A stretch of 64,000 nucleotides of DNA, taken from Octopus vulgaris (taxonomy: Eukaryota). Below, one piece after another: positions 1 to 64,000 of this stretch. The DNA lies in the NCBI GenBank assembly GCA_951406725.2, contig OX597841.1:6262001-6326000 (forward strand). The letters run 5' to 3'. Within the stretch, counting starts at the first letter, position 1; the number at the start of each line of letters is the position of its first letter. A program made the translations under genes and the position numbers. The notes below the pieces were generated by a model that saw nothing but the letters and a program-made list of their open reading frames with translations, ran no database searches and was not told the origin of the DNA.

Positions 1-125
1 AGAAGGTAAGAATCGTTTTCTCATTGTAGTTGCAATTGCGAGGCTGAAAGGGTTAGGGTCGGGCAATTTCATCTCTGGCCCTGAATTGGTGAATTACTTC
101 ACCTTTCACCTTCAAAGGAAAATAG

Positions 126-226
126 GGCGATCCTTCGGTACAGGTACCGTAAGTACAGGAAGTGGCTTTGTTTACATATCTGAAGATAACAGAAACCCTT
201 TTCTCCCACCCCTAACCCTAACCCCC

Positions 227-277
<51 letters not shown>

Positions 278-826
278 CACTTTCTTGAAATGTATACGGT
301 ACTTTCGGTACCTATACCGAAGGATCGCCTTATTTGCTCTTTTACTTGTTTCAGTAATTTATTATGTTATTATAGTATTGCTCTTTTACTCTTTTACTTG
401 TTTCAGTCATCTGACTGCGGCCATGCTGGAGCACCGCCTTTAATCGAGCAACTCGACCCCGGTACTTATTCTTTTGTAAGCCCAGTACTTATTCTATCGG
501 TCTCTTTTGCCGAACCGCTAAGTAACGGAGACATAAACACACCAGCATCGATTGTCAAGCAATGCTAGGGGGGACAAACACACACACATATATATATATA
601 TATACATATATACGACGGGCTTCTTTGAGTTTCCGTCTACCAAATCCACTCACAAGGCTTTGGTCGGCCTGAGGTTATAGTAGAAGACACTTGCCCAAGG
701 TGCCACGCAGTGGGACTGAACCCGGAGCCATGTGACTGGTAAGCAAGCTACTTACCACACAATATATAAAAAAACACTTTCTTGAAATGTATCCGGTACT
801 TTCGGTACCTATACCGAAGTTACGCC
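126..826. mobile_element. Non-autonomous DNA transposon (MITE), GG-ended TIRs, 8-bp TSD; contains a duplicated right end and a SINE
   Basis: GGCGATCCTTCGGTACAGGTACCG at 126 is inverted to ~300-329 and ~797-826; GAAAATAG at 118-125 and 827-834. Confidence 0.7.
381..761 (-). mobile_element. tRNA-derived SINE family A (CORE-like segment, internal (TA)n/(TG)n, GTAAAAGA tail)
   Basis: Reverse complement of the ~400-bp element repeated >12 times in the window. Confidence 0.85.
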
Positions 827-1298
827 GAAAATAGGGCTAGAGAGAAAATGCCTGAATGTGAAAATGTTTGAAGATCGATGGAAGAATGTAACACGGATGT
901 TGCGTGTGGGTGGAACCTCATGAATGCGACACAGGATGTAACTCGGGTATCAGTGGCGAGGCGGGACTCGTGGGGTCCGAATTAACCCTCCATCCGTAAT
1001 CTCTTCCAGTCTGTCTTATCGTTCGATTTCATTATATTTTCGTATTTGTGTGAAATTTTTAATGTCATCTTTTTGTATAATCATTCGTTCATCTGACCCC
1101 AAAATCAGATTGTATTGGCCCCTTGTGGGTAATAAAAAAAAATCTGGCTTTAGATCATTAATTGGTTGTTCCCTATTTTACAGGACAGGGGAAATGACCT
1201 AATCAACAGTGACTTAATCAAGGAACTTTCCTCATCCGTCTTCACTTTTCAAATTCGCAGACATTTGTCAGCTTTTTAAGAATTGCTCAGAAATTAAT

Positions 1299-2741
1299 AT
1301 GGAGAACGTTAATCATTTGGACATTTTTACCACAACTGTTTTTAACAATATGGATAAAGTTAGAATGAAGGTCGGAGGTGAGAAAGATGAAGACAAAAAT
1401 GTTCCTGAATATCACAGCGAGATTTGTCGGAAGGCATTCCCTGTCGAACGCAAAGACTTCACACACAAAGAAGTACATAGTAAGGAAAACTTGTTTCATT
1501 GTGAAATATGTGAGAAACCCTTTCTTAGAAACACCAGTCTTGTGGATCACGAATGTAGTCACGTCGGTGAAAAACGTTTTGACTGTGCAATTTGTGAGAA
1601 ACCCTTTCTTAGAAACACCAGTCTTGTGGATCACGAATGTAGTCACGTCGGTGAAAAACGTTTTGACTGTGAAATTTTTGAGAAATCTTTCGCTCGGGAT
1701 GCTTATCTTGTTCACAGCCGTTGTCACACCGGAAGAAAATCATCCCAGTGCGAAAAGTGTGACAAATCTTTTGACCCAAACAGAGATTTAACAACAACGC
1801 ACGTGAAAATATGCAATGAAGAAAAGCTATTCCAATGTGAAATATGTGAAAAAATTTTTGGCTCTAGTAGCATCCTGGCAACGCACATACGAATACACAC
1901 TGGTGAAAAACCGTTCCATTGTGAAATCTGTGGGAAATGTTTTGCTTATAAGCAACAACTTACGACACACAGTAGTCTACACACTGGGGAAAAACCTGAA
2001 TGTGAAATATGTGGCAAATCTTTCTCTCGAAATGCTTATCTTATTGTTCATAAACGAAGCCACACCGGAGAAAGACCATTCCAGTGTGAAATGTGTGATA
2101 AATCTTTTGTTTCCAGTAGTTTGTTAACAACACACAAAAGGGTACACACTGGGGAAAAGCCATTCCGATGTGAAGTATGTGAGAAATTTTTTGGTTCTTG
2201 TAGCGTCCTATCAAGACATAGAAAAGTACACAGTGGGGAAAAACCGTTTAGATGTGAAATCTGTGGGAAAGGTTTTGCCTATAATTGTGACTTAAACAGA
2301 CACGTAAGAGTCCATACAGGAGAGAGACCATTCCATTGTGAAACTTGTGGTAAATCTTTCTCTGACAATTCTAGTCTTGCAAGCCACAGAAGTATGCACA
2401 CCGGGATAAAACAGAATAACTGTGAGACATGTGGTAAATCTTTTCTTCATAAATCTCATCTTACAGTTCACAGACGCAGTCATACGGGAGAAAAGCCATT
2501 CCGGTGTGAGACATGTGGGAATTCTTTTGCTTCCGGTTACGTCCTGAAGCAACACAAACGGTCCCATACGGGAGAAAGACCATTCCATTGTGAAACATGT
2601 AGGAAATCATTCACTCAGAATTCTCATCTAATTGAGCACAAACGTCGACACACGGGAGAAAAACCATTCCAATGTGAAGTATGTGAGAAATATTTTGTGT
2701 CTTCTAGTAAATTAAAGAATCACAAAAGGATTCATTCTTGA
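1299..2741 (+). CDS. C2H2 (Kruppel-type) zinc-finger protein, ~14 intact plus 2 degenerate fingers, single coding exon
   Basis: 480-aa ORF with repeated CxxC-x12-HxxxH and TGEKP/TGERP linkers; candidate splice acceptor TTTACAG at ~1177-1183; AATAAA at the stop. Confidence 0.95.
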   Translation: MENVNHLDIFTTTVFNNMDKVRMKVGGEKDEDKNVPEYHSEICRKAFPVERKDFTHKEVHSKENLFHCEICEKPFLRNTSLVDHECSHVGEKRFDCAICEKPFLRNTSLVDHECSHVGEKRFDCEIFEKSFARDAYLVHSRCHTGRKSSQCEKCDKSFDPNRDLTTTHVKICNEEKLFQCEICEKIFGSSSILATHIRIHTGEKPFHCEICGKCFAYKQQLTTHSSLHTGEKPECEICGKSFSRNAYLIVHKRSHTGERPFQCEMCDKSFVSSSLLTTHKRVHTGEKPFRCEVCEKFFGSCSVLSRHRKVHSGEKPFRCEICGKGFAYNCDLNRHVRVHTGERPFHCETCGKSFSDNSSLASHRSMHTGIKQNNCETCGKSFLHKSHLTVHRRSHTGEKPFRCETCGNSFASGYVLKQHKRSHTGERPFHCETCRKSFTQNSHLIEHKRRHTGEKPFQCEVCEKYFVSSSKLKNHKRIHS

Positions 2742-2819
2742 ATAAAAATATTGGACTGTGAAAGATGTAAATCCTTTCCCTTGGAAAACACTTCGTTTTA
2801 TTTGTCATTTTATTTCTTA

Positions 2820-3413
2820 TCGCCCGGCGTTGCTCGGGTTTGTAAGGGAAATAACTATATAAGCATTTTTAGAGAGTTATAGCCAAAAAATAGCAAAAAA
2901 AATGCATTAAAAATGGAAAAAAAATGATGGTAAATTTTTTTTAAATCGTTGACTCATCGTAGACATTTTTAGAGAGTTACTTCCCTTATATAATAGCGAA
3001 AAAATGCATTAAAATGGAAAAAAATTATGGTAAATTTTTTTTAAAATCGTAGACTTATCGTAGACGCGCGCTAATACCCAGAAGTTATAGCCAAAAAAGC
3101 AAAAAAGTGCATTAAAAATGGAAAAAAAATGATGGTAAATTTTTAAAAAATTGTTGACTCATCATAGACATTTTTAGAGAGTTACTTCCCTTATATAATA
3201 GCGAAAAAATGCATTAAAATGGAAAAAAATTATGGTAAATTTTTTTTAAAATCGTAGACTCAATTAGACGCGCGCTAATACCCAGAAGGGCTCGATATGA
3301 ATCACGACTATAAGATACCCGCTTTTGGTTAAACTGCACCGCAAAATGTGGGAGTAGTTAGGAATCTAAATCGTAGGAGACAGACACAGAACCTTACTTT
3401 TATATATAAAGAT
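2820..3413 (-). mobile_element. Probable non-autonomous Helitron-like element with ~200-bp internal duplication
   Basis: Minus strand begins ATCTTTATATATAAAAG...TGTCTGTC and ends in a GC hairpin (CCCGAGCAACGCCGGG); ~2875-3085 is repeated at ~3085-3287. Confidence 0.55.
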
Positions 3414-3853
3414 ATAAAATATTTATGTATTTTGAAATTAAAATCTTCTAACTACAATTTTTGTTAGATTATATATTTTAGTCACTTGATGTGTTTTTTT
3501 CCAGAAACAATTCACCACAGAAAACATTTTATTAAAGTGTGACCCCCCCCTTGCATTCTCTACTCATTTACTACCAAACAAGTCACTGCCCTTATCAGTT
3601 CCCTTCAAATCCAAGTTGTGGTGGGGTGTACTTCACAGAAACTCTGCCAGATCAAGATTGGAGTCTGGTGCAGCCATCTGGATCGCCAGTCCTCAGTCAA
3701 AATCGTCCAACCCATGCCAGCATGGAAGGCAGACGTTAAATGATGATGATGATGATACACATATATATATATATATATATATTTACACCGGAGTAAACAC
3801 ATAAATGTGAAACAAGGTGGAAAAAAGAGTACTCGAATACCAATGGTAGAGTA

Positions 3854-4072
3854 ATATGCTTTATTTAAAGCAGCAGAAAATTCAACAAAACCTGTTTCTC
3901 TGAGTTTCCCGTAGCCGTTCGCCAGACAGTTTTTGCAAGAAAAAACTGTCTTATCTGTGATATCTAAGACAAGAAGAAACTTTTTTCTAGCAAAAACTGT
4001 CCGACGAACGGCAACGGGAAACTCAGAGTAACAGGTTTTGTTGAATTTTCTGCTGCTTTAAATAAAGTATAT
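3854..4072. repeat. Fold-back inverted repeat (~100-bp arms), probably a Penelope-like element remnant with hammerhead-like motif
   Basis: 3854-3955 is the near-perfect reverse complement of 3981-4072. Confidence 0.8.
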
Positions 4073-4139
4073 ATATTTACATACATAAATAAATATATAT
4101 ATACATTACATACATATATAAATATATATACCTACATAC

Positions 4140-4189
<50 letters not shown>

Positions 4190-4399
4190 ACACATACATA
4201 TACATATAGATATATACATATATATATTTATACATATATATATATATATATATACACACACAAACACACACACACACACACACTTACATATACCTCGGGC
4301 AGGAGTCTTCAGCAATAGCCTCAGCCCGACCAAAGCCTTGTGAGTGTATTTGGTACACGGAAACTGAGAGAAGCTCTTCACACACACACACACACACAC

Positions 4400-4445
<46 letters not shown>

Positions 4446-5479
4446 AGACACCTGCAAAAGAAGAAATAAAGATAGACTTTTTTTCTATTCCAAAGGAAAA
4501 CGATTTTATTCAAACAAATATGCAACCAAAGAGTTTAATGTACCAGTAATGATAAGGCTGTTAAGACTGCGTGCGCAACAGCTGATGTACTTGCGCATAC
4601 AAATGCACGTTCCCACGGCTTTATTAATCGCATTCTCACCTGAAATCGATTTTTGTAATTTCTTCAAGACTTATACACGCCCTGATACCGTCGGTATCTA
4701 CATATCAAATTTGAATGCAATCGGATGGAGGATGCCCGAGATCCTAGAAGACACACAGACAGACAGAACGGATTTTATATAATAGATAATTATAACAATA
4801 ATACACATATATACATTTCTGGGATCTTTTCGGTTTGAACGGCAGTTTTTAAAAATAATTTCCACGTAACTAAACACTTTTAAACTTCTTGCACATCACA
4901 TTTGATGATTTTTCTGGGGTCGATATATTCAACTAAAAATGGCCGCAGTCTAATGACTGAAACAAGTAAAAGGTGGAAAAACGAAAAAAAACCCGCAAAA
5001 ATGATTGGAAAATATAACTGTGGGGTTTATGTCTACTTTCACGCTTTAGCTGTGGGTCTTGTTTTCGGAAAATATAACTGTGAGGTTTATGTCTACTTTC
5101 ACACTTTAACTGTGGGTCTTTTGTCCGTGGGCCTTGTTTTTGGAAAATATAACTGTGGGGTTTATGTCTACTTTCACACTTTAACTGTGGGTCTTTTGTC
5201 CATGGGCCTTTTTTTTTTTCAATGTCCTACACTCAATCATTTTCTGAATCCATTTTTCATCCATTGAAATCCTTACTCAAATTAGCTCAGTACTTGCATA
5301 CAATCATTGTGTTTTTTTTCCTTCTTTTCTGCCCCTTTCGTTTGTTTGTCCACGCTAAGATGAGTTAAATCACTGGTTTTTAACCGGGGCCCATTGGTTT
5401 TTAATTGGGTATCCACAGCAGTAATCATAAAAATTTTGCTTCAGACGCATTTATTGTCAGAAACAGGTATGAGGTTTCA

Positions 5480-5900
5480 TCATCATCATCATCGTTTAGC
5501 GTCCGCTTTCCATGCTAGCATGGGTTGGACGGTTCTACTGGGGTCTGGGGAGCCAGAAGGCTTCATCAGGCCCAGTCAAATCTGGCAGTGTTTCTACGGC
5601 TGGATGCCGTTCCTAACGCCAACCACTCCGTGAGTGTAGTGGGTGATTTTTACGTGCCACCCGCACAGGTGCCAGGCAGAGCTGGCAAACGGACACGAAC
5701 GGATGGTGCTTTTTACGTGCCACCGGCACGAGGGCCAGGCGAGGCTGGCAACGGCCACGAACGGATGGTGCTTTTTACGTGCCACCGGCACGAGGCCAGT
5801 TGGGGCGGCGCTGGCAACGGTCGCAAAACGGAAGGTTCTCTTACATGCCACCAGCACTGGTAACACATCTGCAATTTCCATTGATCGATTTCGATTCTGA
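5480..5900 (-). mobile_element. SINE-like element with (GAT)n tail and internal ~60-bp GC-rich tandem repeats
   Basis: CATCATCATCGTTTA.CGTC.GC..TCCATGCT.GCATGGGTTGG end shared with ~3640-3755, ~8872-8930 and ~21355-21440. Confidence 0.6.
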
Positions 5901-6082
5901 TCCTGATGTTTGTTCAACATTTTACCTAGTTCAACCTATACACGTTAATGTGTGAAAAACAGAATAGAAATTTTGAAAGAAGTATCTATAAAATTAGCTT
6001 TTCAACAGCAAATGGCTGTGGAGGCCACAAAAATAAAATAGTAATCAAAAAGGTCCATTGAAAAGAAATGCTTGAGAACCCC

Positions 6083-6440
6083 TCATCATTGTTCGACCGT
6101 GGTCGAGACAATGGAATTTACCATGCTACACCAGACTTCACGGTCCATCATGGCATTACAGAGGTCCTGTTGCTGGATGCTTGTATCCCTGGAGATTACA
6201 TCAGGGTAGGAGAGTGTGCGCCTTCTGGTATTGCGAGTAGATGGCTTCCAGAGGAGAAGAGTAGAAATTACCTCTTTTTCAGCTCTACAACAATGTCCAG
6301 CAAACTGGACTCTCTTACCTTTCACAAGAGATGACACAGGTGGTAGTTTCCCATATATTTGCATTTTGGTTGGATGGCGCTTCCACGAGAGATTTTGAGC
6401 TCTCATAAGGAGGCAAGTGTAGGTTCCATCCAACCACCTC
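6083..6440 (-). mobile_element. 3' end of an RTE-clade LINE
   Basis: Translation KRVQFAGHCCR...LLWKP...AMMDREVW resembles the RTE ORF C-terminus; short (GAT) tail. Confidence 0.7.
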
Positions 6441-6798
6441 TCAAGCTTCTTTGAACCCCTAGGTTAGACGAATATCGTATTAGGGTCATTGCGTGACATC
6501 CAGTTGATAACTCTCGCCCTTGTTATTCAATTAAGGGATCCCTTATTTTACACGCCTTTCGTAGTGGATCATCCAAGTGGATGGTTTGTTGATAGAAGAG
6601 GCAGCAACCCTGCTCACTGTAAGCGACTTTCATAACGTTTAAATGTAAACGTACAAACACAAACTTTCGTTTCTGTTTAATATTTTTATCTTCAAGTTCT
6701 TACGGTTGAGTCAAATATAAGCAGATACAAAGGTGGGTCTATGGTTTTAGTTCTTTCTATTACATTTTTTTTTTGTTTTGTGGATTATTTGTTTAAAA

Positions 6799-7194
6799 TG
6801 AGTGGCTGTGTGGTAAGTAGCTTGCTAACCACCATATAGTTCCGGGTTCAGTCCCACTGCATGGCATCTTGGGCAAGTGTCTTCTGCTATAGCCCCGGGC
6901 CGACCAATGCCTTGTGAGTGGATTTGGTAGACAGAAACTGAAAGAAGCCTGTCGTATATATGTATATATATGTATGTTTGTGTGTCTGTGTTTGTCCCCT
7001 TGCATTACTTGACAACCGATGCTGGTGTGTTTATGTCCCCGTCACCTAGCGGTTCAGCAAAAGAGACGATAGAATAAGTACTGGGCTTACAAAGAATAAG
7101 TCCCGGGGTCGATTTGCTCGACTAAAGGCGGTGCTCCAGCATGGCCGCAGTCAAATGACTGAAACAAGTAAAAGAGTAAAAGAGAGTAAAGAGT
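6799..7194 (+). mobile_element. SINE family A
   Basis: Head GAGTGGCTGTGTGGTAAG...GGTTCAGTCCC (A/B-box like); tail GTAAAAGA repeats. Confidence 0.85.
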
Positions 7195-7882
7195 ATTTTA
7201 TGATTGCATCGGGGGAATCTATTTTCCAGTTAAGACAGAATCGTGTGATTTGAAGGAGACTTGGCTGTCATTTCTGCAAGATCTAAAGACCACGCAGAGA
7301 CTCTTTCCTTCGTACCTAATGATTATTGTGCTTAGTGATGTTGGATACAATTAGAATTGTAAATTAATATAATTGAAGTTATTTCTGCTTTATATTATGT
7401 TGGGGATTTTTAATACATGTCACCGGTTTCATTCAAACGGAAGAAAATTTATCAACAACATCGTCTACTGTGTTTGTTTCTTGAATTATTTGAGCTAAAT
7501 CTAATTATATCGTATGTAGTAATTATCTCAAATTAAGGTGAACGTTAATATTTGTGGATAAGACGAACAAGTTTGATGGTCGTGATTAAGTATTTAATAT
7601 AATCACATTTTTACATCGTTAATTGGTTTTTCCCTAATTTACAGAAAAGGAAGAAATGGCTTTTAATTAACAACAAATCAATCAGCGAACTTTCTTCAAC
7701 CTTCTCCACACTTCATTTGGACTTTATACCAAACATTCTACTGGTGAGTAGGAAATACATCTACATTGCATCTGTTCCACACTTGTAAACGGAGGACTGT
7801 GATATCTAAGACAAGAAATTGAACCATAACAGATTAACGCACGGACGTTTGTCTACTTTTTAAGAATTCCTCAAGAATTCAT

Positions 7883-8836
7883 ATGGAGAACGTTGATCAC
7901 TTGGACATTTCAAACACAACTGTTTTTAAGAACGGAGATGCAGTAAGAATGGCAGACAGAGATGAGGAAGCTGAAGATAAAAGTGTTGCTGAATATCGCT
8001 GTGAGATTTGTAGGAAGAAATTCTCTTCAGAAGATGAAGTCTTCTCGCACAAAGAAATACACAAGAAGAAGAAGAAACGGTTCCGTTGTGAAATCTGTGA
8101 GAAATCATTTAGTGCTAAAGCTTATCTTTTGATTCACAAACGTAGTCACACAGGAGAAAAACCAATCCATGGGAAATGTTTTGTTTCCAACGGAGATTTA
8201 AAAAGACACAAAAGGATGCACTCGGGGGCAAAACCTTACAGCTGTGAAGTATGTGGGAAAATTTTCAGTCAAAATTCTAATCTTGTTGTTCATAAACGGA
8301 GTCACACAGGAGAAAAACCATTCGAGTGTGAAATGTGTGGGAAATCTTTTGTTTCCAACGGAGATTTAAAAAGACACAGAAAAATCCACACGGGGGAAAA
8401 ACCGTTCCACTGTGAAGTATGTGGGAAAACTTTCAGTCAAAATTCAAATCTTGTTGTTCATAAACGGAGTCACACAGGAGAAAAACCATTCGAGTGTGAA
8501 ATATGTGATAAATCTTTTGTTTCTAGTACTGTCCTAACAACACACAGGCGAATACATACGGGTGAGAAACCTTATCATTGTGGGATGTGTATGAAATCGT
8601 TCACCGATCATTCCAGTCTTGTATTCCACGAACGACAACACACGGGGGAGAAGCCTTATCCTTGTGAAATATGTGAGACCCTGTTTATGTGTAGCAGTGA
8701 CTTAACAAAACACATAAGAATTCACACGGGAGAAAAGCTTTTCCACTGTGGAATATGCGGAAAATCTTTTACTCATAATTCTAGCCTGGTTAGCCACAAA
8801 CGAAGTCACATCACAGGTCGGAAAAGCTTGTTGTGA
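7883..8836 (+). CDS. C2H2 zinc-finger protein, ~9 intact plus 1 degenerate finger; paralogue of 1299..2741
   Basis: 317-aa ORF with TGEKP-linked fingers; N-terminus MENVDHLDISNTTVF vs MENVNHLDIFTTTVF; homologous acceptor TTTACAG at ~7638-7644. Confidence 0.95.
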   Translation: MENVDHLDISNTTVFKNGDAVRMADRDEEAEDKSVAEYRCEICRKKFSSEDEVFSHKEIHKKKKKRFRCEICEKSFSAKAYLLIHKRSHTGEKPIHGKCFVSNGDLKRHKRMHSGAKPYSCEVCGKIFSQNSNLVVHKRSHTGEKPFECEMCGKSFVSNGDLKRHRKIHTGEKPFHCEVCGKTFSQNSNLVVHKRSHTGEKPFECEICDKSFVSSTVLTTHRRIHTGEKPYHCGMCMKSFTDHSSLVFHERQHTGEKPYPCEICETLFMCSSDLTKHIRIHTGEKLFHCGICGKSFTHNSSLVSHKRSHITGRKSLL

Positions 8837-8928
8837 AATGCACTGGAAGTCTTTTGTCTATTGTAATAACTCATCATCGTCATTTAACGTCGCTTTTTCT
8901 ATGCTGGCATGGGTTGGATGGTTTGACA

Positions 8929-9331
8929 GGCGGCGAGCTGGCAGAGTGGTTAGCACGCCGGGCAAAATGCTTAGCGGTATTTTGTCTGCCGTTACGTTCT
9001 GAGTTCAAATTCCGCCGAGGTCGACTTTGCCTTTCATCCTTTCGGGGTCGATAAATTAAGTACCAGTTATGCACTGGTGTCGATGTAATCAATTTAATCC
9101 GTTTGTCCCCTCTGTGTTTATCTCCTTGTGGGTAGTAAAGAAATAGGTATTTCGTCTGTCTTTATGTTCTGAGTTCAAATTCCGCCGAGGGCGACTTTAC
9201 CTTTCATCCTTTCGGGGTCGATAAATTAAGTACCAGTTATGCACTGATTTCGATATAATCGACTTAATCCGTCTGTCTGTCCTTGTTTGTCCTCTCTGTG
9301 TTTAGCCCTTTGTGGCTAATAAAGAAATAGG
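8929..9331 (+). mobile_element. tRNA-headed SINE family B, head plus 2 tandem bodies
   Basis: A box TGGCAGAGTGG, B box GTTCAAATTCC, body GAGGTCGACTTTGCCTTTCATCCTTTCGGGGTCG. Confidence 0.8.
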
Positions 9332-9576
9332 TTTGACAGGAGCTGGCAAGTCAGAAGACTCATGTCTGTTTGACAAGACTTCTATGGCTGGATGCCCTTC
9401 CTAATCCCAACCAACTTACAGAGGGTTGCTTTTTACATGGCATCAGCAGCAGTAACTTGCAGGACAAGACCCCCCCCATTGACTGTAGGAGTGTTGTATT
9501 GAGGGACAGATAAGGTATTCTACATTAAAAAATATATTCTAAAACAGTGCTTTTCACTTCTAAATATATTCTAAAA

Positions 9577-9855
9577 CAGTGCTTTTCAAACTTTTTGCTG
9601 GAGCGGAACCCCAAGGAAACATTGCACTGGCTCGAGGAACCCCTGTGCAATAATTTAATTGTCTTATGCACACATATCTGCACAGGAGAATTAAAAATTA
9701 CTGCCGATTTTAGCAGTTTTGTAACTTCTTGCGGAACCCCTGGACTATACTGTCAGAACACTAAGGTTCCACGGAACCCTGGTTGAAAACCACTGATATA
9801 TATATATATATATGACAAAAGAAGTCTCTACAGGATTCGATGAAGCCATATATTG

Positions 9856-9903
<48 letters not shown>

Positions 9904-10141
9904 ATGTGTATATTTAAAACACTATACAATATATATATATCAGTGCTTTTCAAACTTTTTGCTGGAGTGGAACCCCAAGGAAACATTCCACTGGCTCGAG
10001 GAACCCATGTGCAATATTTTAATTGTCTTATGCACACATATCTGCACAGGAGAATTAAAAATTACTGCCGATTTTAGCAGTTTTGTAACTTCTTGCGGAA
10101 CCCCTGGACTGTACTGGCGGAACCCTGGTTGAAAACCACTG
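9577..10141 (+). mobile_element. Composite of two hAT-like MITEs plus spacer
   Basis: TIR CAGTG(C/G)TTTTCAA on units 9577-9795 and 9941-10141; outer flanks TTCTAAAA / CTCTAAAA. Confidence 0.75.
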
Positions 10142-10760
10142 CTCTAAAATTACAAGGCCCAACTACTTCTAACAGGCACAAACGGAATTCTGATCGAAGC
10201 ACACCATTTAAACCCGTCATAACTTCTTTTTATTATTTTTTGATATTTTCGATTAAAACTCCGTGTGGACACAACTGAAAACCTGTAAAAAAAAATTAAG
10301 TAGCTATATCAAAACTGACCAATAATATTTATGTAATTTACCAAGGGCAAATGAAATGTCTGGAAAATAAAGATAACTTAAAACATTGTTCCATTTTTCG
10401 CATTTTAATTTTATTTTGGCAAATATTGAAGTTTTATACTTGTTTAATTCTGAAAATAAAGTGTATTTGATGGCATAAAAGATGCCAGTAATATCAAGGA
10501 AAAACTTTTCATTGCAGTAAAACAAGGGTCGACGAACCAGGGTAAATTGCCCCAAGTGGGGTCAAAATGAAATTTTTTGGGTTAACGAGGATTCATTAGA
10601 CGTAAGTAAAATTATATAAAAAACGTGTTCCTTGTTACGACAGAAAATTTTCTTCTGGCATGATGGGACAGTCAAAAAGTTTGGAAAGACTTCCGCCTGT
10701 CCTCACCCCTATTTTATCCCAAATTTGTTTATTTTTGCAATTATTTTTTTTTTGCCAACA

Positions 10761-11169
10761 GGCGCAGGAGTGGCTGTGTGGTAAGTAGCTTGCTAACCAG
10801 CCACATGGCTCCGGGTTCAGTCCCACTGCGTGGCATCTTGGGCAAGTGTCTTCTGCTATAGCCACAGGCCGACCAATGCCTTATGAGTGGATTTAGTAGA
10901 CGGAAACTGAAAGAAGCCTGTCGTATATATGTATATATATATGTGTGTGTGTGTGTGTGTATGTCTGTGTTTGTCCCCCTAGCATTGCTTGACAACCGAT
11001 GCTGGTGTGTTTACGTCCCCGTCACTTAGCGGTTCGGCAAAAGAGACCGATAGAATAAGTACTGGGCTTACAAAGAATAAGTCCCGGGGTCGATTTGCTC
11101 GACTAAAAAGGCGGTGCTCCAGCATGGCCGCAGTCAAATGACTGAAACAAGTAAAAGAGTAAAGAGAGT
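10761..11169 (+). mobile_element. SINE family A, full length
   Basis: GGCGCAGGAGTGGCTGTGTGG ... GAAACAAGTAAAAGAG. Confidence 0.85.
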
Positions 11170-11365
11170 AGGCTACTGGTGAAGTTGCTGCATATTAGAT
11201 CCGTTGTTATACTCATTACGAAGTGTTGTCTCACTCACAACACCTCTGTACATGACTTCAAACGGCTCTCACTCACACTCACACTCATACTCAAAAGTAC
11301 GCAAACACACACCTTAGTATTTATGTAAACACATCAACCCTCGCTTGCAGCATGGTTACGTCCTA

Positions 11366-11399
11366 TCACGTGACCCGAACTGACCAATGAAAATCCAAT
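11366..11399 (+). promoter_or_regulatory. Candidate promoter module: E-box TCACGTGAC plus two CCAAT boxes (second copy at 17098-17131)
   Basis: Motifs lie in a ~480-bp non-repeat block duplicated upstream of both Tc1-derived ORFs. Confidence 0.45.
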
Positions 11400-11752
11400 A
11401 AATCCACTTACCGTCCTCATTCCTCCATTAGACTTCTTCTATAATGTCGATCGCATCTTTCACGGTTTCATTTCTTTCCCCCTTTTTCATTCAACAACTA
11501 ATTAAATGGTAACACCCAGTTTAACGTAATTAGTTTCATACACGACTGACTTCTCTACAGTTCTCTACCAATTCCCACTGGCAGGGTATCTTTCAATTTA
11601 ACACTAGCACCAGCGACGACTAAAGGTATTTCTACACTTTAGTGCCCCACGAATTTGTTTTCGCGAAATGTTTTCAAATTTGTGTATTTGTAAATAACGC
11701 TTTGCAGAGATAATCTTTTGAGGTTGTAGATAACGTTTATGTTGATAATATT

Positions 11753-12650
11753 ACGTCTGCCGTTACGTTCTGAGTTGAAAATCCGCCGAGGTCGACTTTA
11801 CCTTTCATCCCTTCGGAGTCGATTATATAAGTATCAGTTACGCACTGGGGTCGATGAAATCGACTTAATCCCTTTGTCTGTCCTTGTTTGTCCCCTCTGT
11901 ATTTAGCCCCTTGTTGGTAGTAAAGAAATAGGTATTTTGTCTGCCGTTACGTTCTGAGTTCAAATTCCGGCGAGGTCGACTTTGCCTTTCATCCTTTCAG
12001 GGTCGATAAATTAAGTACCAGTTACGCACTGGGGTCGATGTAATCGACTTAATCCCTTTGTCTGTCCTTGTTTGTCCCCTCTATGTTTAGCCCCTTGTGG
12101 GTAGTAAAGAAATAGGTATTTCGTCTGCCGTTACGTTCTGAGTTCAAATTCCGGCGAGGTCGACTTTGCCTTTCATCCTTTCAGGGTCGATAAATTAAGT
12201 ACCAGTTACGCACTGGGGTCGATGTAATCGACTTAATCCCTTTGTCTGTCCTTGTTTGTCCCCTCTATGTTTAGCCCCTTGTGGGTAGTAAAGAAATAGG
12301 TATTTCGTCTGCCGTTACGTTCTGAGTTCAAATTCCGCCGAGGTCGACTTTGCCTTTCATCCTTTCCAGGTCGATTAAATATGTAACAGTTATGCACTGG
12401 GGTCGATATAATCGACTTAATCCCTTTGTCTGTCCTTGTTTGTCCCCTCTGTGTTTAGCCCCTTGTTGGTAGTAAAGAAATAGGTATTTCGTCTGCCGTT
12501 ACGTTCTGAGTTCAAATTCCGCCGAGGTCGACTTTGCTTTTCATCCTTTCAGGGTCGATAAATTAAGTACCAGTTACGCACTGGGGTCGATGTAATCGAC
12601 TTAATCCCTTTGTTTGTCCCCTCTATGTTTAGCCCCCTGTGGGCAATAAA
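11753..12650 (+). repeat. Tandem array of ~5 x 184-bp SINE family B bodies
   Basis: CTGCCGTTACGTTCTGAG recurs at 11941, 12125, 12309; absent from the paralogous block at ~17483. Confidence 0.9.
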
Positions 12651-12863
12651 AAAGTAAATATTAAAAAAGAATTGTATCTTGGATAAATTTTGTATGGTTT
12701 TTTTTGTCTCCTCTCCCCTAAATATTGACAATGTTAACATTTTTCATATCTCTCCCCTTCGATTTTTCTCTCTTAAACATCAACATTACGTAATCTACAT
12801 TCTCGAAAGCGTATCTCTTGCATAGTGTCGTTTAAAAAATAAGTATTTAAAAAGGAAACGATG

Positions 12864-13362
12864 GGACCTTTTCGGTTTGAACGGCAGTTTTTAACAATTT
12901 CTAGGTAACTAAAAAAAATTTAAACTTCGTATACTGGTAGAATGTGTTTATAAAACATCTTTCTTCGTATACTGGTAGAATGTGTTTATAAAACATCTTT
13001 CTTCGTATACTGGTAGAATGTGTTTATAAAACATCTTTTTCTCTTGGCTTTATTGAGAAAATTCTCTAGTTTGTAAGATATTTGTTGTTTTTTTACTTCA
13101 ATTTCTGCAATTTCAACCAATCAATTACGTCCATTGAGGTAAAAAAAATCATTCTGTGCCGTATGAATATGTCCCCCGTTTAAGAAACAGATTGGATTTA
13201 TTTACATTTCTGAAGACAAAAAGATACCCTTCCCCCACCCCTAACTCTAACCCTAACCCTAAAACAGATTGAAATGCAATAGATCGATACTAGGGTCATA
13301 ATTATGGGTGACAATTTCATATGACACCGCTAGAAAAACTGCCGTTCAAACCAAAAAGATCC
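12864..13362. mobile_element. MITE with GG-ended TIRs and 8-bp TSD (Merlin-like)
   Basis: TIR GGA(C/T)CTTTT(C/T)GGTTTGAACGGCAGTTTTT; AAACGATG at 12856-12863 and 13363-13370; empty paralogous site at ~17675. Confidence 0.85.
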
Positions 13363-13436
13363 AAACGATGTTTGGGAGAGTGAAGTATTTATTAAGTGTT
13401 ATCAGCATAATTATAATGTACAGTCTTGGGAACGTC

Positions 13437-13841
13437 TCTCTTTACTCTTTTACTCTTTTACTTGTTTCAGTCATTTGACTGCGGCCATGCTGGAGCACCG
13501 CCTTTAGTCGAGCAAATCGACCCCGGGACTTATTCTTTGTAAGCCCAGTACTTATTCTATCGGTCTGTTTTGCCGAACCGCTAAGTGACGGGGACGTAAA
13601 CACACCAGCATCGGTTGTCAAGCAATGCTAGGGGGACAAACACAGACACACATACATATATATATATATACATATATACGACAGGCTTCTTTCAGTTTCC
13701 GTCTACCAAATCCACTCACAAGGCATTGGTCGGCCCGGGGCTATAGTAGAAGACACTTGCCCAAGATGCCACGCAGTGGGACTGAACCCGGAACCATGTG
13801 GCTGGTTAGCAAGCTACTTACCACACAGCCACTCCTGCGCC
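13437..13841 (-). mobile_element. SINE family A, full length
   Basis: Reverse complement of the family consensus. Confidence 0.85.
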
Positions 13842-14325
13842 TCTGGAACATATATAAGGATATCCACACATCTTTGTCTTCCCCTCAACTTTGTCTCCTC
13901 ATAACTTCTAGAAACATTTGTAGATAAAATTATGCGATGTGTGTGTGTGTGTGTGCATTCACCAAAAAAAAAATTTTTTTTTTTCACATTACATCTCGAT
14001 ATAATTATAATCCACGTCATCTGGAAGATATTTGTAGGAAATTTCATTAAAAAAAAACAATCCACTTTTCTCGAAGTTACGAGGAAACAAATTCAGGGGA
14101 GATGCATACATGTTTAGATAGGTAGTATATTGAGGTAGTAGGTATTTAAAAATGGGGTACTTGTATATAACCATAGGCACGTCAGAGATTATAATGAACT
14201 TTAAATATATATATAAAAACAGACTTCTCAAAATTGAATAGCCTGCCCCCTGTCACTATCTGGTCCTTCCAACTTCTAGTTTTTTTTCATTTCAGATTAC
14301 AGTATATTGTTTATAGCAACTGGTC

Positions 14326-14784
14326 ATGCCACGAACACCAGATGCGAAGGAGCTGTCAGATTTTCAAAGAGGACGTATTGTGGGTCAGTCTGATAGTGGA
14401 CGTAGCCAGCGTAAGATCGCGCAAAACCTTGGAATTCCTCTTGCCACAGTCAACAGAGTGATTGTCCAGTTCACCAGCGAAGGAAAGGAGTCAACCGCCT
14501 CCCGCTCAGGTCGACCTGGGCCCTCTGATAAGTGTCTTCAGACTGTTAAACAGATTGTTGAAAGTAACCCCCATTGCAAGGCAGCTGATGTTGCAGAACA
14601 ACTTCAAAAGAGTCGGAGTACCTCTGTGAGGTATCTTCATCAACTTGGTTACTACGGTAAAGTAGCCAGAAGGAAACCTTCTTTGACCCACAGATATCCA
14701 AAGGATTGGACAAATAAAATGGCAGAGAAAGCCAAATGGGTTAAAACATTAAAACCTGCAGAAGAAATGTCAACTACATCCTAA
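14326..14784 (+). CDS. Tc1/mariner transposase-derived paired-like DNA-binding protein (no DDE domain), copy 1
   Basis: [13 protein letters not shown]...[20 protein letters not shown] (HTH), RSGRP, second HTH, ARRKP; upstream acceptor TTTTTTTCATTTCAG. Confidence 0.75.
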
Positions 14785-16120
14785 ATGAATTATTTAAAAA
14801 AATCAGATAACATTATTTTCTTTCTTGAAATTAAATCCTTAAAAAAAAAAAAAATGATTGACTTTATTTATTTTTGATATTTACTCTGTGTGTATGTGTG
14901 TATCATCATCATCATCATCATCATTATCATCAATTAATGTCCGTTGTCCATGTTTATTTCAGATATTTTCATTTTAAAAATCATTTCTGGTTAATCCTTG
15001 AGAGGACGTTGGCATTGCCCTGGTGGAGGTTTTCACTCTCTGAGTGCTCCTGTTAGTAAATATTTTCATATTTACTTGTGGTAAGAAGTTTGCGTCGCAA
15101 CCACCTGTTTCCAGGTTCGACTTTGCCTTACATCCTTTCAGGGTCAAGAAATTAGGTACAAGTTGCATACTGGGGTTGATCTAATTGACTGGACCCCTCT
15201 CCAAAAAGATAGTATAGATTCCGATTATGTGGAAATATGTGGTGAAAAATATTTTCCAAAGAGATGGAGGGTTGAGAAGTTTTGGAAAATTCACACAAGA
15301 TGTCTTTCTTTATTTATAACTTTTAGAAAAACTGGTAAGTTTTTGAATGAAATTTTCTATAAATATCTTTCAGAGTGTCTAGACTATGGTTATATTGGTA
15401 TTTAATGTGAAAAAAATAAATGTGTTGGGTTTTTACTCATACGTATTAGCACAATCTGCAAAATGAGTCGAAACCGCGATCCTACGACCGCTGCGCTAAC
15501 CACTAGGCCATTGTGCCTCCACAGAGACTATGATAAATAAGAGGGATCTGGGAACTGACACCCGTCTGCACATTAACAGAAAAATTGTGATGCATATCAG
15601 TATGTATGTTTACGCATTCACCACTCATTAAATTTCGATATAATCATAATTTATACACTCTGAAAAGTGTTTGTAGAAAATTTCTTTGAAAAACCCACAT
15701 TTTTCTGAAAGTTATCAGGAAAAAAAAGCCAACTCGTGCGAATTTAACGAAACTCCTTTTTCCCAGTCACAGAAAAAAAATTTTCCATAACAAATTTTTA
15801 TATAATCGGAATCTACTACACCTGGAGTGTATTTGTAGAAAATTTCATTAAAAAATATCAATTTTTCTGAAAGTTATCAGGAAAAAAAGCCAACTCGTGC
15901 GAATTTTACGAAACTCCTTTTTCCCAGTCACAGAAAAAATTTTTTCCACAACAAATTTTTATATAATCGGAATCTACAACACCTGGAGTGTATTTGTAGA
16001 AAATTTCATTAAAAATGTCCATTTTCCTGGAACTTATGAGGAAGCAAATTTGGCGGAATGGAGGACATGCGTCTGTAGGAATGCTCCCCCCACCAACAAC
16101 CTGTCTTAAACACCCCTGTT

Positions 16121-16483
16121 ACGGTTTGGAGGACTATGATACGTGGCACTCCGTCGGTTACAACGACGAGGGTTCTAGTTGATCCGATCAACGGAGCACG
16201 TGAAATTAACGTGCTGATCACTCCACAGACACGGGGAGATTCAGCGTGTCGCAGAGTGTGACAGGGCTGGCTCTTTGAAATACAGGTACAATAGAAGCAG
16301 GTAGAAAGAGCGAGAGAAAGTTATGGTGAAAGAGTAGAGCAGGGTTCGCCACGGTCCCCTTGCTGGAACCTTGTGGAGCTTTTAGGTGTTTTCGCTCAAT
16401 AAACATTCACAACGCCCGGTCTGGGAAGCGAAACCGCGATCCTACGACCGCTGCGCTAACCACTAGGCCATTGGGGCCTCCAC
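16121..16483 (-). mobile_element. tRNA-derived SINE family C
   Basis: Reverse complement of 16504..16872 / 20959..21343. Confidence 0.8.
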
Positions 16484-16503
16484 AGAGGACTATGATAAGG
16501 AGT

Positions 16504-16872
16504 GGAGGCGCAATGGCCCAGTGGTTAGGGCAGCGGACTCGCGGTTTCGATTTCCAGACCGGGCGTTGTGAGTGTTTATTGAGCGAAAACACCTAAAAGC
16601 TCCACGAGGCTCCAGCAGGGGATGGTGGTGATCCCTGCTGTACTCTGTCACCACAACTTTCTCTCACTCTTACTTCCTGTTTCTGTTGTACCTGTATTTC
16701 AAGGGGCCGGCCTTGCCACTCTCTGTGTCACGCTGAATATCCCCGAGAACTGCGTTAAGGGTACACGTGTCTGTGGAGTGCTCAGCCACTTACACGTTAA
16801 TTTCCCGAGCAGGCTGTTCCGTTGATCGGATCAACCGGAACCCTCGTCGTCGTAGCCGACGGAGTGCTTCCA
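16504..16872 (+). mobile_element. tRNA-derived SINE family C
   Basis: GGAGGCGCAATGGCCCAGTGGTTAGG...GGTTTCGATT head (A/B boxes). Confidence 0.8.
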
Positions 16873-17736
16873 TGATAAGGAAGAGAGATCTGAGAACTGA
16901 CTTCTTCCTGCGTATTGAATTCGTTCCTGTACTCAACGAACTTTTACCTCACTCACAACATGACTTCAAAACGGTTCTCACCGCAGAAACAGAAATATAA
17001 GCGCCCACACTCTCACTCACACTCAAAAGTACGCAAACACACACCTTAGTATTTATGTAAACACATCAACCCTCGCTTGCAGCATGGTTACGTCCTATCA
17101 CGTGACCCGAACTGACCAATGAAAATCCAATAAATCCACTTACCGTCCTCATTCCTCCATTAGACTTCTTCTATAATGTCGATCGCATCTTTCACGGTTT
17201 CATTTCTTTCCCCCTTTTTCATTCAACAACTAATTAAATGGTAACACCCAGTTTAACGTAATTAGTTTCATACACGACTGACTTCTCTACAGTTCTCTAC
17301 CAATTCCCACTGGCAGGGTATCTTTCAATTTAACACTAGCACCAGCGACGACTAAAGGTATTTCTACACTTTGGTGCCCCACGAATTTGTTTTCGCGAAA
17401 TGTTTTCAAATTTGTGTATTTGTAAATAACGCTTTGCAGAGATAATCTTTTGAGGTTGTAGATAACGTTTATGTTGATAATATTAAAAAAAAATAATTGC
17501 GTTCTGGATGAGTCTTTTTGTCTCCTCTCCCCCAAATATCTGCAATCTGTTAAAAATTTTCATATTTTTCCCCTTAATTTTTCCATCTTAAACATCAACA
17601 TTACGTAATCTGCGTTCTCGAAAGCGTCCTTTTTGTATAATGTCGTTTAAAAAAAATATGTATCTTAAAAGGAAAGGATGTTGGGAGAGTGACGTATTTT
17701 ATTAAATGTTATCTGCATAATTGTAATGTAGTTATA

Positions 17737-18094
17737 GGCGCAGGAGTGGCTGTGTGGTAAGTAGCTTGCTAACCAACCACATGGTTCCGGGTTCAGTCCC
17801 ACTGTGTGGCATCTTGGGCAAGTGTCTTCTACTATAGCCTCGGGGCGACCAATGCCTTGTGAGTGGATTTGGTAGACGGAAACTGAAAGAAGCCCGTCGT
17901 AATATATATATATATATATATAGGTCCCGGGTTGAGTCGGGGTTAACCACAGTAAATAAGGTACTCAATACATAGCAGAGCAAAGTAATTTATTTTATAG
18001 AAGGAGCTTCTACAGGACTAGAACTGTTTCATTCAGATGAAATCTTCCTGAAGATTTCATCTGAATGAAACAGTTCTAGTCCTGTAGAAGCTCC

Positions 18095-18190
<96 letters not shown>

Positions 18191-18367
18191 ATGTGTCTGT
18201 GTTTATCCCCCTAGCATTTCTTCACAACTGATGCTGGTGTGTTTACGTCCCCGTCACTTAGAATAAGTACTGGGCTTACAAAAGAATAAGTCCCAGGGTC
18301 GATTTGTTCGACTAAAGGCGGTGCTCCAGCATGGCCGCAGTCAAATGACTGAAACAAGTAAAAGAGT
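17737..18367 (+). mobile_element. SINE family A with a Penelope-like fold-back inserted in its (TA)n
   Basis: Family head and tail; palindrome at 17999-18098. Confidence 0.8.
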
Positions 18368-18916
18368 AGTCTTGAAAAGATATGTAGAATATATACAAGG
18401 GGAGTAATTTTTCAGTTTAGGGATATTAAAAAAACTAAATGAAATTAAGGGGGAGATAACTAGTAAAGCAACATAAATAAGCCCCCTTACTGTTAAATAA
18501 CCTAAACACTGGATATTAACTTTGGAATTGATTAGAATGGCACGTGGAAGACAAGCAGGACGCATAGTTTTTTTTTTCCCACGAGAGTCCCGGACCCCAG
18601 TTATGGACTCCATTTGCATACAGCCAATCTGAGCTCAGCTATCGAACTAATTTATGAAGAATGTTGTCTCCAGCTTCTTTTCCTAATTGAATGATAGTCT
18701 ACGCTTCCACTAAGGTTGATTCACGACTGAGGATTTTATGTTCAGGAACAATGAGCTGCGGTGCTGCCGGTTTCCCACTTGCCATGCCATTCCGACTGAT
18801 TGTAAAGTAAAGAATGAGCGAACGTTTTTCGGTGTCGGTGAAGAACGACAACTCCTTTTGGAGAATTTTTACTACTTATCTCCCCCTTAATTTTTAATTA
18901 CTTTTATAATCTAACC

Positions 18917-19366
18917 AAGTGGTTTTCAACCAGGGTTCCGTGGAACCTTAGGGTTCCGCAAGATGTTACAAAACTGGGGTTCCACTCCAGCAAAAAGTTT
19001 GAAAAGCACTGATATATATATATATATATATATTGTATAGTGTTTTAAATATACACATGTTTATATATATATATATATAAATAAAATGTGCAATACATGG
19101 CTTCATCGAATCCTGTAGAGACTTCTTTTGTCATATATTTATATATCAGTGGTTTTCAACCTGGGTTCCGCGGAACCTTAGGGTTCCGCCAGTACAGTGC
19201 AGGGGTTCCGCAAGAAGTTACAAAACTGCTAAAATCGGCAGTAATTTTCAATTCTCCATGTGCAGATATGCGTGCATAAGACTATTAAATTATTGCACAG
19301 GGGTTCCTCGAGCCAGTGGAATGTTTCCTTGGGGTTCCGCTCCAGCAGAAAGTTTGAAAGGCACTG
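18917..19366 (-). mobile_element. Second copy of the composite hAT-like MITE dimer (one unit internally deleted)
   Basis: Inverted match to 9577..10141 including the spacer; ATCTAACC at 18909-18916 and 19367-19374. Confidence 0.8.
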
Positions 19367-19382
19367 ATCTAACCAGTAGGTT

Positions 19383-19562
19383 AGGAGTGGCTGTGTGGTA
19401 AGTAGTTTGCTTACCAACCACATGGTTCCGGGTTCAGTCCCACTGTGTGACACCTTGGGGAAGTGTCTTCTGCTATAGCCTCGAACCGACCAATGGAAGT
19501 ACTATATATACTACACATATTATATAATATTCAACGATTAGGAGTGGCCGTGTGGTAAGTAG

Positions 19563-19619
<57 letters not shown>

Positions 19620-19636
19620 TATACATACATATATAC

Positions 19637-19676
<40 letters not shown>

Positions 19677-19703
19677 ACATACATATATATATATACATAC
19701 ATA

Positions 19704-19741
<38 letters not shown>

Positions 19742-19772
19742 CATATATATATATACATATATATATATATAC

Positions 19773-19806
<34 letters not shown>

Positions 19807-20040
19807 ATATATATATGTATGCGTGTGTGTGTGTGTTTGTGTGTCTGTGTTTGTCCCCCTAGCATTGCTTGACAACCGATGCTGGTGTGTTTGCGTCCCC
19901 GTCTCATAGCGGTTCGGCAAAAGAGACCGATAGAATAAGTACTGGGCTTACAAAAGAATAAGTCCCGGGGTCGATTTGATTCGGGTAAAGGCGGTGCTCC
20001 AGCATGGCCGCAGTCAAATGACTGAAACAAGTAAAAGAGT
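19383..20040 (+). mobile_element. Fragmented SINE family A copies with expanded (TA/TACA)n
   Basis: Heads at ~19383 and ~19540; 3' half at ~19840-20040. Confidence 0.7.
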
Positions 20041-20374
20041 ATATATATATATATATATATATAACACATACGAGGGGCTGCTGGAAAGTTCCTGGCTTTA
20101 AGGGGTATCATGAAGGGCCCGGTTGGGGCCCTAATTTTCCAAGTTCCTTTACAGTGCTTAGAAAAACTGAAGGACCTCTGCAGTGTGTGTGAATCTGAGA
20201 AGAATGTTGAACGAAATCGTTATTAACTAATCTACCTGTATTTTCTCTTTAGCACACCCCCATATTTAAACAGACTTCTCAAAAGTGAATAGCCTGCCCC
20301 CTGTCACTACCTGGTCCTTCCAACTTCTATTTTTTTCATTTCAGATTACAGTATATTGTTTATAGCAACTGGTC

Positions 20375-20833
20375 ATGCCACGAACACCAGATGCGAAAGA
20401 GCTGTCAGATTTTCAAAGAGGACGTATTGTGGGTCAGTCTGATAGTGGACGTAGCCAGCGTAAGATTGCACAAAACCTTGGAATTCCTCTTGCCACAGTC
20501 AACAGAGTGATTGTCCAGTTCACCAGCGAAGGAAAGGAGTCAACCGCCTCCCGCTCAGGTCGACCTGGGCCCTCTGATAAGTGTCTTCAGACTGTTAAAA
20601 AAATTGTTGAAAGTAACCCCCATTGCAAGGCAGCTGATGTTGCAGAACAACTTCAAAAGAGTCGGAGAACTTCTGTGAGGTATCTTCATCAACTTGGTTA
20701 CTACGGTAAAGTAGCCAGAAGGAAACCTTCTTTGACCCACAGATATCCAAAGGATTGGACAAATAAAATGGTAGAGAAAGCCAAATGGGTTAAAACATTA
20801 AAACCTGCAGAAGAAATGTCAACTACATCCTAA
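20375..20833 (+). CDS. Tc1-derived paired-like DNA-binding protein, copy 2
   Basis: 149/152 aa identical to 14326..14784; same acceptor, start and stop. Confidence 0.75.
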
Positions 20834-20958
20834 ATGAATTATTTAAACGCATCAGATAACATTATTTTCTTTCTTGAAATTAAATCCTTCAAAAAAAAAA
20901 AAAAAAAATGATTGACTCTATTTATTTTTGATATTTACTCTGTGTGTATATGTGTATC

Positions 20959-21343
20959 GGAGGCGCAATGGCCCAGTGGTTAGGGCAGCGGACTCGCGGT
21001 CGTAGGATCGCGGTTTCGATTCCCAGACCGGGTGTTGTGAGTGTTTATTGAGCGAAAACACCTAAAGCTCCACAAGGCTCCGGCAGGGGATGGTGATGAT
21101 CCCTGCTGTACTCTTTCACCACAACTTTCTCTCACTCTTACTTCCCGTTTCTGTTGTACCTGTATTTCAAAGGGGCCGGCCTTGACACTCTCTGTGTCAC
21201 GCTGAATATCCCCGAGAACTACGTTAAGGGTACACGTGTCTGTGGAGTGCTCAGCCACTTACACGTTAATTTCACGAGCAGGCTGTTCCGTTGATTCGGA
21301 TCAACCGGAACCCTCGTCGTCGTAACCGACGGAGTGCTTTCAA
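20959..21343 (+). mobile_element. SINE family C, full length
   Basis: tRNA-like head; absent from the paralogous site at ~14900. Confidence 0.85.
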
Positions 21344-21444
21344 CATATGTGTATCACCATCATCATCATCATTATCATCAATTAATGTCCATTGTCCATG
21401 CTGGCATGGGTTGGGCTGTTTGACAAGGGCTGGCAAATTGAGGA

Positions 21445-22307
21445 CGAAAGGCTGTTAAGCATTTTGCCAGGCGTGCTAACAATTCTTTCTACTATAGGCA
21501 CAAGGCTTGGAATTTAGGGGGAGGGGGCCAGTCGATTACATCGACCCCAGTGTTTCACTGGTACTTAATTCATCGACCCCCACCGAAAGGATGAAAGGCA
21601 AAGTCGACCTCGGCGGAATTTGAACAAACAAGAACAGACAAACGGATTAAGTCGATTATATGGACCCCAGTGCGTAACTGGTACTTATTTAATCGATCCC
21701 GAAAGGATGAAAGGCAAAGTCGACCTCGGCGGAATTTGAACTCAGAAAGTAGCTGCAGACGAAATACCTATTTCTTTACTACCCACAAGGGGCTAAACAC
21801 AGAGGGGACAAACAAGAACAGACAAACGAATTAAGTCGATTATATGGACCCCAGTGCGTAACTGGTACTTATTTAATCGATCCCGAAAGGATGAAAGGCA
21901 AAGTCGACCTCGGCGGAATTTGAACTCAGAACGTAGCTGCAGACGAAATACCTATTTCTTTACTACCCACAAGGGGCTAAACACAGAGGAGACAAACAAG
22001 AACAGACAAACGGATTAAGTCGATTATATGGACCCCAGTGCGTAACTGGTACTTATTTAATCGATCCCGAAAGGATGAAAGGCAAAGTCGACCTCGGCGG
22101 AATTTGAACTCAGAACGTAACTGCAGACGAAATACCTATTTCTTTACTACCCACAAGGGGCCAAACACAGAGGAGACAAACAAAAACAGACGAAGGGATT
22201 AAATCGATTATATCGACCCCAGTGCGTAACTGGTATTTATTTAATCGACCCCGAAAGGATGAAAGGCAAAGTCGACCCTGGTGGAATTTGAACTCAGAAC
22301 GTAGCGG
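21445..22307 (-). repeat. Tandem SINE family B bodies (~4-5 units)
   Basis: GAAAGGATGAAAGGCAAAGTCGACC recurs with ~184-bp period. Confidence 0.85.
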
Positions 22308-22945
22308 AAAATTCACAAGATCCGATTTTTCCGTTATAACTTCGGGTAAAATGGATATATATTGACTTTTTTTAACGGAATCCCACGTTTTTGGTTATGG
22401 AGAATCCGATTCTGAAAAAAAAAAAAATTTCATGAAAATCGTATTTTCAAAATGTCAACAACCCCTCTCCCCCTTCACCCCTCCTCCTCATTTTCCACTT
22501 TTTCCAGATATTTTTTTTTTCTCTTTTTTTTTTTGCGAAATGCGTTGAAAAATATGAAGATTTCGATTCTGAAATAAATTTGCAATATATATATATATAT
22601 ATATTATTTTATGTAGAAAAATACAAACTGGGACAAGAACGTAAAACATTTAGAAGACGACAACACAAAAAACACGGACGGGACGTTCGAAGCCTTCAAT
22701 CTTCAGTCAAGAACCGGATCATCGTAGCAATTTCGGCTGATTAATCTTGTTTGGATTAACTATATATATATATATATGTTAATCCAAACAAGAAAGCACA
22801 AAAAAAACACAACAACGCGAGGACGTGGATCAAATATAGTATTATTGGATGCTCAGGAAAGAAGGAAAGAAGGAGGGTTTAACGTTTCAAGCAGAGCTCT
22901 TCGTCGGAAACATAGGAAAAAAAATCGCCAACGGTACACACGAGG

Positions 22946-23012
<67 letters not shown>

Positions 23013-23072
23013 TACATACATACATACATACATACATACATACATACATACATACATACATACATACATACA

Positions 23073-23150
<78 letters not shown>

Positions 23151-23359
23151 TAAGTCTTTTATTGACCAAATACATTTTTAGTTTTCAATATTAAACAAAA
23201 CTAACATAAGCATGGAAAATAATGTTTATTTTCGTATATTTACATTTGAAAAGATTTCTCCCGTGTTTTTTGTTTTAAATACAAAGTCCCTGAGCAGGTC
23301 CTCACTGTGGCACCGGGAACACTTTGAAATTATATTTCCGATTTCAAAGAAACTACTTT

Positions 23360-23749
23360 AGGCGCAGGAGTGGCTGTGTGGTAAGTAGCTTGTTTACCAA
23401 CCACATGGTTCCGGGTTCAGTCCCACTGCTTGGCACCTTGGGCAAGTGTCTTCTACTATAGCCTCGGGCCGACCATAGTCTTGTGACCGTCTTTGGTAGA
23501 CGGAAACTGAAAGAAGCCCATCATATATATATGTGTGTGTGTGTGTTTGTGTTTATCCCCCCCCCCCCGCAACATCGCTTGACAACCGATGATGGTGTGT
23601 TTGCGTCCACGCAACTTAGCGGTTCGGCGAAGGAGACCGATAGAATAAGTACTGGGCTTACAAAGAATAAGTCCCGAGGTCGATTTGCTCGACTAAAGGC
23701 GGTGCTCCAGCATGGCCACAGTCAAATGACTGAAACAGGTAAAAGAGTA
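23360..23749 (+). mobile_element. SINE family A
   Basis: Family head and tail. Confidence 0.85.
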
Positions 23750-24764
23750 AATTTTTCTGCTTATAACAAAACTACGTTAGAATCTTTCGTTCACACTGAA
23801 AATATTTTAATAAATTACAACAAAAAAAAAAAAAAAAAATGCATCAAGTCAATGGCCGAGTGGTTAGGGCAGCGGACTTGCGGTCGTAGGATCTCGGTTT
23901 CGATTCCCAGACCGGGCGTTGTGTGTGTTTATTGAGCGAAAACACCTAAAAGCTCCACGAGGCTCCGGTAGGGGATGGTGGTGATCCCTGCTGTACTCTT
24001 TCACCACTCTAAAGGCGGTGCTCCAGCATGGCCGCAGTCAAATGACTGAAACAAGTACAAAAAAAAAAAAAAAAAAAAAGCCAGGCTCATGGGTCCGGTT
24101 TCCCGATTTCAATGGCGTATGTATGTATTCCCCAGCTGGACGGGACGCCAGTCCATCGCAGCGTTACTCATTTTTGCCAGCCGAGTGGACTGGAGTAACG
24201 TGAAATGAAGTGTTTTGCTCAAGATCACAACACGTCGCCCGGTCCAGGAATCGAAACCACAATCGTACGATCATGATGCTGACACCCTAACCACTAGGTC
24301 ATGCATCTCCACAACGTAAAAGCTAATACATTTTATTAATTCGTTGTCATTTGAGAGAATTTGTGTTGTATATAAAACAATGTTAGTTCAATTTACTGTA
24401 ATTATTTTGAAATTTACAATATTCCTAGAAAGCAGCGGAGTTCTTAGTAAAACTTATGGCAGGAAATAGTTTTAGTCAAATATATCAAAATGTTAGAGGT
24501 TATTTATTAAACCAAATCAAGTTTGTAGTCATATTAGGATTTTTTTAGTTGGAAACAAATTTATTTATTTATGAATCTATGTTGTGGGTGTTACATGTGA
24601 AAATATTTTATTTATTTGTAGATGTATGAATTCCTAAAATATACACCTTTGTTTTTGTTAATGTGAGTGTCTAAAATATAGTTTTCGTATAATTTGAAGA
24701 TGCATAAGAAATTCTCACCGTAAGAAGCTCCGATTCTCTTTAAGAATCCCACACCTGAAATATT

Positions 24765-25598
24765 TTAATTCCTCGGTTCAAACTTTAGTCTTTTGAGCAA
24801 TGTTGACATAATCTGAGGCATTTGTTTACAGCTATCGTATTCCAGATTATCCAACTTTCTTAATTCCAAAGAGCCAACACGTTTACAGACAGCAGTTAAC
24901 AGTTTCATGATTTCATATTCAGTGCCATATTTCACCAAAACTTTACTTAAAGTTTGCATAAACCACGAACCCTTACGTTTATGAATGACTGACGGATATT
25001 TATCAGACGACGAATGGAAAACCAACATATCTGCCATGATTGGAATTTTCGGTGGCTTTCTTTCAGATTCTTCTTCCTCGGCATCTTTTCTTTCGACTCC
25101 ATCATCAATCTTGCTTCCACGACATGCTTCAATAAAGATTAATTTAGGTATTCCTGTCAGAGATGGACAGCGATCGGGTCTCAGGCAAGAAAGCAATTCG
25201 TCCAGCTCAACTTCACCCTCGTATCCACGTATAATATCGTTTCCTTTACCATGGCTCAGAATCGCACAAACAAAGCAATCAATATTAATTTTAGGATCGA
25301 TTTGGCCCAAATCTTCTAAAGTCCCGAGCATTTCTTTGGCTGTAAAATCTGTAAATACATTGATATCATCTTCATGAAATCCAAGATTTTCTAAAGCCTT
25401 TTTAAAATGTTTTGTGTCTTTCGATGAGCCGTGACGAGTTTCAAGTCTTGGGTCACTGAAATTTTTCACGTTGAAAATGTAGGCAACACCTCGCTTTTCA
25501 TGTGTCATGTCATATTTTTCGAAACATTTCATTAAATCTTCCTCGGTTGGTAAATCGAACTGGGCGCATGTACTACCATTTACATTTACAGTATCCAT
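24765..25598 (-). CDS. Caspase (peptidase C14A), short prodomain, intronless; SHG and EACRG (caspase A)
   Basis: 277 aa: RGVAYIFN, RHGSSKD, CFVCAILSHG, PKLIFIEACRG, PIMADML, GSWFMQTL, KQMPQIMSTLLK. Confidence 0.92.
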   Translation of the reverse strand: MDTVNVNGSTCAQFDLPTEEDLMKCFEKYDMTHEKRGVAYIFNVKNFSDPRLETRHGSSKDTKHFKKALENLGFHEDDINVFTDFTAKEMLGTLEDLGQIDPKINIDCFVCAILSHGKGNDIIRGYEGEVELDELLSCLRPDRCPSLTGIPKLIFIEACRGSKIDDGVERKDAEEEESERKPPKIPIMADMLVFHSSSDKYPSVIHKRKGSWFMQTLSKVLVKYGTEYEIMKLLTAVCKRVGSLELRKLDNLEYDSCKQMPQIMSTLLKRLKFEPRN

Positions 25599-26166
25599 AG
25601 TAGTCGCGGCAGCAATGCGAAAAAGTGAATTTACTTCCTGGTCTGAAATATTATTCGTGTCACTTCACCCGACTAACGTCAGGTTATTAATGAATGCGCA
25701 TGCGTTAACAAAACCCAGCTCTCGGCTTCGAAGTGGGAACACAATTGAAAATTATTTTCGGTGAAGTGCGGCTTTTGCGTTCCGGAACCACCGCAAAATA
25801 TTCCCAGTTCCTTTAAATTGCATTTCGTCCAAAATGAAAGTGAAGTTCTTTTTCAAAAAGAACTAATTGAAACAACAGTTCGTCGAATGTAAACTGCCAT
25901 CGGCCGCAGAAATGAGGTCACACTTCACACAAGCTTCTATAAAAGGAAATGTCAATAAAAATACGGGAGCGACCACGAGGAAACGGAGGATGACCACGTG
26001 CTTTTTTATAGGACCAGAGTCGCCTTCAGATGATAACTTTTCCTTTTTTTTTCTTTCTTTCATTCTTTTTGTTGTTGCTGTTGTGAAAATGCTTATTGCC
26101 TTACTGTAATGAGTGAGCTGGATCGGAGATGATATGGTTTTAAACAACATTAATTAAAACATAATT

Positions 26167-26206
<40 letters not shown>

Positions 26207-26270
26207 TCGTGAGCATTCTGAAAGAGAAAGAAAGAAACACGATTGCCGATAGAAACATGCACAGAAGGTT

Positions 26271-26549
26271 GGTACTACTTAAGAAGAGTGGTCCCGGTGC
26301 GCGCATTCGCGTACTCGCGTACTCGCGTACTCGCGCTAGCTAGGCGTGACTAGTCGATCCTACAACGACTACCTAGCAAAGTAAATAAAACACAAAATAA
26401 ATAATTTTTTTTTTACACAAAGTAAATAATTTTTCTAAACAAAGTAAATAAAACACAAAAACACCAAGGATCGACTAGTCACGACTAACTAGTGCGGATG
26501 CGCGACTACGCAAGTGCGCGCACCGGGACCACTCTTCTTAAGTAGTACC
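26271..26549. mobile_element. MITE with ~80-bp GC-rich TIRs (GGTACTACTTAAGAAGAGTGGTCCCGGTGCGCGCA)
   Basis: Inverted termini; second copy at ~31879-32150; no TSD seen. Confidence 0.7.
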
Positions 26550-26675
26550 GCTGTTTGGTATCCCCGTATATATGATAATTCAAAATATAAACAATAACAA
26601 ACCATTAAATAATGTCTATTTTTGAAATGAAACGAAACTAACAGTAATATGACAAAATAATGTTTATTTCTGTTC

Positions 26676-26679
<4 letters not shown>

Positions 26680-26724
<45 letters not shown>

Positions 26725-26978
26725 GAAATTATTGTATACAGTGCTCAGGTGCACCACAACTTGTCAAAAGTGCATATAAAGCATATGCAGTAATGTACAA
26801 ATGTCTGGGAAGCGAACAGTGTATGAGTCAAATACATGCTTGTGTAGGGGAGAAAATCAGATGTAGTGTTGGCGAATCTCAGAAAGCATGGAAGTTTTGA
26901 AGGATGCAGTGCTCCGACAACTAACAACTGATGTCGGCAGTTTGTTCCATGCTTCAGCAATTCTCAGCGTGAAAAAAC
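26680..26978 (-). mobile_element. 3' end of a CR1/L2-like LINE with (ATT)n tail
   Basis: Minus-strand translation FFTLRIAEAWNKLPTSVV...SFK. Confidence 0.7.
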
Positions 26979-27247
26979 GACTTTATTTACATTGGAGAAG
27001 TTTACTCCTTCGTTTTTCCTTTTAATTGCAAAGTCCTCGATCAGATACTCGCTGCGGCCACATGAACTCTTCTAAATTATATTTCTGATCATATAACCGC
27101 TTGGAATGTTGCTGTAACAAGGTTGAAGTGATTTCTTTTGTGATGTAAACCATTTACAATTTTCCTGGTGTCTCCACTTCCCTTGATATCCTAAGCACAT
27201 GTCTATTCTGCTTAATGGTTAATCTAGTGCTGTTGATAATTTACGCA

Positions 27248-28597
27248 AGATTTAGGAATTTAATTGTTTTATCAACAAATTTAGGAATTTAATTATTTAA
27301 TCAATAAATTTATTAAATTTAGGAATTTAATTATTTTATCAACAAATTTAGGAATTTAATTATTTAATCAATAAATTTATTAAATTTAGGAATTTAATTA
27401 TTTTATCGCTAGATTTAGGAATTTAATTATTTTATCAACAAATTTATGAATTTAATTATTTAATCAATAAATTTATTAAATTTATGAATTTAATTATTTT
27501 ATCGCTAGATTTAGGAATTTAATTATTTAATCAATAAATTTATTAAATTTAGGAATTTAATTATTTTATCGCTAGATTTAGGAATTTAATTATTTTATCA
27601 ACAAATTTATGAATTTAATTATTTAATCAATAAATTTATTAAATTTATGAATTTAATTATCTTATCGCTAGATTTAGGAATTTTATTATTTTATCAACAA
27701 ATTTAGGAATTTAATTATTTAATCAATAAATTTATTAAATTTATGAATTTAATTATTTTATCACTAGATTTAGGAATTTAATTATTTAATCAATAAATTT
27801 ATTAAATTTAGGAATTTAATTATTTTATCGCTAGCTTTAGGAATTTAATTATTTTATCAACAAATTTATGAATTTAATTATTTAATCAATAAATTTATTA
27901 AATTTAGGAATTTAATTATTTTATCGCTAGATTTAGGAATTTAATTATTTTATCAACAAATTTATGAATTTAATTATTTAATCAATAAATTTATTAAATT
28001 TAGGAATTTAATTATTTTATCGCTAGCTTTAGGAATTTAATTATTTTATCAACAAATTTATGAATTTAATTATTTAATCAATAAATTTATTAAATTTAGG
28101 AATTTAATTATTTTATCGCTAGATTTAGGAATTTAATTATTTTATCAACAAATTTATGAATTTAATTATTTAATCAATAAATTTATTAAATTTAGGAATT
28201 TAATTATTTTATCGCTAGATTTAGGAATTTAATTATTTTATCAACAAATTTAGGAATTTAATTATTTAATCAATAAATTTATTAAATTTAGGAATTTAAT
28301 TATTTTATCGCTAGATTTAGGAATTTAATTATTTTATCAACAAATTTATGAATTTAATTATTTAATCAATAAATTTATTAAATTTATGAATTTAATTATC
28401 TTATCGCTAGATTTAGGAATTTTATTATTTTATCAACAAATTTAGGAATTTAATCAATAAATTTATTAAATTTATGAATTTAATTATTTTATCGCTAGAT
28501 TTAGGAATTTAATTATTTAATCAATAAATTTATTAAATTTAGGAATTTAATTATTTTATCGCTAGATTTAGGAATTTAATTATTTTATCAACAAAAT
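27248..28597. repeat. AT-rich minisatellite with higher-order 29+29+38 (96-bp) structure
   Basis: Units TTTAGGAATTTAATTATTTTATCGCTAGA / ...ATCAACAAA / TTTATGAATTTAATTATTTAATCAATAAATTTATTAAA. Confidence 0.95.
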
Positions 28598-29332
28598 TTT
28601 CTGCTGATAGCAAACTACATAAGAATCTTTGTTCCATACTTTACATATTTTAATAAATTAAGAACTAACGTAAAAGCTAATACATTTGACTATTTTGTTG
28701 TCATTTCAGAGACTTTATGTTAATAAGAGACATTTTATCTTAGGAGATTATCTACCATAGTAAAAAAAAAAGAGAAAAAAGCAGAATAATTGGACAAATT
28801 TTACGCAATGGTGCTGAGATAGCTTAATGCAGTGAGAGAAGAAAGATAAAAAAATTCTCTTTTGCAGACAAACTTTTACGAATCCAGCGATATAGGAAAA
28901 TACATGAATAAAATAGCCTAGATATTAATATTGTTCATATTTAGTTGTATATAAAAGAATGTTGGTTCAATTTTCAGAATGTAGGATTATTTTGAAATTT
29001 AGAATGGACCTATAAGTCACTGGTGTTCTTAGTAAAATTTGTGGTAGGAAATAGTTTTAGTTAAGCACCTAAAAATATTAGTGGATATTTATTAAATCAA
29101 ATCAAGTTTGTAATCATATTAGCAATTATTTAGTTGAAAATATTACATTTATCTATTTATCAATTTCTGCTGTAGGCATCATATGTGAGAATAGTTATTT
29201 ATTTGTAGATATATGAATTCATAAAATATACACTTTTTGTAATCATGAATATATGTATAATTTGAAGATGTATCTGAAGTTCTCACCGTAAGAAGCTCCG
29301 TTTCTCTTTAAGGATCCCACACCGAAAATATT

Positions 29333-30156
29333 TTACTTTCTCGGTTCAAACTTGAATTCTTTGCGCAACGTCGACATAATCTGAGGCATTTGTTTACAAC
29401 CATTGTATTCCGGATTATCCGAACTTTGGAATTCTAAAGAGGCAACATACTTAGAGACAGCGGTTAAAAGTGTCATCATTTCGTATTTAGTGCCATATTC
29501 CTTCAACATTTTACTTAAAGTTTGCATAAACCACGAACCTTTTTCATTATCCCTCATTGACGGATATTTATTTGATGACGAATGGAAAACCAACATATCT
29601 GCCATGATTGGAATTTTCGGTGGCTTTTTTTCAAATCCTAAACCGCAAGCATCTTTTTTTTCGACTCCAAGATCAGGCTTGCTTCCACGACATGCTTCAA
29701 TAAGATTAATTTAGGTATTCCTGTCAGAGATGGACAGCGATCGGGTCTCAGGCAAGAAAGCAATTCGTCTAGCTCAACTTCACCGTCGTATCCATATATG
29801 ATATCGTTTTCATCACCATGGCTCAGAATCGCACAAACAAAGCAGTCAATATTACCTTTAATATGAGAATCCTCTTCGTTAAAATCGTTCAAAACCGCGA
29901 GCATTTCTTTCGCTGTTACATCTGTACACACGTTGATATCATTCTCGTGAAATCCAAGATCTTTTAATGCGCTTTTAAAATCTTCTGCGTCTTTCGATGA
30001 GCCGAGACGAGTTGGAAGGTCCATGAAATTTTCATTGTTGAAGATGTAGGCAACACCTCGCTTTTTATGTGTCATATCATATTTATCGAAATATTTATCG
30101 TCCATAGTAGTCCCTGTGACAATGCCATCGCCTGAATCTACTTCCTGGTCTGACAT
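29333..30156 (-). pseudogene. Caspase B, EACRG type, split by a single 1-nt deletion at ~29702 (young pseudogene or sequence error)
   Basis: ORFs 29638..30156 and 29333..29605 join into PKLIFIEACRGSKPDLGVEKKDACGLGFEKKPPKIPIMAD when one base is restored (caspase A has AATAAAGATT, this copy AATAAGATT). Confidence 0.88.
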
Positions 30157-30597
30157 GTTATTTCTGTTGCATCAAGTGAAACCAGGTCAGGTTATTATCC
30201 AATGCGCATGCGTTAGCGAAATCCAACTCCTGGCTTCGAAGTGAAAAACAAAATTGGAAAAAATTTTGGGGCCAAGTGCGGCTTTTGTATTCCTGAACCC
30301 CTGCAAAATATTCCCAGTTCCTTTAAATCGCATTTCGTCCAAAATGAAAGTGAAGTTCTTTTTCAAAAAGAACTAATTGAAATAACAGTTCGTCGAATGT
30401 AAACTGCAATCGGCTGCAGAAATGAGGTCACACTTCACACAAGCTTCTATAAAAGGAAATGTCAATAAAAATACGGGAGCGGCCACGAGGAAACGGATTT
30501 TAATAACACACACACACACACACACATATATATTTTCACCCATCGCGGTGGGTTCTGGAACGTAACACCCGCAATAGTCGAAGGGTTACTGTATTAC

Positions 30598-31559
30598 GGC
30601 GAGCTGGCAGAATCGTTAGCACGCCGGGCGAGATGCTTAGTGGTATTTCGTCTGCCGTTACGTTCTGAGTTCAAATTCCGCCGAGGTCGACTTTGCCTTT
30701 CATCCTTTCGGGGTCGATTAAATAAGTACCAGTTACACACTGGGGTCCATATAATCAACTTAATCCGTTTGTCTGTCCTTGTTTGTCCCCTCTGTGTTTA
30801 GCCCCTTGTGGGTTGTAAAGAAATAGGTATTTCGTCTGTCACTACGTTCTGAGTTCAAATTCCGTCGAGGTCGACTTTGCCTTTCATCCTTTCGGGGTCA
30901 TTAAATAAGTACCAGTTACACACTGGGGTCCATATAATCAACTTAATCCGTTTGTCTGTCCTTGTTTGTCCTCTCTGTGTTTAGCCCCTTGTGGGTTGTA
31001 AAGAAATAGGTATTTCGTCTGCAGCTACGTTCTGAGTTCAAATTCCGCCGAGGTCGACTTTGCCTTTCATCCTTTCGGGGTCGATTAAATAAGTACCAGT
31101 TACACACTGGGGTCCATATAATCGACTTAATCTGTTTGTCTGTCCTTGTTTGTCCCCTCTGTGTTTAGCCCCTTGTGGGTTGTAAAGAAATAGGTATTTC
31201 GTCTGTCACTACGTTCTGAGTTCAAATTCCGTCGAGGTCGACTTTGCCTTTCATCCTTTCGGGGTCATTAAATAAGTACCAGTTACACACTGGGGTCCAT
31301 ATAATCGACTTAATCCGTTTGTCTGTCCTTGTTTGTCCCCTCTGTGTTTAGCCCCTTGTGGGTAGTAAAGAAATAGGTATTTCGTCTGCTGCTACGTTCT
31401 GAGTTCAAATTCCACCGAGGTCGACTTTGCCTTTCATCCTTTCGGGGTCGATTAAATAATTACCAGTTACGCACTGGGGTTGATATAATCGACTTAATCC
31501 GTTTGTCTGTCCTTGTTTGTCCCCTCTGTGTTTAGCCCCTTGTGGGTAGTAAAGAAATA
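30598..31559 (+). mobile_element. SINE family B: one tRNA-like head plus 5 tandem 184-bp bodies, flanked by TSD
   Basis: TGTATTAC at 30590-30597 and 31560-31567. Confidence 0.85.
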
Positions 31560-31763
31560 TGTATTACCACGTGCTTTTTATAGGACCAGAGTCGCCTTCA
31601 GATGATAACTTTTCCTTTCTTTCTTTCTTTCTTTCTTTTTCTTTCTTTCTTTCTTTCTTTTTTTGTTGTTGTTGCTGTTGTGAAAATGCTTATTGCCTTA
31701 CTGTAATCATTGTGCTGGATAGGAGACGATATGGTTTTAAACAACATTAATTAAAACATAATT

Positions 31764-32408
<645 letters not shown>

Positions 32409-32542
32409 TCAAACCGAAAGGGTCCAAAAGCTCTCTTTAAAATATTGTAAAATATAAAAAAAAATTGGGATGGGGAGGAAGGAGGAAAATAAATTTTGGG
32501 AAGTTTTCTTTTCTTTTTTTTTTGCTGTTCGTAATCTTCCAT

Positions 32543-32717
32543 AGGCGCAGGAGTGGCTGTGTGGTAAGTAGCTTGCTAACCAACCACATGGCTCCGGGTT
32601 CAGTCCCACTGCGTGGCATCTTGGGCAAGTGTCTTCTGCTGTAGCCCCGGGCCGACCAATGCTTGTGAGTGGATTTGGTAGACGGAAACTGAAAGAAGCC
32701 CGTCGTATATATGTATG

Positions 32718-32750
<33 letters not shown>

Positions 32751-32961
32751 TTGTGTGTCTGTGTTTGTCCCCCTAGCATTGCTTGACAACCGATGCTGGT
32801 GTGTTTACGTCCCCGTCACTTAGCGGTTCGGCAAAAGAGACCGATAGAATAAGTACTGGGCTTACAAAGAATAAGTCCCGGGGTCGATTTGCTCGACTAA
32901 AAGGTGGTGCTCCAGCATGGCCGCAGTCAAATGACTGAAACAAGTAAAAGAATAAAAGAGT
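32543..32961 (+). mobile_element. SINE family A
   Basis: Family head and tail. Confidence 0.85.
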
Positions 32962-33202
32962 AACGAAAAAATCTGAATGCGTAAGAAAGTTTTGGAAAGA
33001 AATGGGAGTTGGGCTTTGGGTACAACCGACCATCGCCGAAATTTGAAACAGAAAGGGTCACACGAACACTATCTGAACGGTGAACTCAAAGGTAAGAAGA
33101 TTAAACGTTCTGCTGCCCAGTGTACGACATCGATGGAAAGTCTTTCTTTCAACATTTTGTATTTCCAAATTGGGCAATGTTTCGCCGATGGTCTTAAATC
33201 TA

Positions 33203-33845
<643 letters not shown>

Positions 33846-33888
33846 GGGCAATCTTGGGCAATTTCCGTCACGAATTTTTAGTTATTTA

Positions 33889-34137
33889 CAGTAATCCCTC
33901 GCCATATCGCGGTTTCATCTATCGCGGTTTCATTTAACGCGGTTCATCTTTTGCGGTTTATTTAAGCATATATCGATTCTTCTATACAAGTTATAAAATA
34001 AATAAATAAATAAATAAATAAACTGTACAGTACTGTACATAGGCGCAGGTGTGGCTGTCTTCTATGGCCCCGGGCCGACCAATGCCTTGTGAGTGGATTT
34101 GGTAGACGGAAACTGAAAGAAGCCCATCGTATATATG

Positions 34138-34168
<31 letters not shown>

Positions 34169-34466
34169 TTGTGTGTCTGTATTTGACCCCCCCACCCAAC
34201 ATCGCTTGACAACCGATGCTGGTGTGTTTACGTCGCCGTAACCTAGCGGTTCGGCGAAAGAGACCGATAGAATAAGTACTGGGCTTACAAAAGAATAAGT
34301 CCCGGTGTCGATTTGCTCGACTAAAAAGGCGGTGCTCCAGCAAGGCCGCAGTCAAATGACTGAAACAAGTAAAAGGGTAAAAGAGTACGGTTTCTACTTC
34401 GCGGATTTTCACTTATCGCGGTGGGTTCTCGAACGTTAACACCCGCAATAGTCGAAGGGTTTCTGT
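33889..34466. mobile_element. Tc1/mariner(pogo)-type MITE interrupted by SINE family A (34042-34385)
   Basis: TA-CAGTAATCCCTCG ... CGAAGGGTTTCTG-TA ends; right end also at ~30533-30593. Confidence 0.6.
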
Positions 34467-34693
34467 ATTACACTTTTAATGTCCTGTGAAAGCAACATTT
34501 CGTTAGAAGTCGGTGATGGCGGTGAAAAGCGGTTATACGGTTGTGCGCATGCGCAGGCTTTCACACGCACGCGCACACACAGACACACACACACACGCGC
34601 AAAAACACCCATTGACCTTCAATGGAATACTGACACCCGCACTCGCACAATGAACGTATGTTTGTACGTGTATATGAGAGACGACGGGCGCAA

Positions 34694-34729
<36 letters not shown>

Positions 34730-34782
34730 ATGGGGTTCATGTAAACACAACACTATGAAGCTGAAGACGATTGCACACGCAA

Positions 34783-34840
<58 letters not shown>

Positions 34841-34868
34841 CCGTGTATATTTTATATACATGTACATG

Positions 34869-35033
34869 GGCGCAGGAGTGGCTGTGTGGTAAGTAGCTTG
34901 CTAACCAACCACATGGTTCCGGGTTCAGTCCCACTGCGTGGCATCTTGGGCAAGTGTCTTCTGCTATAGCCCCGGGCCGACCAATGCCTTGTGAGTGGAT
35001 TTGGTAGACGGAAACTGAAAGAAGCCTGTCGTA

Positions 35034-35098
<65 letters not shown>

Positions 35099-35318
35099 GT
35101 ATATGTGTGTGTGTTTGTGTGTCCGTATTTGTCCCCCTAGCATTGCTTGACAACCGATGGTGGTGTGTTTACGTCCCCGTCACCTAGCGGTTCGGCGAAA
35201 GAGACCGATAGAATAAGTACTGTGCTTACAAAAGAATAAGTCCCGGGGTCGATTTGCTCGACTAAAAAGGCGGTGCTCCAGCATGGCCGCAGTCAAATGA
35301 CTGAAACAAGTAAAAGAA
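34869..35318 (+). mobile_element. SINE family A
   Basis: Family head and tail. Confidence 0.85.
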
Positions 35319-36214
35319 TTAAAATCGTGTGTAGTTAAGTTGAGGAAAACTATTTTCCCATTCAGCCTTTATTCGTAGCATATCCAGTTTTCTGATGATC
35401 GCTTCATGTTTTTGCTCTACTTTTCGGGAGAAACTTACTTAGGCGCAAAGGAACTTATCCAGTCCGAACAACATACGAAGTTTTGCACTTTTGGAAGGCA
35501 GGAAATTGCTTCGCAGGCAGACAAAATCACAGAAGACGCTTTCATTCACACTTCAGATATTTTAATAAATTACGAACTAACTTAAAAGCTAATGCATTTT
35601 ATCATTTCATTGCCAATTCAGAGACTTCACGTTAAGAAGAGACACATTTTATTAGGAAGTTATCCATAAGAGTTTTTAAAAATTAGGAGAGGATTTAAAA
35701 AAGCATTACGCAATGTGCTTCGATAGTTTAATGCAGTGAGAAAACAAAGAAAAATTATTTCTCTTTGGTAGACAAACTGGTACGAATCCAGCGATATATG
35801 AAAGCATATGAATAAAATAGCCTACATATTAATATTGTTCATATTTAGCAAGGTTAGTTCAATTTTCAGGGTGTAGAATTATTTTGAAATTTAGAATGTT
35901 CACAGAAGGCATTGGAGTTCTTAGTAAAATTTATGCTAGGAAATAGTTTTAGTTAAGCGTCTTAAAATGTTAGAGGATATTTATTAAAGCAAAATCAAGT
36001 TTGTAGTCATATTAGCAATTATTTAGTTGGAAATATTACCTTTATCTTTTCATCAATTTATATTGTTGGTATAATGTAAAAATAATGTAATTATTTGTAG
36101 ATATATGAATTCATAAAATATACTTCTTTTGCAATTGTAGATATATTCTTTTATATTCTTTTAATATAACATGCACATCCAACGGAATTTCTCACTGTAG
36201 AAAGCTGAAATATT

Positions 36215-37036
36215 TTATTTCTTCGCTTCAAACTTTAGTTCTTTAAGCAATGTCGACACAATCTGAGGCATCTGTTTAAGATGAGCCTTTTCCTCGTCAC
36301 TACTTTTAGTTTCTAAAGAGGCAACGTGGTTAGAGACAGCTGTTAAAAGTGTCAAGATTTCTTTTTTAGTGCCATATTTGGACAAAATTTTACTTAAACT
36401 TTGCATAAGCCACGATCCTTCAGTTTGCGTGAATGACTTATATCCATTATAACACGCATGAAAAACCAGCAGATCTGCCATAATTGGAAAATTGGTTTCA
36501 TTTACTTCTGCTTCAGGTTCATCGCTTATGTCGACTCCTTTATCTCTCTCTATTCCGCGACATGTTGCAGTAAAAATTAATTTAGGTACTCCACTTAAAG
36601 ATGGACATTTTTCGGGTGTCAGGTAAGAAAGCAATTCATGCAGTCCAACTGGAACACGGCCCTTTCCAAAAATCGTATCGTTTGTATGACCATGACTGAT
36701 AATTGCACAAACAAAGCAACCAATATTTTCGTAACGACCATCTTTGTTAAAATTCTTCAAAACTTCACTCATTTCACCGGTTGTTAAATTTGGCCAATCT
36801 ACGATACACCTTTCAGAAAATCCAAGTTTTATTAATGCCGCTTTAAAATCTTCTGTGTCTTGTGGTGAACCCTTAAGATCTTTAAGCCTTGGTTCTTCGA
36901 AACTTTCATTGTTGAAGATGTAGGCTACAAGTCGCTTGTTATTTATATCATATTTAGGGAAACATTTACTAAGATCTTCCTTAGATGGTGAATGGGGCTG
37001 ATCGCTTGTCCCAACGTTTTCATCTCCCTCTGCCAT
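36215..37036 (-). CDS. Caspase-fold protein C: SHG and ATCRG, atypical S1 pocket; intronless
   Basis: ORF with CFVCAIISHG, PKLIFTATCRG, PIMADLL, KQMPQIVSTLLK; ATG in ACCATGG context at 37036 (track start at 37045 is a TTG). Confidence 0.9.
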   Translation of the reverse strand: MAEGDENVGTSDQPHSPSKEDLSKCFPKYDINNKRLVAYIFNNESFEEPRLKDLKGSPQDTEDFKAALIKLGFSERCIVDWPNLTTGEMSEVLKNFNKDGRYENIGCFVCAIISHGHTNDTIFGKGRVPVGLHELLSYLTPEKCPSLSGVPKLIFTATCRGIERDKGVDISDEPEAEVNETNFPIMADLLVFHACYNGYKSFTQTEGSWLMQSLSKILSKYGTKKEILTLLTAVSNHVASLETKSSDEEKAHLKQMPQIVSTLLKELKFEAKK

Positions 37037-38434
37037 GGTTGTCAATGTAAGAATGTGATGAGCAGAACCTGGTTCCGTTTATTATATATTATTTCTGTCC
37101 TCTCAGATTGCTATCAATGCGCATGCGTTAACGAAATCCAACTCCTCGCTTCCAACTCAAAATATACAAATGCATCAGAAATTCTCACCGTAATAATCTG
37201 CGTTTCTATTTAAGGACCCCACACCTTAAGGGGTTACACGATAAAAACTATCTGAGGGCTGAACTCATAGGCGAGAGGGTTAAACGTTCAGATGCACGGT
37301 GTTCGATGATATCGATAGAATGGCTTTCTTCCCTTATTTGGCATTTAAAATTTCGGCAATGTTTCGTTGATGGTTTAAATCTTCGGCAATTTCCGTAAGG
37401 AAATTTTTATTTCTTTATTTTATTTACGTCATTTTGTAGGCGACATTTGCTTAGAAATCGTTGAGAGAGGGGAAAAGTGAACCACACCGAAGAGTGCGTG
37501 CGCAACCATTCACACACACACACACACACACACATACACACACACACATACACACACATACACACACACATACACACATACATACATACATACACACACA
37601 CGTACACATACAACCACTGACTTTTGTTGTGGATGAGTTGAATATTGAAACCCTCACTCGCAGAATGCATGAATGCATTTAGGTGTATGTGCGAGAAAAT
37701 GGCTGTGAATGTGTGTGTGTGTGCGTGTGTGTATGTGTGTGTGTGTGTGTGTGTATGTGTGTGTGTGCGCGCGTGCGTTTGAGTACGCGAGTGTATTTGC
37801 GGACTCGACCCTAGCGTCTGTTTCCATCCTTGCCCTCCCCACCGACTTCAAAGCAAATGTCGACTTTAAGAAAACATGAAATGATAGTAAATAAATAAAA
37901 CTATTTACGGAAATTTCAAAACAATAAGCTGCAAGAAAATAACAGGTAAATGACAAGATTGCCTGCCTTGCAGGTATAGAAAATTGCAGAAGCTTTCAGT
38001 CAAATTTAAATATTTTAAGAAATTAAGAACTGGCGTAAAAGCAAATACATTTTATTATTTCGCCGGCATTTCAAAGATTTAATCTTAATAACAAAATTTA
38101 TAAGGAGATCATCCACCAGTTTTTAAAATTAGCAGAAAAATTGGAAAAGATATTTAGAAATTGTGCTGAGATAGAATAATACAGTGAGTAAGAAAGAAAA
38201 AACAATTTCTCTTCGGCAGAGAAACTTTTACGAATGCAGCGGTATATGAAAGCGTATGAATAAAATGGCGCGCATATTAATATTGTTCATATTGTATATA
38301 AAAGAATGTTAGTCAATATTCAGAGTGAAGAGTTATTTTGAAATTTAGAATGTTCCTAGAGGGCACTGGTGTTCTTGGTAAAATTTACGTTAGGAAATAG
38401 CGTTAGTGAAACATCTCATTATATGATATTTCTG

Positions 38435-38875
38435 GGATCTTTTCTGTTTGAACGAGAGTTTTTCTAGTGGTGTCATATGAAACTGTCACCCATAATTATG
38501 ACCCTAGTATCGATCTATCACATTTCAATCGGTTTTAGGGTTACGGTTAGTTAGGGTTAGGGTTAGGGTTAGGGGTGGGGGGGGAAGGGTATCTTTTTTT
38601 GTTCACAAATGTAAATAAACCCAATCTGTTTCTTAAACGAGGGACATATTCATACGGCACAGAAAGTTTTTTTAGCTCAATAGATGTCATTGATTGGTTG
38701 AAATTGCAGAAATTTAAGAAAAAAACAACAAATATCTTACAAACTATAGAATTTTCTCAATAAAGCCAAGAGAAAAAGATGTTTTATAAACACATTCTAC
38801 CAGTATACGAAGTTTAAAAGTGTTTAGTTACGTGGAAATTATTTTAAAAAACTGCCGTTCAAACCGAAAAGATCC
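38435..38875. mobile_element. MITE of the same family as 12864..13362, opposite orientation
   Basis: GGATCTTTTC TIRs; TATTTCTG at 38427-38434 and 38876-38883. Confidence 0.85.
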
Positions 38876-39173
38876 TATTTCTGAAACCAAATCAAGTTTG
38901 GCGGTGGTCAGTTGTAACCATAAACCAATTCTTTTTTCAAAAAAATATCTGAGGTCTAAATTCATAAGTAAGAGGTTTAAACGTTCAGATGCGCAGTGTG
39001 CGACATCAATAAACAGTGTTTAGTTCAATTTTAAGAGTGAAAATTATTTTGAAATTTAGTATGTTCGTAGAAAGCTGTGATATTCTTAGTAAAATTTACG
39101 TTAGGAAATACTTTTAGTTAATTATCTAAAAAGTTACAGTATATTTATTAAACCAATATCAATTTGTAATTAT

Positions 39174-39385
39174 CGTGACGTATATTTGCCATTTCAATAT
39201 GGCTAACCCCTAAGGGTGGATGCTACTGTAGTTTTTAGCCCCAGGAGGACACACTCCTCCAGCTGGCCATAGACACACTTTCTGTGCCCTATCAGTATTT
39301 GCAAAGGGAAGTCATCCTTCCCGTCTTCAACTTATGATACACACGGACTCGAGTTTCGAGGTATTGACCTCTCGTCAGCGTGTGA
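39174..39385 (-). mobile_element. 212-bp insertion beginning at a hammerhead motif (Penelope-like or retrozyme-like fragment)
   Basis: CAATTTGTAATTAT duplicated at 39160-39173 and 39386-39399; paralogous caspase flanks lack the insert. Confidence 0.75.
39340..39384 (-). ncRNA. Minimal type I hammerhead ribozyme
   Basis: Minus strand: CACACG CTGACGA GAGGT-CAAT-ACCTC GAA AC-TCGA-GT C CGTGTG; complete core, stems I and II, palindromic stem III, GUC cleavage triplet. Confidence 0.85.
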
Positions 39386-39619
39386 CAATTTGTAATTATA
39401 TTAACAATTATTTAGTTGGAAACATTACATTTATCTATTTATTAATTTCTGCTGTGGGAATAAAATGTGAAAATAGTGTTTTTTCTTTTTGTTGTAGATG
39501 TATGAATTCATAAAATATACTTCTCTTGCAACTGTAAATGCATAAGTTCCAAAAATATATTCTTTTAGTGTAATATTCACATCGAAAGGATATTCTCACC
39601 GTAAGAAGATATTCTCACG

Positions 39620-39850
39620 GTTCAATCTTTAGCTCTTTCAGTTATGTCATCATACGCTGGGGGTTTTGTTTCCAGCGATCTATTTCCGGATTACGACATC
39701 TGATATTCTGTATATTGATATACAAAAAGAAAATTCTGGCATTTTATATTCTGTATATGATATTAATGGATGTTTTTAGTGTCACTTCTGGTTTGAATCG
39801 CAGAACCATTCCATGTTTCGAAGATCAATTTACCTTCATTCTTATACGAC
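39620..39850 (-). pseudogene. Degenerate relic of a caspase small-subunit C-terminus
   Basis: Minus-strand translation RNPEIDRWKQNPQRMMT*LKELKIEP and [10 protein letters not shown] resemble DNPEYNGCKQMPQIMSTLRKEFKFEP and DETNGSCFMET. Confidence 0.6.
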
Positions 39851-39873
39851 GTTCAACGCGGGCTAGCATGTGT

Positions 39874-39940
<67 letters not shown>

Positions 39941-40250
39941 GCGTGTGTGTGCGTATGTGTGCATATGCGTGCATGTGTGTGCGTATGTGTGCGTGTGTGT
40001 GTGTGCGTGTGTGTGTGTGTGTGTGTCTGTGTGCGTGAGCGTATGTGTGCGTATGTGTGCATGTGTGTGCGTATGTGTGCATGTGTGTGCGTATGTGTGT
40101 GTGTGTGCATGTGTGTGCGTATGTGTGTGTGTGTGCATGTGTGTGCGTGTATGTGTGCGTATGTGTGTGTGTGTGTGTGTGTTTCTACATTACTGTGCAT
40201 ATGACTGTGTTTATGTATGTGTATATGTATGTTCTTGGAGTTGTGCGTAT

Positions 40251-41156
40251 TTATGTCGGCTTGCGCGGGCGCTTCTTTGAACTCCCATCCGTTTCCTCAA
40301 GTGGACTTCTGCTTCGCTTACGTGCTTTTGATGAAGCATTTCCCCTCCTCGGTTCAAACTTTAGCTGTTTGAGCAATGTCGACATAATCTGAGGCATTTG
40401 TTTCTCCGGTTCGGGATTGCGTTTAGTTTTGAATTCTTCAGAAGCAACATAGTAAGAGACAGCGGTTAAAAGTGTCAGGAGTTCACGTTCAGTGCCAAAT
40501 TCACTCAAAGCTTTACTTAATGTTTCCATAAAACACGAACCATTCGTTTCATCCCTGAAAGACGAATATTTATTATAGGAGGAATGAAAAACCAACAGAT
40601 CAGGCATAATTGGAATATTGGATAGCGTTTCATTCACTTCTGTTTCAGGGCCATCAGTTACACAGACTCCTTTATCAATCTCTTCTCCACGACATGCTTG
40701 AACAAAAATTAATTTGGGTACTCCACTTAAAGATGGACATTTAACGGGTGTCAGGCAAGAAAGCAAAGCATACAGTCCAACATCGCGGTCGTATGCACGT
40801 AACTGATCGTTTTCCCCACCATGGCTCATAATTGCACAAACAAAGCAACCAACTGGATTACGAGTTCCAACATTTTTGAAAGCATTGAGCACTTCATCGG
40901 CTGTGTTATCTTCAAAAACTGTGACATCCCGTTCAGAAAATCCAAGTTTTATTAATGCCGCTTTAAAAGCTTTTGTATCTTTTGATGAGCCTTCACGATA
41001 TAGAGAATGTTTGTTGAAATTTTCGTGGTTGAAGATGTAGGCTACAAGTCGCTTTTTATCATCCATATCATATTTAGGGAAACATTTACTAAGATCTTCC
41101 TTAGTTGGTGAATGGGGCTGATCGCTTGTCCCAACGTTTTCACCTCCATCTGCCAT
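40251..41156 (-). CDS. Caspase D: canonical SHG/QACRG effector-like caspase with basic C-terminal extension; intronless
   Basis: YREGSSKD, CFVCAIMSHG, PKLIFVQACRG, YSSFRDETNGS; ATG in ACCATGG context at 41156. Confidence 0.93.
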   Translation of the reverse strand: MADGGENVGTSDQPHSPTKEDLSKCFPKYDMDDKKRLVAYIFNHENFNKHSLYREGSSKDTKAFKAALIKLGFSERDVTVFEDNTADEVLNAFKNVGTRNPVGCFVCAIMSHGGENDQLRAYDRDVGLYALLSCLTPVKCPSLSGVPKLIFVQACRGEEIDKGVCVTDGPETEVNETLSNIPIMPDLLVFHSSYNKYSSFRDETNGSCFMETLSKALSEFGTERELLTLLTAVSYYVASEEFKTKRNPEPEKQMPQIMSTLLKQLKFEPRRGNASSKARKRSRSPLEETDGSSKKRPRKPT

Positions 41157-41645
41157 GGTTGTCAATGTAAGAATGTGATGAGCAGAACCTGGTTCCGTTT
41201 ATTATATATTATTTCTGTCCTCTCAGATTGCTATCAATGCGCATGCGTTAACGAAATCCAACTCCTCGCTTCCAACTCAAAATATACAAATGCATCAGAA
41301 ATTCTCACCGTAATAATCTGCGTTTCTATTTAAGGACTCCACACCTTAAGGGGTTACACGAAAAAATATCTGAGGGCTGAACTCATAGGCGAGAGGGTTA
41401 AACGTTCAGATGCACGGTGTTCGATGATATTGATAGAATGTCTTTCTTCCCTTATTTGGCATTTAAAATTTCGGCAATGTTTCGTTGATGGTTTAAATCT
41501 TCGGCAATTTCCGTAAGGAAATTTTTATTTCTTTATTTTATTTACGTCATTTTGTAGGCGACATTTGCTTGGAAATCGTTGAGGGAGGGGAAAAGTGAAC
41601 CACACCGAAGAGTGCGTGCGCAACCATTCACACACACACACGCAG

Positions 41646-41699
<54 letters not shown>

Positions 41700-42099
41700 A
41701 TACGTACACACACATACACACACACGTACACATACAACCACTGACTTTTGTTGTGGATGAGTTGAATATTGAAACCCTCGCTCGCAGAATGCATGAATGT
41801 ATTTAGGTGTATATGCGAGAAAATGGCTGTGAATGTGTGTGTATGTGTGTGTGTGTGTGTGTGTATGTGTGTGTGTGTGTGTGTGAATACAAATACATAA
41901 AACAGAACACGCTTGGGCACATGCATAATGTTACACACACACATACACACACACACACACTTACACACACACACACACACACACACACTTACACACACAC
42001 TTACACACACACACACATAGACACGCCCGCGGGCAAAATATTTTTGCATTTTTACTCGTCAATGGCCGGAATTTTGAGCTTCAAAATACGGTGCCATCA

Positions 42100-43150
42100 A
42101 TTGCGCCGCCGGGACCTCTCCTTTCAGGGTCCTGAGGGAGATTCCAGAGTTCTACACATCTATCTCCAGCTCATCCCCCTGGCCACCACGGCTTCACCTG
42201 CCCTGATGCCTTTTACCATAAAACAAAATCTGCCTTACGTAAACTTTCACTCTTCCTACTGCAAACATGTCATGCCCAGCCGAGACGCAATAAGGTGAAG
42301 AGGGCCTTCATACTAACCGCGACAGTGTAGCGCAGGGCCTCCACATTAGGGCTCAGGTCAGGGCTTTGATATGTCGGTGATCAAGAGCAGCGCATTCCGT
42401 TGAATAGTTGAGGCAAGTGAGCACTACACCATTTTACAATTTCGTTTGCATTTTGTGGTCAGTGCCAAGGAATCTCCGGAGATGCTTCTCAAAGGAGGCA
42501 AAAGCCTTTCTGGCAGACTGTATTCACCACTTAACTTCCAAGTCAGAAATGTTAATACAAGTCAAAGCACTGTCCAGGGATAAAGCCCTCATGTGTACTT
42601 CAAAGGCTCCCCGTCTACTGTCAATGGCTCTGGAGCCCTCGATATAATATGGCAACTTGGTGGAATCTGGTAGAACGCTGAATTGTCTGCCGAGGGCAAA
42701 ACCCTGACACGCATTTCCCTGATTTTGGTGTAAGTTCGAAGTCGATCCTGGCTGAAGGGCTTCCCATCTATTCTAGTACGGTTTAAATCGCCCTTTTGCT
42801 AGTTGACCATCATGGTGCAAGCACATCTGGACGCAAACATACAAGAAAGCTTGGATAACACGCACCACTGCTTCTCACCGTGGTTGACTGCAAACGATTC
42901 CCTAAATGTCCGCCAACCAAGGCGAATCCTTCCGTCCCCGCGATGTCAACAACCTTCTCCAGCACTTACTAAAGTATTTCTCCCATAACTGTGTCTGTGT
43001 GAAGATTGTGTCCATCGTTCAACTCCCTCACCTGGTGCCACATTGATTCTCTGGTAAGACCTGCTCTGAGATGTCTTTTCAGCCGGTTGAGAATGATCTT
43101 CGTCAACAGCACGCCAGTAATGGCCTCATCTCCATGCAATCATCTCAAAT
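42100..43150 (-). mobile_element. Decayed RTE-clade LINE reverse-transcriptase fragment
   Basis: Minus-strand translation TRIDGKPFSQDRLRTYTKIREMRVRVLPSAD and IQSARKAFASFEK...QTKL*NGVVLTCLNYSTEC; boundaries approximate. Confidence 0.6.
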
Positions 43151-43179
43151 CCCCGCTCAATCTCAATTTTCGCTTTTAT

Positions 43180-43470
43180 CTAATTTTTATTCGTGTCCCA
43201 TACGGGTCCACAAGATTTCTACATACACCACTCCGTGGGTTTATAAAGGTACGAGAGTATTTCACAATGGCGTCAATAAAGACAAGTGTTTGGAAATTGT
43301 GGTAACTGGCTCACTCGTCTGTAAATATATTGGACCCCAGTTCTACACTTTCCATTACGAACGCCTCGGCTGTGTCCAGCATCCAGTCTGGAACCTGTTG
43401 CAGCCTTCCTATCTTCTCAGAGCTCTCGTGTAAATCAACTCCCCGGAAAACACTGATAAACAGCACTAAA
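43180..43470 (-). mobile_element. Decayed Merlin/IS1595(ISXO2)-type DDE transposase fragment (related copies ~47900-48096 + and ~59444-59640 -)
   Basis: Translation VFRGVD...QVPDWMLDTAEAFVMESVELGSNIFTDE*ASYHNF...VKYSRTFINPRSGVCRNLVD resembles my recollection of the Merlin core (VFGGV..VPDR..PGS.I.TD.W..Y...VNHS..FVDP.TG.HTN.IE). Confidence 0.6.
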
Positions 43471-44940
43471 TGCTTTCTAAGATGGCGTCGTCCACGGTGA
43501 TGATGCAGACGACAATGACATCATATATTGTACGTATGACATTTCAGCATTTCTTTAGTGCCACTTAGCTTTGTATTTCAAAACAGTTTCATTTTCCAAG
43601 GACAATTTACTTTCCCTGTAAAAATGACGGTCAATTGCATGATAAACGCGATCGTACATGTGTATGTGTTGTGTGTGGAAGTGTGTGTGTGTGTGTGTGT
43701 GCTTGGTTATGTGTTTGTGTGAAACCTGTTTGGTTTTCTTAAGTGGGATCGTGCTGGGATGGGTCTGGCCAGGGATTAAACTTGGAGTATTTTGCTGGGA
43801 TTAATCCAATGACTTAAAAGTAACATGTGGTTATGCCGCAGAAAAACGATTTTCCCTTCATTTAGCTGTTATTTCTAGCATGTTGAATTTTCTTTGAGGG
43901 GTCCATATTTTACATCTTCTGTTCGGGCGAAATCTACGCGGGCGCAAAGACACATGTTCAATATGTACAACATTCGGAATTTCTTAGTTTTTGTAAGAAG
44001 AAAAATGTAGGAGGAATGACATTGGATCTTTCTTTCTGAAAGTTTAAAATTGAAAAAATCTATCTTTCACATTCGAAATCTCCGTTGATTAAGCAAAAAA
44101 GTAAAATAAAAAACTGTTACCCCAAATCATAATCCTCGATAACAAAAAAATAGGAATGCCTGAGATATTTTTGTAAAATAGAGAGGGTTGAGATAGCGCC
44201 GAACAGCGCCGATATTTGAATCAAAAAAGGGTCACACGAAAATATATCTGAAGGCTGCCCTCATAGGTAAGAGGGTTAAACGGTCAGATGCACGGTGCAA
44301 AATATCCGTAAAGAGTCTTTCTTTCAGTATTTGGAATTTAAAAATTCGGCAATGTTTCGTTGAGGGTCTAAATCTTCGGTAATTTCCGTCACGAAGTTTT
44401 ATATATTTACTTTCTCGTTTCATGTCGTGTTGAAGGTGACATTTGCTTCGAAATCAGTGAGGGGGTGAAAGGTGGAATAGAATGGAGGGCGCGTGCGCAA
44501 TCGTACACAGATAGACACACGCACATACACACACACACACAAACACACACACACAGATCCTTTGAAATTTAGAATTTAACTATAAGGCACAGGTGTTCTT
44601 AATAAAGGCACAGGTGTTCTTAATAAATTTCATGCTGAGAAATACTTTTAGTTAAGTATCACGTTCATGATCATTTTAGCAATTATTTAGCTGAAAATAT
44701 TACATTTATCTATTTATCAATTTATGCTGTTGGTGTTACCTGTGGAAATAGTCATGTTATATATATGTATATATATATATGTATATATATATGTATCGAA
44801 ATCTGCGATGAGGAATCGGTTTCTGACTGAAGAACGAAGGCTTTGAATAACCCGTCTGTCTCTTATGTTCGTCCCTTCGTGTATTTCACGTTATTTATTT
44901 ATGTAAAGGTTTATTATATATATATCTATATCTATATCTA

Positions 44941-45007
<67 letters not shown>

Positions 45008-45012
45008 GTATG

Positions 45013-45106
<94 letters not shown>

Positions 45107-45253
45107 ATACATGAGGTTTTAAAATCTACTCCGTTGCATCTCTGGATGTGTGTGTTTCTAAACCATATTCTTTTCGTACAATATGCAGATGCGTCAGAAA
45201 TTCTCACCGTAAGAAGTTCCATATCTATTTAAGGGTCCCACACCAGAAATATT

Positions 45254-45752
45254 TTACTTCCTCTCTCAAAATTTTAGGTTTTTGAGCAAGGTTGATATAA
45301 TCTGAGGCATTCGCTTACAGCCATTATATTTTGAATTGGAATTCAAAAGAGGCAAGATAGTTTTAATCCGGATCTACCAGCATCGATTTCTTAATCTCAC
45401 GACCAGCTTGACTAAAGATTAATTTAATTATTCCCTATAATGATGGACAGCAATCGAGTCCCGGGCAAGAAAGCAACGCATCTAGCTTCACTTCATCGTC
45501 GTATCCATATATAACATCGTTTTCTTCCCCATGATACAGAATTGCACAAATAAAGCAATCAATAGTGATAACAGGATTATCTTCCTCAAATTCTTTCATC
45601 AAAAGACGAGGATTTAAAAGAGGACCTCAGCTTTTATACAGATGTAACAGTCGAACAAATGTTTGACTTCTGAATCTGTATAAAATCTGAGGTCATCATC
45701 TTGAAATCACGATTTTCTCAAGCCCTTTGAACATCTCCGTCTTTTGATGAAA
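45254..45752 (-). pseudogene. Truncated caspase pseudogene (left arm)
   Basis: Remnants SSKD, CFICAILYHG, LIFSQAGRE (Cys to Gly), MPQIISTLLK; stops, frameshifts and deletions. Confidence 0.85.
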
Positions 45753-48635
45753 GAATTTGAGCAAGATAATCTTGAAATCGTTTTTGATTGCTTTATTTGT
45801 GCAATTCCGCGATACACGAAGGACAGACGTAAAAGCTAATACATGGTATTATTTCGTTGTCATTTCAGAGATTATCCTCCAGAGATTATCCTCCGGAGTG
45901 AAACAAATACCCAAAGAATTGAAGAAACGTTACGCAATGATGCCCAGAAAGTACAATGCAGTGAGAAAACAAAGTAAAACAATTTCTGTTTCGCAGACAA
46001 TGTTTTACTAATCCAGCGATGTATGAGAGCACAGGAATAATATAACCTACATATTGATTTTCGTTAAATAAATATCCCCTAACATTTTAAGGTGCTGCTT
46101 CACTAAAACTATTTCCTCCCGTAAATTTTACTAAAGAACACCAGTGACTTATAGGTCCATTCTAAATTACAAAATAATCCTACATTCTGAAAATTGAACC
46201 AACATTGTTTTATATACAACTAAATATGAACAATATTAATATCTAGGCTATTTTATATATTTTTTTCAATTATTCTGCTATTCTTGTTAAATTCTTGTGG
46301 ATAATCTCCTAATAAAATTTCTCTCTTATAAATGTGAAGTCTCTGAATTGCCAATGAAATATCAAAATGTATCAGCTTTTTCGTTAGTTCTTAATTTATT
46401 TAGATATGTAAAGTGTGAATGAAAACTTCTGTAAATTTCTTTGCCTGCAGCGCAATGTTTCCATTATGGGTTCAATCTTGTCTTTATCTTGCGTCTAATT
46501 GCTCGACAATTTCCGTAAGTAGTTCGTTATGGAAATTGCCGACAACTGAAGGAAAGGCATTTTATCTTTTTCGGACACCTCGCATCTGAACGTTTAACCA
46601 TCTTACTTATGAGTTCAGCCTCCGGATATGTTTTTATGAAATCCTTTCTCTTTCAAATTTCGGCGGGTTTACCCTAACCCCAAATCCATATTCCTTTTCA
46701 TTTATTTCTTACTCTTTCCGATGTTTTAGTTATGGAAGATTACGATTTTGCCAAAAAAAGAAAAACAAAAAGAAATTTTCCAAAATAAAAATTTCTTTCC
46801 CACCCAAAAGTTTTTTTTATTTTACAATTTTTTAAAGAGGGGTTTTGTTTAAACTACGTCTACAGACACGGAGATAGAATCCGGAAGATTTATTCTTTTA
46901 GTTTCAAACTTCCAGAAAAAAGACCCTAAGTTGCTTCTCATATAATTTCCTTCTTTCCAAAAGTAGAAAACTCCTTTTATTAGACGGATTGGATGTGTTG
47001 CTTTGCGCCTGCGTAGAAGTAAAGTACGAACGTAGAAGAAATGTGGAAGCAAAATATGAATCCCTCACTGGAAATGTGGATATGGAAGAAATAAAAGCTG
47101 AAAATATTGTTTCTTCGCCTTAAATACACCTTTTTTAAAAATTCATTCGATTAATTTCGGCAAAGATCTCCAAATCCCTCCCAGGAGAATTCGACTTAAG
47201 AAAACTACGAAGATTTCATACAAACACAAACACACACGCCACACGCACACACTCATACATACACACACAGGCATACACACTCACGCACACACACAAACAC
47301 ACACACCACATGCACACACTCATATATACACACAAACACACACACCACACGCACACACTCATATATACACACACAGGCATACACACTCACGCACACACAC
47401 AAACACACACACCACACGCACACACTCATACATACACACACAGGCATACACACTCACGCACACACACAAACACACACCACACGCACACACTCATATATAC
47501 ACACACAGGCATACACACTCACGCACACACCACACACACACACTTATATATACACACACAGGCATACACACTCACGCACACACCACACGCACACACTTAT
47601 ATATACACACAGAGGAATACACACTCACTCACACACACAAACACACACACCACACGCACACACTCATACATACACACACAGGCATACACACTCACACACA
47701 CATACACACACACACAGACATTCATTCACAACACCCTTATATACGAGAGCAGTTTAACATACACTTGACCGTCATTTTACATTGAAATTGATTTGTCCTT
47801 GGAAACCGAAACTGCGTTGCGATTACAAAGTTGAAGTGGTCCCAAACACATCCTGTAATGTCATAAACCCAATGGATGATGTCAGTTCGAAGTGTTTCCT
47901 CAGTGTTATCCGGGGAATCGATTTACAGGAGAACACTCAGACGATAGAGGACATGCAACAAGTTCCGGACAGAATGGTAGAGCAAATTGTGGCTTTCATA
48001 ATGGAACGTGTGTGTTCTGGGGCCCATTATATTTACAGAGAAGTGCACCAGTTACTATATAATCTCCAAAGGCATCGCTTTATTCAGGCCACTTGAAGTA
48101 CTTTGATGGGGTTAATACAATGAATTAAAATTAAAATAATTTAAGAGAGAATTTATTTCGATATAGAATTTCAGTTTTTGCTTTCGTAGGAAATCTGTTT
48201 TTGTTTTATTTCGCAAATACTCGCGCGTACACTCACACTTAGCCGGAAGACAGACAGACAGACAGACATACACACGAACATACATGTATGTGTGTATGTA
48301 TGTGTGTGTGTATGTATGTATGCATGTATGTATGTATGTATGTATGTATGTATGTATGTATGTATGTATGTATGTATGTTTGTATGCATGTATGTATGTA
48401 TGTATGTTTGTATGTATGTATGTATGTATGTTTGTATGTATGTATGTATGTATGTCTGTATGTATGGAAGAAAAAACTATTTCCACAGGTAACACCAACA
48501 GCATAAATTGATAAATAGATAAATGTAATATTTTCAGCTAAATAATTGCTAATATGATTACAAATTGATATTGGTTTAATAAATATCCTCTAATTTTGCA
48601 AGATGCCTAACTAAACCCATTTCCTAGCATGAATT

Positions 48636-49322
48636 TTATTAAGAACACCTGTGCTTTTTTTAAAAACACCCCTGCCTTTATTAAGAACACCTGTGTCTTT
48701 ATTAAGAACACCTGTGTCTTTATTAAGAACAGATGTGCCTTTATTAAGAACAAACGTGCCTTTATTAAGAACACCTGTGTCCTTATTAAGAACACCTGTG
48801 TCTTTATTAAGAACACCTGTGTCTTTATTAAGAACAGATGTGCCTTTATTAAGAACAAACGTGCCTTTATTAAGAACACCTGTGTCCTTATTAAGAACAC
48901 CTGTGTCTTTATTAAGAACACCTGTGTCCTTATTAAGAACACCTGTGTCTTTATTAAGAACATCTGCATCTTTATTAAGAACACCTGTGCCTTTATTAAG
49001 AACACCCGTGTCTTTATAAAGAACAAATGTGCCTTTATTAAGAACACCTGTGCCTTTATTAAGAACACCTCTGCATTTATTAAGAACACCTCTGCATTTA
49101 TTAAGAACACCCGTGTCCTTATTAAGAACACCTGTGCCTTTATTAAGAACATCTGTGTCTTTATTAAGAACAAATGTGCCTTTATTAAGAACACCTGTGT
49201 CCTTATTAAGAACACCTGTGTCTTTATTAAGAACACCTGTGTCCTTATTAAGAACACCTGTGTCTTTATTAAGAACATCTGCATCTTTATTAAGAACACC
49301 TCTGCATTTATTAAGAACACCA
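48636..49322. repeat. 21-bp minisatellite, ~33 units (TTATTAAGAACACCTGTGYCT)
   Basis: Direct tandem periodicity. Confidence 0.95.
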
Positions 49323-49699
49323 GTTATATTCTAAATTTCAAAATAATTCTTCACTCTGAAACTTGAACTAACAATTAAACAAGTCCAGAAGTTAGGTTAA
49401 ATATATATACAAGTAGAAGTACCATGAATTCCCTTTCTATAAACTGGCAAACAGTTCTGTGAATGCTTCACCGGCCAACGCCGGGTATTAAGTCTAGTAT
49501 GCAACTAAATGCGTACAATATTAATATGGATACTTTCGTAAATCGCTGGATTCGTAAAACATTGTCTGCGAAAGAGAAATTGATTTATTTTTCTTTTCTC
49601 ACAGCATTGTATTATGTCAGCAGCATTCCGTAAAGTTCTTTTTTTTTTTCAGTTCTCCTGCTATTTTTTTACTCTCCTGGAAAATCTCTCAATGATATT

Positions 49700-49957
49700 T
49701 TAGTTAGTTAGTTAATTTTTTGGCTCAAAAAGCAAAAAAGCAAGGCCATGTAGGGGGACATGGAGTTATGTACAGGGTGGTGTTCATGCAAAGAGTTCAG
49801 GCCATTTCTGGTCAAGGGAGGCTTTGAACCGAGCGGTCGTCGGCATCTTCACTATCTCGTCCGGCAGCTTATTCCACGGATCCGCAACCCGGACGGAGAA
49901 AGCCCCTCTCCTTCGATTCAGATGAAATCATCGCAGATAGAGCTGTTTGTCTGTTAT
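49700..49957 (-). mobile_element. CR1-like LINE 3' end with (AACT)n tail (mirror copy ~56935-57190 +)
   Basis: Translation AFSVRVADPWNKLPDEIVKMPTTARFKASLD. Confidence 0.7.
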
Positions 49958-50369
49958 TAACACAAAGTCCCTGAAATGATGACGAAATAATAAAATGTAT
50001 CAGCTTTTATGTTAGTTTTTATGGTCTTAAAATATTTCAAGCTTGAAGAATGGCTCTCATGTATTTCCGTTCGACTGCAACGCCATCTTTCGATGACGTT
50101 TTCAATCTTGTGATTTCCGTATTGTTTTCTTGCAGCTGATTGTTCGGCAATTTCCGTAAGTAATTTCTATTCATTTTCCATCATTTCATGTCCTGTTCAA
50201 TTCGAGTTTGCTTTGATGTCGGTGAGGGAGGCAAAATGAGATATTGAGGCTAGCAATCACTACACGTATATACTCACACACACACACGATCAAACACACG
50301 TACACACGTACACACACACACGTGCACTTGTATCACACACTCGTTACGTGTATATGAAATATAATTGGT

Positions 50370-51086
<717 letters not shown>

Positions 51087-51089
51087 ATG

Positions 51090-51145
<56 letters not shown>

Positions 51146-51216
51146 CGTGTGTGTGTGTGTTTGTTTGTGTGTTTGTGTGTGTGCGTGTGTGTGTGTGTTT
51201 GTGTGTTTCTGTGTGC

Positions 51217-51247
<31 letters not shown>

Positions 51248-51268
51248 CGTGCGTGTGTGTGTTTGTTT

Positions 51269-51307
<39 letters not shown>

Positions 51308-51415
51308 TTTGTGTGTGTGCGTGTGTGTGTGTGTGCGTGTGTGTGTTTGTTTGTGTGTGTGCGTGTGTGTGTGTGTGTGTTTGTGCGTGTGTGTGTATGT
51401 GCGCGCGCGCGCACG

Positions 51416-51464
<49 letters not shown>

Positions 51465-51735
51465 GTGACCGGAATGTAACGGCCGAAAACAAATAATCTC
51501 ATTACACAAAGAACTAAAGTTTGAACCGAGGAGCTATGATATTTCAGATGTAATAACCTCAAGTGAACATGGATCTTCTGACGGTGACAATTTCTGATTC
51601 ATGCGCACATCTTGAGTTGAAAGCCAGGGGTCGGATTTCGTTAACGCATGCGCATTGATAGCAATCTGAGAGGACTGAAAGAATATATAATACACGGAAC
51701 TAAGTTCAGCTCATCACATTCTTACATTGACTACC

Positions 51736-52497
51736 ATGGACACTGAAAGGGCAAACATTGGGACAAGCGATCAGCCCCATTCACCAACTAAGGAAGATAT
51801 TAGTAAATGTTTCGCTAAATATGATATGGAAAATAAAACACGTGTAGCTTATATAGTCGACCCTAAGTGTTCAACAAACGATGCAGCAGATTTTAGAAGG
51901 GCATTAGAACGTATTGGATTTAAATGTGAACCTATTTATAACGATTTTGAAACAATGTGCAAAGATTTGGAAAAGTTTAACGAACCTAAACTTAAAAATA
52001 AAATTGGTTGCTTTATTTGTGCAGTTATAAACCAAGATCACGAGAAAGCTGGATCTGACGTAATTGCAGTAACTTCTAAGCTGACAGCAGCCGATAAGTG
52101 TAAATCTTTAACAGGAGTTCCTAAAGCAGCCGATAAGTGTAAATCTTTAACAGGAGTTCCTAAATTAATTTTTATTGAAGCAGTTGAAATAGTTAAAAGA
52201 TTCCACGCAGTGGATGCACCTGGAACAGACAATATGCCTAAAATCCCAATAACGGCAGATCTGTTGGTTTTTCGTTCGTGGCGGAAAGAATGTCTGCCAA
52301 TCCACGGCAAACATGAAGCTTCGCCATTTATGAAAATATTAACCAAAAATTTGAATGAGTATGGCACTAAATATGAAATACTGAAGCTATTAACCATTAC
52401 TTCTGGTGAATTCCAAAGTTCGGAGAATTCGAAAAATAATGGCTCTGAAAGAAAGACTCAGATTGCGTCGACATTGCTCAAAGAACTAATGTTTTGA
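51736..52497 (+). CDS. Catalytically dead caspase homologue E (no His, no Cys), open frame
   Basis: CFICAVINQD replaces SHG; PKLIFIEAVEI replaces QACRG; rest aligns with paralogues; ATG in ACCATGG context at 51736; in-frame 39-bp duplication at 52087-52164. Confidence 0.75.
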   Translation: MDTERANIGTSDQPHSPTKEDISKCFAKYDMENKTRVAYIVDPKCSTNDAADFRRALERIGFKCEPIYNDFETMCKDLEKFNEPKLKNKIGCFICAVINQDHEKAGSDVIAVTSKLTAADKCKSLTGVPKAADKCKSLTGVPKLIFIEAVEIVKRFHAVDAPGTDNMPKIPITADLLVFRSWRKECLPIHGKHEASPFMKILTKNLNEYGTKYEILKLLTITSGEFQSSENSKNNGSERKTQIASTLLKELMF

Positions 52498-53274
52498 ACC
52501 AGCGAACTAAAATATTTCCGGTGTGGGATCCTTAAATAGAAATGCGGCTTCTTATGGTGAGAATTTCTGATGCATCTACATATTATATGAAAAGAATATA
52601 TTTTAGATATTCATACATCGAAAACTACAAGAATTTTAAGAATTCATATATCTACAAATAAATGCACAATTTCACGTGCAATACCCACAGCAGAAATTGA
52701 TAAATCGATAAATACAATATTTTCAACTAAATGATTGCTAATATGATTACAAACTTGATTTTAGTTTAATATCTTCGAACATTTTAAGATGCTTCACTAA
52801 ACCTATTTCCTACCATAAATTTTACTAAGAACACCACGTGACTTATTGGTACATTCTAAATATCAAAATAATTCTACACTCTGAAAATTGGACTAACATT
52901 CTTTTATATACAACTAAATATGAACAATATTAATACGTAGACTATTTTATTCACATGCTTTCATATATCGCTGGATTCCTAAAAGGTTGTCCGCCAAACA
53001 GAAATTATTTTCTTTCTTTTCTTATTGCATTATATCTCAGTACAATTGCGTAACGTTTCTTTCTTCCAATAATTCTGATATTTTTTTTTTACTCTGGTGG
53101 TTAATCTCTCCTTAAAATTTGTCTTTTATTAACATATTGTCTCTGAATTGCCAACAACATAATAAAATCTATCAGCTTGTACGTTGTTTGTTAATTAATT
53201 TAAAACATATTAAGTGTAAATGAATGTTTCGTCTGTAATTTTGTTTGCCTGGAACGCAATATTTCCATGATGTT

Positions 53275-53537
53275 TTCAATCCTGTCATTTTCCTGTCATT
53301 TTCTCGTCAATTTCCTGTCATTTTCCTGTCATTTTCTTGTCCTTTTCCTGTCAATTTCCTGTCATTTTCCTGTCATTTTCCTGTCAATTTCCTGTCAAAT
53401 TCCTGTCAAATTCCTGTCATTTTCTTGTCATTTTCTTGTCATTTTCCAGTCATTTTCTTGTCAAATTCCTGTCAAATTCCTGTCAAATTCCTGTCATTTT
53501 CTTGTCATTTTCCTGTCATTTTCCTGTCATTTTCTTG
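53275..53537. repeat. 11-bp minisatellite (TTTCYTGTCAW)
   Basis: Tandem periodicity; unexpanded in the paralogous flank at ~50098-50135. Confidence 0.9.
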
Positions 53538-53745
53538 CAGCTGATTGTTCGGCAATTTCCGTAAATAATTTTTAAATAATTTACCATCATTTCATGTCCT
53601 GTTGAAGTCGACATTTCCTTTTGAAGTCGGTGAGGTGGACAAAATGAGACACTGAGGCTAGGAGCGAGTGTAGAAGGAACTCGCATACTCACACGCACGC
53701 GCCAACACACACACACACACTTACCCACACACACCAACACACACA

Positions 53746-53776
<31 letters not shown>

Positions 53777-54177
53777 TTACCCACACACACATATACAATG
53801 CATGTATGAACGCGTATAAGAAATGTAATTTGTTTAGCTGTGCGTGTGTGTGTGTGTGTGTGCGTGTGTGTGTGTGTCGTGTGTGTGTGTGTGTGTGTGA
53901 GTTGATGTGTGTGGAAGTAAAGCATTTTCGTGTTTCTCTGTGCGTGCAACATTGTGCTTGCGTGTGAGCGCGTTCTGTTTTAACTATTTATACACACACA
54001 CACACACACATACATACACACACTCACACACACACAGACACACGACACACACACACACACACACAAACTCGCAAACACACACAGACTCAAACACACACGC
54101 ACACACAGAGACTCACACACACACACACACACACGACACACAGACTCACAGACTCACACACACGACACACACACACA

Positions 54178-54211
<34 letters not shown>

Positions 54212-54318
54212 TGACACACACACACACACAAACTCGCAAAAACACACAGACTCAAACACACACACACGACACACACACACACACACAGACTCACACACAC
54301 ACACGACACACACACACA

Positions 54319-54428
<110 letters not shown>

Positions 54429-54799
54429 CACACATATTACCTCTCATATTCATCTAAATACATTCATACATCTTGCAAGTCTGGGTTTACATTAAGGGGT
54501 CAATGGTTGTATGTCGTGTGCTTGTACTGGTACTGATTTATTTGACCCAAAAAAGACGCGAGGCAAAGACAACCACGAGGGAACTTGAACCCAGAACGCA
54601 AAGAGGAAATGATGCCACGTAACCCCCCCCCCCCCACATATAATAATCTTTCCTACCACAAGCTCACAAGCAGAAGTTTTGTTGGGTGAACAGTCGATTA
54701 CAACGACCGCGGTGCTCCACTCCACTGGTGGAATTTGAACCCAGAACGGAAAGACTGATGCAATTCAACTAAGCCACAAATGCACACGCATAATAACCC

Positions 54800-55160
54800 T
54801 TTCTACAATAGGCACAAGGCCTGCAATTTTGGGGTTAGGGGGATGGTCGATTCCACAGAACCCCAGTGCTCCACTGGTATATATTTCTTTTACTACCCAC
54901 AAGGGGCTAAACACAGAGGGGACAAACAAGGACAGACAAAGGGATTAAGTCGATTATATCGACCCCAGTGTGTAACTGGTACTTAATTTATCGACCCCGA
55001 AAGGATGAAAGGCAAAGTCGACCTCGGTGGAATTTGAACTCAGAACGTAACGGCAGATGAAATACCTATTTCTTTACTGCCCACAAGGGGCTAAACACAG
55101 AGGGGACAAACAAGGACAGACATAGGTATTAAGTCGATTATATTGACCCCAGTGCGTAAC
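54800..55160 (-). mobile_element. SINE family B bodies and older degenerate copies (continuing to ~55840)
   Basis: GAAAGGATGAAAGGCAAAGTCGACCTCGG core. Confidence 0.7.
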
Positions 55161-56051
55161 AATCAGTAATAATTTGACGGTGGCGGTGTCTTAATTAGTT
55201 TTGCTTCGTTCAGCTACACACTGTCAGGACAAGCACGACCGACCATCCAACATCCCAGTCTCCTATACCGCCTATCCACAACTCTCCCTTTTCCTGCCGA
55301 CCAGCTCACTTGCTAACCGCAGTGAACACCCTGCCTACAGTTCGTCTACAATCCTTGCTCAGTGCCTTACACTAATACTTATTTCATCGATCCCGAAAAG
55401 GATAAAAGGGCAAGTTGACTTCGTGGAGTTTGAACCCTGGATACAAAGAAGGATGAAATTATGTGAAGCAACACACACACACGTGCGCCTAATAATCCTC
55501 CCACTAAAGGCAAAACGCTTGAATTTTGCGGGTTGGGCAGTCGATTACGTTGACCCCTAGTGTATGACTGGTACTCATTTCATTGACCAAGGTAGGATGA
55601 AAGGCTAAGTGAGTCTCGGTTGAATTTGAACCTGGTTTCCGTTTCCTATAAGTCGCCAAAAAAAAAAACAGCTTTTACTGCAAACAGATGAAATGCAAGC
55701 GAGCAACACACATACGAAATAACCTTTTCCACTAAAAGCACAAGGGCTGAAATTTTGACGGGCAGGACTAATTGATTACATCGACCCTAGTACGCAACTG
55801 GTACCCACTTCATTGATTCTTAAGGGATAAAAGGCAATGGTTGATCCGAAATTTTGACGGGCATTTGACTGCGGCCATGCTGGAGCACCCGCCTCTAGTC
55901 GAGCAAATCGACACCACGACTTATTCTTTGTAAGCCTAGTACTTATTCTATCGGTCTCTTTCGCCGAACCGCTAAGTTACGGGGACGTAAACACACCAGC
56001 ATCGTTTGTCAAGCAATGCTAGGGGGACAAACACAGACACAAACACAGACA

Positions 56052-56097
<46 letters not shown>

Positions 56098-56299
56098 GGT
56101 CCCGGGTTGAGTCGGGGTTAACCACAGTAAATAAGGTACTCAATACATAGCAGAGTAAATTAATTTATTATATAGAAGCTTTGGTGATGGTTATAAGGGC
56201 ACTGGGGTGTGCTAGGATATGTAGGTCCCGGGTTGAGTCGGGGTTAACCACAGTAAATAAGGTACTCAATACATAGCAGAGTAAATTACTTTATTATAT

Positions 56300-56372
<73 letters not shown>

Positions 56373-57564
56373 CATATATACGACAGGCTTCTTTCAGTTT
56401 CCGTCTACCAAATCCACTCACAAGGCATTGGTCGGCCCGGGGTTATAGCAGAAGACACTTGCCCATGATGCCACGAAGTGGGACTGAACCCAGAACCATG
56501 TGGTTGGTTAGCCACTCACCAATTATATTTCATATACACGTAACGAGTGTGTGATACAAGTGCACGTGTGTGTGTGTACGTGTGTACGTGTGTTTGATCG
56601 TGTGTGTGTGTGAGTATATACGTGTAGTGATTGCTAGCCTCAATATCTCATTTTGCCTCCCTCACTGACATCAAAGCAAACTCGAATTGAACAGGACATG
56701 AAATGATGGAAAATGAATAGAAATTACTTACGGAAATTGCCGAACAATCAGCTGCAAGAAAACGATACGGAAATCACAAGATTGAAAACGTCATCGAAAG
56801 ATGGCGTTGCAGTCGAACGGAAATACATGAGAAGCCATTCTTCAAGCTTGAAATATTTTAAGACCATAAAAACTAACATAAAAGCTGATACATTTTATTA
56901 TTTCGTCATCATTTCAGGGACTTTGTGTTAATAACAGACAAACAGCTCTATCTGCGACAATTTCATCTGAATCGAAGGAGAGGGGGCTTTCTCCGTCCGG
57001 GTTGCGGATCCGTGGAATAAGCTGCCGGACGAGATAGTGAAGATGCCGACGACCGCTCGGTTCAAAGCCTCCCTTGACCAGAAATGGCCTGAACTCTTTG
57101 CATAAACACCACCCTGTACATAACTTCATGTCCCCCTACATGGCCTTGCTTTTTTGCTTTTTGAGCCAAAAAATTAACTAACTAACTAAAATATCATTGA
57201 GAGATTTTCCAGGAGAGTAAAAAATAGCAGGAGAACTGAAAAAAAAAAGAACTTTACGGAATGCTGCTGACATAATACAATGCTGTGAGAAAAGAAAAAT
57301 AAATCAATTTCTCTTTCGCAGACAATGTTTTACGAATCCAGCGTTTTACGAAAGTATCCATATTAATATTGTACGCATTTAGTTGCATACTAGACTTAAT
57401 ACCCGGCGTTGGCCGGTGAAGGATTCACAGAACTGTTTGCCAGTTTATAGAAAGGGAATTCATGGTACTTCTGCTTGTATATATATTTAACCTAACTTCT
57501 GGACTTGTTTAATTGTTAGTTCAAGTTTCAGAGTGAAGAATTATTTTGAAATTTAGAATATAAC

Positions 57565-58750
57565 TGGTGTTCTTAATAAAGGCACAGTTGTTCTTAATAA
57601 AGGCACAAGTGTTCTTAATAAAGGCACAGGTGTTCTTAATAAAGGCACAGGTGTTCTTAATAAAGGCACAGGTGTTCTTAATAAAGACACAGGTGTTCTT
57701 AATAAGGACACAGGTGTTCTTAATAAAGACACAGGTGTTCTTAATAAAGGCACAAGTGTTCTTAATAAAGGCACAGGTGTTCTTAATAAAGGCACAGGTG
57801 TTCTTAATAAAGGCACAGGTGTTCTTAATAAGGACACAGGTGTTCTTAATAAGGACACAGGTGTTCTTAATAAAGACACAGGTGTTCTTAATAAAGGCAC
57901 AAGTGTTCTTAATAAAGGCACAGGTGTTCTTAATAAAGGCACAGGTGTTCTTAATAAAGGCACAGGTGTTCTTAATAAAGACACAGGTGTTCTTAATAAG
58001 GACACAGGTGTTCTTAATAAAGGCACATTTGTTCTTAATAAAGGCACATTTGTTCTTAATAAAGACACAGATGTTCTTAATAAAGGCACAGGTGTTCTTA
58101 ATAAGGGTGTTCTTAATAAAGATGCAGATGTTCTTAATAAAGACACAGGTGTTCTTAATAAGGACACAGGTGTTCTTAATAAAGACACAGGTGTTCTTAA
58201 TAAGGACACAGGTGTTCTTAATAAAGGCACATTTGTTCTTAATAAAGGCACATTTGTTCTTAATAAAGACACAGGTGTTCTTAATAAAGGCACAGGTGTT
58301 CTTAATAAGGACACAGGTGTTCTTAATAAAGGCACGTTTGTTCTTAATAAAGGCACATCTGTTCTTAATAAAGACACAGGTGTTCTTAATAAAGACACAG
58401 GTGTTCTTAATAAATGCAGAGGTGTTCTTAATAAAGGCACAGGTGTTCTTAATAAAGGCACATTTGTTCTTTATAAAGACACAGGTGTTCTTAATAAAGG
58501 CACAGGTGTTCTTAATAAAGATGCAGATGATCTTAATAAAGACACGGGTGTTCTTAATAAGGACACAGGTGTTCTTAATAAAGACACAGGTGTTCTTAAT
58601 AAGGACACAGGTGTTCTTAATAAAGGAACATTTGTTCTTAATAAAGGCACAGGTGTTCTTAATAAAGACACAGGTGTTCTTAATAAAGGCACAGGTGTTC
58701 TAATTAAGGCAGGGGTGTTTTTAATAAAGGCACAGGTATTCTTAATAAAA
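57565..58750. repeat. 21-bp minisatellite, ~56 units (mirror of 48636..49322)
   Basis: GGTGTTCTTAATAAAGGCACA tandem. Confidence 0.95.
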
Positions 58751-61700
58751 TTCATGCTAGGAAATGGGTTTAGTTAGGCATCTTGCAAAATTAGAGGATA
58801 TTTATTAAACCAATATCAATTTGTAATCATTTTAGCAATTATTTAGCTGAAAATATTACATTTATCTATTTATCAATTTATGCTGTTGGTGTTACCTGTG
58901 GAAATAGTTTTTTCTTCCATACATACAGACATACATACATACATACATACATACATACATACATACATACATACATACATACAAACATACATACATACAT
59001 ACATACATACATACATACATACATACATACATACATACATACATACATACATACATACATACATACACACATACATACATACACCCATACATACATACAT
59101 ACATACATACACACATACATACATACATACATACATACAAACATACATACATACATACATACAAACATACATACATACATACAAACATACATACATACAT
59201 ACATACATACATACATACATGCATGCATACACACACACATACATACACACATACATGTATGTTCGTGTGTATGTCTGTCTGTCTGTCTGTCTTCCGGCTA
59301 AGTGTGAGTGTACGCGCGAGTATTTGCGAAATAAAACAAAAACAGATTTCCTACGAAAGCAAAAACTGAAATTCTATATCGAAATAAATTCTCTCTTAAA
59401 TTATTTTAATTTTAATTCATTGTATTAACCCCATCAAAGTACTTCAAGTGGCCTGAATAAAGCGATGCCTTTGGAGATTATATAGTAACTGGTGCACTTC
59501 TCTGTAAATATAATGGGCCCCAGAACACACACGTTCCATTATGAAAGCCACAATTTGCTCTACCATTCTGTCCGGAACTTGTTGCATGTCCCCTATCGTC
59601 TGAGTGTTCTCCTGTAAATCGATCCCCTGGAAAACACTGAGGAAACACTTCGAACTGACATCATCCATTGGGTCTATGACATTACAGGATGTGTTTGGGA
59701 CCACTTCAGCTTTGTAATCGCAACGCAGTTTCGGTTTCCAAGGACAAATCAATTTCAATGTAAAATGACGGTCAAGTGTATGTTAAACTGCTCTCGTATA
59801 TAAGGGTGTTGTGAATGAATGTCTCTGTGTGTGTGTATGTGTGTGTGAGTGTGTGTATGTCTGTGTGTGTGTGCGTGAGTGTGTATGCCTGTGTGTGTAT
59901 GTATGAGTGTGTGCGTGTGGTGTGTGTGTGTTTGTGTGTGTGCGTGAGTGTGTATGCCTGTGTGTGTATATATGAGTGTGTGCGTGTGGTGTGTGTGCGT
60001 GTGGTGTGTGTTTGTGTGTGTGCGTGAGTGTGTGTGCCTGTGTGTGTATGTATGAGTGTGTGCGTGTGTGTGTGTGTATTTGTGTGTGTGCTTGAGTGTG
60101 TATGTATGAGTGCGTGCGTGTGGTGTGTGTGTTTGTGTGTGTGCGTGAGTGTGTATGCATGTGTGTGAATATATGAGTGTGTGCGTGTGGTGTGTGTGTT
60201 TGTGTGTGTGCGTGAATGTGTATTCCTGTGTGTGTATATATGAGTGTGTGCGTGTGGTGTGTGTGTGTGTGAGTGTGTATGCCTGTGTGTGTATGTATGA
60301 GTGTGTGCGTGTGTGTGTATATATGAGTGTGTGCGTGAATGTGTATGCCTGTGTGTGTATATATAAGTGTGTGCGTGTGTGTGTATATGAGTGTGTGCGT
60401 GTGGTGTGTGTGTGTGTGTGTGTGCGTGAGTGTGTTTGCCTGTGTGTGTATGTATGAGTGTGTGCGTGTGTGTGTATATATGAGTGTGTGCGTGAATGTG
60501 TATGCCTGTGTGTGTATATATAAGTGTGTGCGTGTGTGTGTATATATGAGTGTGTGCATGTGGTGTGTGTGTGTTTGTGTGTGCACGTGAGTGTGTATGC
60601 CTGTGTGTGTATGAATGAGTGTGTGCGTGTGGTGTGTGTGTTTGTGTTTGTATGAAATCTTCGTAGTTTTCTTAAGTCGAATTCTCCTAGGAGGGATTTG
60701 GAGATCTTTGCCGAAATTAATCGAATGAATTTTAAAAAAGGTGTATTTAGGGCGAAGAAACAATATTTTCAGCTTTTATTTCTTCCATATCCACATTTCC
60801 AGGGAGGGATTCATATTTTGCTTCCACATTTCTTCTACGTTCGTACTTTACTTCTACGCAGGCGCAAAGCAACACATCCAATCCGTCTAACAAAAGGAGT
60901 TTTCTACTTTTGGAAAGAAGGAAATTATATGAGAAGCAACTTAGGGTCTTTTTTCTGGAAGTTTGAAACTAAAAGAATAAATCTTCCGGATTCTATCTCC
61001 GTGTCTGTAGACGTAGTTTAAACAAAACCCCTCTTTCAAAAATTGTAAAATAAAAAAACTTTTGGGTGGGAAGGAAGAAATTTTTATTTTGGAAAATTTC
61101 TTTTTGTTTTTCTTTTGGCAAAATCGTAATCTTCCATAACTAAAACATCGGAAAGAGTAAGAAATAAATGAAAAGGAATATGGATTTGGGGTTAGGGTAA
61201 ACCCGCCGAAATTTGAAACAGAAAGGATTTCATAAAAACATATCCGGAGGCTGAACTCATAAGTAAGATGGTTAAACGTTCAGATGCGAGGTGTCCGAAA
61301 AAGATAAAATGCCTTTCCTTCAGTTGTCGGCAATTTCCGTAACGAACTACTTACGGAAATTGTCGAGCAATTAGACGCAAGGAAAGGACAAGATTGAACC
61401 CATAATGGAAACATTGCGCTGCAGGCAAAGAAATTTACAGAAGTTTTCATTCACACTTTACATATCTAAATAAATTAAGAACTAACGAAAAAGCTGATAC
61501 ATTTTGATATTTCATTGGCAATTCAGAGACTTCACATTTATAAGAGAGAAATTTTATTAGGAGATTATCCACAAGAATTTAACAAGAATAGCAGAATAAT
61601 TGAAAAAAATATTACGCAATGGTGCTGAGATAGTTTAATGCAGTGAGAGAAGAAAGATAAAAAATTTCTCTTTGGCAGAGAAACTGTTACGAATCCAGCG

Positions 61701-62222
61701 ATATAGGAAAATACATGAATAAAATAGCCTAGATATTAATATTGTTCATATTTAGTTGTATATAAAACAATGTTGGTTCAATTTTCAGAATGTAGGATTA
61801 TTTTGTAATTTAGAATGGACCTATAAGTCACTGGTGTTCTTTAGTAAAATTTACGGGAGGAAATAGTTTTAGTGAAGCAGCACCTTAAAATGTTAGGGGA
61901 TATTTATTTAACGAAAATCAATATGTAGGTTATATTATTCCTGTGCTCTCATACATCGCTGGATTAGTAAAACATTGTCTGCGAAACAGAAATTGTTTTA
62001 CTTTGTTTTCTCACTGCATTGTACTTTCTGGGCATCATTGTGTAACGTTTCTTCAATTCTTTGGGTATTTGTTTCACTCCGGAGGATAATCTCTGGAGGA
62101 TAATCTCTGAAATGACAACGAAATAATACCATGTATTAGCTTTTACGTCTGTCCTTCGTGTATCGCGGAATTGCACAAATAAAGCAATCAAAAACGATTT
62201 CAAGATTATCTTGCTCAAATTC

Positions 62223-62721
62223 TTTCATCAAAAGACGGAGATGTTCAAAGGGCTTGAGAAAATCTTGATTTCAAGATGATGACCTCAGATTTTATACAGA
62301 TTCAGAAGTCAAACATTTGTTCGACTGTTACATCTGTATAAAAGCTGAGGTCCTCTTTTTAAATCCTCGTCTTTTGATGAAAGAATTTGAGGAAGATCAT
62401 CCTGTTATCATTATTGATTGCTTTATTTGTGCAATTCTGTATCATGGGGCAGAAAACGATGTTATATATGGATACGACGATGAAGTGAAGCTAGATGCGT
62501 TGCTTTCTTGCCCGGGACTCGATTGCTGTCCATCATTATAGGGAATAATTAAATTAATCTTTAGTCAAGCTGGTCGTGAGATTAAGAAATCGATGCTGGT
62601 AGATCCGGATTAAAACTATCTTGCCTCTCTTGAATTCCAATTCAAAATATAATGGCTGTAAGCTAATGCCTCAGATTATATCAACCTTGCTCAAAAACCG
62701 AAAATTTGAGAGAGGAAGTAA
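62223..62721 (+). pseudogene. Truncated caspase pseudogene (right arm)
   Basis: ORF 62317..62541 gives IDCFICAILYHGAENDVIYGYDDEVKLDALLSC, then a stop; LIFSQAGRE follows. Confidence 0.85.
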
Positions 62722-62868
62722 AATATTTCTGGTGTGGGACCCTTAAATAGATATGGAACTTCTTACGGTGAGAATTTCTGACGCATCTGCATATTGTACG
62801 AAAAGAATATGGTTTAGAAACACACACATCCAGAGATGCAACGGAGTAGATTTTAAAACCTCATGTAT

Positions 62869-63013
<145 letters not shown>

Positions 63014-64000
63014 TAGATATAGATATATATATAATAAACCTTTACATAAATAAATAACGTGAAATACACGAAGGGACGAACATAAGAGACAGACGGGTCA
63101 TTCAAAGCCTTCGTTCTTCAGTCAGAAACCGATTCCTCATCGCAGATTTCGATACATATATATATACATATATATATATACATATATATAACATGACTAT
63201 TTCCACAGGTAACACCAACAGCATAAATTGATAAATAGATAAATGTAATATTTTCAGCTAAATAATTGCTAAAATGATCATGAACGTGATACTTAACTAA
63301 AAGTATTTCTCAGCATGAATTTTATTAAGAACACCTGTGCCTTTATTAAGAACACCTGTGCCTTATAGTTAAATTCTAAATTTCAAAAGGATCTGTGTGT
63401 GTGTGTTTGTGTGTGTGTGTGTATGTGCGTGTGTCTATCTGTGTACGATTGCGCACGCGCCCTCCATTCTATTCCACCTTTCACCCCCCTCACTGATTTC
63501 GAAGCAAATGTCACCTTCAACACGACATGAAACGAGAAAGTAAATATATAAAACTTCGTGACGGAAATTACCGAAGATTTAGACCCTCAACGAAACATTG
63601 CCGAATTTTTAAATTCCAAATACTGAAAGAAAGACTCTTTACGGATATTTTGCACCGTGTATCTGACCGTTTAACCCTCTTACCTATGAGGGCAGCCTTC
63701 AGATATATTTTCGTGTGACCCTTTTTTGATTCAAATATCGGCGCAATTCGGTTGTACCCCTATCTCAACTCTCTCTATTTTTCAAAAATATCTCAGGCAT
63801 TCCTATTTTTTTGTTATCGAGGATTATGATTTGGGGTAACAGTTTTTTATTTTACTTTTTTGCTTAATCAACGGAGATTTCGAATGTGAAAGATAGATTT
63901 TTTCAATTTTAAACTTTCAGAAAGAAAGATCCAATGTCATTCCTCCTACATTTTTCTTCTTACAAAAACTAAGAAATTCCGAATGTTGTACATATTGAAC

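Follow-up and report, generated by a model that had tools for sequence, protein, structure and literature searches.

A tandem-cluster effector caspase of Octopus vulgaris keeps the catalytic dyad, has replaced the three residues that bind P1 aspartate, and is a candidate non-Asp protease

Caspases-3 and -7 and insect caspase-1/drICE, which we take to be members of clan CD, family C14A, are the closest known counterparts of the gene described here. Animal caspases are defined by their specificity for aspartate. As set out in the accessible portions of two studies, the P1 aspartate is held by Arg179, Gln283, and Arg341, and catalysis relies on Cys285, His237, Gly238, and Ser339 (PMC10088814, PMC5322338). 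The accessible portion of the second study describes cleavage after glutamate as the only natural exception (PMC5322338). Single substitutions in the S1 pocket and odd motifs have already been reported in bivalve caspases (excerpts of PMC3037946 and PMC7836458). In para- and metacaspases, according to the accessible text of PMC2064784, Arg179 aligns to leucine, and an aspartate six residues further on helps bind P1 arginine or lysine. Gingipain-R anchors P1 arginine by one aspartate side chain and MALT1 does so by three acids (PMC4626109, in excerpt), and the accessible part of bioRxiv 10.1101/2021.06.07.447441 describes a bacterial caspase-like protease that cuts after leucine. A literature search with most subscription papers outside its scope retrieved no account of the gene described here, of an animal caspase with a demonstrated non-acidic P1, or of a mutant at Arg179 or Arg341 tested directly.

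We analyzed a 64,000-nucleotide stretch of the O. vulgaris genome (contig OX597841.1, positions 6,262,001 to 6,326,000; hereafter, the window), which carries the gene that we call caspase C. Its coding sequence (36215..37036, minus strand; ORF list and translation) is a single exon specifying 273 amino acids followed by TAA, with zero stops and zero frameshifts, and the protein is present letter for letter in a public protein collection. The product consists of a short N-terminal peptide (~27 amino acids), p20, linker, and p10. Peptidase_C14 is its sole Pfam domain (E 9.6e-41) and starts at about residue 28-37, which leaves the short prodomain of effector caspases. The best solved relatives in the PDB, searched with phmmer, are insect caspase-1 and caspase-7/-3. 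An AlphaFold2 model built on a 34-sequence alignment (mean pLDDT 82.3) found caspase-7/-3 as its top Foldseek matches, with E 5e-25 and TM 0.77/0.90 for caspase-7. The ESM Atlas returned generic caspase clusters only, and none of the 23 candidates inspected as shorter homologues was significant. Evidence for expression is weak: no RNA run for the region was among those listed, one 155-nt exact contig over Leu54 (depth 3.3) came from run X16, which is RNA by guess and may contain DNA, and the contigs listed for run X18 included none specific to caspase C. Neither run was counted toward expression.

Caspase C sits in a fast-evolving Octopus tandem cluster. The genome holds at least 49 caspase matches, and the clade considered here comprises the 15 open-frame genes on contigs C28, C19, and C7, with the frameshifted neighbor B, fragments, and the second match on C7 excluded. 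Eight of these genes are canonical, five have lost the dyad (L008, L012, L013, E, and L027), and two keep the dyad with an altered S1 pocket (C and A). In a tree of residues 76-269 without paracaspases, caspase C is nested in this clade and is thus an effector caspase by descent; it is sister to neighbor D plus the O. bimaculoides D orthologue (UFBoot 95), and the dead E lineage comes next. Because the divergence of C and D is older than the branching of the O. bimaculoides D orthologue, C likely predates the split from that species and would not be a new copy. By alignment and tree, its nearest paralogue is D (40251..41156, minus strand), a canonical R/H/Q/C/R caspase that is matched by the O. 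vulgaris protein P0006 up to the C-terminal tail, and E (51736..52497, plus strand), sister to C+D, has lost both the dyad and S1. The ORF list splits paralogue B (29333..30171, minus strand) over two frames just before EACRG. In the alignment, paralogue A (24765..25664, minus strand) has an intact dyad with Gln283 replaced by Glu and Arg341 by Ile (R/E/I), which makes it a second candidate for altered specificity; a protein similar to A, P0029, has Gln283 and Lys341.

Several features of the cluster and of the window were recorded alongside. The open-frame pseudo-caspases L008, L012, and L013 lie on C19 (7.04-7.13 Mb) and L027 lies on C7 (8.76 Mb), and an L027-like protein, P0146, was found in Logan contigs. 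A second cluster (C5:54.14-54.52 Mb) holds 22 caspase matches; most of the 16 that were read are canonical, with Arg341 replaced by Lys in L017 and L022 and by Glu in L028. Five of the 15 clade genes (A, E, L008, L013, and L027), together with the frameshifted B, carry Glu in place of Gln283 (CAA to GAA), and most of these copies have lost the dyad. Our guess is that Glu283 plugs the pocket by pairing with Arg179, and the GCA codon of caspase C may have passed through GAA. Dead E has an internal duplication of ~13 codons and is near the center of a large inverted duplication (~37500-50600 versus ~56300-72300, into L031; ~91-98% identity), which copies D as D2 along with the region upstream of C, not C itself; neither the inverted duplication nor the 60 kb that follow yielded a mirror copy of caspase C. 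Each arm contains one array with an apparent 21-bp unit encoding 7-residue repeats (48607-49366 and 57521-58777). Elsewhere in the window are two long plus-strand ORFs with, by eye, tandem C2H2-type zinc-finger repeats (1218-2741 and 7838-8836). Two near-identical plus-strand ORFs of 155 amino acids (14317-14784 and 20366-20833) may resemble the helix-turn-helix N-terminus of a transposase.

The phmmer alignment of caspase C to PDB 1m72 places Leu54, Ala157, and Thr203 at the Arg179, Gln283, and Arg341 positions, opposite the Arg of SRTGT, the Gln of QACQG, and the Arg of SWRN, respectively. Leu54 (CTT, 36875..36877, minus strand as for all caspase C positions below) belongs to the motif DLKGSPQD (residues 53-60, 36880-36857), and the aligned codon is CGT in 11 of the 14 other clade genes. 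Ala157 (GCA), together with Thr158 (36563..36568), turns QACRG into ATCRG within FTATCRG (155-161). Thr203 (ACG, 36428..36430) lies in YKSFTQTEGSW (199-209), where the DNA alignment shows the next codon deleted relative to D. At the DNA level, the changes read CGT to CTT, CAA to GCA, and AGG to ACG plus the lost codon. The L3 loop is one residue short, so that a MAFFT protein alignment puts the gap on the Arg341 column, whereas the DNA alignment to D (ACG versus AGG) and other protein alignments support replacement of Arg341 by Thr; under either gap placement, the aligned sequences indicate that Arg341 is gone. Misalignment hiding a conserved arginine was rejected at 179 and 283, and position 341 holds either Thr or a deletion, in a loop without Arg. 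An assembly or frame artifact was likewise rejected, as contigs of other runs show the same codons: runs X1 and X5 yield contigs with 0 differences from the window over all three S1 codons, X1 being possibly the source of the window itself, and X3, which is independent because it differs from the window elsewhere, has no listed change at these codons. Alignments and independent contigs (X3) thus bear out the starting observation of the sequence-only reading, that all three Asp-recognition residues have been replaced, and the motifs that it quoted, SHG (114-116), CRG, and an intact frame were all found in the translation of 36215-37036. Judged on alignment and model, caspase C is an effector caspase by descent and fold that lacks both the basic Arg179/Gln283/Arg341 pocket and the QACxG motif, and it should not be classed as an Asp-specific caspase.

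The catalytic apparatus aligns without change. His115 and the oxyanion-hole Gly116 (Gly238; 36689..36694), the nucleophile Cys159 (36560..36562), Ser201 (equivalent to Ser339), and GSW (207-209) are intact, and all 10 apparatus residues are kept (S114, H115, G116, C159, R160, G161, S201, G207, S208, and W209). The dyad is unchanged in every run contig covering its codons, and the divergent contigs of X3, X4, and X9 show no listed change at His115, Ala157, Thr158, Cys159, or Thr203 and no stop or coding indel. Loss of the basic pocket with the dyad spared, as originally proposed, therefore extends to retention of Gly116, Ser201, and GSW. The dimer strand QIVSTL is also retained. Asp172, aligned with the intersubunit-linker Asp of the paralogues, is kept and followed by Glu173 at P1' (36518..36523), which is Gly173 in one X9 contig; glutamate at P1' is unfavorable for caspase cleavage. 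Six residues after Leu54, at the para/metacaspase S1 Asp position, stands Asp60 (36857..36859). Caspase C keeps 62 of the 69 columns conserved in dyad-intact paralogues, similar to canonical D (63 of 72), and departs from them at M31I, R54L, L113I, Q157A, A158T, S194A, and F210L. The probability that all three S1 sites fall among 8 changes in 70, with the Arg341 column added post hoc, is 0.001, and by this count the losses are concentrated on S1 beyond chance.

The history of the locus involves exchange with its neighbors. In DNA alignments, the 5' flank and the first ~30 codons (36940..37690, minus strand) are near-identical in C, D, and D2 and mark a gene-conversion tract: between about -470 and +95, 55-60 matches are found in most 60-column windows, C and D match further up, to about -690, and beyond the tract most coding windows match at roughly 55-90%. 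The partner in this conversion was likely D or D2, the inverted copy of D. Run contigs and protein alignment show that the Leu54 segment (36818..36945) gives way to Arg-bearing sequence of the D type in the O. sinensis orthologue XP_029653344.1 (P0016), whose frame is open and which keeps Ala and Thr and has Arg at 179. Residues 30-62 of P0016, carrying Arg179, are identical to a D2-type protein at 32 of 33 positions and to C at 18 of 33, and residues 77-273, carrying Ala and Thr, match caspase C at 194 of 197. P0016 accordingly reads as a mosaic, with Arg179 on a 5' segment copied from a neighbor. Run X4 (organism B) has the three substitutions of P0016 and no contig listed over Leu54, and run X9 (organism D) has D-type, Arg-coding contigs over the Leu54 segment and no C-type contig listed there; this lack of C-type cover agrees with the mosaic being real, without being proof. 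The Leu54 segment is present in runs X1, X3, X5, and X16. Ala157 and Thr203 are shared in every record covering them, and position 179 is exchangeable. The expectation that orthologues would keep the same substitutions is thus upheld for Ala and Thr in O. sinensis and fails at 179, where Arg replaces Leu; no O. bimaculoides orthologue of caspase C was found among the protein matches.

Caspase C also contains divergent tracts, in X3 and X9 at residues 123-134 and in X9 at residues 173-204, that are mostly amino-acid-changing. Contigs of X3 and X9 have 9 differences in 170-306 nt within 36426-36669, two variants coexist in X9, and one divergent tract is common to runs labeled as different organisms. 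These tracts may reflect balanced polymorphism or a second copy, and no paralogue traces cleanly as a single donor. X3 contigs further carry G56R and L147V at otherwise conserved sites.

The pattern is very unusual, as had been supposed. Among the best 150 of 3,859 representatives, 165 domains span all sites and 148 of them, caspase C aside, have an intact dyad; 129 of the latter have no S1 change, 15 have one (in one case an alignment gap), 3 have two, and a single domain has lost all three residues. Likewise, none of the dyad-bearing domains among the 125 from 119 of 120 listed proteins, with C left out, has more than one S1 change. Arg179 is changed in 3 of the 148 dyad-intact domains, to Leu, Leu, and Ile, and Arg341 is lost in all three (Fisher p 3e-4, kinship uncorrected); dyad-dead domains have N, N, A, S, H, L, or a gap at 179. 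The three are P0207 (L/D/S), which is arthropod-type by best structure match with a drICE-like scaffold, P0165 (I/Q/A), and P0188 (L/Q/V; Ridgeia piscesae KAK2186252.1). They share with caspase C the aliphatic residue at 179, the non-Arg residue at 341, the retained dyad, and the effector-type organization, and differ from it in belonging to separate lineages by name or best structure match. P0207 also has Asp283, as in paracaspases, and thus a nearly paracaspase-like pocket. No viral contigs encoding a P0207 relative were found.

Since caspase C keeps the catalytic set and loses the Asp-binding set, canonical Asp cleavage would not be expected. The explanation that we favor, tentatively and at slightly under even chances, is that caspase C is an active protease cutting after a residue other than Asp. 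Replacement of Arg/Gln/Arg by Leu/Ala/Thr would remove two positive charges as well as bulk, and the resulting pocket would be deeper, with Asp60 as its sole fixed charge, favoring a long P1 side chain. A hydrophobic or neutral P1, as first suggested, is one version of this; because Leu179 with Asp six residues on is the paracaspase arrangement, Lys/Arg is equally plausible, and we would give about half of the reading to P1 Lys/Arg, paracaspase- or gingipain-like, and the other half to Leu/Met/Phe. What stands of that suggestion is the loss of the basic pocket; its preference for a hydrophobic or neutral P1 does not stand alone. Caspase C would be unable to cut its own Asp172 linker, and, as this Asp is kept, the simplest route to activation would be cleavage by an Asp-specific neighbor such as D, with which it shares the 5' flank. 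Caspase C may then act as a downstream protease that relays an Asp-caspase signal to a different substrate set. The retention of ten apparatus residues, the S1-focused losses, the open frame, and an omega of ~0.3 at conserved sites argue for an active enzyme, as does the clade's class of sites with omega ~3 in surface loops predicted near the active site. By analogy, so does the recurrence of Leu/Ile179 with non-Arg341 in dyad-intact domains, in parallel with para/metacaspases. A bolder version, which we regard as rather unlikely, is that caspase C has re-evolved a paracaspase-like Lys/Arg pocket and is an active non-Asp enzyme within a recurrent class that includes P0207, P0165, and P0188. 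If so, non-Asp proteases would have arisen from Asp-caspases again and again in animals, with gene conversion toggling position 179 from one octopus species to another. Bacterial effectors that modify Arg (excerpts of PMC9239266 and PMC11598138) were considered as a reason to lose Arg341; this was set aside, since nothing in the analysis tied such effectors to octopus and the other two losses would be left unexplained.

A close rival, nearly as likely, is that caspase C is a pseudo-caspase, folded and selected but unable to position a substrate, with a His and a Cys that have persisted by chance. It could dimerize with active neighbors as an activator or brake, as FLIP(L) does, or decoy pathogen caspase inhibitors; FLIP(L) (PMC7586951, in excerpt) and dipteran caspase-like decoys (as described in the accessible text of PMC3141678) are precedents. 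This possibility is nearly as likely because S1 change tracks dyad loss, dead genes retain most of the apparatus, the dyad survives by chance with P ~0.32, and Arg179 returns in the sister species. Specifically, 5 of the 15 clade genes lack the dyad yet have open frames, and all five are also S1-changed, i.e., the dyad is missing from 5 of 7 S1-altered genes and from 0 of 8 S1-intact ones (p 0.007). One of the dead genes, L008 (Cys to Ser, Gln to Glu, and Arg341 to Ile), has a conserved O. sinensis counterpart, P0011. As 9 of the 10 apparatus residues are present in dead L008 and L013 too, most of these residues are not specific to catalysis. Asp60 is no sign of re-specification, because Asp occupies this position in all 165 domains tallied, dead ones included. 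Cys159 falls in the neutral site class of the clade under the site model, and under neutrality both dyad codons would survive with P ~0.32, so that dyad survival is weak evidence, only about 3:1 for catalysis. Close relatives have now Leu, now Arg at position 179, the Leu54 segment being replaceable by Arg179 in O. sinensis and by the Arg-coding X9 contigs, and Leu/Ile may simply be a tolerated buried replacement for Arg. The kept dimer strand and the promoter region homogenized with D and D2 would fit co-expression with a partner. Further points against an active enzyme are a whole-gene omega of 0.85, G56R/L147V in X3, Glu173 at P1', and the missing O. bimaculoides orthologue. However, FLIP(L) lost both dyad residues, and caspase C kept them along with the oxyanion Gly. 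No covering contig shows a change in the dyad, and Leu/Ile179 with non-Arg341 characterizes 3 of 3 dyad-intact cases of Arg179 loss, both of which favor the active non-Asp protease.

Caspase C could instead be a slowly decaying copy, dispensable in a birth-and-death cluster, with S1 losses due to drift, which we consider improbable. Our own codon-model scripts were run on 193 codons with a fixed topology, and conversion and alignment error can bias the estimates. Over the whole gene, the clade has an omega of 0.68; on the C branch (dS ~0.23) the estimate is 0.85, a value inseparable from 1 and from the background of 0.65. This would suit decay, as would the frameshifted neighbor B, the mostly amino-acid-changing differences in X3, X4, and X9 contigs, and the failure to find an O. 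bimaculoides orthologue. Within the conserved class of 70 sites, which was drawn up leaving C and E aside, however, omega on the C branch peaks at ~0.3 (lnL -1110.6 versus -1123.3 at omega 1; 2dlnL ~25), and for dead E at the same sites it peaks at 0.5-0.7. The fold of caspase C is under purifying selection. Neutrality predicts ~7 stops, and none is seen (P ~7e-4); it would also keep all ten apparatus residues with P ~0.004 and lose all three S1 residues with P 0.07. The 62 of 69 conserved columns kept (63 of 72 in D) and the open frame in O. sinensis are similarly at odds with decay, and a long-dead pseudogene was rejected on the stop-free frame and the conserved-site omega. For the clade, M2a is favored over M1a (2dlnL 59.5, branch lengths only rescaled), with 15% of sites at omega ~3; this class includes the linker and H117, T205, and S246-H252, which are the surface-loop sites near the active site.

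Very improbable is a weak Asp/Glu enzyme relying on a neighboring basic residue (Lys55, Lys200, or Arg204/Arg56 in some alleles) or on exosite binding: Lys55 and Lys200 flank the lost residues, Q204R and G56R each occur in one contig (of X9 and X3, respectively), the O. sinensis form has Arg179, and mussel caspases with Arg341 or Gln283 replaced are described in the accessible part of PMC3037946, but Asp recognition is ascribed to exactly Arg179/Gln283/Arg341 in the accessible portions of PMC5322338 and PMC10088814, Lys200 is Met in the very X9 contig that carries Q204R, and residue 55 varies in canonical paralogues.

With its dyad intact and S1 fully replaced, caspase C tests whether the C14A scaffold accepts another P1. 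Natural controls are at hand in the canonical neighbor D, the O. sinensis Arg179 form, and paralogue A (R/E/I). Should it prove active, DEVD-type assays would overlook this non-Asp animal caspase, and protease engineering could take it as a guide; should it prove inactive, it would represent a second route to pseudo-caspases, missed by dyad-only annotation.

Set against caspases-3/-7 and caspase-1/drICE, caspase C shares the fold, short prodomain, His/Cys dyad, Gly238, Ser339, Trp348, linker Asp, and dimer strand, and differs in Leu/Ala/Thr, ATCRG, the shorter L3 loop (by one residue), and an identity of only ~30%. MALT1, metacaspases, and gingipain-R resemble it in having Leu at 179 with Asp six residues on (accessible text of PMC2064784) and no basic residue at 341. 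The Leu54/Asp60 pair of caspase C matches the first of these features, with the proviso that the Asp is universal in the caspases tallied, whereas the Asp283 and Asp/Glu341 of para- and metacaspases are Ala157 and Thr203 here; unlike MALT1 and metacaspases, caspase C nests among Octopus effector caspases. The Runella CHAT protease, which cuts bacterial gasdermin after Leu247 (as described in the accessible part of the source), is caspase-like and shows that this fold class allows a non-polar P1, but it is bacterial, belongs to another family, has demonstrated activity, and is likened to caspase C by description, not sequence. FLIP(L) and the dipteran decoys arose, as caspase C did, by duplication beside active paralogues, with the fold kept and canonical Asp cleavage not expected. 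Pseudo-caspases are recognized by loss of the catalytic His and/or Cys, both of which caspase C retains: FLIP(L) lost both dyad residues (PMC7586951, in excerpt), whereas caspase C lost S1 and kept the dyad.

Follow-up and report, generated by a model that had tools for sequence, protein, structure and literature searches.

A Clipped Repeat Copy with a Canonical Type I Hammerhead Motif Downstream of a Caspase Gene of Octopus vulgaris

The Caspase Cluster and the Flank behind Caspase D

The window analyzed here, a 64-kb stretch of Octopus vulgaris DNA, contains a cluster of caspase copies whose coding regions are uninterrupted (A to E, 24765–62601), with caspase remnants near 39618, at 45245–45578, and at 62413–62601. 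Caspases A, C, D, and E all match the Pfam family PF00656. Caspase D, encoded on the minus strand (40251–41156; PF00656, E = 1.4e-44), is an uninterrupted frame of 301 amino acids with intact SHG and QACRG motifs. The latter is unique to D among A, C, and D, the corresponding motifs being EACRG in A and ATCRG in C; caspase B is frameshifted, and no CRG motif was seen in E. Caspase C clusters at 90% with a "caspase-1-like" protein of Octopus sinensis. The C-terminal extension of D (KARKRSRS...KKRPRKPT, 40251–40346) is basic and missing from A, B, and C; we take it to resemble a bipartite nuclear localisation signal.

Two intervals, 43956–50598 and 56291–64000, form a large inverted duplication, about 89–98% identical in pieces, with caspase remnants and a 21-bp minisatellite (48635–49324 and 57563–58749). 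Broken reverse-transcriptase-like fragments, presumably of the RTE type, are seen in translation at 42000–43600, 47700–48100, and 59400–59860, and two C2H2 zinc-finger arrays are recognizable by their visible repeats at 1218–2741 and 7838–8836.

The resemblance of D to its paralogs stops at 40346. The adjoining ~650 nt (39694–40346, minus strand) were not found in the paralogs by blastn, alignments, and a signal scan; they hold the C-terminal extension and the stop codon of D, a (CA)n tract at ~39866–40185, and a piece resembling 43516–43614. Behind them lies a degenerate remnant of a caspase 3' end (39618–39693, minus strand), matched by blastn to A at 24774–24849 (72%) and to the end of D at 40350–40404 (78%). 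An earlier sequence-only reading of this DNA had placed the insert described below in sequence homologous to the 3' flanks of the other caspases. The homology is real, but, since ~650 nt of unrelated DNA are followed by a remnant with a homologous flank, the hammerhead sits in the flank of the remnant and not in that of the coding end of D. The interval 39694–39866 was considered as a further caspase remnant and found unsupported, 5 to 97 of 200 shuffles scoring as well.

A 212-bp Insert with a Target-Site Duplication

The insert (39174–39385, minus strand), delimited by sequence, alignments, and contigs, is a clipped repeat copy of 212 bp with 48% GC and no open reading frame, and none starts in or behind its hammerhead. 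As the sequence-only reading had it, it is bounded by a 14-bp target duplication, the identical 14-mers lying at 39386–39399 (5' copy) and 39160–39173 (3' copy) on the minus strand; 12 of the 14 positions are A/T. The last 4 nt of the 5' copy and the first 2 nt of the 3' copy also match the repeat family. The part of the insert 3' of the predicted cut site has a strong predicted fold (z = –3.85; none of 200 shuffles folds as well).

No second copy of the insert was found in the window. It is absent from all four aligned paralogous caspase flanks, and the target occurs just once in the paralogous sequence around 48.5 kb and 58.8 kb.

Assembled contigs from four of 24 listed sequencing runs (X1, X16, X17, and X19) were compared with the region 38880–39860 only. 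X17 and X19 are genome-scale runs, the latter with another organism label, and X1 and X16 are guessed to be RNA. In X17, contigs cross into the insert from either flank (27 and 26 letters); in X19 they do so on the left side (27 letters), where the flank haplotype differs. Entries of 26–27 letters are shorter than the 31-letter bar for bridging, and are about the reach into a repeat that would be expected of a 31-mer assembly. The insert thus occurs on two flank haplotypes and therefore is not a private, brand-new insertion. A joint that skips 226 positions in X17 and X19 was considered as an empty allele and is read as a paralog instead, because its depth in X17, 107.7, equals that of the letters 39416C and 39419A of the 48.5-kb paralog; in X19 the joint has depth 11, and the same two letters also have depth 11.

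The Hammerhead Motif and Its Class

The insert contains a type I hammerhead of the canonical metazoan form at 39340–39384 (minus strand), identified by sequence and by Rfam RF00163. Helix I, as read from the sequence, pairs 39384–39379 with 39345–39340 (6 bp), and is followed by the CUGACGA core at 39378–39372. Helix II (39371–39367 with 39362–39358) has either 5 bp around CAAU or 4 bp around UCAAUA, and after GAA at 39357–39355 the palindrome ACUCGAGU (39354–39347) provides a 2-bp helix III with a palindromic loop. With C17 at 39346, the cut is predicted between 39346 and 39345. Thus the three helices follow the type I order, the CUGANGA box, GAAA, and an NUH triplet at the cut site are all present, and the unpaired U1.7 and the loop UCAAUA, ending in A, are kept.

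In the search with the Rfam hammerhead model that the sequence-only reading had suggested, RF00163 aligns over its full length (model positions 1–45 of 45) with 32.2 bits and E = 5.2e-6 in an 801-base search, just short of the curated gathering score of 34 bits. Because of this small shortfall, a scan of the whole window at the Rfam gathering threshold returns no hammerhead matches; no second hammerhead was found in the 64 kb. Both the completeness of the motif and its description by a 6-bp stem I, the CUGACGA core, a 5-bp stem II, and a palindromic stem III stand, with helix II alternatively of 4 bp.

The class name "minimal" given to it is wrong. In excerpts of PMC4209133, canonical metazoan hammerheads are described by helices of 6 bp (I), 4 bp (II), and 1–2 bp (III), helix III bearing a palindromic loop; an outer helix closes their loop 1, which contacts loop 2. 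The minimal hammerheads of metazoan Penelope elements instead have a helix II of 7–8 bp, a helix I of 4–5 bp, and an extra unpaired base between positions 9 and 10.1. The octopus motif has the canonical helix lengths, and its A9 is directly followed by G10.1. It is, judged by these features, a real hammerhead sequence motif of the canonical metazoan type I and not of the Penelope minimal form.

Canonical motifs of this kind are mostly placed, in the part of PMC7229834 available, in non-LTR retrozymes and not in metazoan Penelope ends, which counts against a Penelope origin of the insert. The copy could accordingly be a clipped solo retrozyme, or a SINE-like hammerhead retroposon of the Schistosoma type, reverse-transcribed by a borrowed enzyme from small circular or multimeric RNA and equally passive at the locus; we regard this as a possible but rather doubtful origin. 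Features in common with the retrozyme hammerheads of Schistosoma, coral, mussel, and axolotl (PMC4209133 and PMC7229834, each in part) are the 6-bp helix I, the helix II of 4 bp whose loop ends in A, the 2-bp helix III with a palindromic tetraloop, and the unpaired U1.7. The canonical type I motif, a strongly folded, highly self-paired non-coding body with GC below 50%, and a duplication longer than 4 bp are all listed for retrozymes in the available text of PMC7229834.

An Abundant Repeat Family

In octopus, the repeat of which the insert is a copy is very abundant. The region 38880–39860 is matched by 4,067 contigs in X17 and 2,133 in X19, most of them less than 99% alike. The summed depth in X17 is 0.5–1.3 million on the insert versus 0–340 on the flanks, and in X19 0.06–0.33 million versus 8–42; this excess of about four orders of magnitude in summed contig depth is not a copy number. 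We infer a family of tens of thousands of copies. Contigs of the family also occur in the two runs guessed to be RNA (431 in X1 and 44 in X16), as would suit a retrozyme.

The copy near D differs from the majority letter at few of its 212 positions, namely two listed places in X19 and five in X17. At 2.5% change, the 45-nt motif would stay unchanged with a probability of 0.32, and its 17 core positions with a probability of 0.65. Given so few differences and these values, an intact hammerhead is expected of a young copy without selection.

Ten variants reach at least 5% in a DNA run: five at unpaired positions, three that keep a predicted pair, and two that break one. The pattern is a weak sign of structural constraint on the modeled fold, with too few variants for covariation. 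The eight unpaired or pair-keeping variants would speak for a retrozyme and the two pair-breaking ones against it.

The ratio of depth in the hammerhead bin to that in the body bin is 0.08–0.09 in X1 and X16 versus 0.47 in X17 and 0.29 in X19. Likewise, letters at 39358 that alter stem II make up 59% and 62% in X1 and X16 (in X16, from one contig) versus 18% and 21% in X17 and X19. Hammerhead contigs (39342–39374) that are scarcer and altered in stem II in the runs guessed to be RNA fit self-cleavage of intact family copies in vivo. We treat this as a lead and do not count it as evidence, contigs being unable to show RNA levels or ends and the RNA status of X1 and X16 being a guess.

A search of the literature yielded no publication on the octopus hammerhead repeat family. 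For the giant squid, 235 Rfam hammerhead loci are tabulated in a paper that does not analyze them, and the word "ribozyme" is absent from the main text of a 2026 paper on O. vulgaris repeats (PMC13282606). The supplements of PMC7229834 and PMC13282606, or the repeat library deposited with that O. vulgaris paper, may already contain this family.

Clipped Ends of the Copy

On the 5' side, the match to the repeat family ends at 39389, within the microhomology, where at least four contigs of X1, one of X16, and seven of X19 have loose ends behind this position (237 further loose ends exist beyond those listed). The match ends on the 3' side at 39172. There the loose ends lie at 39171–39172, with at least three contigs in X1, one in X16, 26 in X17, and 13 in X19. 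At least 31 X17 contigs run straight into (TA)n at 39171, while at least 26 others listed in this run share a 3' extension of at least 30 nt, whose far end lies outside the contigs and which is also present in X19, X1, and X16. The contigs thus point to two classes of 3' ends in the family, with an optional extension of at least 30 nt or with TA repeats; the copy near D is without the extension. Three of the six tabulated joints are strand-switching.

The segment 39328–39339 (minus strand), which starts with U1.7, represents the 3' strand of an outer helix I according to duplex energies: –5.1 kcal/mol with the 9-nt motif on the family side versus –0.6 kcal/mol with the host 9-mer that replaces it. 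Since the upstream strand of the family pairs with this segment, the family hammerhead should have an outer helix I closing loop 1. Judging from the sequence, the copy is clipped inside helix I, the outer strand of the family having been lost at a 4-nt match to the target and replaced by host DNA. Because the family sequence runs on in different ways on the two sides, we discarded a model in which the insert would be a single circular unit whose ends overlap.

Non-LTR retrozymes are head-to-tail repeats of 150–450 bp with one hammerhead per unit, according to excerpts of PMC7229834. The insert is a single copy in the window, and no unit-length back-joint was seen in the four runs, the reference being shorter than the family unit. 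Joints leading from the 3' end to the 5' end are absent from all four runs, which counts only weakly against a retrozyme in view of the longer family unit; the sole joint that goes back is local, from 39369 to 39292 in X17. A contig of X16 continues 237 nt upstream of the hammerhead and has no second match to the insert there. The copy near D is unlike retrozymes in that it was seen as one clipped, dispersed copy, with no tandem unit or circular junction seen and with the outer helix I missing. A preprint on Xenopus (bioRxiv 10.64898/2026.07.22.740005) describes, in the part available, solo retrozyme monomers that are evenly dispersed, a point in favor of a retrozyme origin.

Probable Origin of the Insert

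We consider it fairly probable that the insert is a 5'-clipped single copy of a repeat, likely a Penelope-type terminal piece or a non-coding derivative of one, and that it is likely passive at this locus. Against this reading stand, besides the canonical class of the motif, the retained U1.7 and loop II, the folding penalty of the core and the host pairing given below, the conserved AATAAA past the insert, and the occurrence on two flank haplotypes. The two 3'-end classes fit Penelope initiation better than retrozyme formation. A Penelope element described in part of PMC11167929 has an optional tail of 30–40 bp between two start sites of reverse transcription, cleaves AT-rich DNA at ATT, and inserts from uncut RNA; duplications of variable length and inverted truncated copies are named as Penelope signatures in an excerpt of bioRxiv 10.1101/2021.04.23.441226. 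An AT-rich target and a duplication, here of 14 bp, are also found at this insert, these traits not being unique to Penelope-like elements. In Octopus vulgaris, 31 recently active Penelope-like families are reported in the consulted part of PMC13282606.

The closest comparison is with Penelope pLTRs such as Poseidon PAc of Anolis (PMC11167929, in part), which share with the octopus family a hammerhead shortly upstream of the 3' end, an apparently optional 3' extension, an AT-rich target, many truncated dispersed copies, and some strand-switching joints. The octopus copy differs from them in having no linked frame for a reverse transcriptase with endonuclease, no open reading frame in or behind the hammerhead, and a canonical motif instead of the minimal form with its helix II of 7–8 bp. 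No reverse transcriptase gene was linked to the family in the sequences compared, which counts against a Penelope origin. The origin from a Penelope element with a dimer-capable palindromic stem III, suggested by the sequence-only reading, is thus upheld by the two 3'-end classes, the AT-rich target, and the predicted two-copy fold (below), but not by the hammerhead itself, which is canonical. Penelope and retrozyme origins are close relatives, because the preprint 10.64898/2026.07.22.740005 derives retrozymes, in its available part, from Penelope terminal repeats.

For the Penelope-type origin, the following course of events may be proposed. An endonuclease encoded by the element would nick AT-rich DNA, and reverse transcription of uncut RNA would start at the usual 3' end point of the family, 172 nt behind the cut site, and stop inside helix I at the 4-nt match to the target. 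Repair would then leave the 14-bp duplication. The ribozyme likely serves the RNA cycle of the element, either as a monomer braced by contacts between loops I and II or as a dimer through ACUCGAGU. The copy near D lacks the outer strand of helix I and has no partner nearby.

Predicted Folding of the Copy

In four context windows, folding gives the active register of helix I a probability of 0.03–0.07, versus ~0.93 for a register slipped by one base, which is favored because the stem alternates CA/UG and slips by one base. In the isolated core the active register reaches ~0.6. In its context, the copy is thus predicted to take the slipped, inactive register. At 6.6 kcal/mol, the penalty for folding the core alone falls inside the range of 19 unrelated motif matches (4.8–13.7 kcal/mol), and so nearest-neighbor folding, which ignores tertiary contacts, does not show inactivity. 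A fold of two copies lies 4.9 kcal/mol below two monomers, with an 8-bp intermolecular helix III. The host sequence CAACU (39418–39414) pairs with the orphaned strand of helix I with a probability of 0.97–0.99 in a 131-nt window and 0.14 in 751 nt.

Contact between U1.7 and the last A of loop II has been proposed to suffice for fast cleavage at 10 mM Mg2+ (reported in PMC11875169, excerpt), and the monomers of coral and mussel retrozymes cut at about 0.8 and 0.1 per minute, respectively (PMC7229834, in part). The Penelope hammerhead of PMC11167929, as far as that source is available, cut in vitro only with its protein present.

Polyadenylation Signals and Possible Effects on Caspase D

The stop codon of D (40251–40253) lies 866 nt from the hammerhead, close to the ~870 nt stated earlier, and the motif is in sense orientation. 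AATAAA indeed occurs on the minus strand on both sides of the insert. The first canonical signal past the stop codon (39438–39443, +808; sequence and alignment) precedes the hammerhead by 54 nt; its equivalents are GATAAA in B and E, GATGAA in C, and AATAAA in A. The second (39144–39149), 10–24 nt downstream of the insert, is common to four of the five aligned flanks (A, B, C, and the hammerhead flank, not E), and is likely the ancestral poly(A) signal, as judged from the alignment. Its position is +1102 for D versus +230 to +257 in A, B, and C. Variant signals lie closer to the stop codon of D, including TATAAA at 39743–39748 followed by a U-rich run.

D transcripts probably end mostly before the hammerhead. 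One X1 contig corresponds to 39723–39860 with no differences and stops at 39723, 20 nt behind this TATAAA, in a run guessed to be RNA. X1 contigs are absent over 39408–39704 and 38880–39143. Coming from contigs of one study, neither this stop nor these gaps are counted as evidence. X16, likewise guessed to be RNA, contains paralog-like contigs of the homologous flank.

The proposal of the sequence-only reading that long 3'UTR isoforms of D could self-cleave stays alive, because the conserved AATAAA lies downstream of the insert. One reading would be co-option, with the hammerhead serving as a negative element in a long 3'UTR of D. A transcript running through 39438 and using the signal at 39144 would be cleaved 200 nt upstream of the latter and so be parted from its poly(A) tail. 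We judge such co-option improbable, even though the sense orientation, the intact core, U1.7, and loop II, the insertion just upstream of a shared signal, the QACRG motif of D, and the X1 contig and the paralog-like X16 contigs, if they are RNA, are all compatible with it. The hammerheads in mammalian Clec2 3'UTRs (PMC2950038 and PMC6765202, each in part) are a precedent, in that a sense hammerhead lies between the stop codon and the poly(A) signal, and the Clec2d ribozyme reduces the output of reporters by 80% (PMC2950038, excerpt). Those motifs are discontinuous, conserved across mammals, and reporter-tested, whereas the octopus motif is a young repeat copy known from genomic sequence. Further points against co-option are the lost outer helix I with the slipped register predicted, the lack of a second hammerhead in the window, the canonical AATAAA and several variant signals upstream, and the intactness expected without selection. 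In so abundant a family, some sense copies should fall by chance no more than 1 kb from a gene end. Xenopus retrozymes are depleted from exons (0.24–0.32%), according to the part of bioRxiv 10.64898/2026.07.22.740005 available.

It is also conceivable, though we give it little credence, that the copy cuts only read-through RNA past the real poly(A) site of D, perhaps aiding termination or trimming run-on RNA ahead of caspase C, with no selected function. Its position 54 nt behind a canonical AATAAA and its intact core would allow this, but misfolding is predicted in context, and the tested Penelope hammerhead needed its protein in vitro (PMC11167929, in part). A more elaborate scheme, in which the retroelement hammerhead upstream of the ancestral signal would cut long transcripts of D, the canonical caspase of the cluster, when braced by the host CAACU or by trans pairing through ACUCGAGU with the abundant family RNA, with the AATAAA at 39438 as an escape route, seems very unlikely to us.

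Most likely, then, an ordinary piece of a retroelement is carried along here as a passenger and does not regulate the intact caspase D. Animal genomes commonly contain dispersed hammerhead copies. The modest gain is the family itself: an abundant repeat of octopus that combines a canonical hammerhead with Penelope-like 3' ends would provide an invertebrate example of the proposed derivation of retrozymes from Penelope elements. Should long D isoforms be cut, a mobile ribozyme would control the mRNA of its host, of which there are few natural cases, and if the trans pairing were true, transposon RNA levels would tune a cell-death protease. The clean insertion and the empty paralogs make cleavage of D isoforms easy to test.

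Hammerhead Motifs in Other Data Sets

No match to the family was found in 18 metagenome loci, prokaryote genomes, or viral contigs, and exact-motif scans of the prokaryote genomes and viral contigs gave no matches. The 18 metagenome loci contain 19 motif matches that carry the same stem III palindrome, none of which aligns to the insert. The loci L002–L018, a dispersed repeat family with no relation to the insert, have this palindrome and a longer loop II. In locus L001, which is likewise unrelated to the insert, a 662-bp unit is repeated exactly in tandem, each unit carrying a canonical type I hammerhead (273–304 and 935–966); this looks like a retrozyme-type array.

Follow-up and report, generated by a model that had tools for sequence, protein, structure and literature searches.

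The window, by which we mean the whole 64,000-nucleotide stretch of Octopus vulgaris DNA that was analyzed, contains caspase genes A to D on the minus strand and caspase gene E on the plus strand, the latter in a 5.7-kb spacer between the arms of an inverted repeat (Table 1). This arrangement agrees with the initial annotation, which had placed E in the spacer of a palindrome and on the strand opposite that of A to D. The arms differ by 0.7 to 0.94% outside microsatellites, near the reported heterozygosity of 1.22%, as would be expected if the inverted duplication is very recent or if one haplotype was duplicated falsely; a genuine duplication could have flipped E. Each arm carries a copy of a decayed caspase pseudogene, disrupted by frameshifts and stops as well as by a large deletion. 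The neighboring pseudogenes had been described as carrying such stops and frameshifts, which holds for the two arm copies; in caspase B a 1-nt deletion is the only such lesion.

The intact neighbors A, C, and D match Pfam at 1 × 10−41 to 1 × 10−50 (140 to 170 bits). In caspase B the sole break is the loss of one nucleotide from a run of T, and the branch dN/dS is 0.46; from its sequence, B would not be an old pseudogene but a null allele of very recent origin or the product of an assembly error. Caspase C, for which an identical protein is in the database, has ATCRG in place of QACRG (loss of the S1 Gln), as does its O. sinensis counterpart, possibly reflecting altered specificity or weak activity. 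Caspase D has a C-terminal extension of ~28 aa (40251 to 40345, minus strand) with two basic, NLS-like clusters around a possible EETD/G caspase site, and about 550 bp downstream of this gene is a remnant of a caspase 3′ end (39492 to 39699, minus strand).

The ~700-bp 3′ flanks of the paralogs (e.g., 52520 to 53260, 28612 to 29330, and 35505 to 36200) differ by 15 to 18%, and the neutral-scale divergence of the coding regions, at 0.24 to 0.58 per site, is above that of these flanks. The low flank divergence would reflect either a constrained 3′ UTR element or homogenization. Orphan copies of the 3′ flank lie in the arms (46038 to 46514 and 48476 to 50130), one of them split by a 21-bp minisatellite. 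Elsewhere in the window are two single-ORF tandem C2H2 zinc-finger genes (1299 to 2741 and 7883 to 8836, plus strand; read from the translation), which we take to be typical of the octopus expansion, and two ORFs (14326 to 14784 and 20375 to 20833, plus strand) that are 96.6% identical to each other and presumably resemble truncated Tc1/mariner transposase N termini. Two O. vulgaris database models, P0175 and P0177, fuse adjacent caspase genes, indicating that the caspase cluster continues past the window and has been misannotated.

Table 1. Caspase genes, repeat arms, and features of caspase E in the window
Feature	Coordinates	Strand	Basis
Caspase A, dyad intact (SHG/EACRG)	24765..25598	-	ORF, Pfam
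Caspase B, one 1-nt deletion before the catalytic Cys	29336..30156	-	Alignment
Caspase C, dyad intact (SHG/ATCRG)	36215..37036	-	ORF, Pfam
Caspase D, dyad intact (SHG/QACRG); chain in dimer model	40251..41156	-	ORF, Pfam
Left arm of inverted repeat	43956..50598		Self-comparison
Decayed caspase pseudogene, left arm; internal control for neutral decay	45141..45809	-	Alignment
Relic of another caspase unit's 3′ end and flank, directly upstream of E promoter	51469..51602	+	Alignment
Promoter and first ~35 codons of E, 83 to 89% identical to C/D; probable gene-conversion tract	51581..51861	+	Alignment
Upstream motif CGCATGCGCA, common to A, B, C, and D	51645..51654	+	Sequence
Caspase E ORF, 253 aa, intronless, short prodomain, catalytically dead	51736..52497	+	ORF, Pfam, alignment
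Gln100 in place of catalytic His (SHG to NQD)	52033..52035	+	Alignment
Perfect 39-bp tandem duplication; low-confidence loop in model	52086..52163	+	Sequence, AF2
Val150 in place of catalytic Cys (QACRG to EAVEI, with 3-aa deletion)	52183..52185	+	Alignment
Linker Asp160, candidate processing site; invariant in 11/11 aligned cluster proteins, including 4 dead	52213..52215	+	Alignment
C-terminal strand, codons 240 to 250, predicted dimer interface	52453..52485	+	D-E model
Extra T giving early TGA; old E-P-A-N end continues out of frame	52490..52511	+	Sequence, alignment
Candidate poly(A) signal AATAAA	52657..52662	+	Sequence
Right arm of inverted repeat, reaching window end	56291..64000		Self-comparison
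Mirror copy of decayed pseudogene, right arm	62166..62834	+	Alignment

Loss of catalytic residues and origin of the promoter in caspase E

The caspase E frame contains no internal stop across its 253 codons. Its sole Pfam domain is Peptidase_C14 (PF00656; E = 4.2 × 10−13; 49.9 bits, gathering cutoff of 21.4), with an N terminus of ~28 aa and no recruitment domain. The His-Cys dyad of active caspases (SHG and QACxG) is replaced in the alignments by NQD and EAVEI, in line with the reported loss of both residues; H102 lies two residues past the His site, is off-register, and is missing from both O. bimaculoides copies. At the S1-pocket Arg/Gln/Arg columns, which are 96 to 100% conserved among 78 distant caspases, E has P/E/H or a deletion, and three further segments are absent: the L1 loop, of about 11 aa; ~8 aa following the His site; and 5 residues of helix 5. 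The initial annotation was right that the deletions and the 39-bp duplication preserve the frame over ~253 codons, as the open ORF and the alignment attest, and that an extra T removes the last 4 aa (EPAN); in calling this T the only lesion, it understated the losses in the S1 pocket, L1 loop, post-His segment, and helix 5. The duplication amounts to a net gain of 42 nt, in frame, and is missing from O. sinensis and run X10, while the O. sinensis ortholog has the same shortened C-terminal end. A compensated frameshift was considered as the cause of the Cys loss and rejected, given that the O. bimaculoides copies read EPSR and GPSR with the same 3-aa gap, which fits a Cys-to-Ser change plus an in-frame deletion.

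A Kozak ATG, an upstream motif, and the HAVD-A linker had been listed as retained, and all are present: the start context is ACCATGG, the motif is CGCATGCGCA, which we take to be NRF-1-like, and the residue following Asp160 of the linker is Ala in O. vulgaris and O. sinensis and Gly in O. bimaculoides. The ATG and motif are nevertheless weak evidence, and we rejected their retention as a sign of function, because they lie in the tract resembling C and D (Table 1; the remaining coding part is 36 to 73% identical to C/D) and the motif also precedes the frameshifted caspase B. Both probably reflect gene conversion from C/D, which may give E the same expression pattern as these genes. The N termini of the O. 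bimaculoides E copies are likewise similar to that of their own neighbor. In E, C, and D alike, the promoter begins with a remnant of a caspase 3′ end or flank (51469 to 51602; 37161 to 37225 and 41281 to 41345, minus strand), a mark of head-to-tail duplication, and the upstream regions of C and D are about 100% identical (gene conversion).

Ancestry of caspase E and retention of its reading frame

Orthologs of E were identified in O. sinensis (XP_029653346.2; 196/209 residues identical, 93.8%) and O. bimaculoides (XP_014782016.1, 136/237, 57.4%; XP_014782015.1, 120/214, 56.1%). All three are dead, open, and colinear with E, and all four clade members share three deletions: one in the L1 loop, one after the His site, and one of 3 aa at the Cys motif. 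In a tree of 40 selected rows, from which near-duplicates, fragments, and fused models were left out, the E clade received support of 100/100 and was sister to the active C/D group (100/99), indicating that E arose by duplication of an active caspase. Since the Cys is missing in 4/4 members and the His in 3/4, loss of the Cys likely came first, predating the split of O. vulgaris and O. bimaculoides; this split, spanned by the E clade, is dated to about 34 million years in the available text of PMC10700109. The accessions of the E orthologs run consecutively with those of C/D-type caspases, and the contigs that carry them are equal in length, which suggests that they sit in the same caspase cluster in their own genomes. 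No more E-clade members were returned by a profile search of 1.84 billion representatives, a set in which relatives above 50% identity are collapsed (next match, 165 bits versus 423). The O. vulgaris E protein was absent from protein searches and from an exact look-up of the protein collection, and the O. sinensis model begins at Met31. The tree branch of E is 0.45 long versus about 0.17 for A, and those of the active C/D orthologs are equally long; E differs from its O. sinensis ortholog at 13/209 residues, compared to 1/277 for active A and 8 to 10% for active C and D. Specific to the O. vulgaris/O. sinensis copy is the loss of the 5 aa of helix 5 (a dimer helix) and of the last 4 aa, and O. 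vulgaris E has a 14-aa insertion.

Judged from the sequences compared here, the open frame of E is not due to chance. When codons were evolved neutrally in simulation down to the observed identity of 59% (88 substitutions per branch), both branches were stop-free in 5/5,000 runs and one branch in 183/5,000. Flank alignments, the pairs of which are not independent of each other, gave 0.138 indels per substitution, with 17/73 indels being multiples of 3; at these rates about 9 frameshifts are expected per branch, and the chance of none is about 1 × 10−4 per branch. Counted by eye in protein alignments, where compensated frameshift pairs are invisible (pairwise coding-DNA alignment was too noisy), about 8/9 E-clade indels were in frame (binomial P of 6 × 10−5 to 1 × 10−3), and the sole exception lies within the last codons. 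The accumulating stops and frameshifts of a decayed pseudogene were not seen: across the four proteins, the orthologs among which came from a protein search able to find open frames only, there was no internal stop or frameshift and one terminal frameshift. Frame-disrupting alleles in other species, which the initial annotation had named as evidence against a functional E, likewise did not appear, in that 3/3 orthologs are open and no frameshift was present in E-specific coding contigs among the matches listed (from 4 of the 10 runs that contain E). Across 51801 to 52924, run X10 differed by 22 substitutions and a single indel, the missing 42-nt duplication, while run X9 had an additional 12-nt in-frame deletion in E. 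Contig pieces identical to E covered 52462 to 52924 in run X1 and 51801 to 51987 and 52351 to 52575 in run X2, other parts being uncovered; none of the runs is registered as RNA, that X1 and X2 are RNA is a guess only, and contig pieces cannot show transcription, nor can their depth rank genes.

The residues that persist in E are distributed as in active caspases. Identity between E and the O. bimaculoides ortholog P0002 was found at 73/105 family-conserved columns (defined on 78 distant active caspases) versus 52/106 variable columns (odds ratio [OR] of 2.37; P = 0.002); the same test on active pairs gave ORs of 2.0 to 3.6, and the neutral null reached the bias of E in 9/5,000 runs. Core elements still present include PKLIF, P-x-x-AD-x-L, S-x-F, LLT, and S-x-L, and the loss of catalytic and specificity residues from a retained core is the pattern of a pseudoenzyme. 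The branch dN/dS, a check proposed in the initial annotation, came to 0.92 and is thus not below 1 (P = 0.76 versus 1; P = 0.47 versus the background of 0.74; codon model of 203 codons from caspases A to E), although the test has little power since the whole caspase cluster evolves fast. Maintenance by selection is therefore indicated by the frame and scaffold tests but not by overall dN/dS. At the level of individual runs, X9 differed from E at 14/553 coding versus at most 2/753 flank letters (P = 4 × 10−4; P = 0.19 within the single shared contig) and X10 at 8/284 versus 2/340 (P = 0.049), and among the matches listed 4/4 E-specific coding differences were nonsynonymous. However, in every paralog the flanks are better conserved than the coding DNA, so this coding excess is not specific to E. 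We conclude that a dead caspase with a kept frame is well supported by the open orthologs, the stop and indel simulations, and the constraint on fold columns, and that over most of its history E has very probably been maintained as a protein-coding gene.

Predicted fold and a candidate role in caspase dimers

With 59 sequences, AF2 predicted a caspase fold for E (pLDDT of 80.9; pTM of 0.81); with a shallow 11-sequence alignment the model was poor (pLDDT of 54). The best Foldseek matches of the model were caspase-6, -3, and -7 (E of about 1 × 10−12; TM of about 0.65). Caspases are active as dimers, whose chains meet at the C-terminal strand; in the effector type, the N-terminal loop of one partner's small subunit completes the active site of the other. 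A complex model of D with E scored 0.82, whereas none of the 3 controls scored above 0.00; agreement between runs covered at least 72% of contacts, and partner pLDDT was at least 76 (alignments were not used), with predicted contacts at residues 214 to 228 and 240 to 250 of E. The mark for a dimer was reached by 51/78 solved and 2/108 mismatched pairs (71/105 and 2/126 for eukaryotes), and close cousins pass in 10/12 cases, such that the test does not discriminate among family members. Since caspase dimers are already solved and cousins pass, the D-E score shows compatibility or likeness, possibly through the model's memory of solved dimers, rather than binding. The predicted interface residues were not significantly more conserved than others (18/25 versus 111/203, P = 0.07; 16/25 versus 101/180, P = 0.30), and the KIPITAD segment was invariant in 4/4 E-clade members.

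Taken with the kept frame, these predictions are consistent with a role for E as a noncutting dimer partner that would raise the activation threshold of the neighboring active caspases, a reading to which we assign a probability of about 0.45. E would probably be expressed alongside C and D through its converted promoter and would pair with an active neighbor by the C-terminal strand and helix 5, as in the predicted heterodimer. As long as it is uncleaved, E would dilute the active sites and hold back the loop that completes the partner, whereas cleavage at the kept Asp160 would free KIPITAD and permit half-site activity, the mechanism by which cFLIP-L works with caspase-8. We infer the sign of this effect on the active partner to be damping; a hypothetical inhibition of caspase D by E would be compatible with the kept dimer strand and the dimer model.

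Other readings would give E a different role or none. Least credible, and extremely unlikely, is proteolysis through other residues: H102 lies near the His site and E has several Cys residues, but H102 is missing from both O. bimaculoides copies, no Cys lies at or adjoining the nucleophile position in 4/4 members, and neither the oxyanion Gly nor the S1 Arg/Gln/Arg is retained. That E has been a neutral pseudogene since the Cys loss, with a frame left open by luck, is very improbable and largely refuted; a dN/dS of about 1 and the true pseudogenes of the same cluster would fit, whereas four open copies in three species, simulated frequencies of 5/5,000 for stops, about 1 × 10−4 per branch for frameshifts, and 9/5,000 for the conserved-column bias, and the stops, frameshifts, and large deletion in the real pseudogenes adjoining E do not. 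We also consider it unlikely that E was functional in the Octopus ancestor and is now relaxing to a pseudogene in the O. vulgaris/O. sinensis lineage. The helix-5 deletion, C-terminal frameshift, 42-nt insertion, and 12-nt deletion allele would all be expected of such a gene, as would the long branch (0.45 versus about 0.17 for A) with its dN/dS of 0.92, the failure to find the O. vulgaris protein in the protein collection, and an O. sinensis model that begins at Met31. Nevertheless, the frame stayed open along the whole of that branch (183/5,000 from stops; about 9 frameshifts expected), the newest indels (42 and 12 nt) are in frame with the one frameshift confined to the last codons, and the branches of active C/D orthologs are equally long.

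Alternatively, E may be functional under diversifying selection, either as a sink for host IAPs and pathogen caspase inhibitors or as an enhancer of its paralogs, which we regard as unlikely. The frame and fold evidence is the same as for a dimer partner, and a branch dN/dS near 1 together with an open frame would suit it well. The excess of coding over flank differences in X9 (P = 4 × 10−4; 0.19 in the single contig) and X10 (P = 0.049), with 4/4 nonsynonymous changes among the matches listed, would also be expected, except that flanks outconserve coding DNA in every paralog. Active-site inhibitors such as p35, CrmA, and the XIAP linker engage the caspase substrate groove, which is dismantled in E, and a sink is further disfavored by the lack of a conserved IAP-binding N terminus after Asp160 (Ala in O. 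vulgaris/O. sinensis, Gly in O. bimaculoides). For an enhancer there is precedent in Aedes, where CASPS18 boosts CASPS19 according to the available text of PMC4840389.

Caspase E among inactive caspases

Vertebrate cFLIP-L has a dead caspase domain, heterodimerizes with an active caspase, contains a cleavable linker Asp, and damps or permits activity; E shares the dead domain and the linker Asp. While cFLIP carries tandem DEDs and acts on the initiator caspase-8 at the DISC, E has an N terminus of ~28 aa, no DEDs (Peptidase_C14 being its only Pfam domain), and short, effector-type descent. A weak search for longer E-type forms returned one protein, P0177, which reads as two fused active caspases. 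In sequence and predicted fold E is like the effector caspases-3, -6, and -7 (Peptidase C14A), from which it differs in having no dyad, no S1 pocket, and shortened L1 and post-His loops. Caenorhabditis elegans CSP-3 is essentially a small subunit only, whereas E has both subunits. Like E, CSP-3 and CSP-2 are caspase homologs; they are reported to inhibit CED-3 zymogen activation, CSP-3 having no active site (available text of PMC3591282). The initial annotation had cited such precedents as established, and they are less settled than this: according to the same text, the antiapoptotic role of CSP-3 was not replicated by Denning et al. (2013), and CSP-2 has a predicted VCCRG active site. The dipteran caspase-like decoys are inactive duplicates that regulate their paralogs (PMC7768685 and PMC3141678, in the parts available, citing Bryant et al. 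2010), and E resembles those of Aedes aegypti (CASPS18/CASPS19) as an inactive effector-type duplicate with critical residues substituted. E differs from these decoys in that deletions and substitutions have removed its entire substrate pocket, its dN/dS is about 1, and several octopus lineages, E among them, were inactivated separately; moreover, CASPS18 is considered an enhancer of CASPS19 rather than an inhibitor (PMC4840389, available text), while the role proposed for E is damping.

Other octopus caspases are also dead. Two Cys-to-Ser clades (QASRG/EASRG) have kept the His (P0009/P0012/P0170 and P0016/P0020/P0172); each is found in all three species, both are on another chromosome, and their members are annotated as ordinary caspases, as are those of a His-less EASRG clade (P0021/P0022/P0045, of which P0021 and P0022 are in the tree). 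The two Cys-to-Ser clades show 81.5% and 78.2% identity between O. vulgaris and O. bimaculoides, versus 75 to 79% for active pairs. Dead sequences make up 12/28 octopus-clade rows of the tree. A single clade of all dead octopus caspases was rejected (p-AU = 0.003), as was a clade of E with P0021/P0022 (p-AU = 0.026), the constrained groups having been named after the first tree was seen. From these topologies, octopus caspases appear to have lost activity independently on two or more occasions, probably three or four. It is an unlikely prospect, if a real one, that this repertoire constitutes a coexpressed, fast-evolving combinatorial dimer code, promoter matched by conversion, that would set death or immune thresholds without a recruitment domain.

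Within the open-access literature (subscription papers were outside the scope), we found no paper on octopus pseudocaspases, and an accession search returned none. O. sinensis is covered by a survey of squid caspases (PMC9389742), whose available text does not mention these dead copies, and an ink-proteome supplement (PMC10142993) held no match to the accessions or to "caspase." An octopus skin-mucus proteome lists several caspases, with no accessions in the main text, and may bear on E expression (PMC11431876, available text). E, a real and probably maintained pseudocaspase, joins the known caspase-like decoys, and the E clade and other dead octopus lineages appear to be undescribed in the open-access literature. 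Databases call the E orthologs "caspase-1/-7(-like)" even though they have no catalytic Cys, and octopus transcriptome or proteome studies in which caspases serve as markers of death may include regulators in their counts. If they are true partners, the dead octopus lineages would form a natural series of independent pseudocaspase origins, which could show if the effect of a dead effector-type caspase on its paralog is to damp or to boost it, a question contested for CSP-3 and CASPS18.
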